Shown here: in pieces, positions 1 through 64,000 of the stretch
Layout of the letters: each line of letters opens with the position of its first letter
Numbering within the stretch: position 1 is the first letter of the stretch
Assembly (NCBI GenBank): GCA_964016885.1
Contig: OZ024751.1
Coordinates: forward strand, 26,350,001-26,414,000
Length of the DNA stretch: 64,000 nucleotides
Reading direction: 5' to 3'
Source: Eledone cirrhosa
Lineage: Eukaryota
Translations under genes and position numbers: made by a program
The notes under the pieces: model-generated
What the model was told of the DNA's origin: nothing
Database searches by the model: none
The model's input: the letters and a program-made list of their open reading frames with translations, nothing else

Positions 1-617
1 AAGTGTTAAGGCCATTCCTCCACTCCCTCCTAAAATAGGGTTTAGCCTTGCTAGAACAATGACAGGCTCTGTACTTTGTTGCAAAGGACCCCAGGCTAAG
101 TTTTATACCCAGATGACCTTGCTCTTTCCAGCCCTATTAGTTGCCTTTTCCAACATGCAGGGATACATCATCATCATCATTGTTTTTACGTCCACTCTTC
201 CATGCTAGCATGGGTTGGCTGGGATAATTCGAGACATTTTACAGTTGGATGTCCATGTCCCTCCTAAAGATAACTTGCCTCACATGTAGGAGGAATAAAG
301 TGTAACTATTCTAAACTGGATACACAGCTGTAGTCGGATAAGAACCACAATAAAGAATGGTTTCTGATTTAGGCACAAGGCCAGCAATTTTGGGGGAGTG
401 GGAAAGTAGATTAAATCGACCCTAGTGCGTGACTGGTACTTTATTTTATCGACCATGTAAGGATGAAAGGCAAAGCTGACCTTGGCACAATTTGAAATCA
501 GAACGTAACGGGCCATAACTCCACGCTGCAAAGTATGTTGTCTGGTGCTCTACTAAGACAGAAATTCAGTAAAAAGTATAAGCAAAACCTTCAAATAACA
601 AAAGTTTGTCAACTGAC

Positions 618-826
618 CATAAATCTATTTTCAAAGGTTAAGTCAAGTTCACTCTCTTCACAGTTAAACGACATTCCAGGTAGTTTGGTCATCACCTTCA
701 TATAGATGGCTTCTTTTGGCTGCACACGGAACACAAGTTCATTCCTCTTAATTTTACCAGGGGTGAAGATGTCAGATGGAACAGATTTAAACTGGATCCG
801 GATCTCAGCTTTACGTTCATTGAGAG
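618..826 (-). CDS. G6PD: G6PD coding exon 10 ([13 protein letters not shown]...[11 protein letters not shown])
   Basis: ttccag| ... ATG|gtcagt. Confidence 0.95.
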
Positions 827-3800
827 CTGGAATAAAGGGAGGGTAGGATGTGTGAGAATAGGGGTGGAGATTGAGGGAGAAGAGACTGGATGAAGATGGA
901 GTGGGAGTATAGTCAGGGTGGAGATGAGGCTGAATGTGTGAAGGTTAACACTGAGAAAAGAAGCAGATCCTGACAAATATTTCATTTTTTTTTATGAGTT
1001 ACTGACCCCTACAAATATTAACTACAGCCCCACACATCATGAACTACTTACCTTTCCAACAATACAGACATCTTAATGAAACACTGAACTGCTTACCTTT
1101 ACCACACCTGAGGATAAAAGGTACACCTTTCCAACGTTTATTCTCTACAAATAATACAGCAGCAGCAAATGTGGGAGTCACAGAATCTATAATAATAATA
1201 ACAATAATAATAACAACTGCATCTAATTTCAGCAAAAGAAAAATTTAGGGTAAGTGTAAAGTTGATTAAATCAATCCAGTATTTCACTGTCGTTTTAACT
1301 TCAGAAGCATGAAAGAGACAAAGATGACCTTGATGGCATTTGAACTCAGGAAATACCAATAACAATCTGTTCAACACTTTCACTAAGCTGTCACCACTGA
1401 CACCATACATACATACGTAGTGAACAGATTGTTATCGGTATATCCTGAGTTCAAATGCCATCAAGGTATGTATGTACGTACATACATAGATAGATAGATA
1501 GATACACATACAAAGCAGGCTACTAAATTTCACTCTGAAGTGACTTCTTTAAAAGAACTAAAACTTTGTAAAACTTAGTCATTTTTTACCGAAAGTGGAA
1601 TGGAAAGTAAACAAATAATTGAAACAGTCTGAACAGAGAAAATCCAAAGGTCAAATATATCACAAAATGGTTTTAAAATAATTATTGGAAAATAGTTAAG
1701 ATAGATAATTCTTGTATAAATAATTCCAAGGAAAATAACTCTTACATAACTTATTCTAAGGGAGATAACTTATCGTTGAATTTCAATTTACTTTTAAAAA
1801 TCTCTGGATATCATTATGCATAAAGTTGCCCCTAATTTTATTATGGAAAAGCAGTTATTTTAATGTGTTTGTGTTTAAATTTAAAACCTTCCGTTATCAT
1901 TATAAGTAAAAATATTCTCTTAAGTTCAAAGCGCCAGCTTAATAATAAGAAAAATATATTACTAAATTAATTAAAAATTATAATATATTTTTTATTTATG
2001 GAATATATCAGTTTAATAGAAAAGGAAGCAAGAGAGAAAAAGGAAAAGTTGTAGTCTGTTTTATTAGAAATAAGGTAATGAGAAGATTAAAGGGGTTATA
2101 TTTCTCTAAAAACCTTCCACCATAATTTTACGTAAGAAAATTCAAACAATTATGTTCCAAACACCAGCTTAATAATGAGAATCGTTTTTATTATTTTCAA
2201 AATTAATTTATAATCATAGACAATATATTTCTTAGAACTTCTGTCTCAGAGAACTGTTGATGGTGAATATATTATACTTACTACTAGGCACAGTGGGATC
2301 ATCAAGGTAACCCATTGAGCTGTCGCCCTCAGCTTCAGGATTTCCAACATACTGACCAAGTACAACATTCTTCATTTCAGGAGGTTGAATACACTTGAGT
2401 ACGTTCACCTGTTAATGAGAATATTGTAGCAAATATCATAGCAAACCTTCTGAAAACTTCACATACACACACAAACGCACATATATATATATATAAATAC
2501 CTTCTCATTTCTGATATCTTTAGCACTTGTACTGGAAGGCTGCTCCATGGCCACAATTGACAGTAACTGAAGTAGATGATTCTGCATTACATCCCTGAAA
2601 TATAGCAAAAATTTCCTTTGTTAAGTTTATATTAAAGAGTTACTGTGGTAACATCATACTGTGCTAACTGCTACATCACATCCCCCAAATACTCAAGCAT
2701 ATATCCTCAGCAGATCCTTGCTAAAGTGCTGAAGTACATCATACATGTGATAAGCACAGCAAAAGTAAAACCCATAGTAGAAGAATCTCCAACATTTTAT
2801 ATGACAGGAGGCAGAAAATAATGGCCTGAAACAGCTGTGCCATACATGGCATGGGTATCGAGTTTTCTGGGTGGTGCGAACAACTGAATGTACAGCAGAC
2901 ATCCCAGGATCAGCAAAACACCAAGAAATCTTCAGAAAGAGTGGTTTGAGGTTGGATATAATACTCCATTCCAGTTCATCAAAACAGCTGATTTTAATTG
3001 AACTTACCATACCATTTGAAAGTAGATTAGAGGATGCACATGTATTCAAGACCAAAAAATATGCCAGTTTGAAGGTTGCCAAGTTCCAAGTCAAAGTTCT
3101 CACCGTAAAGGTTGGCGTGAGAGGCTTTGTGGGAAAATAAGCCTACAATCTCACAAAACAACTCAATCTCTGGGAAGACAAGGACCTTAAGACAATATCA
3201 GAGGCAGTGGAATAGAGATCCAGCTAGGGACTACGCTGTTTACATCATAAACCCTGATATACACCAACATATCCCCTCACGAGGTCCTTATTAAGGACTG
3301 TATTGAGTACTTAGTAACACCATAGACACTACAGCACATCCCTATCAAATGTACCAACAGTTTCAATCACTGGGTTCTTAAAAATAAGGGAATCCAGCCA
3401 TGACACAGCCTCAAAATATTCCATTTAACCCAATGCTATCATAAGAAAGCAGACATTAAAATAATGATGATGATGATACTACATCAACAACAAGTGTTTT
3501 AAGGCTAAAGAAGGGGTTAGCCATGTGAGGCCTATAAAAGGTTTCCTACCCATAAGGGAGTCCTTTTGGGGGGGTAAAGTTTTGCAGGTGGATACCCTTT
3601 CTGCTGCTAATCCCTTTATTTGCCTCTTATGTATTGATGACAATAATGGGTTCTGATGTAGACACAAGGCCAACATTATTAGGGGAGGGGAAAATCGATT
3701 AAATCAACCCCAGTGCATTACTGGTACTTTATTTTATCGACGGCCCCGTAAGGCAAAGTTAACTTTGACGGAATTTGAAGTCAGGATATAAAGGGTCATA

Positions 3801-4452
3801 ACTCTATGCAACAAAGCATATTGTCTGACTCTACCGATTCTGCCAATCCACCGATTAGTAGTAGTAATAATAATTGTTTCTACTTTAGGCACAAGGCCAG
3901 CAATTACCCAGTGCATTACTGGTACTTTATTTTATCGACCCCGTAAGGATGAAAGGCAAAGTCAACCTCGGCAGGATTTGAACTCAGATCGTAAAGGGAC
4001 GTAACTATGCTGGAAAGCATGGCGTCCGACCCTCCACCGACACTGCCAATCCACTAGTAGTAATAATAATAATATACAGACACAAACCTGATCATTCCTG
4101 ATTGGTCAAAATATCCACCTCTGCCCTGAGTTCCTATTGGTTCCTTGAAACTGATCACCACGGAGGCAATGTGATTGCTATTCCAGATTGGATTAAAGAT
4201 CAGGTTGCCAAATCTAGAAATAAATAAATTAATTAATCTTAAAATTAATTATAAGATAACTGGAGAATCAAAAAATATAATGCTGCTGCTGCTGCTGGTA
4301 GTGGTAGTGGTAGTAGTAGTAGTAGTAGTAATTTACCTGAAGATCATAAGGTTCTGTACCATTTCCTTGCCCAAATAATGGTCAATTCTGTAGATCTGTT
4401 CTTCATGAAACATTTCAGAGATATGTGCACTGAGAGTTGTGTAGGAGTTCAA

Positions 4453-4483
<31 letters not shown>

Positions 4484-7400
4484 CTTGTCCATCTCGACCT
4501 ACAAACACAATTAGGAACCTGTGAGAGTGACCTGTTAGAAATAGCAGCCAAATCTCCTTCCTTCATATCACACACTAGTGTCTTATATATATATATATAT
4601 ATAATATATACATATATATATATAATATATACATATATATATATATATGAAACCATGAGAGAGGCCTCTATATGGTAGTTAAATCTGTTAGAAATAGCAG
4701 CCAAATCTCCCTGAAATCACCCCTTATTGTCTTATCTATGTATGAGGGTGGGCTAAAAAATTCATAGGCTGACTATGAAGGAGTGATGCTAAAGCTGTGA
4801 AATCTTGCATGCATTAATTTCAACTCATCCTATTAATAACTGCATTGTTTTGTTCCAGGTAAACTGATATCTGACTGTTCAAAGAAGACTTTAAAAGTAA
4901 CTAGTAAATAGACAAAATTTGGCATTGTGGTGTTATCACCAGCAGAAAAAGGGGTTAACCCCAAAGGACATTGATGCTGACATGGTTACAACATTAAGGG
5001 GTGACACTCCAGCTTCATCAACAGTGCAAAAGTTGACAGTTGAATTTAGGAAGGTTTCTACTTGGTGGGTGCCACGTCTTCTGACATCTAATTAAAAGCA
5101 CACCAGGTTGATCACATCAAGGGAAAATCTGACATTGTTTGAGGCAGATCCAGCTGGTTTCCTTGAACATTTCCTAACCCAGAATGAGTGTTGGAGTCAT
5201 CACTTTGAGCCAGGGACAATACAAAACACCCCACCTCACCTGCTCCAAAGAAGGCCAAGGTCATTTCATCTGCAGGGAAGATGATGGCCTCAGTTTTGGG
5301 AATGCAAAAGGCATTGTGTTCATTGACATTCTTCAACCTAGGCCAGCATAGAAAATGATGATGAATACTCAAAGCTAGATCAGATAGTATCCTGTCCAAC
5401 TCTAAGAATTACATCGATTCACTGCTCCTGGAATGGAAGTTTATTTTCTTGATCCCAAAAGGATAAAAGACAAAGTTGACCATGATTGGGATTTGAACTC
5501 AGGTATTTAATCAGATCCTCTAATGACTCAGCCAATTTGCTACCTTCTTCTTCACCTATTTATTCCTGAGGGGGTCATGGGAGCAGAGACCTCAAACAGT
5601 CCTTCCAGCAGGTCCTGTCAGAAGCAACCATCTCCATCTGGTCCAGCTGGATCTCCAAGCGTGACCAGCCAAGCTCATGGATGTTATCCAACCATCTTGC
5701 TCAGGGTCTACCTCTGGGTCTCCTACCTGTTGGATTTGCCTGTAAGATCTGCCCAGTGATTCTTTCCTGAGACATTCTATCCCCGTACCCATAGTATCGG
5801 GGCTGTGATCTCTCAATTCAGAGAAGTAGCAGCTCTACCTCGAGTGACTCTCTCATCTCTCATCTATACACTTTATTGAGCAATGTTACTCCAAAGAATT
5901 TGCTACCTACGTTTATAAAATGAGGTAAAAACATAACCAACACTCACTTATCAGCCATGCAGACATCCTTGATCTGTGCTGTCACAGGTTCAAATATGTT
6001 GGGAGGCAGTGCCAGGTAGAAGATACGGTTACATTTTCCTTTTGATTCTAACAAAGTGTTTAATTTTTGGAAATCTTCCTTGCTGTCGTAGTTCCCAGAC
6101 ATGTACTCATTGATCTTGAAGAAATCTTGCAGGAGATCCATCTCGGTACTCTTCACCTGTGCAAGAAAAATATTTTTTAAATCACAGCTTATTCATCATC
6201 ATCATCATCATCGTTTAACGTCCATCTTCCACGCTAGCATGGGTTAGATGGTTTTGTTCCATTTGGTGGTGGCTTCTGGGATGTGTGATTGTGGGGGGGG
6301 GGGGGGGGATACCGTCCCAATAGGAGTAACAAGAACTGCCAGAGAGGACTGGTCCGGGGTTGTAGTAGTAGTATGCCAGTGGATTGGCAGAATTGGTAGA
6401 GTGTCGGGCAACATGCTTTGTGGCATATTGTGTTTACACACCCCTCCTGCTGCTGCAGCCCAATCCCTCCCCTACTCACTACACCCAACCCTTCCTCCCC
6501 CCAATGCCATCCCTCCCCTACTCACTACACCCAACCTTTCCTCCCCCCCAATGCCATCCCTCTCCTACTCACTACACCCAGCTCTTCCTCCCCTACTCAC
6601 TACACCCAACCCTTCCTCCCCCCAATGCCATCCCTCCCCTACTCACTACACCCAACCCTGCACCAGAACATTAATGGCAAGGATCTCTCCAGTTTCAGGG
6701 GTGAGGGGCTGTCAAGTCATGGGCACTGTCCCTTCCCCCAAAAAGTTGTTAAATTCCACTAAACTGGGGGAGAAAAAAGGGAAAGGAGGAAATGAAGTGG
6801 AGGGGAAGGGAGGTGACAAAAAACAACAGAAGACTAAACAACAACAACAACACTTACCTTCATATAGGGCTGTACCTTCTTGAAAATCTCAGACATTTCT
6901 AATTTACTGCGAGAAAAGCCAACAAAATATGTTTGAGGTGGCAGCAACTGATCCCTGAAGAGACACCTGTTGACAGGAACATGTAGAAACATCTAATGAG
7001 AAATATGTTTTGTCTATATCATGTATGTATAATTAAATTCTCATTCCTCAGACCCTTGTAATGACTATTCCATGTTGCCTTGGCATCAGTGTCAGCAAGC
7101 GTACCATTGTTATCCCAGACTTCTTCCCACAACATCACTATTTTCCCTGACACACTGCCTCGCGATCCTGAACACCTCACCTCTTCGTCATATGTATGTG
7201 GGTGTTGTGCGAGTGTGTGTGATCTGTGTTTGTGTATATGTGTGTGCGGTCTGTGTTTGTATATGTGTGTGCATGTGCATTGACAGGAATATACAGAAGT
7301 GGTAAGGATTAGAGAATAGATTTAACTATCTGTCATACATGTTTAATTAAACCAGGAGTTTGTAAAGGAGACCGATGAAGCTATTCATAGGACCTGTAAT

Positions 7401-8707
7401 GCTGTTTTCTCTTCTAAAGCTGGGAAAATGGACTTCAAACATTTGTAGTTGTGTTGATATATATGTTTTAATTAAATCGTCTGTGTATCAACTAAAAGAT
7501 TTCATACGAGGAAGGACATCCAGCTGCAAAACACTGTCTCAAAAAGAAACCCCTGATGTGTATAAAGCCTGTAACGGAGTCGATAAGGCTAACTCCTTTA
7601 AATTTCTCCTCCTCCCCTTATTCCTGGGAGGGTCATGGGGGTGGAGTCCTCAAACACTCCATCCAGTAGGTCCTGTCAGAAGCAACCGTTTCCATCTGAT
7701 CTGGCTGGATCCATAAACGAGACCAGCTGAGCTCAAAGATGTTATCCAACGATTTTGCTAGGACCCCTGGGGTCGCCTGCTCGTTGGTTTTGCTTGTAAA
7801 ATCTATCCAGCGATTCTTTCCTGAGACATTCTAATTATATGTCATTAAATTTAATTAAGATAAAATATGTTTGATGTAGCAGTAACTGGTTCTTGAAATC
7901 CCTATTAACAGGAATGTAAGGAAATGGTGATAACTAAAGAACACCTGGCCTTGAGGGGGTCAAGTCTTTTGTTTGAGGATTCCTTCCACCCAGCAGCCAC
8001 AGAATAGGTGATGGGAAAATAAGAAAAGATAAAATATGCTTCAGGTGGTAATAAACTGGTCCCTAATGAGACACCAGCTTCAGGTGATAATAAACTGGTC
8101 CCTAGAGACCAGCTTCAGATGATAATAAACTGGTCCCTAATGGGACACCAGCTTCAGGTGATAATAAACTGGACCCTAGAGAGACACCAGTTGAAAGAGT
8201 TTAGAAACAGGTGAAAAATAAAGATTTGATGTGAACAGGTGATGTAGGTTTAACTAAATGACAGGTGTTCCATAATTGTTTCTACTTTAGGCACAAGGCC
8301 AGCAAGTTACCCAGTGCATTACTGGTACTTTATTTTATCAACCCCGTAAGAATGAATGGCAAAGTTAACCTCGGCGGGATATGAACTCAGAACATAAAGA
8401 GCCATAACTCTATGCTGCAAAGCATGGTATCTGATGCTCTGCCGATCCTGCCAATCCACTCCCCTCACAATTTTAATAATGAGAAACTTATATGACTAAA
8501 TCCCTTCAGATTCTCAATTATTTGAAAGATTATATAAAAAGATCATAGAGTATTTTTCATTATATGGTAATATAAGAATATAATTCTTCTGGGGTAAATA
8601 GATACAAAGTAACATACTTACCATAGTGTTGGGTAAATCTTCTTTCTTGCCAAATCTCCCTGAAAGTAAATGAGAAAGTTTTACACGAAATTGGTCAGAA
8701 TTTAGTT

Positions 8708-8752
<45 letters not shown>

Positions 8753-9973
8753 AGCAAAGGGATATTTAATTTGGTGGTAATTCAACAAATATATATATTT
8801 ATAACTGATTAGAAGAACTCTACAGATTTTCTGGAGTATAATATCAATGATATTAATAAATGGAAACTATATTTATAGAACCATATTTATTCTATTATAT
8901 ATATTTCAAGGGTACCAAAACTTTGGTACACACTCATCAGATAAAATATAAAGTTTGTTATATAAATATTGACATATCCAGGAATGAGACCTTAACGGTT
9001 CCAGTTTTACCTGGATAGTATCAGAGGGTGCTCTGAAAGTGTAGTAGCCAGAGTTAGAACGGGATGGAAAAAGTTCAGAGAACTAATACCACTGTTGGTC
9101 ACAAGGGGTTTTTCTCTAAAAGTGAAAGTCAGATTGTATGATGCTTGTATACGAACGGCAATATTACATGGTAGTGAGACCAGGGCGTTGTGTGCTGAAG
9201 ACTTGCGTAGATTAGAAAGAAATGAAGGTTGCATGCTCTGATGGATGTGTAATAGTAATGTATAAAAAAAGTGCAGAGCAATGAAAATTGATGGAAGCTA
9301 CAAAGTGGGTAGACCCTGAAAAACCTAGGACGAGATGATAAAAACTGACCTTGCTCACTTACACCTCTTTAAGACACCGACACTGGATCGCTATGCAGTT
9401 ATACTGAAAACCTGCCTTCCCTTACATACAAACTTAAACCTACAGTCAGTAGGCACCTCTTAACCCAATATACACCCCACTCCACAACCTCCTACTCCAT
9501 CCTCCCATTTCCGTCCACTGTAAAGTGGTCGTGTAGGTGACATGTCAAAATGCACCCAGTCCACGCTGTAAAGTGGTCGTGTAGGTGACATGTCAAAATG
9601 CACCCAGTCCACGCTGTAAAGTGGTCGTGTAGGTGACATGTCAAAATGCACCCAGTCCACACTGTAAGGTGGTCGTGTAGATGACACGGTAAAAAGACTC
9701 CCAGTCCACACTGTAAGGTGGTCGTGTAGGTGACATGTCAAAATGCACCCAGTCCACACTGTAAGGTGGTCGTGTAGGTGACACGGTAAAAAGACTACCA
9801 GTCCACACTGTAAATGTGGTTGGTGTTAGGAAGGGCATCCAGCCGTAGAAAACCTGCCAGAACAGTTCTGTACAAGCGAGACACGGTCTCCCGACCAATC
9901 TTGCCTCAAGTGGGACAAAACCGTTCAACCCATGCTAGCGTTGAAGATGGACGTTAAACAATGAGATATATAC

Positions 9974-10037
<64 letters not shown>

Positions 10038-10103
10038 ACAGGAGATCCCCATACAGGCAATATTAGAATGCTGATGAAGTGCGTATACATTTTTGGGGAC
10101 ACC

Positions 10104-10154
<51 letters not shown>

Positions 10155-10321
10155 CACTATTGGTCATATATCCGAGATGGTAGTGTTGCTACACACATAT
10201 ATAAATATATAGTATTGGTCATATATATGGGACAGTGGTACCGCTACACACAGACACACACCACACTATATATAGTATTGGTCATATATCTGGGAGCGAT
10301 GGTGGTGCTGCTACACACAGA

Positions 10322-10378
<57 letters not shown>

Positions 10379-13300
10379 TCACCCACACACATGCTTACAG
10401 TATAGGTCACATATCTAGAGCAGCATTACTGCTACTCAAACATCTCACACACTACACCTCTCCTCACACACACACTACACCTCAACTCACACACACACAC
10501 ACTAGACATTACACCTCACCTCCCACACTACACCTCACACACACTACACCTCACACACACTACATCTCACATGCTACAACTCCAAATATTCACCATTCAA
10601 TAGTCTCCTCCTTTTTCTACTACAACCACTACTACAACAGCCTCTGCTCTTCTCATTCAGCAGCTTATTTCACAATTTAATGAAGTTCCAAGATTATGTC
10701 ATAGACAGACACCAATCCATTTCCTTAGTCTGTTCCTTTATTAACCTTGAAAAGATGGTAAAGTTGACCTTAGCAGGATTTGAACTGAGAACACGGAGAG
10801 CTAAACCACATCCTGCAAGGGATTCTATCAGAGTTTCTAATGACCTGACTACCCAGTCACCTCCCTCTCTAACCAACCACTTTACATATATATAAACTTG
10901 TCAAATCGGACCAAGGAAACAATGTTTCCATTGGTCTTTCCGTTGCTGATACTATCTACCAGTCGCAACACCTGGCAGAAAGAGTAATGTGAAATAAAGT
11001 CTCTTGCTCAAGGACATAATGCATCACCCAGACCAGAAATTACATTTGCAACCTCATGATTGCAAATGTAATTCTCTAATCACTAAGCCACACACCTTGA
11101 GAGAGAGGGGGAGAGAGGGAGAGAGAGAGGGAGTGAGTGAGTAAGCATGACTATAGTTTGCTATTTGACCTTTCTTCATTCATTCCTTAGCAAAGGGTAG
11201 GGACGCGGGGGGGGGGGGGGGGGGGGGGGCAGAAATTGTGGCAACACAAAAATGAGTTACTCAAGTTTCTATCCAAAGGTCAGGGTGTGTTCATATCCGA
11301 GTGTGGTTATGTGTATAAGTGGATATGTGTGTGTATGCCATTGTGTGTGTGTGTGTGTGTATGTGTGTGTGTGTCTGGTTATACATGTGTGTGAGTATTG
11401 TGTCTGTGTGTGCGTGTCTATGCATATCACTGACAACTGCATGTGTGGATCATGTGTGCCAACAGGTCAACAGTGTCTATTAATTCTTAATGTCTTAAAC
11501 ACCAACTAAGACCTACCTTACACATTAAGATCTATCTTAAACTGCAACTAAGACCTAGCTAAAACACCAATTAACACCTACCTTAAACTGCAACTATGAC
11601 CCACTAAGACCTATCTTCAACAAAGACCCATCTTAAACTCCAACAAAGACCCATCTTATTGCCTCACAAGGTACTCTATGATGGTTATAAAATGTGTCAT
11701 GATACTCTCAAGCCTAATCTCTGCTTTAGCTGGGAAAAATATCCTTAACTGGATTTTGTGACCATATTTCAATTAATTGATAAAAAAGTTTTAGGGATTT
11801 ACTAAAATTATTTATTTTATTATGCTGTGAGATTTTAATTTATATAGGAAGCCTTTAAAACGGGTGCCTTTGTTTCATAGAACCAGAGTCAGTTTTAAGT
11901 AGTATCACTAGGGTTAAAATACAAGTTGTTGTTCAACGAGGTACTTCACTGCGAGTTTGAATTCAGGACCTGCTGCTACTGCTGAGAAAGATACTTCATT
12001 GTGAGTGACTCAAGACCTGTGTTGTTGTTAAGAGAGATACTTCACTGAGTTTAAACTCAATACATTTAACGACTGAACCATATCAGTAATTATTGATCTG
12101 AGGCATAATCAATAATTAAAATATACAAATAACAACAAAGATACTATGACTCGTTAAGACTGAGTATCCACTGAGGACTAATCTATATTTACATGATGTT
12201 TTTTAATTAGTGATGATGGCTTTTGGGACAAATTAAGCGTTTTTACTTTCAACTGTTACGAAGCAACATATAGAAGTTATACTGGTTTCTTAGATCAGGT
12301 CAAAGTGGGGAGTAGGGTAAGGTGTGGGTGGTGGAGTGTGGAGTATGGTGGGATGGGGTGGTGGGTGTGGGGTAAAGGGTGTGGTGTGTGATAATTGGTG
12401 TGGTGTATTGATGGTGGTGGTGGGTGGTGTGTGGTAATTGGTGTAGTGGTGTGGTGATGAGATAAAGGGTGGTGTGTGGTAAATGGTGTGGAGTAGAGGC
12501 GGTGTGGTGTAGAGGTGGTGGTGGTGGGTGGTGTGGTGTAGTGGTGAACCTGAAGCCATATAGTTGAGAAAGGAATTTCTTAAAATAGAGTAGTGATAGA
12601 GTATAGATAGAGTATAGATAGAGTAGAGATAGAGTATAGATAGAGTAGAGATAGAGTAGAGATAGAGTAGAGATAGTAGAGATAGTAGAGCTAGGATATA
12701 GACAGAATATACATACAATAAAGATACAACACAAATATAATATAAATACAACTGTGATAGAATATAGATATAATATATGTACCCATAACTCTTGATAGAG
12801 TCACAGGTGTGCCATAGTGACATAAAGTGTGTTTTGGGTATTTTATACCCAGTGAATCCCATCTGTTCTCCATGACTGAGCACAAGTGATTTCTGAGAGA
12901 GAGAGAGGAAGAATCAACCCCAGTACTTGACTGGTACTTTTTTATCAACGTTGAAAGGATGAAAGGTAAAGTTGACCTGGGTGAGATTTGAACTGAGAGA
13001 GAGCAGGGTTTCAGCCCGACATTGTGAGGTGAACAGCTCTGACAGAGATTATAATAGAAATATCATGTTACATCCTTTAAAACCTCCATGCTTCCCGAAA
13101 TTCGCCAACACTACACCTAATGTTCCCCCTCCACACACATACACACATGTATATCATGACTCATACACTATTCACTTCCCTGACATTTGTATATTATTCT
13201 ATGTACTATACATGCACGTTTGATGAGTTGTAGTGCACCTGAGCACTTTACACAATAATTTCATTATTATTATTTTTTTTTATTACATAAGTCTTAACAT

Positions 13301-16300
13301 TTTGGCATGATTTAGCAGAAATTATCTGAAAACTGGTTATAATATGTTTACTGAAGGATTGATATGAACATTAGCAGTAAATAAAAGTCTAGTATTGTTG
13401 GTGGTGATGATGGTGGTAGTGGTGGAGGTGGTGGTGGTGGTGCTAGTGGTTGTTGTGGTGGTGGTGGTAGTAGAGTGGTATTTTGGGTTTCCTAACTTGT
13501 CTTACAAGTCTGGCAACAACAAAGATTCTCTCTAACACAGAAGAATTCCCATTCTAGAAACATAACAGTGTTTAAGTTTCAGTTGACAACTTTCCTGCCA
13601 CTAGAGGGCAGACCAAAACAGATTGTCATTGGACCTCCGCAGTTGACTGTTGAACTTTCTTGCTACTAGGAGGTATACCATGATGGTGGTGGTGGTGGTG
13701 GTGGTGGTGGTAATGGTAGTGGTGGGGTGGTGGTGGTGATAGTGGTGATGATGGAGATGGTGGTGATAGTGGTGGTGGTAGTGATAGTGGTGGGGTGGTG
13801 GTAGTGATGATAGTGGTGATGGTGATGATGGTGGTAGTGGTGGTGGTCGTGATAGTGGTGGTGATGATGATGGAGATGGTGGTGGTAGTGGTGGTGGTAG
13901 TGGTGGTAGTGATAGAGGTGGTAGTGATAGTGGCGGTGGTGATGATGGAGATGGTGGTGATAGTGGTGGTGGTGATGATGGAGATGGTGGTGGTAGTGGT
14001 GGTGGTAGTGATAGTGGGGGGGGGGGGTAGTGGTGGTGGTAGTGATAGGGGGGGGGGGGTAGTGGTGGTGATGGTGATGATGGTGGTAGTGGTGGTGGTA
14101 GTGATAGTGATAGTGGTGGTGGTAGTGGTGGTAGTGGTAGTAGTGATAGTGGTGGTGATGAAGGTGGTGGTGGTTGTGGTGGTGATGATGATGGTGATGT
14201 ATGAAGAAAGCTGAACTAATTAATTTAATTGATTGCATATAATCAATGTACAGGTGTGTATCCACCTGTACACACCTGTGAACACCAGGTAATCCAACAT
14301 CTAGATGAGTTGTGAGTCGATGTAATCATCAATTTTATGCCCATCCTTCCATGATTCTGTGGATTATGTCGGAATAAATGATAGGATATAGGTTTGGTAG
14401 ATCAGAGCTGGCCTAGGGCTAAACAGTATCAGACAGACACATTAGATAATGTAGTCCTAGATACACTATGTCTGAATAAAAGACAAGTTAGAGTTCAAAC
14501 GTCTTTGATCATCCATCTGATGGATCAGGTCAGACCTGGGGCTTAACAACAACAAGGAAGGGCACATTAGATAATGTAGTCCTAGATACACTATGTCTGA
14601 ATAAAACCATTATTTGTATAAGGATGAGAAAGCAGGAAGTGAAAACAAGTGAAAAATCAGGATTAAGAAACACTAACAGGACGTAATGTCAACCAATGAA
14701 ATTAGTGTTTCCTGGTGTAAAACTCTCACAACTTGATGATGGATGAGCAGATGAGATGACCAGAGGAGATTGTGGACGACCAGATGAGATTGTGGACGAC
14801 CAGATGAGATGACCAGAGGAGATTGTGGATGACCAGATGAGATTGTGGACGACCAGATGAGATGACCAGAGGAGATTGTGGACAACCAGATGAGATGACC
14901 AGATGAGATTGTGGACGACGAGATGATGAATAACCAAGCAAGACAGTGAACCACCAGATGTCACTCTTGATATGGCTGTAGGATATTAATCCCTTTTGTC
15001 AACGTATTTCTAATAAAATAAGCTTTTTCAATTAATGAAGAATTTTGAAGGATTTACTAAAATTATTAATTATTTCATTATTAAGAGAGTAACTTAACAT
15101 GGTCCTGATATATTAAAATCTTTCAAGATAATTTTATAAATAGGAACCCTTTAAAATGGGTGTGTTTTTTTGTTTCATAGAATCAAAAGATGATTTAGTC
15201 TAAGTTGGCATCAAAAGGATTAAGGAATCTGACTTGCTTCAAGTACTAATTCTTTTATTCTGTGATTTCTCTATCAGATCTACAAAACCTCAGTTTTACA
15301 TATATGGTGCATTGTAAATGCTGTATGTAAAATGGAAGTGTGATTTATACAAGTGTGTAAAGTGTTGTGTAAGCAACACAACAAAAAATACACAGCTGTA
15401 AATGTGGTTGGCGTCCAGCCATAGAAACGAAGCCAAATCAGTTCTGTGCGAGGGAATCACGGACCCCAACTTGATCTCTAACAAAGGGACAGCCCATCCT
15501 ACCCATTCTAGCGTGGAAGAAGGACATTAAATGATGATGATGATGATGATATACATATCACCATCATCATCGTTTAACATCCATCTTCCACGCTAGCATG
15601 GGTTAGACGGTTTTGTTCTATTTGATGCGGAATTGGTCGGGAGACCGTGTCTCGCTCAGACGGAAGTGTATATATATATATTTTTATATATAGTATGCCC
15701 ACAGTACTGGTACCATTACAAAAAGCACTCAGTCGACACTGTAAGGTGACAGTACTGGTACCACTACAAAAAGCACTCAGTCCACCCTATAAGGTGACAG
15801 TACTGGTACCACTATAAAAAGCACTCAGTCCACCCTGTAAGGTGACAGTACTGGTACCACTACAAAAAGCACTCAGTCCACCCTATAAGGTGACAGTACT
15901 GGTACCACTACAAAAAGCACTCAGTCCACCCTGTAAGGTGACAGTACTGGTACCACTATAAAAAGCACTCAGTCCACACTGTAAGGTGACAGTACTGGTA
16001 CCACTATAAAAAGCACTCAGTCCACACTGTAAGGTGACAGTACTGGTACCACTATAAAAAGCACTCAGTCCACACTGTAAGGTGACAGTACTGGTACCAC
16101 TATAAAAAGCACTCAGTCCACCCTGTAAGGTGACAGTACTGGTCTGTCACCAGTTGTCCGTCTGTCTCCTGATGTCCTAGAGACAAGATTTAAGTAGATT
16201 AGAGTCTCTGGGATTAGAGGCTCACATGACAAATGTCTCCTTGTGTTCACTGTCTCCTATCTTATATCTGGGACAACCAAGTATATGTGTGTGTGAGTGT

Positions 16301-16578
16301 GCATGTTTGTGTGAGAGTATGTATATGTGAGTGTGTGGGAGAGTGTGTGTGTGTGTATGTGTCTGTGTGTGTGTGAGAGTGAGAGTATGTATATATGTGT
16401 ATGTGTGTGTATATGTGTGTGAGAGTATGTATTTATGTGTGAGTGTGTATATGTATGTATGTGTGTGTGTGTGTGAGAGTGAGAGTATGTATATGTGTGT
16501 GTGTGTGTGTAAGTGTGTATATGTCTGTGTGTGTGAGAGTGTAAATGTTTGTGTCTGAATATATATATGTGTGAGAGA

Positions 16579-16635
<57 letters not shown>

Positions 16636-17119
16636 AGAGTATATATATATATGTGTGTGTCTGTGTGAATACACAAACACACACACACCTACACACATTC
16701 ATCCTCATAATAAATTTGTCCCACTTTCATGATATAATGAAATACCAACAATTATTTCATGCAATGCTCCACTAATTCTTTCTATAAACCACCCCATCTT
16801 CAACCTCATCACATGTCAACTATATTGTTCTAACCCTTTACATAAGGAGTTCAAATCCTAGTGAGAGTCCGAGCTGATAAATACCATTCATATATAGGGG
16901 TTTACTTGATAGACCTATGTGTGTGTGTGTATGTGTGTGTATATATATATAGAGATAGATAATGAAGGAGGTGTAGTAAGGAACCAGATGGACCATAACG
17001 CACCAGAAATAGCTGTCAAAACGGCTTGAGCTCTGCCGTCGGGATCAAACATTTTCCTATGTAGATAGATAGAGAGAGAGAGAGAGATGTTCATAGCAAG
17101 GAAGATCAACTTTGTTTAC

Positions 17120-17177
<58 letters not shown>

Positions 17178-18443
17178 AAACCTACTCCAGCCAGTAGGCA
17201 TCTCTAACAAAATACACCCCGTCCCACCACCCCCACCCCCACCCGATCCACACCACCCCGTTCTATGTAAAGTTATGTTGGTGCCGCGCCATCGAGGCCG
17301 AAACAAATGAGATCGTGTAGGTGTCACGACAAAAAAACACACAGTCCACGCTGTAATGTGGCCGTGTAGGCAACACGGTAAAAACCTCCCAGACCCACAC
17401 TGTAAATGTGGTTGGTGTTAGGAAGGGCATCCAACTGTAGAAAACCTGCCAGACAGTCCTATGCGAGCAAGACAATCACTCTTGCCTCAAGTGGGACTAC
17501 CCCCGTCCAAACCATGCAAGCGTGGAACACGGACGTTAAACGTTGATGATGATGATGATGATGATGATACACACACACACAGATGTGATCATAATATGTA
17601 AGGTCTCCTTTGTTTCCAACTATTCAAGTGTCTAAATATGTTTCTACATGTCCTGTCTGTGATAGATTATCTATACTCAATAAAATATTGATGAGAGTGG
17701 TGGTGGTGGTGTAATGGTGATGGTGGTGGTGGTGATGGTGGTAGGCATGGTGTGGTGGTGGAGTAATGGCGTGGTGTGCTGTATGTGGTGGCATTGTTGT
17801 TGATGTTGTTGGTGGTGGTATGGTGTAATGGTGTGATATGGTGGTATGGTGATATGGTGTAGTGGTGAGGTGTGGTGTGGTGTGGTGTATGCAGTGGTGG
17901 TGTAGTAGTGTGGTGGTATGGTGGAGTGATGTGGTGTGCTGTAAGCAGTAGTGGTGTAGATGTCAACACCTGACCATAAAATCTACAATAAACAACAGTT
18001 GTTTGTGTCACAAAGCAGGCCCCATTGAATTATGGGTACACTCCATCGAATGGACTTCTAAACAGTTTCTGTCTACCAAATGTCATACTCTGCTTAGGTG
18101 AAGCCAGGCTGTGGCAAATGACCCTTTCCCAAGAGACATATAATGGGATTGAACCCAGGACCTTAGGATTGTGAAGTATCTTTCTTAAACTCTAATATTG
18201 AAAGAGGGTTTTATGTGGAAAAAAAACCAGTCAGACAATAACCTTAATGAATACTCAATACATAGGAGCAGAGGATATGGTTTATTTTTCTAAGATAAAA
18301 AAAAAATGATAGTGACTTCGAAGTTTTGGCTTCATCAGCCTCAAATTAACAAAAGTTTAAAATATAAATTTTATAGAATATTTACTAACATTAATTTCCA
18401 AGAAAAGAAAGGACATTTTTCTTTTTATGTTAGTGTTTGTACC

Positions 18444-18487
<44 letters not shown>

Positions 18488-20237
18488 AATACCCAGTTAC
18501 ACATTGTAGAGCTAGCCTAAGGTGTTAGATACTGAGGTACACATTGTAGAGCTAGCCTAGGGTGTTAGATACTGAGGTACACATTGTAGAGCTAGCCTAG
18601 GGTGTTAGATACTGAGGTACACATTGTAGAGCTAGCCTAAGGTGTTAGATACTGAGGTACACATTGTAGAGCTAGCCTAGGGTGTTAGATACTGAGGTAC
18701 ACATTGTAGAGCTAGCCTAGGGTGTTAGATACTGAGGTATACATTGTAGAGCTAGCCTAGGGTGTTAGATACTGAGGTACACATTGTAGAGCTAGCCTAG
18801 GGTGTTAGATACTGAGGTACACATTGTAGAGCTAGCCTAGGGTGTTAGATACTGAGGTACACATTGTAGAGCTAGCCTAGGGTGTTAGATACTGAGGTAC
18901 ACATTGTAGAGCTAGCCTAGGGTGTTAGATACTGAGGTACACATTGTAGAGCTAGCCTAGGGTGTTAGATACTGAGGTATACATTGTAGAGCTAGCCTAG
19001 GGTGTTAGATACTGAGGTACACATTGTAGAGCTAGCCTAGGGTGTTAGATACTGAGGTATACATTGTAGAGCTAGCCTAGGGTGTTAGATACTGAGGTAC
19101 ACATTGTAGAGCTAGCCTAGGGTGTTAGATACTGAGGTATACATTGTAGAGCTAGCCTAGGGTGTTAGATACTGAGGTACACATTGTAGAGCTAGCCTAG
19201 GGTGTTAGATACTGAGGTATACATTGTAGAGCTAGCCTAGGGTGTTAGATACTGAGGTACACATTGTAGAGCTAGCCTAGGGTGTTAGATACCCAGGTAC
19301 GCATTATAGAACTAGCTCGGAGCACTAAATACCCAGCCACAAATTGTGGAACTAGCTCAGAGCACTAAATTCTCAGGTACATACTGTAGAGCTGGCGTGT
19401 CTCACCTCAACCCTGTCGAGGATCACAGGTCATAAGTTGTTCAGTGTTAAAGTATTTTCTGGCCGTGAAGAGAAGGGAAAGTCGTTGTGTAGTCCTAGCT
19501 ATGCTGAAAAATGTGTTCTAAATGAGAGAACATCTTTAAGAGGTGTAGTCGATACAATCGGCCATAATATAGTAGTCATTTACATTAGGACAACCACATT
19601 TCAAACAATAAATATAATTTAAATAACTCGGACTTCACGGTAAATAAATAAAATACAACCCACTCCCAAAATTGACAGCATTGTAGCCAGAGTGTCATTC
19701 AATGACACACACAAATATATATACTTAGACACACGGAGACATACACACAGACACACGGAGACATACACAGACACACGGAGACATACACATAGACACACGG
19801 AGACATACACACAGAGACATACACACGGAGACATACACAGACACACACAGACACACGGAGAGACAGAGAGGCATAGACACATACATAACAGAAACATATA
19901 TATATATACACACACATACATACATAGATAGATACAGTCATACATAGACAAGGGAGGCATAAACACACACAAATAACAGAAACATATATATATGTAGTTT
20001 TTCCAAATTGAAGGATGAGTATTTAAACTTTATTTTATTCCGAGTTAAGACTATTGGGTTTTTTTTCCCTGGATTTCACAAAATCTGGATAAAATCTCTG
20101 TCTTGATTTTTTTTTTTAACTGAGTTTGAATTATTTTCCCACATCTTACGTTAATTATTTTTCCATTTTGACTTTATAGTCACTTATATATTATGAAATA
20201 CTGTTGGCTTCTTGCTCACATTAATTTCTATATTTTC

Positions 20238-20287
<50 letters not shown>

Positions 20288-20841
20288 TTGTCATGCTATC
20301 GAATTCTGTTTACAAACGTGTAAGCGTGGAAGTAGAAAATTATCAGCTGACACACACACGAAGCCGACGAGAGCACTGTAATCAAACGAAACCGGTGAAT
20401 TGAACAAGATATGGTCATTCTCTCCACAGATCTATTTGCCATAATACTCATGTGTACAGACAGGAGGAAACCAATAAACCAGAAATTGTAGCAACACTCT
20501 TAGTAACTCGTAACACCATCAATGACTCAATTTTCACCTCTATTTGCAAAATTGATTACTAAATACTTGAATACGTCAAACTGTTTGTATATATATATAT
20601 ATATATATAATGTAGGAGGTGAGTTTTATTGTAGTACAATAAAGCAATGCAGATATCGGATAAGAAGCACTCTACAGTTTGTAGGACTGTTGATTTAAAA
20701 CTGAACTATCCACAAGTGTTTTTAAACCTTCCTATCATGTCTTCCTGTTTTATCTGATGAAAACACAAATATTATTGCATGATATTTGTTTTTGAAATGC
20801 GCATAATAAAATACATGGAACTCTTTTAACCATCTTTTGTT

Positions 20842-20890
<49 letters not shown>

Positions 20891-21571
20891 CAATGATATT
20901 AATAAATGGAAACTATATTTATAAAACCATATTTATTTTATTATATATATTTCAAGGGTACCAACATTTTGGTATGCCCTCATCAGATAAAATACTAAAT
21001 TTGTTTTATAAATAGTGAGATATCCAGGAAACCAGACCTTATCGGTTCAGGTTCAGTAAATATATATTTATATATATAAATATATATTTATATATATTTA
21101 CTGAACCTGAACCGATAAGGTCTGGTTTCCTGGATATCTCACTATTTATATATATACACACACACACACATACATATATACACACATATATATACATATA
21201 TACACACACATACATATATACACACATATACATATATACACACATACACATATACACACATACATATATACACACATACATATATACACACATACACATA
21301 TACACACATACACATATACACACATACATATATACACACATACATATATACACACATACATATATACACACATACATATATACACACATACATATACACA
21401 CATATATATACACACATATATACACACACACATACATACATATACACATATATATATACATATATACACACACACATACATATATACACACACATACATA
21501 TATATATATATACACACACATATATATATATATATTTACATACACACTCACACACATATATATATTTACAT

Positions 21572-21614
<43 letters not shown>

Positions 21615-21988
21615 CACTAACACATATATATATACATACATATATACAAGACTTTGACAGGTTTCGGTCAGTATTGGCCCGGGCCATGTATAATAGTAAA
21701 CTACATTAGAAAACGAAGTTCTTTCGTTTAAATCATGCGTGTGTGTGTGTGTTTGGGGGGGGGGTATATCTGTCTACAACAACACATATTACATATATTG
21801 TTGTCTTCAACAAACAAACATGCCAGACGAGAGAGAGAGAGAGAGAGAGAGATAAGGTGGTGAGGGATTGGGTGAATCTGTTTGGCATGGGTTTAGGATT
21901 ATGAGGGCCCACGTCAACTCCTGGTTATTGTATTCAATTCTATTATTTGTTAAGTACATTATGTAAACCCCTCCACACACACACACAC

Positions 21989-22033
<45 letters not shown>

Positions 22034-22340
22034 AAAGAAAATAACGAATAAAAATTAGAGAGTTAGAAAGAAAAAGGAAAAAAAATGAATTACACACTCC
22101 AGCAAAGAATGTTGATATTGTCTTTTTAAAATATTTGAGGCAAGCCAAAACCCCACGGTATTACCGCGAGTGATAGCGATGCTAAGGCACTGGAATAGCT
22201 AAGCACTCTCATGAACGTTTGAAATAGTTGTGTATGTGTGATGAGGGGCTACATTTTATCTGTGATAAAGAAGCTTAATTAGAGTAGGATGGTGTACGTT
22301 TTATTGCATCTGGCTTGAGCCTTATCTTTAACTTTACAAG

Positions 22341-22372
<32 letters not shown>

Positions 22373-22659
22373 GCGGTGCTGAGACTGAAGTGACTACTAA
22401 TCATTGGAGCACTCAATGCATGGGAAGCACACACACATATATATATGTGTGTGTCATGGGCGTTTATTTTATATAAGAGACAGACAGGCAGACGAAGAGA
22501 GAGAGAGAGAGTGTGGATACTTACAGAGGCCCCAAGAATCACGAAGGCATGAATACAATCTGTATCAGTGGAAGCATGAACGGCTCCAAGAAACTTTTCG
22601 TAATATTCGGAAACGGTGGCGTGGGATGAAGGGGTTTCATCTCCATCTGGCTTTTGCAT
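618..22659 (-). CDS. G6PD: Glucose-6-phosphate dehydrogenase, multi-exon; 433 codons in window, 3' exons lie left of position 1
   Basis: Coding exons 22525-22659, 8622-8659, 6858-6966, 5948-6156, 4337-4498, 4088-4213, 2501-2594, 2282-2408, 1097-1186, 618-826 are all GT-AG and join in one frame (1299 nt). Motifs: GASGDLA (NADP), [14 protein letters not shown] (catalytic), [34 protein letters not shown]. Confidence 0.97.
1097..1186 (-). CDS. G6PD: G6PD coding exon 9 ([29 protein letters not shown])
   Basis: atag| ... G|gtaagc. Confidence 0.95.
2282..2408 (-). CDS. G6PD: G6PD coding exon 8 (VNVLKCI...[10 protein letters not shown]...[10 protein letters not shown])
   Basis: taacag| ... A|gtaagt, phase 1. 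Confidence 0.93.
2501..2594 (-). CDS. G6PD: G6PD coding exon 7 ([19 protein letters not shown]...RNEK), 94 nt
   Basis: tttcag| ... AAG|gtattt. Confidence 0.95.
2650..3230 (+). mobile_element. 3' fragment of an RLE-type non-LTR retrotransposon (HERO/R2-like)
   Basis: ORF 2871..3140 LRLDIIL...[23 protein letters not shown]...VKVGVRGF matches the restriction-like endonuclease PD-(D/E)xK region with KxxKY. Confidence 0.75.
4088..4213 (-). CDS. G6PD: G6PD coding exon 6 ([11 protein letters not shown]...[20 protein letters not shown]), 126 nt
   Basis: tttctag| ... AG|gtttgt; read manually, not in the ORF track. Confidence 0.95.
4337..4498 (-). CDS. G6PD: G6PD coding exon 5 ([13 protein letters not shown]...[14 protein letters not shown])
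   Basis: G6PD active-site signature; gtag| acceptor, |gtaaat donor. Confidence 0.97.
4741..5335 (+). mobile_element. Degenerate mariner transposon fragment
   Basis: TIR-like TATGAGGGTGGGCTAAAAAATTCATAG; frameshifted transposase text including WVPRLLT (WVPHEL-like) and [17 protein letters not shown]. Confidence 0.75.
5948..6156 (-). CDS. G6PD: G6PD coding exon 4 (VKSTE...[10 protein letters not shown]...MADK)
   Basis: ORF 5944..6156; cag| acceptor, |gtgagt donor. Confidence 0.95.
6858..6966 (-). CDS. G6PD: G6PD coding exon 3 ([22 protein letters not shown]...YMK), 109 nt
   Basis: caacag| ... AAG|gtaagt; frame-consistent. Confidence 0.95.
8622..8659 (-). CDS. G6PD: G6PD coding exon 2 ([13 protein letters not shown]), 38 nt
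   Basis: ctttcag|GGA...CTATG|gtaagt. Confidence 0.95.
8888..8948 (-). ncRNA. Minimal type I hammerhead ribozyme motif, paralogous to 20934-20994
   Basis: Minus strand reads TATTTTAT-CTGATGA-gtgtgtaccaaagttttggtaccctt-GAA-ATATATAT-A-ATAGAATA; flanks 8843-9004 match 20889-21050. Confidence 0.65.
9010..9340 (+). mobile_element. RTE-like LINE 3' fragment; related pieces at 42180-42580 (minus) and 33785-34130 (plus)
   Basis: [37 protein letters not shown]-type RT thumb text. Confidence 0.7.
13596..13613 (+). promoter_or_regulatory. CTCF consensus match
   Basis: TGCCACTAGAGGGCAGAC fits the CCASYAGRKGGCRS core; binding untested. Confidence 0.45.
13680..14200. repeat. (GGT/GAT/AGT)n low-complexity tract; many other (TA)n, (CA)n and (GA)n tracts, e.g. 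16280-16660, 19700-19930, 21150-21645
   Basis: Directly visible simple repeats. Confidence 0.95.
15701..16143. repeat. Minisatellite, 48 bp x 9+, derived from a SINE segment
   Basis: ACAGTACTGGTACCACTAYAAAAAGCACTCAGTCCACMCTGTAAGGTG. Confidence 0.95.
18501..19300. repeat. Minisatellite, 40 bp x 20
   Basis: ACATTGTAGAGCTAGCCTAGGGTGTTAGATACTGAGGTAC, near-identical units. Confidence 0.97.
20746..20813 (+). ncRNA. Minimal type I hammerhead ribozyme motif (Penelope-like element relic)
   Basis: Stem I TGTTTTAT/ATAAAATA; core CTGATGA 20754-20760; stem II with 13 of 14 pairs; GAA; palindromic stem III ATGCGCAT; predicted cleavage after A20805. Confidence 0.8.
20934..20994 (-). ncRNA. Minimal type I hammerhead ribozyme motif, imperfect stem II
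   Basis: Minus strand reads TATTTTAT-CTGATGA-gggcataccaaaatgttggtaccctt-GAA-ATATATAT-A-ATAAAATA. Confidence 0.7.
22525..22659 (-). CDS. G6PD: G6PD coding exon 1 (MQKPDG...FVILGAS)
   Basis: ATG at 22659 with an in-frame TAA two codons upstream; donor GTAAGT at 22524; acceptor TTCTCCAG ending at 22680 implies an upstream non-coding exon. Confidence 0.9.
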
Positions 22660-24316
22660 GGTTTAGGATTTGGTTGGTACTGGAGAATGTAAGATGTAAA
22701 ACTTTATAGGTAAAGTAAAAAAGAAAGGCTATGTAACAACGACAGTGTACAGCACTGTATGTTATATATATAAGTGTGTTATAGGATAGAAATGCTGTTT
22801 AAATGTGCGCTAATAATATAAGTGGAAGAGGGAGAGGGCGGAAATAAGAGGAGGGACCGTTGTGAGAAGAAATTGTGTTAAATGAGAGAGAGGGAAGAGA
22901 GAATAGTTTATATAAGTAGATGGGTGAAGGGGAGGAAAGAGGTAGTAATAAAACTAGAAGAAGGATTGAGAGAAAGAGATAACTAGATAGATAGATACGA
23001 AGGAAGAGATAAAGAGAAAGAAATATAGTAGGCTAGAGAGGAAAGCAAGGTGCGATGTAAGAATGAAAGAGAGAAAAACAAAAGTAATGTGTGAATGAGA
23101 GACAGAGTGCGACGAAATGGCGGGTTCAGTTGAGCGGAGAAAAATGTCTCGTGGTTTACATGTGGTTGCGTTCTGAGTTCAAATCCCACCGAGGTTTTAA
23201 CTCATTCTTTCGGGAGTCAAAACTGAAAAAAAGGTTTGACAAGATTGTTAGAGCGCCTTGTGACATTTAATCCAGCACTTTTTATTCTGGCAGTCCTAGA
23301 CATTGAATGTCTTTAACAGAGTCCACTCTGTTTCAAGCATTCGTGCCAGGTCTGTGAAAGAGAAGGGAGAGAGAGAATGAGGGAGGGAGAGATAGAGAGA
23401 GAGAAATATAGAGAAGTGTATATGGTGAGAGAGAGGGAGAGATAGAGAAGTTTACATGGTGAGGGAGGGAGAGATAGAGAGAGAGAAATATAGAGATGTG
23501 TATATGGAGAGAGATAGAGAAGTTTACATGGTGAGAGAGGGAGGGAGGGAGAGACAGAGAGACATTGATGTTTACTCAGAGAAAGAAAATATGTAGAGTT
23601 GTTTACATTCTTTAGGGATTAGTCATGGGGGCAGCACCCACTGACCCTTTATTTATTTATTTATTAGTGACTCCAAGACTGTTGAGAGTAAATAAGGAAG
23701 GAACGTTCAGACCTGATTAGAATGTTTGCAACATGGTGGTGGTGCTGGCGGTGATGATGATGGTGGTGTTGGTGGTGATGATGATAGTGCTGATGATCAT
23801 GGTGGTGGTGTGGTGGTGGTAAACTTGTCACTGACTGATAGAAGAGAGGAGGGGGGAGAGGAGAAGACTAGAGAGAGAGAACAGCAAATATGTTGTTTAT
23901 CTCCAGCTCTACTCTGATCCAGCACACCTATAATCAAAGGCATTCCAACACCAGTCGTGACCATCACGTCAGAGTTATCTACTGGACGACATTATCTTAA
24001 TCCCGCCGAAGTTAACTTTGCCTTTCATCCTCACGGGGTCGATGAAATAAAGTACCAGTAATGCACTGGTTAATTGCTGGCCTTGTGCCAAAAGTAGAAA
24101 CAATTATCTCATATATATACCTCCCCTCTCTCTCATGTCAAGGAGGGATTTGAAAGAAATGGTGCTATTGTTTTTAGCAAACAGGTCAAGTGAACCGACG
24201 AATGCATTGAGTGAATGTCTTTAAAAAAAGGCATTAGATGATTCAGTCGTGGCATAGGGTAATCATTAAATAAAGCGGCGTAATTAAAAATGGAACATGC
24301 AGAAATGGTGAACGTA

Positions 24317-24366
<50 letters not shown>

Positions 24367-24880
24367 ACAAAATTCTAACATAGTTGATATGTTTTGATTC
24401 ATTATTTGAATATATGTATGTGTGTTTTCCCAAATAAACAGCAATATCTCTCCTTTGTTTTTTGTACATAAGCGTGAATTTTTTTAAACCCTCTCCATTT
24501 CTTTTGTTACTATATAAAAGTGCATCTTTACATATATATTTGCATTTGAAAGCATAAAAAGTTTCACTTTGCGAAACATTTCAAATGATATTTCAGTTTC
24601 AATTTATTAAAGATCAAAATTTCATTACAAATATAAACATTTATATACAAAAATGTAGTGAGGTGGGATTTTAAAAATCCAGAAAAATGAAACTTATTCG
24701 TTTCGGTGATTCACAAAAGCTAAATTGTTGATTTTTGTTTTTCTATATATTTTCTTCATTTTGCTGGTTTCATTTTTATTTACGCCGCTTTTCTTCACTT
24801 TTGCCCTCTGTGATTATGTATTGTCTTTTTCCTACATCTATTTTATACCGATAAACAATGATTAGAAAAAAACATAACTG

Positions 24881-25516
24881 GGCACTACTATGGTATTAGC
24901 TGTCAGAAGTGAAAGTTTCGACAACCTTCTCAATCGTAAACATTGTTTATTTCCGTATTACCACGCGTTATTTTAATAAAGCATATCGATGTAAGTGGAG
25001 TTACTTAAATGAAAATATAGGTGGCTCTTAAAAGGGCCAAATTAGAAAACAAATTTAAGTTAATTAGAAAACAAGTCATGGTTATCAAATAAATTGGATT
25101 TAATCATTTATATTTTCAGTCATGGTTATAAATTTCATGTATAGAGTTGGTGAAAAAAATTTGATAACCATATATTTGTTTTCTAATTTGGCCCTTTTAA
25201 GGGCCACCTATATTTTCATTTAAGTTAACTCCACTGTTGGTGAAAATGACTTGTTTTCTACATTGATAACCATGACTATGAAAATATAAATGATTAAATC
25301 CAATTTATTTGATAACCATGACTTGTTTTCTAATTAACTTAAATTTGTTTTCTAATTTGGCCCTTTTAAGGGCCACCTATATTTTCATTTAAGTAACTCC
25401 ACTTACATCGATATGCTTTATTAAAATAACGCGTGGTAATACGGAAATAAACAATGTTTACGATTGAGAAGGTTGACGAAACTTTCACTTCTGACAGCTA
25501 ATAGCATGGTAGTGCC
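24881..25516. mobile_element. Long-TIR MITE, probably Merlin superfamily
   Basis: Near-perfect inverted arms of about 250 bp, GGCACTAC...GTAGTGCC; 8-bp TSD CATAACTG (24873-24880, 25517-25524); internal sub-repeats. Confidence 0.85.
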
Positions 25517-26351
25517 CATAACTGCTTCAAAGTCGCACATTTCTTGCTTGATAATAGATAATTGGTTTGGTGTTCCATTTTATCGATCCCTAGAACAATA
25601 AAAGACAAAGTAAAACCCTTGGGGAATTTGAAATCAGGACATAAAGAGATGAACGGCACACGCGAATGATTTTATTAACCAGTCAATTACCACTACTATC
25701 ACCATCCATGTGTAATGGATAATTTATAATGAAGATACATATATAAATGAGATAATTATATATGTATTTATGTAGCTAAACTGTATGTGTACCCTCCACA
25801 ATATTGAAATGATATGGGTGAGTAAGGGCTGATGTATCACCGGTAACGGAAAAGGAACGAAACGAGACAAGTCAGCTGCAGACAAGCGAGATATATATAT
25901 ATATATTTATATGTCATATATTCATATAAAAATAAAGCGAAAGAAAGATATATATTCATGGCACACCTAGTAAAGAAAAAAGACAATATTTCTACCTTGT
26001 TTCCTTTTCTTTATTATTTCTTTGTCTAGGTGTGAACGGAAAGAAGCCAGTACGGTAATACGAACCAGTTTCCCCGGTTAAACAAACGTCCGGCCAGATA
26101 TATTGTTATTGAAAATCTCTCATATTTATAACTTTTTGTCAAGGATTTACGATTAAAAATATTCTTAAGGTTTCTTTTTTATTTATTTGTTTGTTTTTCG
26201 TATTATCATTTATTTCCTTGCTAGTCGTTTTATCTTTATGAAAGTTATTGAGGGATTAAGTTACACGTTTATAACTAACATTTACATTCATTCATAATCC
26301 TCCAAATCAACAATACGTCCATCACGAGGAGGAGTAGTAGTAGTAGTGGTG

Positions 26352-26395
<44 letters not shown>

Positions 26396-26763
26396 GGTGG
26401 TGGTGGTAGTAGTGGTGGTGGTGGTGGTGGTAAACTCGTATCATCAATAATCATTTTTTTATCAAGTATAGATAAAAATATTTTCTATAACCTGTAATAT
26501 ATATCGTAACTGACCCCTCACTTCCTGTCCCTAGCCCCACGCTATATATATATATAGTTAACAGCCAGTCAGACAGTAACAGGGGATAAACCAACTTCTC
26601 TTTTAGCAGCTAGAACCACCAAACTACCATGGAAGAGAGAGAGAGAGAGCGCAAGAGATAAACGAAAATGTGAATTTTTAAATATATGTAAACTATGTTT
26701 TCTAATATCCTCTTCTAATTAATATACACCTTAATTTTATTAGATACTTTTTAACATATTTCC

Positions 26764-26811
26764 TGTAGCATGAAGTAGCCGAAATACTTATCGGCTGAAA
26801 CCGGTACTATA
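26764..26811 (+). ncRNA. Hammerhead-like motif with a variant or degenerate 5' core
   Basis: TGTAG-catgaagt-AGCCGA(loop)TCGGCT-GAAACCGGTA-CTATA. Stems I and II and palindromic stem III ACCGGT are present, but the core is CATGAAGT rather than CTGANGA. Confidence 0.4.
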
Positions 26812-27425
26812 AATTAATTTTTTTTAAATATATTTTTCTGTGAAATTTCCATGAGAAATTCCTATTAGCATTTTCTACTTTTTTTCCTATTTTCTTAATA
26901 TATATATCAACCCCATAACCATATATATTCTGAAACTACATTGCCCAGGCTACTTGGATAAGTATATTTCATTTTAATCAAAGGGTTCTCCGGAGGCACG
27001 AACCCCCGCTGGAAATGTTTTCCCTTTGATTTATATGAAATTTAAACCATAGGTAAATGACAAGATACGCAAGACATTTTCCACAACGATAAGACAAATT
27101 GTCATTCAAGTACTGGTATCGAAGTGATTACCCCCCCCCCCCCCCTCTTTAGAATTGCTGGCCTTGTGCCTACATTAATCACCTGGCCTTATACTTAAAT
27201 TCAAAACCATTGTCATTATTTAATCATTTTGTAAACTAATTAATTTATAATTTAAATTGTCTTTGTGAGTGTGTGTATGTGTGTGTGTGTTTGTATGTGT
27301 GTGTTGCCTATTATACATTCAACAAATGCTAAGAGAACTCTATATTCACACACAAAAAAACAAACTATTATAGTTCTTTATAATGGAATAACACATTCAA
27401 GGGAGCCGGACGGCTGACAATGAAA

Positions 27426-27860
27426 GTTCTATAATTGTTGGCAGTTCAACTTACTGAGGTGTCAGGTGATACTCGTGAGGATGCTTGGCTATTTCAGCAT
27501 CTTAGTCTCGCTATCACTAATGGTAGTTTTATTTACATATAAACAATTTATATAATAAATATGATTTACAAAAGAAACAAATCAACAGGAATTAATCAGA
27601 GAAAAATATAAGAAAATAAAAGCGAGAGTAAATATAGTGATTTGCATAAAAGATATTGATGCCAAATCACTATCGGAATTACCATGGGTGATAGCGAGGC
27701 TAAGACACTGGAATAGCCAAGCACCTCACGATCATCACCTGATACTTCAGTAAAACCAAAAACCAGATGATAGCGGGACTAAGGCACTGAAATAGCCAAG
27801 CACTGTCACGTTCATCACCTGGTACTTCTGTAAGACAAACTGCAAACAATGACAAGAACC
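27426..27860. repeat. Diverged inverted-repeat element with a duplicated right arm
   Basis: 27426-27518 is the reverse complement of 27688-27753 and 27769-27860; another fragment at about 22160-22215. Confidence 0.6.
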
Positions 27861-27957
27861 TCGTTACCATCAACTCAGATTCTCTGGTTTTATTTATTTA
27901 TTTGTACTATTTATGTTTTTCTTCCGGAAAAAATCATAAACGTTATATAAATCTATG

Positions 27958-28142
27958 CGGTGGATTAGCAGTATTGGTAGAGGGTCGGATGCCATGCTTT
28001 GACGCATAGAGTTACGGCCCTTTCCATTCTGAGTTCAAATCCCGCCGAGGTTAACTTTGCCTTTCATCCTTACGGGGTCGATAAAATAAAGTACCAGTAA
28101 TGCACTGGGTAATTGTTGGCCTTGTGCCAAACGTAGAAACAG
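27958..28142 (+). mobile_element. tRNA-derived SINE with Nin-like core; copies at 55586-55772, 47007-47177 (plus), 62222-62404, 8273-8460, 3873-4054, 3660-3851, 360-553 (minus) plus fragments
   Basis: A-box-like head, B-box GAGTTCAAATCC, core GCCTTTCATCCTTACGGGGTCGATAAAATAAAGTACCAG, tail GGCCTTGTGCCAAAAGTAGAAAC. Confidence 0.85.
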
Positions 28143-28391
28143 TTATATAAATCTAATATATTAATATAGCTGGTTATTTTCTCTTAACTTTCCCGCGAAG
28201 CTATCACGAACATTTCCGAGTGACGAGAATGGCGAGCATTAACGGAAACAGAGAAAGAAAAAAAAAAAAAAGAATTATTTGTTTAACAATAGTTTTGTGT
28301 TAAATATGTTGATATATTTACAAAATTTACGAAAAAAATAGTTTTATATAGATAAATAAAAACAAATAATTTATATTTAAGCATATTTCCC

Positions 28392-29254
28392 ATGATGCTG
28401 TTGGTCACTGCTCAAAACAAACCAACAGTAGCAATGGACCCAAACCGTTCTAATGTGTGTAAGTCTTTGATAACAGATTTAGCTATGGGGAGTAGCATGG
28501 AAGAAGAAAGGGAAGAGAAAAGTGATCCGGTGACTGGAGTAGAAAAGAGGGTTGCCAATATTCACAACATACACGACATTACCAAAGAATTAACTTCCGA
28601 TAGACCTGGAGATAGCGGCGAGATTCGAACGTCGGTCACCTCTACTGGAGACAAAATACATGTAACCACAACTACCACAACTACCACAATTACCACCGCT
28701 ACTACCGTTAACACCACCCCTACCACCACTACAACAACTACAACTACTACTACCAACAAAGACCACAATAACACTACCAGTGACAATAACAACAGTAACA
28801 ACGCTCCATTTAGTCCCAATAATGACGATATTCTACCCCACAAACCACCAGGTTTCCTTCCAACAACGCCCTTCCCTTCCGACTTTACAAATGACCCGAT
28901 ACTGCCCACTGTACTAGGAAGTTCGGATGTGATTTTGCCACAGACATCAGCTTCTTCTACTTCGTCTAAAGACAATGATAATAAGGACAGCAGCAACAAC
29001 ACTCATGATGATTCCGAGAAGACTACGGACAGCAATGCCCCGGGGAATAATTCTTCTAGTCAATCTGGAAGTAGTTCTGATGCCAACTGTGCTGCTTCAA
29101 CGTCCAAGACTGGTGCCACATCGAGTAACGATAACAAAACCGATGAGAAATCGGATCCGTCTGATGAGAAACACAAACTGGAGAATGGCGACGATGCAGA
29201 TAGTAGTCTGGCGAAACAGAAGAAAGAGAAACACGAAGAACGGTTAAAAATGCA
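28392..29254 (+). CDS. TAF11: TAF11 exon 1 (Thr/Ser/Asn/Asp-rich N-terminus ending EERLKMQ)
   Basis: ORF 28392..29258; donor CA|gtgagt, phase 2. Confidence 0.85.
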
Positions 29255-32200
29255 GTGAGTATAATGATTTCTTTAGAATGAATTCTTTTAGACTTAACTT
29301 TGGTTGGTAGATGTAACCCATTGTCCAGTCTAACACCAATACCTGGCCAGTGGGTGCCTTTAATAGTGTCCACTCTGTTGCAAGTATTTGAACCAGGTTT
29401 TTAGTTTAAGGATATCTTCCCCTCCCCTTCCACATTTCTCAGTGACCCTAATAAGTATCATTGGAGATTGTCGTTTCCTCCCTGGCTAAACTAGAAAAAT
29501 GAAAGAAAAAAATATAGGAGCCCTTATCTCACGTTTAACATAAGCTGTAATTTGGCAGCTCAATTCGTAGGGTAGCAATTATTTCTGCCGAAAGAATACG
29601 ATCACAAATACAAACGGCCAAAATGGGGTTCTTTTGGAATTAAGTTACCCAGTAGAGTGTGTCTCTTGGAGATCGGTGGGTCGTTCCAAATAGAGTTGCT
29701 ACTTCTTCAGATTGATAGATCACAACTTCAATAGGTACTATGGACGTGTGGTTAGAATGTCTCAGGAAAGAATCCCTGGACAGATTTTAAGGGCAAAGCC
29801 AGCCAACAGGACACAAAACAGTAGACCATGTACAAAACGGTTGGGCAAAGAAGAAGAGAAGAGAAATGCATCGTACATGAGTGACATGTAGTTGTTAAAG
29901 GTGTGAATGGGGTTGGAACATTAGCTATGACAGAAAGGGAGGGCAGCACACTTGGCCCTTTTCAGGACTTTCCAAGATTGTTAAGAGGAAGAGATGAAGT
30001 TATCCTCAGATGGTTGGGTCATGTGTTGAAGAAGGATGAAAGAGACTAGGTGTTAGGAGTGATGGAAACTAATGTGAAAGGAAGTAGAGGAGGGGGGAGA
30101 CCAAGGAGGAGATGGTTAAAGATCATTGATGAGGAAATGAAAGTCAGGTGGTTGGTAAGTGTTGTGCAGATGACAGGAAAAACAATGAAGTTTATCTTAA
30201 TCCAGCATGGTTACTCTCTGCTTTAGCAGGGAAAATAGCCTTAAGATGTGTGTTGTTTGTTGTTTATCTTATCTTAAATATTTCTACATATTTCTTATTA
30301 TTTCCTTCTTCAGAGTTCTGGTGTCCAATTTCTCTGAGGAACAATTAAACCGTTATGAGATGTACAGGAGAGCAGCTTTCCCTAAAGCTGCTATCAAAAG
30401 AGTAAGTAAGATTAACCACTGGGCCAAATACCTTCCACTATATATATATCATAGGGGTTTACTGCCCTATAGTAAAAGCTCAACTGTAGGGCAGAAAACC
30501 CTTATAATATTTACACTCTACTTTTCGTAAGTATAAAGTACTAAGTCGAATAATAGTCTTACTGGTCTGAACTAGTAACACCTCACCTATATATATGACT
30601 GGTCTTAATTAGTAACATCTCACCTACATATATTGTCATCATGATCACTGTTGGTAGATCTAGAGAAAGCCTTTGACAGGGTCCCATGCTCTATAATCTG
30701 GTGATCACTAGGTATAGACAAATGGCTTGTGAGGGCTGTAAAAGCCATGTATAGAGGAGCAACCAGCAGAGTGAGAGTTGGAAATGAGTAGGGATGAATC
30801 TGAAGTGCAGGTGGGAATCCACCAGGGAACAGTTCTCCATTTTTATTTATCATTGTACTTCAGACCATCACTGAGGAGTTTAAAATTAACACTCCATGGT
30901 AGCTCCTATATGCTGAGAACCTAATCCTCATAGATGAATCCATAGGAGAGTTAGAAACAAAATTTCAAGCACAGAAGAAGAACCTAGAATTGAAAGGCCT
31001 AAAAGTAAATTTAGTGAAGATGGTCTTAATAAATAGTAAAGAAGACAGGAAAGTAGCCGTACTCAATATGTCAGAAAGGAGTGGGTAGAAATTCCATAAG
31101 GTGCACACAATGTAAAGTATGGATGCACAAAAGATGTGGGATTGCAGGTAGATTAATGGAAAAGATAGACTTTATATGCAGCAGATGCTCAGGGGAAATA
31201 AGCACAAAGAACACAGGTGAAATAGATTCCCTTAGCTGCCAGGGGAACTCTTTAGAAGTCATGGGCAGTTGTTGCTACCTAGGTGATCAAAATAGTAGTG
31301 GAGGAGAATGCACTGGAAGTGTGATAGCTTAGATAAGAACAGACTGGAAGAAGTTTAGAGATCTATTACTACTGCTAACAACAAAATGATTCTCTCAGAG
31401 TGAAAGGTAGACTGTGTGAGAACTGCAATGTTACATGGCAGTGAAACAGGGGCCTTGGCTACAGAAGACCTGTAGAGGTTAGAAAGAAACGAGTCAAGTA
31501 TACTCCAATGGATGTGTAATATTAGTATGCATGAGCGACATTGCTTAGGGAAAAACTTGGCATAAGATTAATTGTAGTGTACAAGCGAGAAGACTGTTGG
31601 TATGGCCATGTGATGTGGAAGATGACATCTGTATAAAGAAATACAGTCTTGCTCAAACGGAATGCTTCTGGCTTGGTTTCTATGGCTGGATGCCCTTCCT
31701 AACACTAACCATATTTACAGCTTTTTATCATGGCACCAAAACAACCAACTGATAGGTTGGGCTGGGTACTTCTTTCATCATGTCATCAGCATGACCACCT
31801 TATAGTGCTGTTGCCATGGTAAAATGGACCCAGTCCACTCTGTAAAGTGGTATTGCTGGTATGACAGCACAGCCAGTTCATGCTGTTAGGCGGTTGGTGT
31901 TAGGAAGTGTATCAAACTTTAAAACCTTGCCAGTTATGAGCAACATGGGGTTATCTGACTGGTCATGCTTTAGATAACCCATCCAACAATTTATCCTCCA
32001 GGAACTCAACAAAAATTATTAAAAAAATAATATATCTACACTTAATGATATAAACAATAAAGGTAAAACCATCGTTAATGAATTAGGAATAGATAAATAA
32101 ACCCCTATAAACCCATGACCCCAAAATTCTCTCTGAAAGATCATCATCATCATCATCGTTTAACATCCATCTTCCACACTAGCATGGGTTTAGATGGGAA

Positions 32201-33764
32201 TTGTCCCACTTGAGGCAAGATTGGTCGGAAGACCATGTCTCGCTCGTATAGGACTGTCTGGCAAGTTTTCTACAGCTGGATGCCCTTCCTAACACCAACC
32301 ACGTTTACAGTGTAGACCACGTTTATTAGACTTATAAGCCCTTCCACTTCTGACATAGGAGGTATTAGCAAATATGACTGTGTAATACCTATCTTAAAAA
32401 ACAAGTTGAGCTTTAGCCTCTGGCTCAATGCTGTTCAGGTTATTGACTGGTTCACTAGTATTAATAATAAGAATGGCTTTAATTTTATATAGTTCAACAG
32501 GTTTTACCTAGTCTTTCCTAGTACCCTATTCACTTTATAATTTTTATGATTTCACATGATCTTATGATCTTTATAAATATCATGAATGTTTCTTAAAGAT
32601 TTTTGTCTTTTTGCCCCTCTACAGTTGATGCAGTCCATTACAGGATCTTCCATATCACAGAATGTTGTTATAGCAATGTCTGGTATAGCTAAAGTATTTG
32701 TTGGAGAAGTTGTTGAAGAAGGTTAGTTAAATGCTATCATTTCTTTCTTCTTTTCTTTCATCTACTCTGCCTTGTCTTTTACATTGTAATCTCATGATAA
32801 ATTGCACCCTGTACACTGGCTAGCAGTGAAATAGAAGCAACATAGGGTTGAGAGGATATAGCAATCTCTGTAATGATGGGGGCCCTTGTGAAGAGGACAG
32901 TGATTGAAGTGGGAGTGCATAGGGTTAAATGGACTCTTTAAACACTTTAAGAGAAACAACAACCTCCCTAGTGTTGGGGCAACAATAAAATGTGCCCAGT
33001 ACACTCTGTAAAGTAACTAGCAATGAAACAGAGGCAATGTAGGGTTAACCCTTTAGTATTTACATTACTCTACATTTATTATTATATTTTCACGGTAAAG
33101 GCTTTACCTCACATAATATTGAATCTATGAGATTTTGATGTTATTTATTTTGAGAATGAGAACAATACCTTAACGTCAGTATGAGTGGGCAGTTATGGTC
33201 GGTTTGAACAGAAAGAGGTGAGAGAATTCAGGCCGGATATAGGTGGTTTAAGGGATTCTTTAATTCTGCTGGGGTCATGACAATCTTCCTAGTATTGGAG
33301 CCACAATAAAATGTGCCCACTATATGGTATAAAGTAGACAGTGATGAAACTGAGAGGGCATAGGGTCAAGAGAAAACTTTAATCCTGAAAAGGACATGAC
33401 AAAGCTCACTGTCAGTATCACAATACACCCAGTATAATCTGTAAAGTGGTTAGTGTTATGAAGAGGACTGGGCTATAGAAACCATGTTAATAACAGAACA
33501 TATGATTGTCCAACTCATGCTAACATAGAAACCAGATGTAAAATGATGATGTAGTCTTTGTAAACAAGGTGAGAAATATATGTTTCTTTGTTATTTTAAA
33601 AATATTTTCTTTATTTGTTGTATTCTTCAGCTCTTGATGTGCTTGAGCAGTGGAGCGACACCGGGCCTCTCCAGCCTAAACATCTACGTGAGGCAGTACG
33701 TAGATTAAAACATCAAGGCATTGTACCAACAACAAAATATAAAAAAAGTGCTTTCTTTAAATAA
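28392..33764 (+). CDS. TAF11: TFIID subunit 11, 4 exons, 393 aa from the first ATG
   Basis: Exons 28392-29254, 30314-30401, 32625-32721, 33631-33764 join in frame (1182 nt). Histone-fold text: [68 protein letters not shown]...[14 protein letters not shown]. The true start Met is uncertain. Confidence 0.95.
30314..30401 (+). CDS. TAF11: TAF11 exon 2
   Basis: cttcag|A GTT CTG ... AGA|gtaagt. Confidence 0.95.
30650..31650 (+). mobile_element. RTE-like LINE reverse-transcriptase relic in TAF11 intron 2
   Basis: [15 protein letters not shown](E)NL (YADD-like), [17 protein letters not shown]; many stops. Confidence 0.8.
32625..32721 (+). CDS. TAF11: TAF11 exon 3
   Basis: ctacag|TTG ATG CAG ... 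GAA G|gttagt. Confidence 0.95.
33631..33764 (+). CDS. TAF11: TAF11 exon 4 to stop
   Basis: ttcag|CT CTT GAT ... AAA TAA; AATAAA overlaps the stop. Confidence 0.95.
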
Positions 33765-35611
33765 ATAAATGTATTATAAACCTGTAATGTGTAGAAAGTG
33801 TGATCTTGTATGGTAGTGAAATATGGATTTTGAATGTGGAGGATGTGTGAATGGTGGAATGAAATGAGGGTAATATGTGCCATTGATGTGGGTGTAGTGT
33901 TAGGCTGAATGAAAGATGTAACATATGAGGGGAAAAAATCTTGATATTAGAAGAATGAGCTGTAGCTTGCAAGAGAGGAGAATGAGTTGGTATGGACATC
34001 TGTCATGAGTTCAATGTGGAACACTGAGGGATAATCTCTGGAGGCTGGACCTCATGAAGAAGATGACAAATGACAGCAACAAGTGGTGAGACACTGTACT
34101 GTAGAAGAGACATTAAACCTATGTAAATATTCTCAATGATTGACGTTTCAGAATATTAAGCTTGGAAGAACATAAAAGATATAATCGAGATAGTAAATTT
34201 TGATGAGTTCCTGTTGTGTTAATTATTTGGTTGAAGTTCTGGTGATGCATTTAATAACATTTTAACTCATATTTCCCAAGAGTACATAACTCCTGATTCT
34301 CAGGTTTTCGATACCAAACCACCTGAAACTGCCTCTAGTTCTACAATATAAAACTGTGTTTTAAAATGCACTTTAAGGCAGTGCTCCAGTAAGGCCACAG
34401 TCCAAGTAAAACAGTAATAGAATAGTAGTATTCATCATCATCATACTTCTGCCTTTCCATGCTTGGAAGGGCATCCAGCTGTAGAAACCAAGCCAGAACT
34501 GGTTCTGTATGAGCAAAGCATGGTCACCTGACCTACCATTGCCCACAACAGGACAACTGGTCTAACCCATGCTAGCATGGAACAATGGATGTAAAGGGGT
34601 GATGATATTGGCTGCCTGTTTCTTTAAACTTTCTAACCTCTGAAAAAGCCAGTTGGGGTCCTCCTGAATGAGGTACATTAAAACAACTGCTATATTTCAA
34701 TATGACCATCTATCACGTCCACAAACTCATATTTAATCTGTCGGGTAAATAAATTCTAGTTAGTTTTAGCGATATTTTCTGTGTCCAGATTTTAGGGACA
34801 CCCTATATATACACACATACAGTTAGTTACAAATAGGGATATTTTTTGTGTCCAGATTTTAGGGATACCCTATGTATGTATATATATATATGTACACAGT
34901 TACAAATAGTGATAATTCATGTGTCCAGACTTTAAGGACACCCTACACATCTTATTCACAATTTCCTTATATTCATAGTCTTCGTGTGTTCTGTTATGAA
35001 GAATTAAAGAAAAGAAAGAGTGCACATGATAGGAATGTCTCCTTAAATGTTCTCACTGCTGGGGTTGATAAATAAAGTACCAAGCCAGTTGACAAAATGT
35101 GTCCAACTCCTAGCTGGTCAGTAGTTTAACAGCTCTCTATAGCTATCTACCTATTTGTCTATCTTTGGACAATAAAACAACAATCTATCTATCCAGCTTC
35201 CTGTACATATACTTAGTTGTTTCTGTCTTTTTTTAATAACCTATCTATCGATCTTTGGTTTATTTACAAGTAAACAGCCTCATAAAACACCACGTGGTAA
35301 ATGAACAACATCACCCCTTTATTCCAGCGGTAGCTGAGTGAAAACAATTGACAATTGTTTCGGAGTGTCTTGCTCCTTGTCAAGATTGTGTATTCTCCTC
35401 ATTAGTTACCGTCTGTAACTGCTGAGACTACATAGAATTTTCAAATGTATACATCGGTTGATTAACGCCATTTGCATACCAAGCGATTTTACGACCAGCT
35501 TTGCTAGAAATTAAAAAACAAAATTTGTTTTCACTCTTAACGTTGATATCTAAATGTATTTGTGACTAAATATTAACAATGTTATGATATTATTATAATA
35601 TATATATATAT

Positions 35612-35806
35612 CAGACCTGGCAACCTTTAAAAACCCAAACAGCGAGTACCATGGAAAAAAGGGCCCCAAAACTGGGAGAAATGAGGCAAATTGGGAAGAA
35701 TTTACATAATGAAAGCTATACCTATTTTCACAAGAGATGACATCTCTCACCCACCCCAAAGTGGGTGAGAGATCTCCCCGTCAGACGAGGAGAGTCAACA
35801 GGTCTG
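35612..35806. mobile_element. Short MITE in a (TA)n tract
   Basis: Terminal CAGACCTG...CAGGTCTG flanked by (TA)n; internal hairpin TCTCTCACCCAC/GTGGGTGAGAGA. Confidence 0.55.
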
Positions 35807-35819
35807 ATATATATATAGA

Positions 35820-36530
35820 TATCTTCTTTTCTTTGTCCACTTATTCCTGAGATGGTCATGGGGGCAGAGTCCTCAAACGTTCCAGCAGATCCTGCCAGAA
35901 ACGACCATCGCCAACTGGATCCCTAAGTGAGATCAGCCAAGCCCATGGACGTTATCCAACCATCTTGCTCTGGGTCTCCTACCAGTTGGTTTTACCCATA
36001 AAATCTATCCAGTGATTCTTTCCTGAGATATTCTAACCACAGATCCATAGTATCAGAGCTGTGATCTCTCAATTTGGAGAAGTAGCAGCTCTACCTGGAG
36101 TGACTCTCTGATCTTCAAGTTACGCACTTTATCGACTAATGTTACTCCAAAGACCCTTCAGAGGAACCCCATTTCAGCCGCTTGTATTTGTGAATGTATT
36201 CTTTTGGTCATGACTATAGGTAAGGGTTGGCATGAATACCAAATTGAAGACAGCAAGTTTGGCTTTTACACCTACCTCCCTTCTTCTGATTACAGAATGA
36301 TGAAGCTGGCGCATTACTGCACCAGCTTTTGCAATTCTTGCACTTAATTTAGCCTCCTGCCTTCCATCTCTCATGAACACGGCTCCGAGATACTTTAACT
36401 TCTCCACCTGTTTCAGTGGAACGCCATTCACATGTTGAGTGCACTGCACAGGCTTCCTAGAAAGGACGAGTATCTCAGTTATCGCAGCACTGATTTTCAT
36501 TCCAGCCATGCAGCACTCGGCATCAAACCT
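35820..36530 (-). mobile_element. RTE-clade LINE 3' fragment; same family at 5545-5893, 7606-7838, 44783-45376 (minus) and 60003-60238 (plus)
   Basis: ORF 36174..36509 QVEKLKYLGAVF...RIAKA...PTLTY; shared 3' tail across copies. Confidence 0.8.
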
Positions 36531-37088
36531 ATCAAGTGCAAATTGGAGATCATTTCATCCTTACGGGGTCAATCAAATAAAGTACCAGTAATGTACTGGG
36601 TAATTGCTGGCCTTGTGCCAAAAGTAGAAACAATTATACATATAAACACACACGATCAACGAAGTAACCTAACAGGCACGTAAACTTAATTTTAACCCTA
36701 AACCTAACTTAAACGTACATACGTAATGAATCTTACGAAATATTTTCAATGATTTGTTTCCATATCTATTGTGAAAAATTATCTGTTCCAGTCATGGCCA
36801 TCCCAATAATTCCTTTGTTTCTATGACTATATTGTCTAATATACCATTTCTATTAAAAACAAATTAAGGTGTAATTTAATTACTATTTCTGGCAGGTTTG
36901 TGATATTCAGTTACCTCCCTTTACGTTCTTGGTTCGAAATATTTAACAATCAAGAACTAGGATCACTTTAACATTCGCGGACGTGAATAGAAATTAAAAT
37001 AGACAGCATAAAAGACTATGAAATGAACAACAAAATAATAATTTTAACAACGAAATGGAATACGAAACTAAGACTAACGAGGTTACTA

Positions 37089-37150
37089 GCTTCCGGTTAA
37101 TTCAAATTTTTTTACCTTTTTCATTCACATCTCTTTTACTTCCGGAAGTA
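37089..37150 (+). promoter_or_regulatory. SAP30BP proximal promoter with ETS-type sites
   Basis: GCTTCCGGT at 37089 and perfect palindrome TACTTCCGGAAGTA at 37137-37150, in a locally CpG-rich patch just before donor GTAAGT 37163. Confidence 0.55.
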
Positions 37151-37425
37151 GGCCGAAAAGTTGTAAGTTGTGTTACGTCCTAATTACAGCGTGTGGCTGC
37201 TTCACTAATAACTTGATTATCTATCTACACATACATATATATATATATTTAGACTAAATCAGAGGGAGAGAAAGTGGTATATATTTATATATACATCCCA
37301 ATACACACACATATATATATATATATATATACTACTACCTAACTCGTCCCATGGACTGAGTGCCCTACCACTACGGATATTACCTTCCAGTGTTCTACCA
37401 CTATATATATAGTTGACTTAGAGTG

Positions 37426-37738
37426 ATGGCAGGAACAGCTGGTATGCTTTCTATTGGAATGTACGGAGAATATTCGGATGATGAGAACGAAGCCGTCAGT
37501 GACGATGCTGAATCTATCAACACGAACAACAACACCAACAATAACTCACCAGCTAGTAAAGAGACAACAGAAGTGGTTGCTGTTGATAATATTTCAGATG
37601 ACGAAGTGAGAGCTGACAGTGAAGAAAGTAACAATATTTTGAGTTCCATCAAAGTCCAGGCCGCTCCTCCGCTCGATCCCAAAGACTCCTCCAAGTCCGA
37701 TGATAGTGGAAAAGATTATAAAATCAAGAAGAATAAAA
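37426..37738 (+). CDS. SAP30BP: SAP30BP coding exon 1 (acidic N-terminus)
   Basis: ATG 37426; A|gtaaga donor, phase 1; acceptor ttccag ending at 37390 suggests a 5'UTR intron (donor gtaagt 37163). Confidence 0.85.
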
Positions 37739-37942
37739 GTAAGATCTTTCTAAATATATGTTATATTATATGTTTACTGGTTATATTATATGTTTACTGG
37801 TTATATTATATGTTTACTGGTTTAGTTCGGTTGACATAACTTTTAAAGTTTCTGTATAATTGAAGAAAATGAAAACATGTAGTTTGATTAACTGGACTCT
37901 CTCTCTCTCTATCTATCTATCTCTATCTCTGGCCCTCCCCTC

Positions 37943-37973
<31 letters not shown>

Positions 37974-40900
37974 TATTGTTGTTTATTCCCATGTTGACCC
38001 ATTTTTTTATATAGTTTTCGGTGCGCCCGGCCGATTAACTCACTCGATATGCAAATTAGGCTGCTCAGCCGTTAATATGCATAAAGAAAGTATATACTTT
38101 CAGACGTTTAATCATCTGGCAGGAAGGTATACGGTGCTGACGATAGCTAATAAGCTTGAAACTAGTACATCATTCCTTTGTCAGTGTTGAACAAAAGGAC
38201 AACGGTGGTTGCTAAACACTGTACGGCTTTATTCGGGATGTTTGTTTACAAACAAACCGAGCATTATAATAAATGTTCGGTGAATCCATACGTACCTATA
38301 TATATGTGTGCATGTATGTATATATATACATACTACTGTACGTATATATATATATATATCGCCACCAAAACTGGTTGACCTCGCCCGTAGTGCTCATGTG
38401 TACCATAATAATGTATTCACTACTTAAATATAAGTTGAATTGTTTTTGTTTTGATGGCTCTAATGACACCATAAATGTGTGTTGTTGTTGTTGTTGTTGT
38501 TGTTATTATTATTTGTTTTTGTTTGCAGCTCGTTTAGTGTCCTACGGCCATGATTTTGAAGATAAAACTGAATCAGAGAAGGAAGATAGTGATGCAGACC
38601 CTGATCCAGAGAAATTCCTAGTTGTAAGTTATTTAGTTTTTCTATTTTCTCATTCTCATTATTAGCTGCTATGACAACACTCTATACTAGTTTCATTCAT
38701 TAGACTGTGACCATTATTGGCCCAATTTAGCTCATATTGAACCTAAATCTTTATCATCACCACCATCATTTTTACATTGACTTTTCCATGTCGGCATGGG
38801 TTGGACAGGACTTTCTAGCACTAGTCTGTTTAATTGCTTCTAATGACACTCAGGGGTGTGGTGTACCTGTTATGGTGTATTTATTATGACACTTGAGGGT
38901 GTGGTGTACCTGTTATGACACTCATAAATTAACACGTGATACAGTGGTAAAAAAAGGGGGCTGTTTCCTTCATAGCAAGTGAGAATCTCTCAAGAGGCAG
39001 AGAGAGAGATAAACATGTAATACAGTGGTCACAGAAGGGTAGTAAGGTGGACAGTGAGCGAATAACATATTTGCTAGAAAAAGCAGTTAGTACGCTCATG
39101 GTTAACTCGACCATAGGGGAGTTTGGGACAATATAATAATGAAATACACATATTCATCTGTATATATGTATGTGGTGTCCACCTTAACAAGTTTTGCTCG
39201 ATAACCGAAAGAGCTAAAATAATCAAAATAACTAAGATAACTCAATAATCAGAGCTATATGTCAAATTACAAAATATGAGGTAATAATAGACAAAAATAT
39301 ACCTTATTTTTTCTTCAAAGTCCCGACTGCAGTTTCACCAATATATATATATATATATATATATGTGTGTTTTTTTTTGTAGGTGAGTCATGATAAAGAT
39401 TCTATACTGAAGCCAGAACAGGCCTGTAAGTATATATCTAGAACCATTTTTATATCATACTAACTTTGGTTCTACAATACTTAGCTATTTCTTTCTCCCC
39501 CTCTCTCTCATGTGTTATATATTCCACTGACCTCTCTCTCTTGTGTTATATATTCCACTGACCTCTCTCTCATGTGTTATATATTCCACTGACCTCTCTC
39601 TCTTGTGTTATATATTCCACTGACCTCTCTCTCTTGTGTTATATATTCCACTGACCTCTCTCTCATGTGTTATATATTCCACTGACCTCTCTCTCTTGTG
39701 TTATATATTCCACTGACCTCTCTCTCTTGTGTTATATATTCCACTGACCTCTCTCTCATGTGTTATATATTCCACTGACCTCTCTCTCTTGTGTTATATA
39801 TTCCACTGACCTCTCTCTCATGTGTTATATATTCCACTGACCTCTCTCTCATGTATTATATATTCCACTGACCTCTCTCTCATGTGTTATATATTCCACT
39901 GACCTCTCTCTCATGTGTTATATATTCCACTGACCTCTCTCTTGTGTTATATATTCCACTGACCTCTCTCTCTTCTTCATCTCCTCCTCCAGCTTCTCTA
40001 TCCCGCAGTGTACAGAACATGGCAGCAGATGAGATACAACTCCCACCAGAACCACCTGGCCGATGTTCTCGTGCTTTACAGGTAATATTACTTTAATACT
40101 CTTTCCTTCTTTCTTTCTTCCATTCTTATTTATTTTACTTTTTATTGTTCTTTTTTCTTTTGTTATTTTCATTAATTCCTTCTCTCCCCCCTTCCTTATG
40201 TCTTTCTCTCCCCCCTTCCTTATGTCTTTCTCTCCCCCCTTCCTTGTGTCCTTCTCTCCCCCCTTCCTTATGTCTTTCTCTCCCCCCTTCCTTATGTCTT
40301 TCTCTCCCCCCTTCCTTATGTCTTAGAGTTGGTTAATGTTAGCTGAGCCTGTCTGAGGGTGATAAAACCATCCTGCATGCACTCATCTAGTGACCTCGCA
40401 TTCTTGATGTGTGGGGCTATTTCAAACAGTTGTTGTTGCATGTAGAATGGATCCCACTATTGGTTGATTCCCTTGTGAAGATATACCTGCCATCTCCCTT
40501 TAGTCAGGAAGAAGAGCAGACAGTTTTCACCTGCCTGGTGACCCACAGCGAAGGAAGTTGTGTGGTGGACAAGCACTTCCCTCTCTGGTGAAGGAAGTTT
40601 GTTGAAAGATGGGTGAGAGTAGTGAACATGGTCTGAGTGAATGGGCCTGCATGGAGTATGTACCTGTAGATTGCAGGGGTGCAGTCAGGGTGGCCATGGC
40701 TTTTTGTGGGCTTTCTCCATGAGTGACCCAGGGAAATCTTTCCTCTTTTGGAGAATTCATGTTTGTTGTTTTCTGTTCCGAAACTTTTTACCCCAAAAAA
40801 CCTACATTGTATCATCCTGTGCCATCGTTAATATTTACTCCATGTTGGCTCTGTATGGTTAATAAAGAAATTATTATTATTATTATATTTTCAGGAGAAA

Positions 40901-41314
40901 ATAGCTGTCCAATATAACAAAATGAAACAGGAAGGTCGTAATTTAAGTCATAGTATTCAGAAACGGAAAGATTTTAGAAACCCAAGGTAAAATAATGTTT
41001 ATTGTTGTCATATACTGTCAATATATGTCATATTGAGTTTTATATGTTCTATTGTATTGAAGGTACTCTATGTAATATGGGTGCAGTACATAGTAGTGCT
41101 ATTTTCTGTATATATTTAAATCCTGGGGCACCATATGTAATGTGTATACTGTACATAGTAGTGCTATTGTCTGTATGTTGGCTACATTGGTAAACTCAGC
41201 ATGATATAACTACTTAGTTCTACTTTTTTCTGTATGTACCCCCACTTGATGTTTTATAATAAAATTTGTATGAAATATACTCTGAATTTAATGTTCATCG
41301 GGCTTTATATATTT

Positions 41315-41358
<44 letters not shown>

Positions 41359-42603
41359 ATATTTCCATTCTTGTTATAACCATACACAAGTTGAAGAATC
41401 CTTCAGGTGAAACATATATCCTCAACTATGGTATGTTAATTTGTTGTGGAATTAACTCTATACCGAACTCTAACAACTTTTGATATAACTTCCGTTTTTT
41501 CACTACATATATAACTTTTGCCTGCAAGGAGAATAGATGTTGAATACTGATAGATATATGTATGTGTGTAATGTTTATTAGACAAGTATAGTAATTAATA
41601 TGTATTAATTAGTAATATATAAATTTTTATTTCTATTCTATTTGCAGTATTTATGAAAAATTAATTGAATTCTGTCAAATTAATGAGAAAGGCACAAATT
41701 ACCCTCCTGTAAGTAATTAGTTAACTGTTTCATTACCATATTTCTAATGAAAGACACTGCCTATAATTTTTAAAATAATAAATAATTTGGAGAGATTTAG
41801 TAAAATAACTTTCTTATTAACCTACTGTTTGGAGATTAACTTAACAAAGTTTCTTAACATACATATATATATATTAAGAGGTGCGTTAGCAGTTATATCT
41901 GAATAAATACAGACTGTCTATCTGACAGGTTTTCTACGGCTGGATGCCCTTCCTAACACCAACCACATTTACAGTGCGGACTGGGAGCCTTTTTACATGT
42001 CTCCTAAATGACCACTTTACAGTGTGGACTGGGTGCTTTTTGGTTGTGACACCTACACAACCTCTTTAGTGTGGACTGGATGTTCTGTGGTACCAACATA
42101 ACTTTACAGAGAAAGGTTTGTGATGGTGGGAGTGGGAGGATAGAGTAGGGGTAGTGGGTTGGGGTGTATATTTGGTTAAGAGGTGCCTACTGACTGTAGG
42201 TTAACTTTGTACGTAGGGAAGGCAGGTCTTCTGTATTATTGTGTAGTGCCAAAGGTCTCAATCCAGTGACCTTATCGGATTTTATCATGTTGTCCGAGGT
42301 CTTTCTGGGTCTACCTACTTCCATCAATTTCGATCGCCCTGCACTTTTTTATAAAGCTGTTGTCCTTCATGCACATCACGTGACCATACCAACGTAACCT
42401 TCTCTCAAGTAAACAGTATCTGATCCCTCTTATTCCTAATATCTCATTTAGTTCATTTATGTTTTGCAGTTCGTGTATATTACTATTACACATCCAACGG
42501 AGCATGCATGCTTCGTTCCAATCTGCGCAGGTCCTCTGCACACAATGCCCATGTCTCACTATGTTGGTGCAGTCTTGGTTACATTTATACAAATATAAAC
42601 TTT

Positions 42604-42640
<37 letters not shown>

Positions 42641-42920
42641 CTGAAAGTGCGTGGCTGAGTGTTTGGAGAATTTGATTCACAATCGTGAGGCCGATGCGAT
42701 ATGTCCTTGAGCAAGACTCTTTATTTCATATTGCTCCTTCTACCAGGAGTTGCAACCAATAGATAGTATTAGCAATTGGAAAGACCAATGGAAACAGTTT
42801 CCTCGGTCCGATAATGTCCATTTTATCCATGCTAGTATGGGTTAATATATATACTACCAAAATTAAATTAAAGATACCATGTCTGAGAATATCAGAAGCA
42901 TGCGCCATATCACCTGTGGA

Positions 42921-42959
<39 letters not shown>

Positions 42960-43878
42960 TATATATAAATTTCGTTTTAAAATATGATTATCTTGAGAAT
43001 CCAACATTTGTTTAGCAGGAAAACAAATGATAATAATTTAGATTTTAATGATTTTTTTTCTTTAAATCAAATTTTTTCAGGAAATATTTGATCCGTTAGT
43101 GTGGGGTTCTGATTCCCTTTATGATTCCTTAGGTAAGTAGTCTCACATGTCTTTTAACTTTTACTACTAATGACAATCATCATCATCATCACCGTTTTAC
43201 GTCCGTTCTTCCACGCTAGCATGGTTTAGACAGGTTGTCCTGTTGTGGGCAGTGTCTGGTCGGCTGACCATGCCTTGCTCATACAGGAACTGATTCTGGC
43301 TTGATTTCTACAGCTGGATGCCCTTCCTAACACCAACCTCATTTACAGTGAGTGCTGGGGGCTTGTTCCGTGGCGCCTACACGTCCACTTTACAGTGTGG
43401 GCTGGGTGCTTTTTTGCCGTGGCACCTCCATGACCACCTTGCAGTGGGAGGGTGTGGGGGCATATTGTCTATATGCTTCAGCTTGTACCCATGGGAGGTC
43501 GGGTAGTCTGTATTACTCCGTGACGCCAGAGGTCACGGTCGTGTGTTATCACCTTTGAGAGGTGACAATACTTATGACAACTACTACTAATAACAACAAC
43601 AACAACGTAATTCTTGCTATATTTCTATTGCAGACAAAATGCAGAAATTGGACATGGAAAAACGAGAGAAAGAACGCAAAGAAAGAACAAAAGTAAGTTA
43701 CCAGGAGATGACAAAGGACCGTGACAAGTGGAGAGATGCTGTGCTGAATAGGACCCGTCCCACCCTTGCAAGCAGGGAAAAGCAGGCGTAAAATGATGAT
43801 GATGATGATATATATATATATATATATGTGCGTGTGTATATGGAGTTAAGCTGTTGTTTCGACTGTCTCTAATTTAAT

Positions 43879-43913
<35 letters not shown>

Positions 43914-45758
43914 AGACACAGCATGGTTGAATGATTAAGAGGTTCGTTTCACAACCATTAAGTTCCCGAATTCAGTCACACTGCGTGGCATCTCGGGTTG
44001 AATCAAGCCTTGTGAATAAAATTTGGTGGACTGAAACTACGTTGTAAGCTCACCAGATGGGCTGTACCTCTAATTTAAAGGACCACCCTTGTCATACAGT
44101 GTGTCATGTTAAACCTCACTTATGGCCACATATGTCTGTGGAATACTCAACCATTTATGGGTGGCTTATTGTGTTCTTGATCAAAACAATTCATTTGATG
44201 TTGTTCAGCTGAAAATGAGTAACGGTAGATTTGGGAGTTAACCCTGTAATGCACTGCTGTCCTGTCCAGGGGCGAGTTTTGTACACATTTAACATCAATG
44301 AAAATCAGGCTAAGTACCAGCTTGATAAGACTTTGGACTTGGGGCAGACTTTGGACTTTTTTATGTAGTAGATGTTATCAACATTATCACCATTTTACCT
44401 TTGCTTTTCCATGCTTCTATGTGATGGATAGATCATCTCCAACACAGCATTTCCCTCCATTCCTGCTATAATAGTAATAATAATACTGATGTTTTCTTTC
44501 TATTGTTTCAGATTGAGTTTGTGACAGGGACAAAGAAATTGTCATCAGAGGGCCCTGTTGGTAAGTTGGTCTTCATTAATTGCCATCATCATCATCATCT
44601 TTATATGTTTGGCATCACTGTAGGTAATAATGTAATTATCATCACATTGTTTATTATCTCTGTAGGTATCATCATCATCATCATCACTATTTTTCTTGTT
44701 ACCATATTTGTATTAAAAAAACAAAAAGTTTATATTTCTATTTGAAATGTAGTTGTCCCAATGTAAATGCCTATAACAATAGTCTTCTTCTTTGCCCACT
44801 TATTTCTGAGAGTCATGGAAGCCAGAGAACTCAAACTCTATTTCCAGTAGGTCCTGTCAGAAGCAATTGTCTCCAAGTGATCTGGTTGGTTCCCCAAGTA
44901 AGACCAGCCAAGCTCATGGATGTTATCCAACCATCCTGCTCAGAATCTACCCTTGGGTCTCCTGTCGGATGGTTTTGCCCGTAAAATCTGTCCAGCGATT
45001 CTTTCCTGAGACATTCTAACCACATGCCCATAGTATTGGAGCTGTGATCTCTTAATTCGCAGAAGTAGAGGCTTTACCTGTAGTGACTCTCTGATCTCCA
45101 AGCTACACACGCTATAGAGTAACAATACTCCAAAGACCCTTCAGAAGAATCCCATTTTGGCGATTGTATTCTTTCAGTCATTACCCAAGATTCATGACCA
45201 TAGGTAAGGGTTGGCACGATAGCAAATTGAAGATAGAGGGTTTGTCTTTTACATCTACCTCTCCTCTTCTGATTACTGAAGCTGGCGCATTACTGCACCA
45301 GCTCCTGTAATTCTTGCACTTAATTCAGCTTGCCATCACCTGTGAACAGGGTCCCGAGATACTTGAACTTCTCCGCTTACTGAACAATAGTCAACCACTA
45401 TAGAGAAAATCGTGTAAAGTATTCCTTGATCCTGGAGTACTTTACCCAATTTTCTCAACTATTGTTATAGTTATTTACTATAACAACTACACTTCAAATT
45501 ATCTTAATGTCTCTTAAGTCAACTGGATGTTTATTTATTTATATTTGTTTTGTTTGTTTGTTTGTTTCAGAGAAGAAACGTAAGACAAAGTGGGATGCCC
45601 AACCACAGGGAGTTACCACAGCAACAGCTGCCCTAGTGCGACAACCAGGAGTGACATCAGCGATATTAAATGCAACTCGAGGTGCCCTCACAACTGCAGT
45701 GACCGGTACTAAAAGTACCATAATTCCAGCCCTTGGTAATATCTTAAAGACCAAATGA
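37426..45758 (+). CDS. SAP30BP: SAP30-binding protein (HCNGP family), 10 coding exons, 346 aa
   Basis: Exons 37426-37738, 38529-38623, 39383-39425, 39993-40081, 40895-40986, 41648-41708, 43081-43132, 43634-43692, 44512-44560, 45571-45758 join in frame (1041 nt). Motifs: LPPEPPGRCS, IQKRKDFRNPSIYEKLIEFC, GTNYP, KERTKIEFVTGTKK, KRKTKWD. Confidence 0.95.
38529..38623 (+). CDS. SAP30BP: SAP30BP exon 2 (RLVSYGHDFEDK...)
   Basis: tttgcag| ... GTT|gtaagt. Confidence 0.9.
39383..39425 (+). CDS. SAP30BP: SAP30BP exon 3, 43 nt
   Basis: T-rich gtag| ... T|gtaagt; needed to bridge phase 0 to phase 1. Confidence 0.8.
39501..39972. repeat. Minisatellite, 31 bp x 15, in SAP30BP intron 3
   Basis: CTCTCTCTCWTGTGTTATATATTCCACTGAC. 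Confidence 0.97.
39993..40081 (+). CDS. SAP30BP: SAP30BP exon 4 (DEIQLPPEPPGRCSRALQ)
   Basis: ctccag| ... CAG|gtaata. Confidence 0.92.
40330..40885 (+). mobile_element. Probable LINE (L1/Tx1-like) 3' end with AATAAA and (TTA)n tail
   Basis: GC-richer decayed coding-like segment ending AATAAAGAAATTATTATTATT; family assignment tentative. Confidence 0.45.
40895..40986 (+). CDS. SAP30BP: SAP30BP exon 5 (EKIA...IQKRKDFRNP)
   Basis: tttcag| ... AG|gtaaaa. Confidence 0.95.
41648..41708 (+). CDS. SAP30BP: SAP30BP exon 6 (IYEKLIEFCQINEKGTNYPP)
   Basis: ttgcag| ... |gtaagt. Confidence 0.95.
43081..43132 (+). CDS. SAP30BP: SAP30BP exon 7 (EIFDPLVWGSDSLYDSL)
   Basis: tttcag| ... G|gtaagt. Confidence 0.95.
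43175..43445 (-). mobile_element. Second SINE family with (GAT)n tail; copies near 9500-9960, 15360-15665, 17300-17565, 32140-32315, 34435-34605, 41925-42110, 47530-47690, 48820-48965, 60605-60890
   Basis: Recurring GCACCCAGTCCACACTGTAAAGTGGTTGGTGTTAGGAAGGGCATCCAGCTGTAGAAA...CCCATGCTAGCGTGGAA...GGACGTTAAACGATGATG. Confidence 0.8.
43634..43692 (+). CDS. SAP30BP: SAP30BP exon 8 (KMQKLDMEKREKERKERTK)
   Basis: ttgcag| ... |gtaagt. Confidence 0.95.
44512..44560 (+). CDS. SAP30BP: SAP30BP exon 9 (IEFVTGTKKLSSEGPV)
   Basis: tttcag| ... G|gtaagt. Confidence 0.95.
45571..45758 (+). CDS. SAP30BP: SAP30BP exon 10 to stop (KKRKTKWD...ILKTK)
   Basis: tttcag| acceptor; TGA ends at 45758. Confidence 0.95.
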
Positions 45759-47690
45759 ACCCCTCTTCTGACCAACACAGAACACCTGCCTCTCTTTACC
45801 AATATAAACTAATCTCGGCATCTTCTACCTCTAAACACTACCCCCTCCTCTTCATTAAACACTACCCTCCCCTCTTCCTGTGTCTTGGATGTAATGTTGT
45901 TTTACTTCCTGCTGATATATCTTGTTAGAAATTGTTACATGTAGCACATTATGATGTCACCCACTGACATGTGTCATTTGACGTGCCACATACCACATGA
46001 TAGTGTGTTACACTAAGGTGTATCATGTAGTAACATGTTATAGTGTTATATGAAACCTTGTCCTGACAGATACTAGTGTCACACGAGAGTGTGTTATATG
46101 ATATGGCACATCTGGTGTCACATGATATGGCACTAGTGTCACATGAGTGTGTTACATATGGCACATACTAGTGTCACACAAGTATTACATGATCTTGCAC
46201 ATCTGGTGTCACACAAGTGTTACATAATATGGTACATCTTGTGTCACACAAGTGTTACATAATATGGCACCAGTGTCACGATAGAGTTAAGGTTATGACT
46301 CACATGCTTGTCAGCTTAGTGTAGGGTTCAACTTTAAAACCTCATTGGTGGAATAAATGAAGTAAATTTAGATGGTGGTAGAGTAGCAGAGAAAATACCT
46401 TGTGGTGTTTACTTAATCCAGTTTGAGGATACCTCCCTCTTTGACTAAACAGGAAAAGATTTTTTAAAGTGTCAGTTATTAGGAATTTTTCTTTGAATTA
46501 CTGTATATTGTCAAATATAAGCCAAGGAATATGTGACCGAAAACAGTTGAAGGTAGAAGGATGGTCAGCTTAGATTCGGGATCAATATTTTAACAATTTT
46601 CACCAACTTGAAACTCTACTTCTCAGACAGAAAATAGTGGGGTTGTCTTATATTTGGTATATATTTCTTTGGTTGTTACAATATATGTTCTGTTGAACAG
46701 ATGTAGGGTGATTCTGAAAATAAATGATTAGGTTGAATTCTGGATTCAAACACCTTGGAAAATTCTTGGAATCCTTTACATATATATATATATCTTCAAT
46801 TGATAAATTATTGGAGAAGTCTGAAGAAGGAAAATACTTAACTAACTATGTGATATAAGGAACTACTGAACTGGCAGCTGTCAAAGTTAACTGTAACTAT
46901 TGGGGAAGTCAGAAGTCTGTAGAAGGAAAAAGTACTTAGCTATGTGATATAAGGAACTACTGAACTGGCAGCTATTTTGTCATCCTATTAATTATTTAAT
47001 ATCCCGGTGGATTGGCAGTATCAGACACCATGCTTTACAGCACAGAGTTCCGGCCCTTTACGTCCTGAGTTCACATCTCACTGAGGTTAGCTTTGCCTTT
47101 CATCCTTACGGGGTTGATTTAATCGACTTTCCTCTCCCCTTCAAATTACTGGCCTTGTGCCTAAAGTAGAAACTTATTTAATATCCCTGCTAACACTTAG
47201 ACAAAGAAAACTTTTGTTCACCTAATTGTTGGTGATAAGTATTAGACTAAATAGATATACTTGTTTGAGTATCAGTGAAAGAGATACATAATGGTGAGAA
47301 AATTACTGATCAACTGGTGTGTCAAACAAAAATATGGTATTTGTTTCACTGGAATATCACAGATGTTCCCATGTCTGGCTTATTGGAATCTTATAACAAA
47401 ATAGAAAAAACACTAGCTCGTATAACTATAAATTTCTTATCCATCAACCAACTAAATCCGATTTAACCTCAACTAAATTCTATATATCAGTACTCTGCCA
47501 CTCTCTCTCATATATATATATACAGTACTCACTGTAAATGAGTTTGCTGCTAGGAAAGGCATCCAGATGTAGAAATCAAGCCAAAATCAGTTCTGTATGA
47601 GCAAGACATGGCCACCTGATCTAACATTGCTCACAAGATAACTCATCTAACCCATGCCAGAGTGGAAAGATGGATGTTAAACGGTGATGA

Positions 47691-47720
<30 letters not shown>

Positions 47721-47721
<1 letters not shown>

Positions 47722-48812
47722 TATCAGGTCATTAAGTATGAAATGACCGATTTTGAATTGAAAGTTTAGTTTATTTTATCTCAAAAAAAGAAGCAGTGCA
47801 ATTATTCAAAGTATGCCCCTAAACTATCAACGCACTTTTGCCATCTTAATGGTAACTTGTTTATGTTGGCAGCAAAGCAACCTGGAGGGCGAGAGGCAAT
47901 GAAATCATGAAAGGCTGTTTTTACAGCTTCTTGAGAATTGAATGTTTTTCCGTGCAAGAAGTGGTCCAATGCCTGGAAGACGTGATAGTCAGTTGGTGTA
48001 AAGTCTGGTGGATGACAAAGTTTCTAAGTGCAGTTTGTGCAACATGTGGTCAACTGTTGTCCTGCAAGAGGATTGGCCTGTTTCTATTGACCAATCTCAG
48101 CTATTTTATCCAATTGGTTGCAGTATACATCCTCTATATATTGGCCAGGTCTCACAAAACAGTAGTTGATGATGCCAGTGCTGGATCCCCAGACACCATT
48201 AGCGTGTTTTGGACTTTGTTTCGGCACTTCATCTTTATACAGCCATCATGCTGAATACTTGCGGTTGTTGAAAAGAATCTATTTTTCACCATACGTAACA
48301 ATACAATGACAGCATGCTTTGAGACAAGTGCTCTTCTGATGCTCATTCAAGTCATTGGTCCAGCTTCTTTACTTTGCTAATTTGTTTCAAATGGACCAAT
48401 ATTGTTGGAATAGTAACATCAAACCTTGCCGCTAATTCACGTGTAGTTTGAGATGTATCTGCTTCCACTAGTTTTCAGCTCATTATCCACCTTAGTCACA
48501 GGTCTCTCACGTGGCTTATTTTCAGGATAAAAGTTGCCAGAACGGAACTTCTCAAACCATTGAAGTACTGTGTGTTCATCAGCCACATCTTTGCCAAGCA
48601 CATCGTTGATGTTTTGAGCTACCTATGATGCATTGGTTCCACGTCAAAACTCATTAAAAAACAAAACAAATTTTTGACATATCCATAGGTGCACAAAAAT
48701 TGATGAAGTACCTTTGCAATAAAACAAAACCAAGAACTCTCGAGGTGAAATGTTAAAAATAGTGACTCAAACTTAGTGCGTAAGGAAATCAGACACTTCA
48801 TACTATAATGTC
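47721..48812 (-). mobile_element. Decayed mariner element with both TIRs
   Basis: CATTAAGTATGAAATGACCGATTTT is matched by AAATCAGACACTTCATACTATAATG; minus-strand HTH remnants (QWFEKFRSGNF...TTRELAARFDV). Confidence 0.75.
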
Positions 48813-49679
48813 TATCTATCTAACGCTAAAAAGCACCCAGTTGAAGCTGTAGAAACTGAGCCAGAAACAGTTCTGTATGAGCAAAACAGTCACCTGATCT
48901 GACTTGTCTCACAACAGGACTTGTCTAACCCATGCCAATGTGGAGAATGGATGTTATTTGGTGATGATATATGTGTATTGCTCACAATCATGCTGGGTAG
49001 AATAAGCTTTTAACAGTTGGCTTTAAAGACAAAATCTACTCTAATCTGCATTCTCTATAGATTGTAAACATCTTTAAACCGGCTTGATCTCTCACTTCTT
49101 TCTGCTCAAACTGGCTGTAACCAGTCACTCATATTAACATTAAGGTATTCTCAAAATATCAAAATCTCATAGATTCGATATGTGAGATAAAGCCTTTACT
49201 GTGAAAATACAATAGTAAATATAATGTAAGGTTTTTTTCGCTTTAACACTGGTATGAAGCGAAAGGTCCCTGTTATATTATCTGTAACTCTAGTGTTTGA
49301 AGTGAGAGGTCTCTGGTATATATCTGTAATTCCGGTATGTGAGTTATTAGGTTACGATACTATCCATATAGAATATAAATCGTAATAATCTCAATGTTTC
49401 CCAATATTTCAGATGCTGAAACTGAATAATTTGTAAATATTGTAAATAAACTTCTTAGGTTTATTATTGTCGTTGTTGTTGTTGAATTCTTTTTGGCAGC
49501 TTCAAGAAGAAAACAAGACTGATGATTGTCTATCAGGTGTTGTCTTTGATAATTACCTACCAGCTACCTGTAGTCCAGATCTAGAGCTCTACTGTCCTGT
49601 GTTCCATATTCAGGTGTTGTCTTTGATAATTACCTACGCCTTACCTGCATACTGAGCAAGGCCATTTCCCTGAGGGGAT

Positions 49680-50290
49680 CTGTTTTCCTGTCAACTTACA
49701 AGGACCTTAGTCTTTGTCAGGTTGACTCAAACCCCTTTGTTCTAGTCCCTGCTTGGAATTTCTTCTCTACTTCCACTGTAGATTCAGTTATAAGTATAAG
49801 ATCATCTGCATACAGAAGTTCCTATGGGCATTCGGTCTTAAACTCCTCTGTTATAACCTGCAATACAATAATAAACAGCCCTGATGGACACCAACCTGTA
49901 TGCTGAATTCCTTGCTATAGTCATTGTTAATCCGAACTTTGCTGACTGCTCCCCTATACATGGCTTGTACAGCCTTTACAAGCATCCATCTGCTCCTAGT
50001 TTTCTAAGAGCCCACCAGATTATAGCACAGGGCACTCTCTTGAAGGCTTTTTCCAGATCTACAAATGCCAGGTAGAATGGCTTACTTTTAGCTAGGTACT
50101 TTTCCTGTAACTGCCTCACAAGGAAGAGAGCACCAGTGATGCTTTTGCTTGGCACAAACTTGAACTGTATCTCATCTAGATTTACCTGGTCCCTAATCAG
50201 CTGTGCTATAACTCTTTCCATTACTGTCATGACCTGGTCCATCAGCTTTATACCTCTATAGTTTCCTCTATCCTTTACCCTTCTAGCAGT
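49680..50290 (-). mobile_element. RTE-like LINE RT relic
   Basis: ORF 49976..50296 NYRGIKLMDQVM...LAFVDLEKAFKRVP; downstream ELLYADDL. Confidence 0.85.
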
Positions 50291-51799
50291 TGACAATGAT
50301 GCTGCTGCACCAATCGACGCCCAGTCTGTCTAATGTAGACAGCTCCACAAGGCAGTGGAGTCCTGGACTTGGGCAAGTGTGGCAGCAGATTCAGGAGCTG
50401 GGGAAGGATCCAGGGGAGGATTTGATGTTGAGGGTGGGTGGGCCAGGTGGAAAGATGAAGGAGTTAAAGAGGCAGAGGGCGTGGTTGGTGTTGGATATGT
50501 GGGAGGGGAGCATGGTTACTAGGGGTGCAAGGATGGAGTCAAGATAGGCGGAGATGAGTTTGGTGGGGCAGTTGCACGCAGAGACAATGGGTATCGGGTT
50601 TGTGGATTTTGGGGGGTGCTTGGTGGCAGTGGGGTGTAATTTAAAGATTGATCGTCTGTTAGTTCTAATTTCCTTAGTTGATTTAATATGGTATTCAATA
50701 GGATTCTTGACTTTAAATATTGGGAGATTAAATAATAGATTTTATCGACCCCGGAAAAATTAAAGGCATATTTAGCAATTCATTATCCTTAATAGATTTT
50801 CAGTTCAACACCATAAACTTCATATTTTCTCTGGTGGTGTCAATATAAGTCAATATTTATAGATTGTGAATCTTCTGTCAAAAATACAAATGTTGGTCAG
50901 TGTAAATATTTCATTTCCGGTGAATAGACACACGTGGTTGCTACTGACTTTAGCAGAACCCTAAAAACCCACGTCTATTCAGTCCAGCAGTCGCTATGAA
51001 AATAACTTTTCAGTAGGGAGGGAAGTTTGTTTACATCAGCGATCCCAAACGTGGGCGCCACTCTGACGAGAGCTGTCGAAGGGAGCAGGTTTTCACAAAC
51101 GTTTTAAATCGCAATACTCTTTTTTTTTTTCAAAAGAAATTCGTTGTTAACAAGGTTATTATCAAAGTTTAAGTGTGTGGTTTAGTTTTGTAAATGTACA
51201 ATGGCAAAGTTTTATTTTTTTTTACAGGAAAAATTGCAATAACCAGCAAATAATGATCCTAAAACCAGAATATATATATTTAAAAGAAATTCTCAATTTC
51301 ACTCATGACCTCTACTTTGGGGAGGAATACATGTGGTATAAGGTTCAACAGGGACAAAGAATACAAAACTGTCACCATTAGTTATTCAATAAATGCTTAA
51401 ATAAAAAAATATTATTAAAAAAAAATCATTATTCAAATTAAAATTTCAATGTATAATTGTTAACTCTAAAGAAATATAACCCCTAGAAAGGCGTGGAAAG
51501 TAAACAACGTGTTTGTTTTTTACTTTAATCTACGACAGCAGCTCCCAATCTGTTTTGTGAAATAAGTTCAGTTAAAAAAAGTAGTGTCAAAATATACAAT
51601 CTATTGAGTATTCTTCTATAAATATAAACATTTATTCTCACTAACAATTTCAAGTAGTTTGTTAAAAACTTTATATATACACTATTGATTGATTATAGCA
51701 GGGAGTCCGTGGCAAATTGTCATTTAAATAACAGAAACATTTGGTAGTGAAAACTGAAGTAACCACAGCTCTAGGAGAGCCGTGTTTGTTATAAGGACG

Positions 51800-52125
51800 G
51801 GTCACAGGAGCTGCAACATAGAGGCCTAGCAGACCTCACAACCGTACATACACAGGTCACAGTTGTAACATAGTCCTAGCAGCCATACCTCACAACCGTA
51901 CATACACAGGTCACAGTTGTAACATGCAGTCTCAGCAGCCATACCTCACAACCGTACATACACAGGTCACAGCTGTAACATGGTCCTAGCAGCCATACCT
52001 CACAACCGTACATACACAGGTCACAGCTGTAACATGGTCCTAGCAGCCATACCTCACAACCGTACATACACAGGTCACAGCTGTAACATGGTCCTAGCAG
52101 CCATACCTCACAACCGTACATACAC
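51800..52125. repeat. Minisatellite, about 54 bp x 6
   Basis: ACAGGTCACAGCTGTAACATGGTCCTAGCAGCCATACCTCACAACCGTACATAC. Confidence 0.9.
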
Positions 52126-54642
52126 GTAGAGACACACGGATGGTTAACAACTTCAGCAACTCACTGCTATTTATCGACAGGATGAAAAAAAAGTTCTTAC
52201 TGGGATTTGAATTCATAACTAAATACCGCAATGTTTAGCCCTGTTTCGATAGGACTACGGTCAACACCATTCTATTTATGACCAGCATGTCTTTTCTTTT
52301 CCATAATAGTGAAATGTAATATGAAGATTTGGCTGTTATTTCTAGCAGTTCGAGCGACGATATAGAATAAATATTAAATAAGGGGAGGTAACTCAACAAA
52401 GGGAATTTAGACATTTCTACAAGAGTCCCTACTTTCTAAGACGGAAACATGACACTAAATTGTTGAATTATTTATTCTAAAAAAATGGTCAGACGAGAAA
52501 TCTGTTTTTCTTGAAACGACAACATATTTCATATTAAAAAAAAAAAAAAAGACTAAAAAGAAAGTCAAATGTTAGTCGTGTGTAAGATAATGGTGTTTAG
52601 CTCCAGGTGAAGCAAACAAAGGTGTTCAAGTTGTGATGATACCTTCAGGCATAGTGTATCAAGGACTACATTATCCAATGTCTATTCTTTTTTTAAGACA
52701 GCGAAGTAAGTCTGTAGGGACATTTGACTTATTTTTAGCAAGTTGAGCAACCATAATATATATATATATATATACACACACGTATGCGTGTGTATATATA
52801 TACACGCGTGTGTGCATATATTGTTTCGCTCCGAGTAAGCAGAGCTCTGACCAAAGACATTTCAGTTATGATCACTATAGTTCTTTCTTAGGACTGTGTC
52901 CCTCTTTTTTTTTCAAAACAATTGTATGTATTTTAAGAAAGACACTTCTAACGGTCTTAGAGGTTCCATTGTTAGGTCTACATGGTATTTATCTGACGCT
53001 CTAATCCAGACAAAATATTGAGATCCTGAATGAATGCACAGAAGATGCAGTAAGAGAACTCAAATGGTGAACAACCTGATATTTAGTTGAGTTAACAGCA
53101 AGGTAGCTGGGATCTCCGAAAGCACAGAAAAATAAAATTAAATTCAGGAACTCTTACTTCAGTTGGTAAAACTGAGGGGAATCTGACACCGGGTGAAGAG
53201 CAGATTGTATCAAACTTGCGTAGGAAGTGCGATGTTGCATGGAAGCTGTGCGGAGAGTGTGCGAAAGCTGGGGAAAATAAGAGGCTAGCAAGCTCCGCTG
53301 GATATGTGGTGCGCGTGGATGAGAGAAGTGCCGCACTAGATAAATGGAAGGAATCTGCAGACGAGAAATGGTGAAGGCTAATCTCACGAAACTCTACCAA
53401 GGAAGAAAAAGAAAGGAGCGCGATGAGGCCGGAGATGCTCCTGGCATAAAATAAAACATAAGGAAGGGAGATAACTCAAAGGGAGCGGGGTATTTAGAAA
53501 ATTAGGAAATTCTACAAATTATTCCATAGAATTTCCCTTTTGGACAAACTAAGTACATTGTTCCAAATAATAGAAATAAATAAAATGTAAACAGCATATT
53601 TTAATCGTGTAAGAGTTGTTGTTTAACCCTGGGGCAAAGAGACCCATGATCAAAACCATTCCAGCAACGACTATCCTGTCTTTTTGTAATATTCAGGGTC
53701 TCTTTGGACAGAAAACCTATCAAAACAAACTTTCATTGTTTTAACTATTGTTCTTTATCACATTGTTTCCTTAAGTAGCAAACATTTTCATTACTTCCCA
53801 TTTACTTAAATCTTTCCTTAGAATATGTCTAATGAAATATACTGTCTTTGATTTTTAATTAATTTTGAAAATAAATCAAGAATTTGGAGGGGATTTACTG
53901 ATATAACTAATTTTCTCTTTAAGCTGGTGCTTGGAACATAAAATTATTAGATAGCAAACAACTAGGGGACGGTTTGGTATGGAAAGGGTTAAGTGTGGAA
54001 GATATGTTGAGTCATGGTTGTAATATTCAATAACAAGCATATTTCCTGCCCTATCTTGTATATATAGATCAAAATAGGTGGTAAAACACTTATTTCTACG
54101 ATTAAACATTTTGTTACCAAACTGCCCCTGATTCTATAATACAAAAGTGTTTGTATTTATCTAAAAACCTTCCATCATAATTTAATGTAAAAACCTTTAA
54201 GTTTTATGTCAATCACCAACTTCATAAAGAGAAAGTTAGTTATATTATTAAAGTACTGCAAATTCTTGATTATTTTCTGCATTTATTTGAAAAACACAAA
54301 ATGTCTTTCATTTGAAATATTGTCACGAAACTTTATTCAATCGTGAATAATATAATCTAAATATGTTATTTGTATACTTTCATTGTTTTCTTCGGTAGTA
54401 TTAAAGTAGGACTTAATTCTTCCTAAAATAAAAATAAAAACAATAGTGATTTAATTGCTATTTCTAGAATCCCAGTAGATATTTCCTTGTTAGATCTACG
54501 TTTACTGCTTTCCAAACTGGACTCTACAAATGTTGTATTGGCGAGTCATGAACCAAGTTCAACATTTTAATTACTTTAAAAACATAACATGCACATACTG
54601 TTGGATATCCATTCTTCTCCGAGTACAACCACCTCTCCTCTT

Positions 54643-54714
<72 letters not shown>

Positions 54715-54940
54715 TATTAGAGGTGCAAGTTAACTGCGCCTGCAGGCGGTATGCCAAGATGAGCACACGATGCTCATGGGGAACCTAGTATCTCTGTAGA
54801 TACACTCATAGTAAAACCTCAACTAAACGACTGTGTCCGTTCAAATCGAAGGCAAACTAGGGGATAATTGTTTTTAACGTAAAAAAAAAAAAAAATCTAT
54901 ATTTCAATGTACATAAGTATACAATATAATATTCAATTAT

Positions 54941-55482
54941 GGCATAGGTAAAATATAACGTTCGAGAAAGTGAAACTAATTTTTATGACAAGTGAATGTG
55001 TTTGTTTTTTAGTATTGCGTGTGTGATTATTTTTCTTTTTCTTTTTTTTGTGTATTGTGTGTACGGAAAATTAGACGTACCTTATCAACATCCTTATTAG
55101 ACCGTATACATAGCTGAAATACAGTTGATCATCTCGCCAACCTAATGTGCACACACAACTCATAGAGAACACTTGGAGCCGTGCGAAGAAAAAGCTCCGT
55201 CGACAACATGGGACAAGCGACGATTTATTCCCCTCGTATTTAGCTGAATTTCTTTGGCGGCAGAGAGTTGGTGCCAACACATTTGGCGAGATGATCAACT
55301 GTGTTTCAGCTATTTATACGGTCTAATAAGGATGTTGATAAGGTACGTCTAATTTTCCGTACACACAATACACAAAAAAATAAAAAGAAAAAATAATCAC
55401 ACACGCAATACTAAAAAACAAACACATTCACTTGTCATAAAAATTAGTTTCACTTTCTCGAACGTTATATTTTACCTATGCC
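54941..55482 (+). mobile_element. Merlin (IS1016/IS1595-like) non-autonomous fold-back element with transposase C-terminal fragment
   Basis: Inverted arms of 200 bp (54941-55140, 55283-55482) starting GGCAT; 9-bp TSD TTCAATTAT; 55141-55326 translates PNVHTQLIENTWSRAKKKLRRQHGTSDDLFPSYLAEFLWRQR...IYTV*. Confidence 0.88.
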
Positions 55483-55802
55483 TTCAATTATAATAAAGAA
55501 TCTGAACATTTTACTTCCCTTTTGACAGCATGTTGAAGACTATATATCAATATTTTACGTTGACCGGAGTTACAGGACACTATTATTTGGATTGGCAGTA
55601 TCGGTAGAGGATCGGACACCATGCTTTGACGCATAGAGTTACGGCCCTTTATGATCTGAGTGCAAATTCCGCCGAGGTTAACTTTGCCTTTCATCCTTAC
55701 GTGGGTCGATAAAATAAAGTACTAGTAATGCACTGGGTAATTGCTGGCCTTGTGCCAAACGTAGAAACAATTATTTAGTCGCTTAAATCGAGCGTTTATT
55801 GC

Positions 55803-55838
<36 letters not shown>

Positions 55839-57923
55839 GAGCACGCAGTGGATCTGGTAATGACCAGGTGTAGTGCGACAAAAATGTCGACAACAGAAAT
55901 GTTAAGTGAAGTCAACTTAAAAGTTTTTGAATGGCTGGGAAAAACGGCCGTTAAAAAATTATATAAATATACATATACACAACATTTACAGTATATACAC
56001 ACATATATTTACAGTTTATGCCTACATATATATATATATATATATATACCAGATTTACAGTATATACATATACACATATATTTACAGTTTATGCCTGCAT
56101 ATATATATATACATATATACATACACCACATTTACAGTATCTAAACACATCCTCCCCGCCTGTACGACACCCAAAGGTCTCATATTGGTGGGAAGTTTAG
56201 TTAAACTGCCTAAACATGACACGAGTGAAATATTTGGGGGAACTTTTTAAAAAAAAAAAGCATTAAATTAGGAAGAGGAGATAAAACAATTTTATAAGAA
56301 ATGTAATTTTTCCAACATTTTTTATTATAAGAAAAAAAAAAAAAAAATCTGCAGGGGAAATGAAAAAAAAATGAAAATAAAATAGAAAAAGGTTTGTGAA
56401 ACAGTAAAATTGTATCCACTATAAATATGAGAACTAAAATATCACCTAAGTTCGATCCTACAATCATTTCACACCCTCTCCCGTCCCTCCTGGTAACCCG
56501 GGAATTAAGGGTCAACAATTATTAATATGGCTTCTACTTTAGGCAACCAAACCTAGTAATCTGAAGCAGAGGTGGGGACTTGACTATTATTTTATTTTAT
56601 CAACCTCGGTAACTGGATTCGAAATTAGAATGTTATAGAGCCGGTAGAAATAGTCAGAAATACGACACTTTAACCATTCTGCCTTTGTTTTGTTTCAGTA
56701 AAGAAGACAACACTATGTGGAGGGGGCTAGCTTACATGAACAGTTAAGTAGGGTGTCTTGGTTAGCTGTGACTGCTATTTGAACTCTAGAGAATAATAGA
56801 CCATCACACGTCCCACAACATGCCGACAGTCACATCTGTAGACATGAGAAAGCTTTCAAAGTAACGACATTCATTTCAGTTATATTTTGTGTATATATAT
56901 ATATATAATCATCATCATCATATATATATACACACACACAGTGTGGAGTTAGGAGAGACTGCGTAAATGTGTATATAAATATACACACTGAACATGTAAG
57001 CATGCAAGTCCACCTATTTCCTTGCACAGAAAAAATGCGACATTTCGAATTAATTTTCAATTTGTTTTGTTTGTCACCCAAAGCTATATGAGCTAAACAA
57101 TAAGTAAATAGGTAACTACAGAATATATTATAGTAGGGTAACTACAGAATATATATCTCCTATCACATATAGTAGTAACAGTGAAATACTATAGAAATTT
57201 CTAGTTAACTCACTATGTTCCAGTTTAGGACATGGCAGATAATTTACCAAACTATAAAAATAATTCAAAAATAAATTGCAGGAAATTTAACTGTTAAATA
57301 CTACATCAATATTATTGTTAATAGTTAGGCTACCTAATTCTTGTTTAGACCCCTCTTCCCAGGCGTGGCCATCCCGGTTTTTTTTTTTTACAAACAGGTC
57401 GACTGAGGACTACATTACCCAGTGTCCTCTTTAAGGTGGTAGGGTGTGATTTGACTGTTATTTCTAGCATGATGTGTCGAACGTAGGATTAAAAAATAAT
57501 GAAACCAGGAATTTTTTTTTCTCGTTAGTATTTTAAAAAGAAACGTGTAACATGGAAAGAAGAATTTTACGTGTTTTTTTGTTTTGTTGAGACAAGAAAA
57601 TAAGGGACCCAGACATGAAAGAACTTATAAAACCAATTGACCAAAATAAAGAGAAAGGGTTGGTAAAGGCTAGAGGAGATGTTAACCAATGTTAAAGTAA
57701 TAAAACTGTAGAAAAATACAGAGAAATTGGTAGAATGTACTTTGTATGGAATTGAAAGTGAGATGGCTTTTGTGTGAGAAAGGCAAAAGCAAGGTGGACA
57801 GGTTGGAGAGACAGAGAGAGAGAGGGTCTATGAGCAACTGTAGCGAATGTACAACTTTAGAGTTCGTGGGTCCATTCTAACACTGAGTGGAGCTTTCTTC
57901 TTCTTCTCAGGAATTAAACTGTT

Positions 57924-57994
<71 letters not shown>

Positions 57995-58146
57995 ATATTG
58001 ACAGTTTCAGTGGATTTAAATGTCTGCGACAGAACTATACAGTTTGCTCACTTGCAGGAAATAATCAAGTAGTATTACATCTGAAAAGGCAACTGCAAGC
58101 TAAATTGTGGAGGATTAAACATGCACGCTGCTCGATCATATAGTCT

Positions 58147-59280
58147 TTAGAAAGTGCCACCCTGCGGAGGATTGGGGGCACCGAATTTAGCAGCAAGCTT
58201 GTTGATCACTTTCTGAACTTTCGGGTTGTTTTGATATTTACCTATATTGGCTGGATTGGAACTGACGTCTTGGAATGCTGCAGCTATTTCTGGATCTTGA
58301 AGGGCTGAACAGATATCAGGGTCACTGAGTAACTGAGAGATATCGATGCCACCTGGACCACTTCCCGGACCACCAGCTCCTGGGAAACCAGGGAAACCTC
58401 CAGGCATGCCGAAACCAGGACTTCCAGTCGAAGCACCAGTCCCGCTTGATGCTGACTGACCTTTAGCTTTTTCGTACTCCTCCCTCGCTTTACGAATCCT
58501 TTCTTTCCTCTCTTGCATCTCTTTCATCTCGTGTTTACGTTCATACTTACGGCGATGTTCTTGGATCTTCTTGGCGTTCGGGGTGACATCTTGCAACATT
58601 TTGTACGCATCGTCGTCGTAATCAAGTTTACAAGCAGTGGAGAGATCTTGGTAAGCCTGTTCCCAGTTACCCAGCAGAGTGTGGGCCTTACCCCGCCATT
58701 TGTAAGGTTGTGCTGAATCTGGGTTTAATAGAATCGCTTTCTCACAGTCTTTGATTGCAGCGTTGGGTTTTGACATTTTAATAAAGACCGAAGCCCTCTT
58801 AGCATACTGGTTAGCTGATGCTGGGTTGTTTTGAATAGCAATGGTAAGTAATTCAATAGCTTTCTCGTATTCTCCGTTAGCCATAGCATCTAAAGCTTCA
58901 TTGCGTTTGTCGTTAGCTAGTTCTCTCATTTCGTCTGTAATCTCCAGAGATTCATCACCAAACTTTTGGTCAAATTCATCATCAGGTTCTACCACACCAG
59001 TATTGTCCAGTTCAACTTCACTCTCATCACTTTCTTCAGCCAACTTCTCTTCGGTTGATTCTTTTTCTTCTCCCATCTTTTCCTCTTCTTCTGTAGATGG
59101 GGGAGATTCTTTGGGAGTCTCTGTAGCAGGTTCGGCTGTCTTAGCAGGGATATTCCCTCCCATTTCTTCAATCCAGCGACGGAAAAACTCCAAACTAGGC
59201 AAATATAAGAGGTTAGGGTTAATTTTACACGCTTCTACAAAAGAACGCAATTGTTTGAGATGTTCAGCAGACAATTCCAT
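58147..59280 (-). CDS. ST13: Hsc70-interacting protein (Hip), single-exon ORF, 377 aa
   Basis: ATG at 59280. N-terminal dimerisation domain ([12 protein letters not shown]...[11 protein letters not shown]), acidic linker, TPR repeats (KPNAAIKDC...[15 protein letters not shown]), charged coil, Gly/Pro-rich stretch, C-terminal STI1/DP domain ([29 protein letters not shown]). Confidence 0.97.
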
Positions 59281-59739
59281 GTTGAAATAAATTATTCTCA
59301 AGTAGAAATGTGGTGCGAAGGATGAGGAATTTGAGAAAACAAGTCAGAGTCGATCTGACTGCACACCTGGATCGAGGCTAAATAACAGCATGGTTATCAC
59401 AGCTGAACTCTGGGTAGATAATTACAACTTTTTTTACGTTAATCATACAGAATTACACGAATTACCTATCATATTATTAATTTAATAGTTTCTTTTACAA
59501 ATATAAATATAAATTATGAAAGTTATCCGCAACTTAAGACTTATAATTTAAAATTTGTAATTTGATTAAGCGAATGAATGCGTAAAATATTGCAGTTTGG
59601 TTCGAGGCTACTAGCGGATAAATTCCCCATTAAAAAATGTTCCGTCTTTTTGTTAACATAGGTTAATGTTTGAAATGTTATTGCTTGTTATATAGATTAA
59701 TATAGCTTAATTGCCGACACTATATATATAATATATATG

Positions 59740-59786
<47 letters not shown>

Positions 59787-62520
59787 ATCATATAGAAACA
59801 AATCACGCACGTTTAATGTAATGTGAAATAATTCTATACTTTACTGTTTATGATGTGGTGATGATATTATGACGATTATTATGATAGTTTCCTATATCAA
59901 TACATCGTCACAAATTTATAAACGAAAATAGGAATTTGTGGCAGTCATGCTTTTCCCACTTGACAATCAGAGATGTGGTTTTTGAAAACAACTCTTCAAG
60001 TTTTGCATGTGGTTAGAATGTCTCAGGAAACAATCGCTGAACAGATTTTACGGGTAAAACCAACCAACAGGAGTAGACCCTGAGCAAGGTGGTTGGATAA
60101 CATCCATAAGCTTGGCTGGTCTCGCTTGGGTATCCAACCAAATCAGTTGGAGACGACTGTTCCTGACAGGACCTGCTGGAAGTAGTGTTTGAGGACTCTG
60201 CCCACACGACCCTCTCAAGAATAAATGGGCGAAGAAGAACTCTTCAAGAAACCGATAAACCTCAAGATATATTAATATGTTGAAGAGTGTGAAGGTTTAA
60301 TGGTTAAAATGTTCGGTTCACGATCGCGAGGGTGGAGTTCGATTCCCGGCTGTTTGTTGTATTTTCCAGCAAGATATTTTATTTCACATGGTCCAATTGT
60401 CTCACCTGACAAACAAATGAGCTGTACCTGTAATTTGAAGGGACCAGTGAATCTCCTTGAGAATGCCACCACCACCATAGTAGTTAAGAATTTGCAGTGA
60501 ATTGTTTTTATATATGTGTGAAGATATGTTTCTATAGAAACAATACAGGGTTTGAGAGGACCCTTCTGCCTGGACAACCATGTGACAATCCCTCATATAC
60601 TGGACTCATGATGAGGTGCACCCTGTACACCCTGTAAACTATTAGTGGAGGTGCCTTGAAAAAACGAACTTAGTACACTCTGTAAACTATTAGTGGAGGT
60701 GCCTAAAACAACAACAAAACAACTAGTACAGCTTGTAAGGTGATTGGTGTTAAGAAGGTCATCTAGCTGTAGAAACCATGTCATATATGGAATGTCTGAG
60801 CAAGTTGAGGTGGTCTGACCTGTCTGGTCTTGATCCATGTCAACCTGTCCAACCCATGCCAAAATGGAAGGCAAATTTTAACTGATGATGTTGATACCCT
60901 TTTTATGGTATTTAAATAAAATGAGACCTTTTCTTCTCTGACTTTATTCCTGAATTTTCGTGATACCCGTAAAGAAGTGAAAGTGTGTGATCTAGTATTT
61001 AGGGTGTTGAACTTATGATCATAATGTTATGGGTTTGATCCTTGGACAGGGCGGTGTGTTGTGCTCTCGAGCAAAACACACTTCATTCTCAGCTGAAAAA
61101 GTATAACAGCAGTAGCTAGGAGTTAACCCTGCAATGAACTAGTATCCTGTCCAGGGGAAAGTATTGTACTCTCTGTTGCTCAATGCTGAAGAAACCAGGA
61201 AAAACACCAGCCTGATGAGCCTCCGAGTTTTGAACAGACTGTAATGAGGTGGTAAATTACTAGTGAACTGTATTAATGATTATCTTAGATTTACAGTTGT
61301 CAGTTCAAATTCCAGATCTTGTAGCATATTATGCCCTTGAACAAGGCACTTCATCTAATGTTACCCTAGTTTGCACAGCTAAAGAAAAATTGATATCGGC
61401 AGGAGTAACTGGATGTTAATGTTTTAATGGACCATAACAGCACATGAAACCAGCATAAACTCTTGCAGTCTGATGTCTTTTGGTTTCAGAAAGACTTTAA
61501 CCCTTTCGGAACCATATTTCTAACAAAAATACACTCTATTTTCAATTAATTAATGGATTTACAAAAATGAATTATTTCATTACTAGGATAGTAACTTAAC
61601 ACATGGTTTTTTTATATAAAATTATCATCATCATCATTTTTTTTTATGTCCGTTTTTCCAGATTTGCATGGGTTATTTTAACACTTTTGATAACACCCCT
61701 TCCCCCTGGTTCTATGATACAAAACTGTCTGTTTTAAAGTATTTATCTTTTTCTAAAACCTTCCATCATCCTTTTATATAAGAACCTTTTGTTTTGTTCC
61801 AAACACCAGCTTAATGAGAAAGTTAGTTACCTTACAAAATCCCACCAAATTCTTGCTTATTTTCAACATTATTTGAAAATCATAGGCAGTTATTTTGTAA
61901 GTTGATTTAAATAGAAACACTTTAAAATGTTGGAGGCGATGTTTCATAGAACCAGAGCCAGTTTTGGTCAGGCTGGTATTAAAAGAGTTAAAGACTCTTT
62001 TTACCAGTTCAGTTGAGTCACTTCACTTACCTTTATCTATCTTACCTGACCAAAGCCAATAACCTGAATGCTGAATTAGTTTTGTCACATGTCACCATTC
62101 CATAAAAACCAAGCCCATAAGGATTTTGATAATTATCAAAATCCTTATGGGCTTCATATTTAACTCATTTAATGCCATCTATTTTAAAGAACCCTATTTA
62201 AATTAATATCTTCCAAAATAATTGTTTCTACTTTTGGCACAAGGCCAGCAATTACCCAGTGCATTACTGGTACTTTATTTTATCGAGCCCGTAAGGATGT
62301 AAGGCAATGTTAACCTCGGCGGGATTTGAACTCAGAATGGCAAGGGCCGTAACTCTATACGTCAAAGCATGGTGTCCGACCCTCTACCGATACTACCAAT
62401 CCACTGCCCTTTATATATCTTCCAAAATAATGTAAGAGCCTTTTATTAAAAGTCTAAAATCTATTTCAGCCCCCGAGGCTCGTTATGCCAGTGCTTATCC
62501 CAATTTCTTTGGCATTAAGC

Positions 62521-63288
62521 TGAGAGTACACGACTCCCTTCTGGACAGGGTGCCTCACTGTTGAAGGGTTAAACCCCCAACAACTGAGAGTACACAACTC
62601 CCTTCTGGACAGGGTGCCTCACTGTTGAAGGGTTAAACCCCCAGCAACTGAGAGTACACGACTCCCTTCTGGACAGGGTGCCTCACTGTTGAAGGGTTAA
62701 ACCCCCAACAACTGAGAGTACACGACTCCCTTCTGGACAGGGTGCCTCACTGTTGAAGGGTTAAACCCCCAACAACTGAGAGTACACGACTCCCTTCTGG
62801 ACAGGGTGCCTCACTGTTGAAGGGTTAAACCCCCAACAACTGAGAGTACACAACTCCCTTCTGGACAGGGTGCCTCACTGTTGAAGGGTTAAACCCCCAG
62901 CAACTGAGAGTACACGACTCCCTTCTGGACAGGGTGCCTCACTGTTGAAGGGTTAAACCCCCAACAACTGAGAGTACACGACTCCCTTCTGGACAGGGTG
63001 CCTCACTGTTGAAGGGTTAAACCCCCAGCAACTGAGAGTACACGACTCCCTTCTGGACAGGGTGCCTCACTGTTGAAGGGTTAAACCCCCAACAACTGAG
63101 AGTACACGACTCCCTTCTGGACAGGGTGCCTCACTGTTGAAGGGTTAAACCCCCAGCAACTGAGAGTACACGACTCCCTTCTGGACAGGGTGCCTCACTG
63201 TTGAAGGGTTAAACCCCCAGCAACTGAGAGTACACGACTCCCTTCTGGACAGGGTGCCTCACTGTTGAAGGGTTAAACCCCCAACAAC
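62521..63288. repeat. Minisatellite, 64 bp x 12, inside a minus-strand SINE
   Basis: TGAGAGTACACGACTCCCTTCTGGACAGGGTGCCTCACTGTTGAAGGGTTAAACCCCCARCAAC; single-copy homologues in opposite orientation at about 61090-61200 and 44200-44320. Confidence 0.95.
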
Positions 63289-64000
63289 TGCGGATACACA
63301 TTTTCAGCTGAGTATACTGGAGCAACATGAAATGAGGTGTTTTCTTCAAGAACACAACCCACAACACTATGGTCATAAGTCCAACACCCTTACCACTAGG
63401 TTTTTTATTATGTTACAAATACCATCTTAATAATGAAATGATTAATAAGTCCCTTCAAATTCTTAATTTATTAAAATTCAGAGTATTTCATTAGCAAAAC
63501 AGGACAAATAGGTTAAGGAACATATTTCTAAAAACATATTGTGTAGTTTATTCACCCCCTATATGCATCCATCAGAGTACTATTTTTAATTAAACTGGAA
63601 TCTCCACACACATACACCACACTTAGAGAACTGTAGTTTGGAACTTTCACACACCACACTTGTTGTAGAGAACTGTAGTTTGGAACTTTCACACACCACA
63701 CTTGTTGTAGAGAACTGTAGTTTGGAAGTTTTATGTGCATCTCCATTACCATCCTCCAGAGAAATGCCTTCTCCATTCTGTCCGCCGGGACCGTGGGGTG
63801 GCCAACACGTGGGACACCATTTGTTTATAATACAGAGCGATGGGGAGGGCGAGAGAGATGGAGGCGATGACAGTGGGAGTTCCACTCTTCTGTGTTGAGA
63901 CCTGGTGTCCAGCGTCAGTTGTCTGTAGGGAGGAAGTGATTCATATATATATAAGTATTATACTATATTGTTTCATATTTAACAATGTCACCAGTCCTTC

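What the first reader, a model, noticed from the sequence alone, without database searches (positions are those of the whole stretch)
8888..20994. Two sense-oriented, mutually compatible minimal hammerheads near the two ends of the 13.9-kb G6PD intron
Seen: minus-strand hammerhead motifs at 20934-20994 (about 1.5 kb from the donor) and 8888-8948 (about 230 nt from the acceptor). Both have the CUGAUGA/GAAA core, nearly the same stem I and the same self-complementary stem III AUAUAUAU, and both lie on the strand transcribed as G6PD pre-mRNA. Established: minimal type I hammerheads of Penelope-like elements and non-LTR retrozymes have short palindromic stem III and cleave mainly as dimers. Inference: the two copies could pair within one pre-mRNA and cut or release about 12 kb of intron, coupling a retroelement ribozyme to G6PD splicing. 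Caveat: both stem IIs have mismatches and a G-U closing pair, which is also what neutral decay would give.
Basis: partly seen in the sequence, partly recalled or inferred. Interest (0 to 1): 0.72.

Follow-up and report, generated by a model that had tools for sequence, protein, structure and literature searches.

The report
Two transposon ends in G6PD intron
The two hammerhead-ribozyme motifs in this G6PD intron are real, but they are leftover ends of a very common jumping gene (a Penelope-like element, likely of the Hydra group) with over 40,000 similar motifs in the genome; both are predicted to misfold and likely landed in the same intron by chance rather than acting together on splicing.

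Summary
Both motifs are present as described, on the sense strand of the 13,865-nt G6PD intron. They are not a matched pair. Each is a cut-off pseudo-LTR of a Hydra-type Penelope-like retroelement, and the two are 89% identical over 161 nt, flanks included. One 27-nt piece of the ribozyme occurs exactly 42,135 times in the genome, so the shared stems I and III are simply inherited. Same-strand pairs 5-13.9 kb apart are common (16 of the first 100 matches have such a partner). The fold is supported across families, and the G-U closing pair is the family state, not decay. Both G6PD copies carry stem II changes predicted to pull G8/A9 out of the catalytic core. A 1.7-kb spliced contig joins exons 1-2-3 normally. 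The scan already found this element class on other DNA. One side result: a single stem II adenosine is replaced in 35% of this family's copies, against 3% at a nearby A and 1% at the same position in a sister family. It often differs between the two arms of one insertion, which may record an RNA modification misread by the element's reverse transcriptase.

The parts
22525..22659 (-). G6PD first coding exon (ATG at 22659; ends ...VILGAS, GT donor at 22524)
   Evidence: joined to exon 2 in a contig of run X4
8660..22524 (-). G6PD intron holding both motifs, 13,865 nt, GT-AG
8622..8659 (-). G6PD second coding exon ([12 protein letters not shown], then split W codon), 38 nt
8744..9018 (-). Copy 1: solo pseudo-LTR with its 3' extension, ending in a (TA)/(TG)n tract; its 5' end abuts an RTE-like LINE fragment
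   Evidence: 92% over 277 nt to the pLTR of the long element in L063; boundaries shared with other copies
8888..8948 (-). Hammerhead motif 1: core starts 8940; 10.2 = U (8932) and 10.4 = U (8930) differ from the family majority; predicted cut 8896/8895
20886..21060 (-). Copy 2: solo pseudo-LTR of a different subfamily, without the 3' extension, ending in a 43-nt (AT)n tract
20934..20994 (-). Hammerhead motif 2: core starts 20986; 10.2 = G (20978) and 10.5 = A (20975) differ from the family majority; predicted cut 20942/20941
21007..21150 (.). 144-nt palindrome made by a short inverted, truncated pLTR arm (about 21097-21156, no hammerhead) at the 5' side of copy 2; typical Penelope-like insertion shape
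8996..9238 (+). Fragment of an abundant RTE-like LINE next to copy 1 (family label from recalled peptide resemblance; no Pfam hit)

Best explanation
The two motifs are truncated pseudo-LTR ends of a Penelope-like retroelement family, likely of the Hydra clade, that likely inserted independently at TA repeats in a long G6PD intron and are predicted to be catalytically silent there. [quoted passage not shown] Inferred: in the active element the ribozyme would cut tandem precursor RNA as a dimer through the AUAUAUAU palindrome. After insertion the copies would decay neutrally. In both G6PD copies a change at position 10.2 would shift stem II by two bases so that G8 and A9 pair. The palindrome would be taken up by a local hairpin or by nearby (AU)n tracts long before a partner 12 kb away is transcribed.
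For: Repeat nature. Long copies with RT motifs, CxCx5C linker, GIY-YIG and the layout inverted pLTR + pLTR-ORF-pLTR. Hydra features. Copy number 42,135, one per 71 kb, and 27 of 30 sampled have CUGANGA upstream. Chance: 9 same-strand pairs 5-13.9 kb apart among the first 100 matches; Poisson P(>=2 on one strand in 13,865 nt) = 0.0045, about 960 of 216,072 genome tiles per strand. Different subfamilies. Misfolding: probability of the catalytic stem II register 0.03 and 0.00, against 0.57 for the commonest form; 86 and 106 of 116 motifs score higher. Heterodimer double hammerhead -17.2 kcal/mol, against -28.7 for the best co-fold and -24.9 for the two monomer ensembles. Neutral decay: 12 of 508 core letters changed against 23 of 1,136 flank letters, p = 0.71, 47 copies. 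Relative's run X5 has summed depth 3-113 over the pLTR, where X1 has 26,000-1,800,000, while neighbouring repeats are of like depth. Spliced contig.
Against: Both copies keep all core nucleotides and are on the sense strand. Two in one intron is a 0.45% event for a given intron of this length (not rare genome-wide). Folding models omit the tertiary energy of the hammerhead core, so low activity is a prediction. A spliced contig shows presence only and cannot exclude partial cleavage. The orthologous intron of a relative was not seen (laid no X5 contig on exon 2). Covariation controls were mixed: cells changed on both sides 19 against 6.9 shuffled (0 of 500), but pairs with such a change 3 against 3.1 (377 of 500). 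Pfam and PDB sequence searches did not recognise the element's protein; its identity rests on motifs.
Confidence: 0.9

Rival explanations
1. One reading: the two copies pair across 12 kb in the nascent RNA, cut, and release intron RNA in a way that tunes G6PD splicing.
For: Sense orientation, intact cores, and a drawable double hammerhead with 8+8+8 intermolecular pairs. Penelope-type minimal hammerheads cut only as dimers or trimers, weakly (PMC4209133, parts 1-2 of 4 read). An intronic ribozyme that affects its host gene has precedent (CPEB3, PMC10919898, search listing only).
Against: Any two of more than 40,000 copies are compatible. Both stem IIs are predicted to misfold, and the heterodimer frame is 11.5 kcal/mol above the best co-fold. 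In local context cis stem I is <=0.01 and the palindrome is mostly already paired. The intron holds 38 (AT)n tracts of 8 nt or more, two of them the palindromes themselves. The dimers shown to work are adjacent repeats of about 330-350 nt (PMC7229834, passages).
Confidence: 0.03
2. One copy cleaves weakly alone or with any other pLTR RNA in trans, as harmless background, and splicing proceeds regardless.
For: Cores intact; the 3' half is shared by tens of thousands of copies; pLTR-like contigs are laid from run X4, which holds spliced G6PD.
Against: Monomer A15.1-U16.1 pair probability is 0.002. A single minimal motif showed no cleavage in vitro. Both copies rank in the lower quarter for the catalytic register.
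Confidence: 0.05
3. Copy 1 matters as DNA, not as a ribozyme: its pLTR acts as an internal promoter or splice signal just upstream of exon 2.
For: It is sense-oriented and ends about 85 nt before the acceptor; Penelope pLTRs hold the start site and promoter; many copies begin at the same ACTATCCAG point.
Against: No X4 contig covers 8660-8697, and the one contig on exon 2 joins it to exon 1; contigs cannot show absence.
Confidence: 0.02

Closest known systems
Hydra clade of EN+ Penelope-like elements (Craig et al. 2021, PMC8557442 / bioRxiv 2021.04.23.441226; passages and supplement rows read), including Hydra-1_Obim of Octopus bimaculoides
   Same: RT followed by C-terminal GIY-YIG, DKT motif, CxCx5C linker, no Cys pair between the GIY and YIG boxes, (TA)n targets, sense hammerhead in the pLTR, inverted 5'-truncated arms and a one-sided tail. 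U before GAAA is common in the published Hydra hammerheads, with G-U closing in Penelope-13_HM and Penelope-17_HM.
   Different: A different family from Hydra-1_Obim: other hammerhead sequence and only moderate protein likeness by eye. It is 3.7-3.8 kb, with about 1.1 kb of AT-rich 3' sequence, against 'generally <3 kb'. Stem III is an all-A-U 8-nt palindrome and stem II has a conserved C-C mismatch.
Minimal hammerheads of metazoan PLEs (Cervera and De la Pena 2014, PMC4209133; parts 1-2 of 4 read)
   Same: Type I, short palindromic helix III, long helix II, mostly scattered as single motifs or close inverted pairs from truncated elements; dimer-dependent, low activity.
   Different: Closing pair R10.1-U11.1 instead of G10.1-C11.1; stem I is 8 pairs, longer than the 4-5 described there.
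Non-LTR retrozymes (PMC7229834, passages; bioRxiv 10.64898/2026.07.22.740005, abstract and part 1 of 2 of Results)
   Same: Type I hammerheads related to pLTRs; in Xenopus over 40% of copies overlap introns, so an intronic place is ordinary.
   Different: No tandem 170-400-nt units here; the two copies are dispersed, 12 kb apart and from different subfamilies.
Host-adopted intronic ribozymes (CPEB3 HDV-like, PMC10919898, listing only; amniote intronic hammerheads, recalled)
   Same: Self-cleaving motif in an intron on the sense strand.
   Different: Those are single-copy and conserved across species (recalled); these belong to a lineage-restricted high-copy family whose copies decay neutrally.

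Membership tests
Penelope-like element (EN+) | Single ORF with RT and C-terminal GIY-YIG endonuclease | tested here: met
   RT motifs (D..YYSSI, TMGS.DS, YRDD, FLDV), then IYKC..YIG, R..NH in long copies L061-L065. Read by motif; all copies seen are broken; no Pfam or PDB hit.
Penelope-like element (EN+) | Pseudo-LTRs, inverted 5'-truncated arm, one-sided tail | tested here: met
   L063 = inverted pLTR + pLTR-ORF-pLTR; window copy 1 has the extension, copy 2 an inverted arm.
Penelope-like element (EN+) | Hammerhead in the pLTR, sense to the ORF | tested here: met
   Motif on the ORF strand in 11 of 20 loci fetched by upstream sequence; 1 locus had it only on the other strand and 8 had no intact motif.
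Hydra clade | DKT in place of DKG | tested here: met
   KSDKTNNLY in L063; DETNN and DKVNN in the decayed L062 and L061.
Hydra clade | CxCx5C linker | tested here: met
   CNCRIESNC in L061, L063, L064.
Hydra clade | CCHH finger absent from the endonuclease | tested here: met
   Only one Cys between the IY and YIG boxes (definition).
Hydra clade | Insertion into (TA)n | tested here: met
   Most copies end in (TA)n; both window copies do.
Hydra clade | Generally shorter than 3 kb (descriptive, not diagnostic) | tested here: not met
   About 3.7-3.8 kb in L062 and L063.
Hydra clade | Placement in an RT phylogeny | not tested
   No reference proteins were held as tool sequences; compared by eye only.
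Type I hammerhead | Core CUGANGA / GAAA / UH with three helices | tested here: met
   stem II pairs change on both sides across families, controls mixed.
Type I hammerhead | G10.1-C11.1 closing pair | tested here: not met
   U11.1 in 4,511 against C in 15 exact matches; U11.1 is common in published Hydra motifs.
Type I hammerhead | Self-cleavage | not testable with these tools
   Folding predicts a non-catalytic register for both copies.
Non-LTR retrozyme | Tandem 170-400-nt units each with a hammerhead | tested here: not met
   No such array in 5800-23000; copies are dispersed.
Host-adopted intronic ribozyme | Orthologous conservation across species | tested here: inconclusive
   The family is almost absent from the run of organism B at 85% likeness, but no orthologous contig was laid on exon 2.

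The most novel reading that the evidence does not exclude
The genome holds a fossil record of an RNA modification that disarms a transposon's own ribozyme. In this family the stem II adenosine 10.2 is replaced in 1,043 of 2,962 copies (35%; G 50, T 38, C 12 of the first 100), against 3% at a nearby A and 1 of 100 at the same position in a sister family. It differs between the two arms of single inverted insertions in 8 of 20 pairs. In the alternative fold this A faces a C. A modified base there (inosine or N1-methyladenosine), misread by the Penelope-like reverse transcriptase on each pass, would give this pattern and leave copies, the two in G6PD included, locked in a non-cutting fold.
Probability: 0.25. 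Interest if true: 0.62.

Novelty: new member of a known kind. Interest (0 to 1): 0.2.

Why it matters
As a G6PD regulatory device it very likely does not matter: it is the expected by-product of a retroelement that scatters a hammerhead every 71 kb or less. It is a useful negative, because hundreds to thousands of such same-strand 'compatible pairs' must exist in this genome. The side result could matter more. A site-specific, family-specific hypervariable adenosine in a transposon ribozyme gives a cheap handle on how Penelope-like RNAs are modified and copied, and on why their hammerheads vary so much within a genome, a puzzle raised in PMC4209133.

Tried and rejected
Rfam scan: no hammerhead model matched at E<=1. 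Pfam and PDB sequences did not recognise the element's ORF pieces. The look-up of sequencing runs: no RNA holder listed; X4, of unrecorded kind, held a spliced contig and is used only for presence. RAD-seq runs X6 and X7 gave no useful locus-specific cover, so no test of insertion polymorphism. Rejected: G-U closing pair as CpG decay of these copies (4,511 against 15, while the neighbouring CpG is mostly intact). Rejected: tandem retrozyme. Rejected as the cause of the 10.2 hotspot: selection for any non-cleaving RNA, since core positions change at the background rate; and hairpin-templated correction, since A is already the paired base. Not excluded for the hotspot: several source elements, or a DNA-level hotspot. 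The 16 of 32 arm discordance is inflated by how loci were picked, so the unbiased 8 of 20 is used. Two paper searches for a prior report of such a hotspot listed nothing on point, judged from listings only; the library lacks most subscription papers. The scan's index had no match by sequence, by place or for hotspot words. The bioRxiv preprint's supplements could not be seen and may list related families.

Full report
Observation. Both motifs are in the sequence as described. Three exons hit Pfam G6PD_N or G6PD_C. Coding exon 1 ends at 22525 and exon 2 is 8659-8622, so the intron is 13,865 nt. The predicted cuts at 20942/20941 and 8896/8895 are 1,583 nt from the donor and 236 nt from the acceptor. 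Rfam has no matching hammerhead among its 56 weak matches.

What the motifs belong to. The likeness runs beyond the ribozyme: 89% over 161 nt. A genome search had 3,453 candidates and scored the best 40, giving 56 matches, many as back-to-back inverted pairs and ending in (TA)n. [quoted passage not shown] L063 shows the layout inverted pLTR + pLTR-ORF-pLTR. DKT, CxCx5C, the missing CCHH finger, (TA)n targets and a sense hammerhead define the Hydra clade in Craig et al. (passages; supplement rows). That paper lists Hydra-1_Obim from an octopus, with a different hammerhead, so this is another family. No tree was built, and Pfam and PDB gave no support. Copy 1 (8744-9018) is 92% identical to the L063 pLTR. 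Copy 2 (about 20886-21060, with an inverted arm forming the 21007-21150 palindrome) is of another subfamily. They are two separate insertions.

Is two in one intron special? A 27-nt pattern covering GAAA, stem III, the cut site and the 3' strand of stem I matches exactly 42,135 times, once per 71 kb, a lower bound. Of the first 30 such loci, 27 have CUGANGA upstream. Among the first 100 matches on contig C1 there are 9 same-strand pairs 5-13.9 kb apart, involving 16 copies. A Poisson model gives P = 0.0045 for a given 13,865-nt stretch and strand, or about 960 such stretches per strand; the sample rate extrapolates to about 3,800 pairs. What share lies in introns on the sense strand could not be counted without an annotation.

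Is the ribozyme real? At family level, likely yes. I aligned 22 copies: both window copies, L004, and 19 of the 30 loci L116-L145, leaving out 9 near-duplicates and 2 truncated ones. 94% of cells pair; 10.2 switches between G-C and A-U, 10.5 between A-U and G-C and 10.6 between U-A and C-G. Cells changed on both sides are 19 against 6.9 in shuffles (0 of 500), but the pair-count measures do not beat shuffles (377 and 496 of 500), the copies are related, and the search pattern fixed the 3' strand. U at 11.1 is the family state (4,511 against 15) and is common in published Hydra motifs, so the G-U closing pair is not decay.

Are these two copies likely active? Both differ from the majority in the base of stem II: copy 1 at 10.2 and 10.4, copy 2 at 10.2 and 10.5. 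Folding predicts a two-base slip in which G8 and A9 pair with the 3' strand. The catalytic register has probability 0.03 and 0.00, against 0.57 for the commonest form; 86 and 106 of 116 distinct motifs score higher. The heterodimer double hammerhead evaluates at -17.2 kcal/mol, against -28.7 for the best co-fold and -24.9 for the two separate ensembles. In local context cis stem I is <=0.01 and the palindrome is mostly paired already. The intron has 36 further (AT)n tracts of 8 nt or more that could compete. These models omit tertiary energy, so the comparison between copies is the meaningful part. Published minimal PLE hammerheads gave no monomer cleavage and low dimer cleavage, and working dimers are adjacent repeats. 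In 47 copies picked without regard to the ribozyme, the core changes as fast as the flank (12 of 508 against 23 of 1,136, p = 0.71).

Reads. No run was on record as RNA. Run X4 holds one 1,713-nt contig (depth 268) that lies only on exon 2, with exon 1 letters on one side and exon 3 letters on the other. The intron is therefore spliced in the ordinary way; this shows presence and does not exclude some cleavage. In run X5, of another organism, summed depth over the pLTR is 3-113 against 26,000-1,800,000 in X1, while the neighbouring repeats are similar in both. The family thus looks lineage-restricted, which argues against an old conserved role; the orthologous intron itself was not seen.

Side result. 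Position 10.2 is non-A in 1,043 of 2,962 copies with exact flanks (35%), against 64 of 1,983 (3%) for an A five bases on. The first 100 variants are G 50, T 38, C 12. In a sister family with A at 10.1 (8,273 matches), 99 of the first 100 keep A at 10.2. In an unbiased list, the arms of 20 close inverted pairs differ at this site in 8, share a variant in 3 and are both A in 9; independence would give 55% discordance. Other sites differ between arms in 82 of 2,929 cells, and several discordant pairs share private variants. This fits a per-copy error at one base. Modified bases such as m1A and inosine leave misincorporation marks in reverse transcription (PMC12140624, passages); ADAR's liking for A-C mismatches is recalled. 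Against: inosine normally reads almost only as G (recalled); non-A copies fetched by the motif were more diverged than A copies (0.038 against 0.022), which could point to accumulation after insertion, though the unbiased sets were alike (0.021 against 0.019, n = 7 and 31); and multiple source elements are not excluded. Both G6PD copies carry the variant, which has a chance of about 0.12 and is not evidence of selection.

Verdict. A real pair of motifs with an ordinary origin: neutral Hydra-type pLTR relics (0.90). Coupling to G6PD splicing is 0.03. Earlier notes of this scan reached the same class for other loci in this and other octopus genomes; I looked them up after forming my reading. The host being an octopus is taken from those notes and fits the Hydra-1_Obim link. 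Interest 0.2, most of it for the hypervariable adenosine.

Noticed in passing
window 8932 and 20978; genome-wide: Stem II position 10.2 of this family is replaced in 35% of copies (G>T>C), against 3% at a control A and 1 of 100 in a sister family, and often differs between arms of one insertion.
   Followed up: partly
L116-L145 and others: Several related hammerhead families (A10.1-U11.1, longer loop II, stem III AUAUGUAU) keep the C-C mismatch at 10.4 and an almost invariant 3' flank; a few have C at 11.1.
   Followed up: partly
window 24879-25518: Inverted repeat with 240-nt arms, 98% complementary, holding histone 3' stem-loop matches at or above Rfam's gathering score (25185-25230, 25354-25398) with no histone ORF seen; likely a non-autonomous element.
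   Followed up: no
window 28356-33761 (+): TAF11-like gene (Pfam TAFII28) transcribed away from G6PD, head to head.
   Followed up: partly
window 58150-59283 (-): Uninterrupted 378-aa ORF of an Hsp70-interacting protein (HipN, TPR, STI1 domains); intronless, possibly a retrocopy.
   Followed up: partly
window 9018-9010: Many copies begin sharply at ACTATCCAG followed by GTAAAA, which may mark the element's start site and a donor-like signal, as for the pLTR intron of Penelope.
   Followed up: no
window 8660-22524: The long intron interrupts the GAS|GDLA motif at the position of the long G6PD intron in human (recalled, not tested).
   Followed up: no
window 54941-55482; 18482-19316; 62392-63395; 39407-40057: A second long inverted repeat (200-nt arms, 97%) and young minisatellite arrays of 40, 64 and 31 nt.
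   Followed up: no
L018: About 22 tandem copies of a roughly 50-nt piece of the pLTR containing the 3' half of the hammerhead.
   Followed up: no
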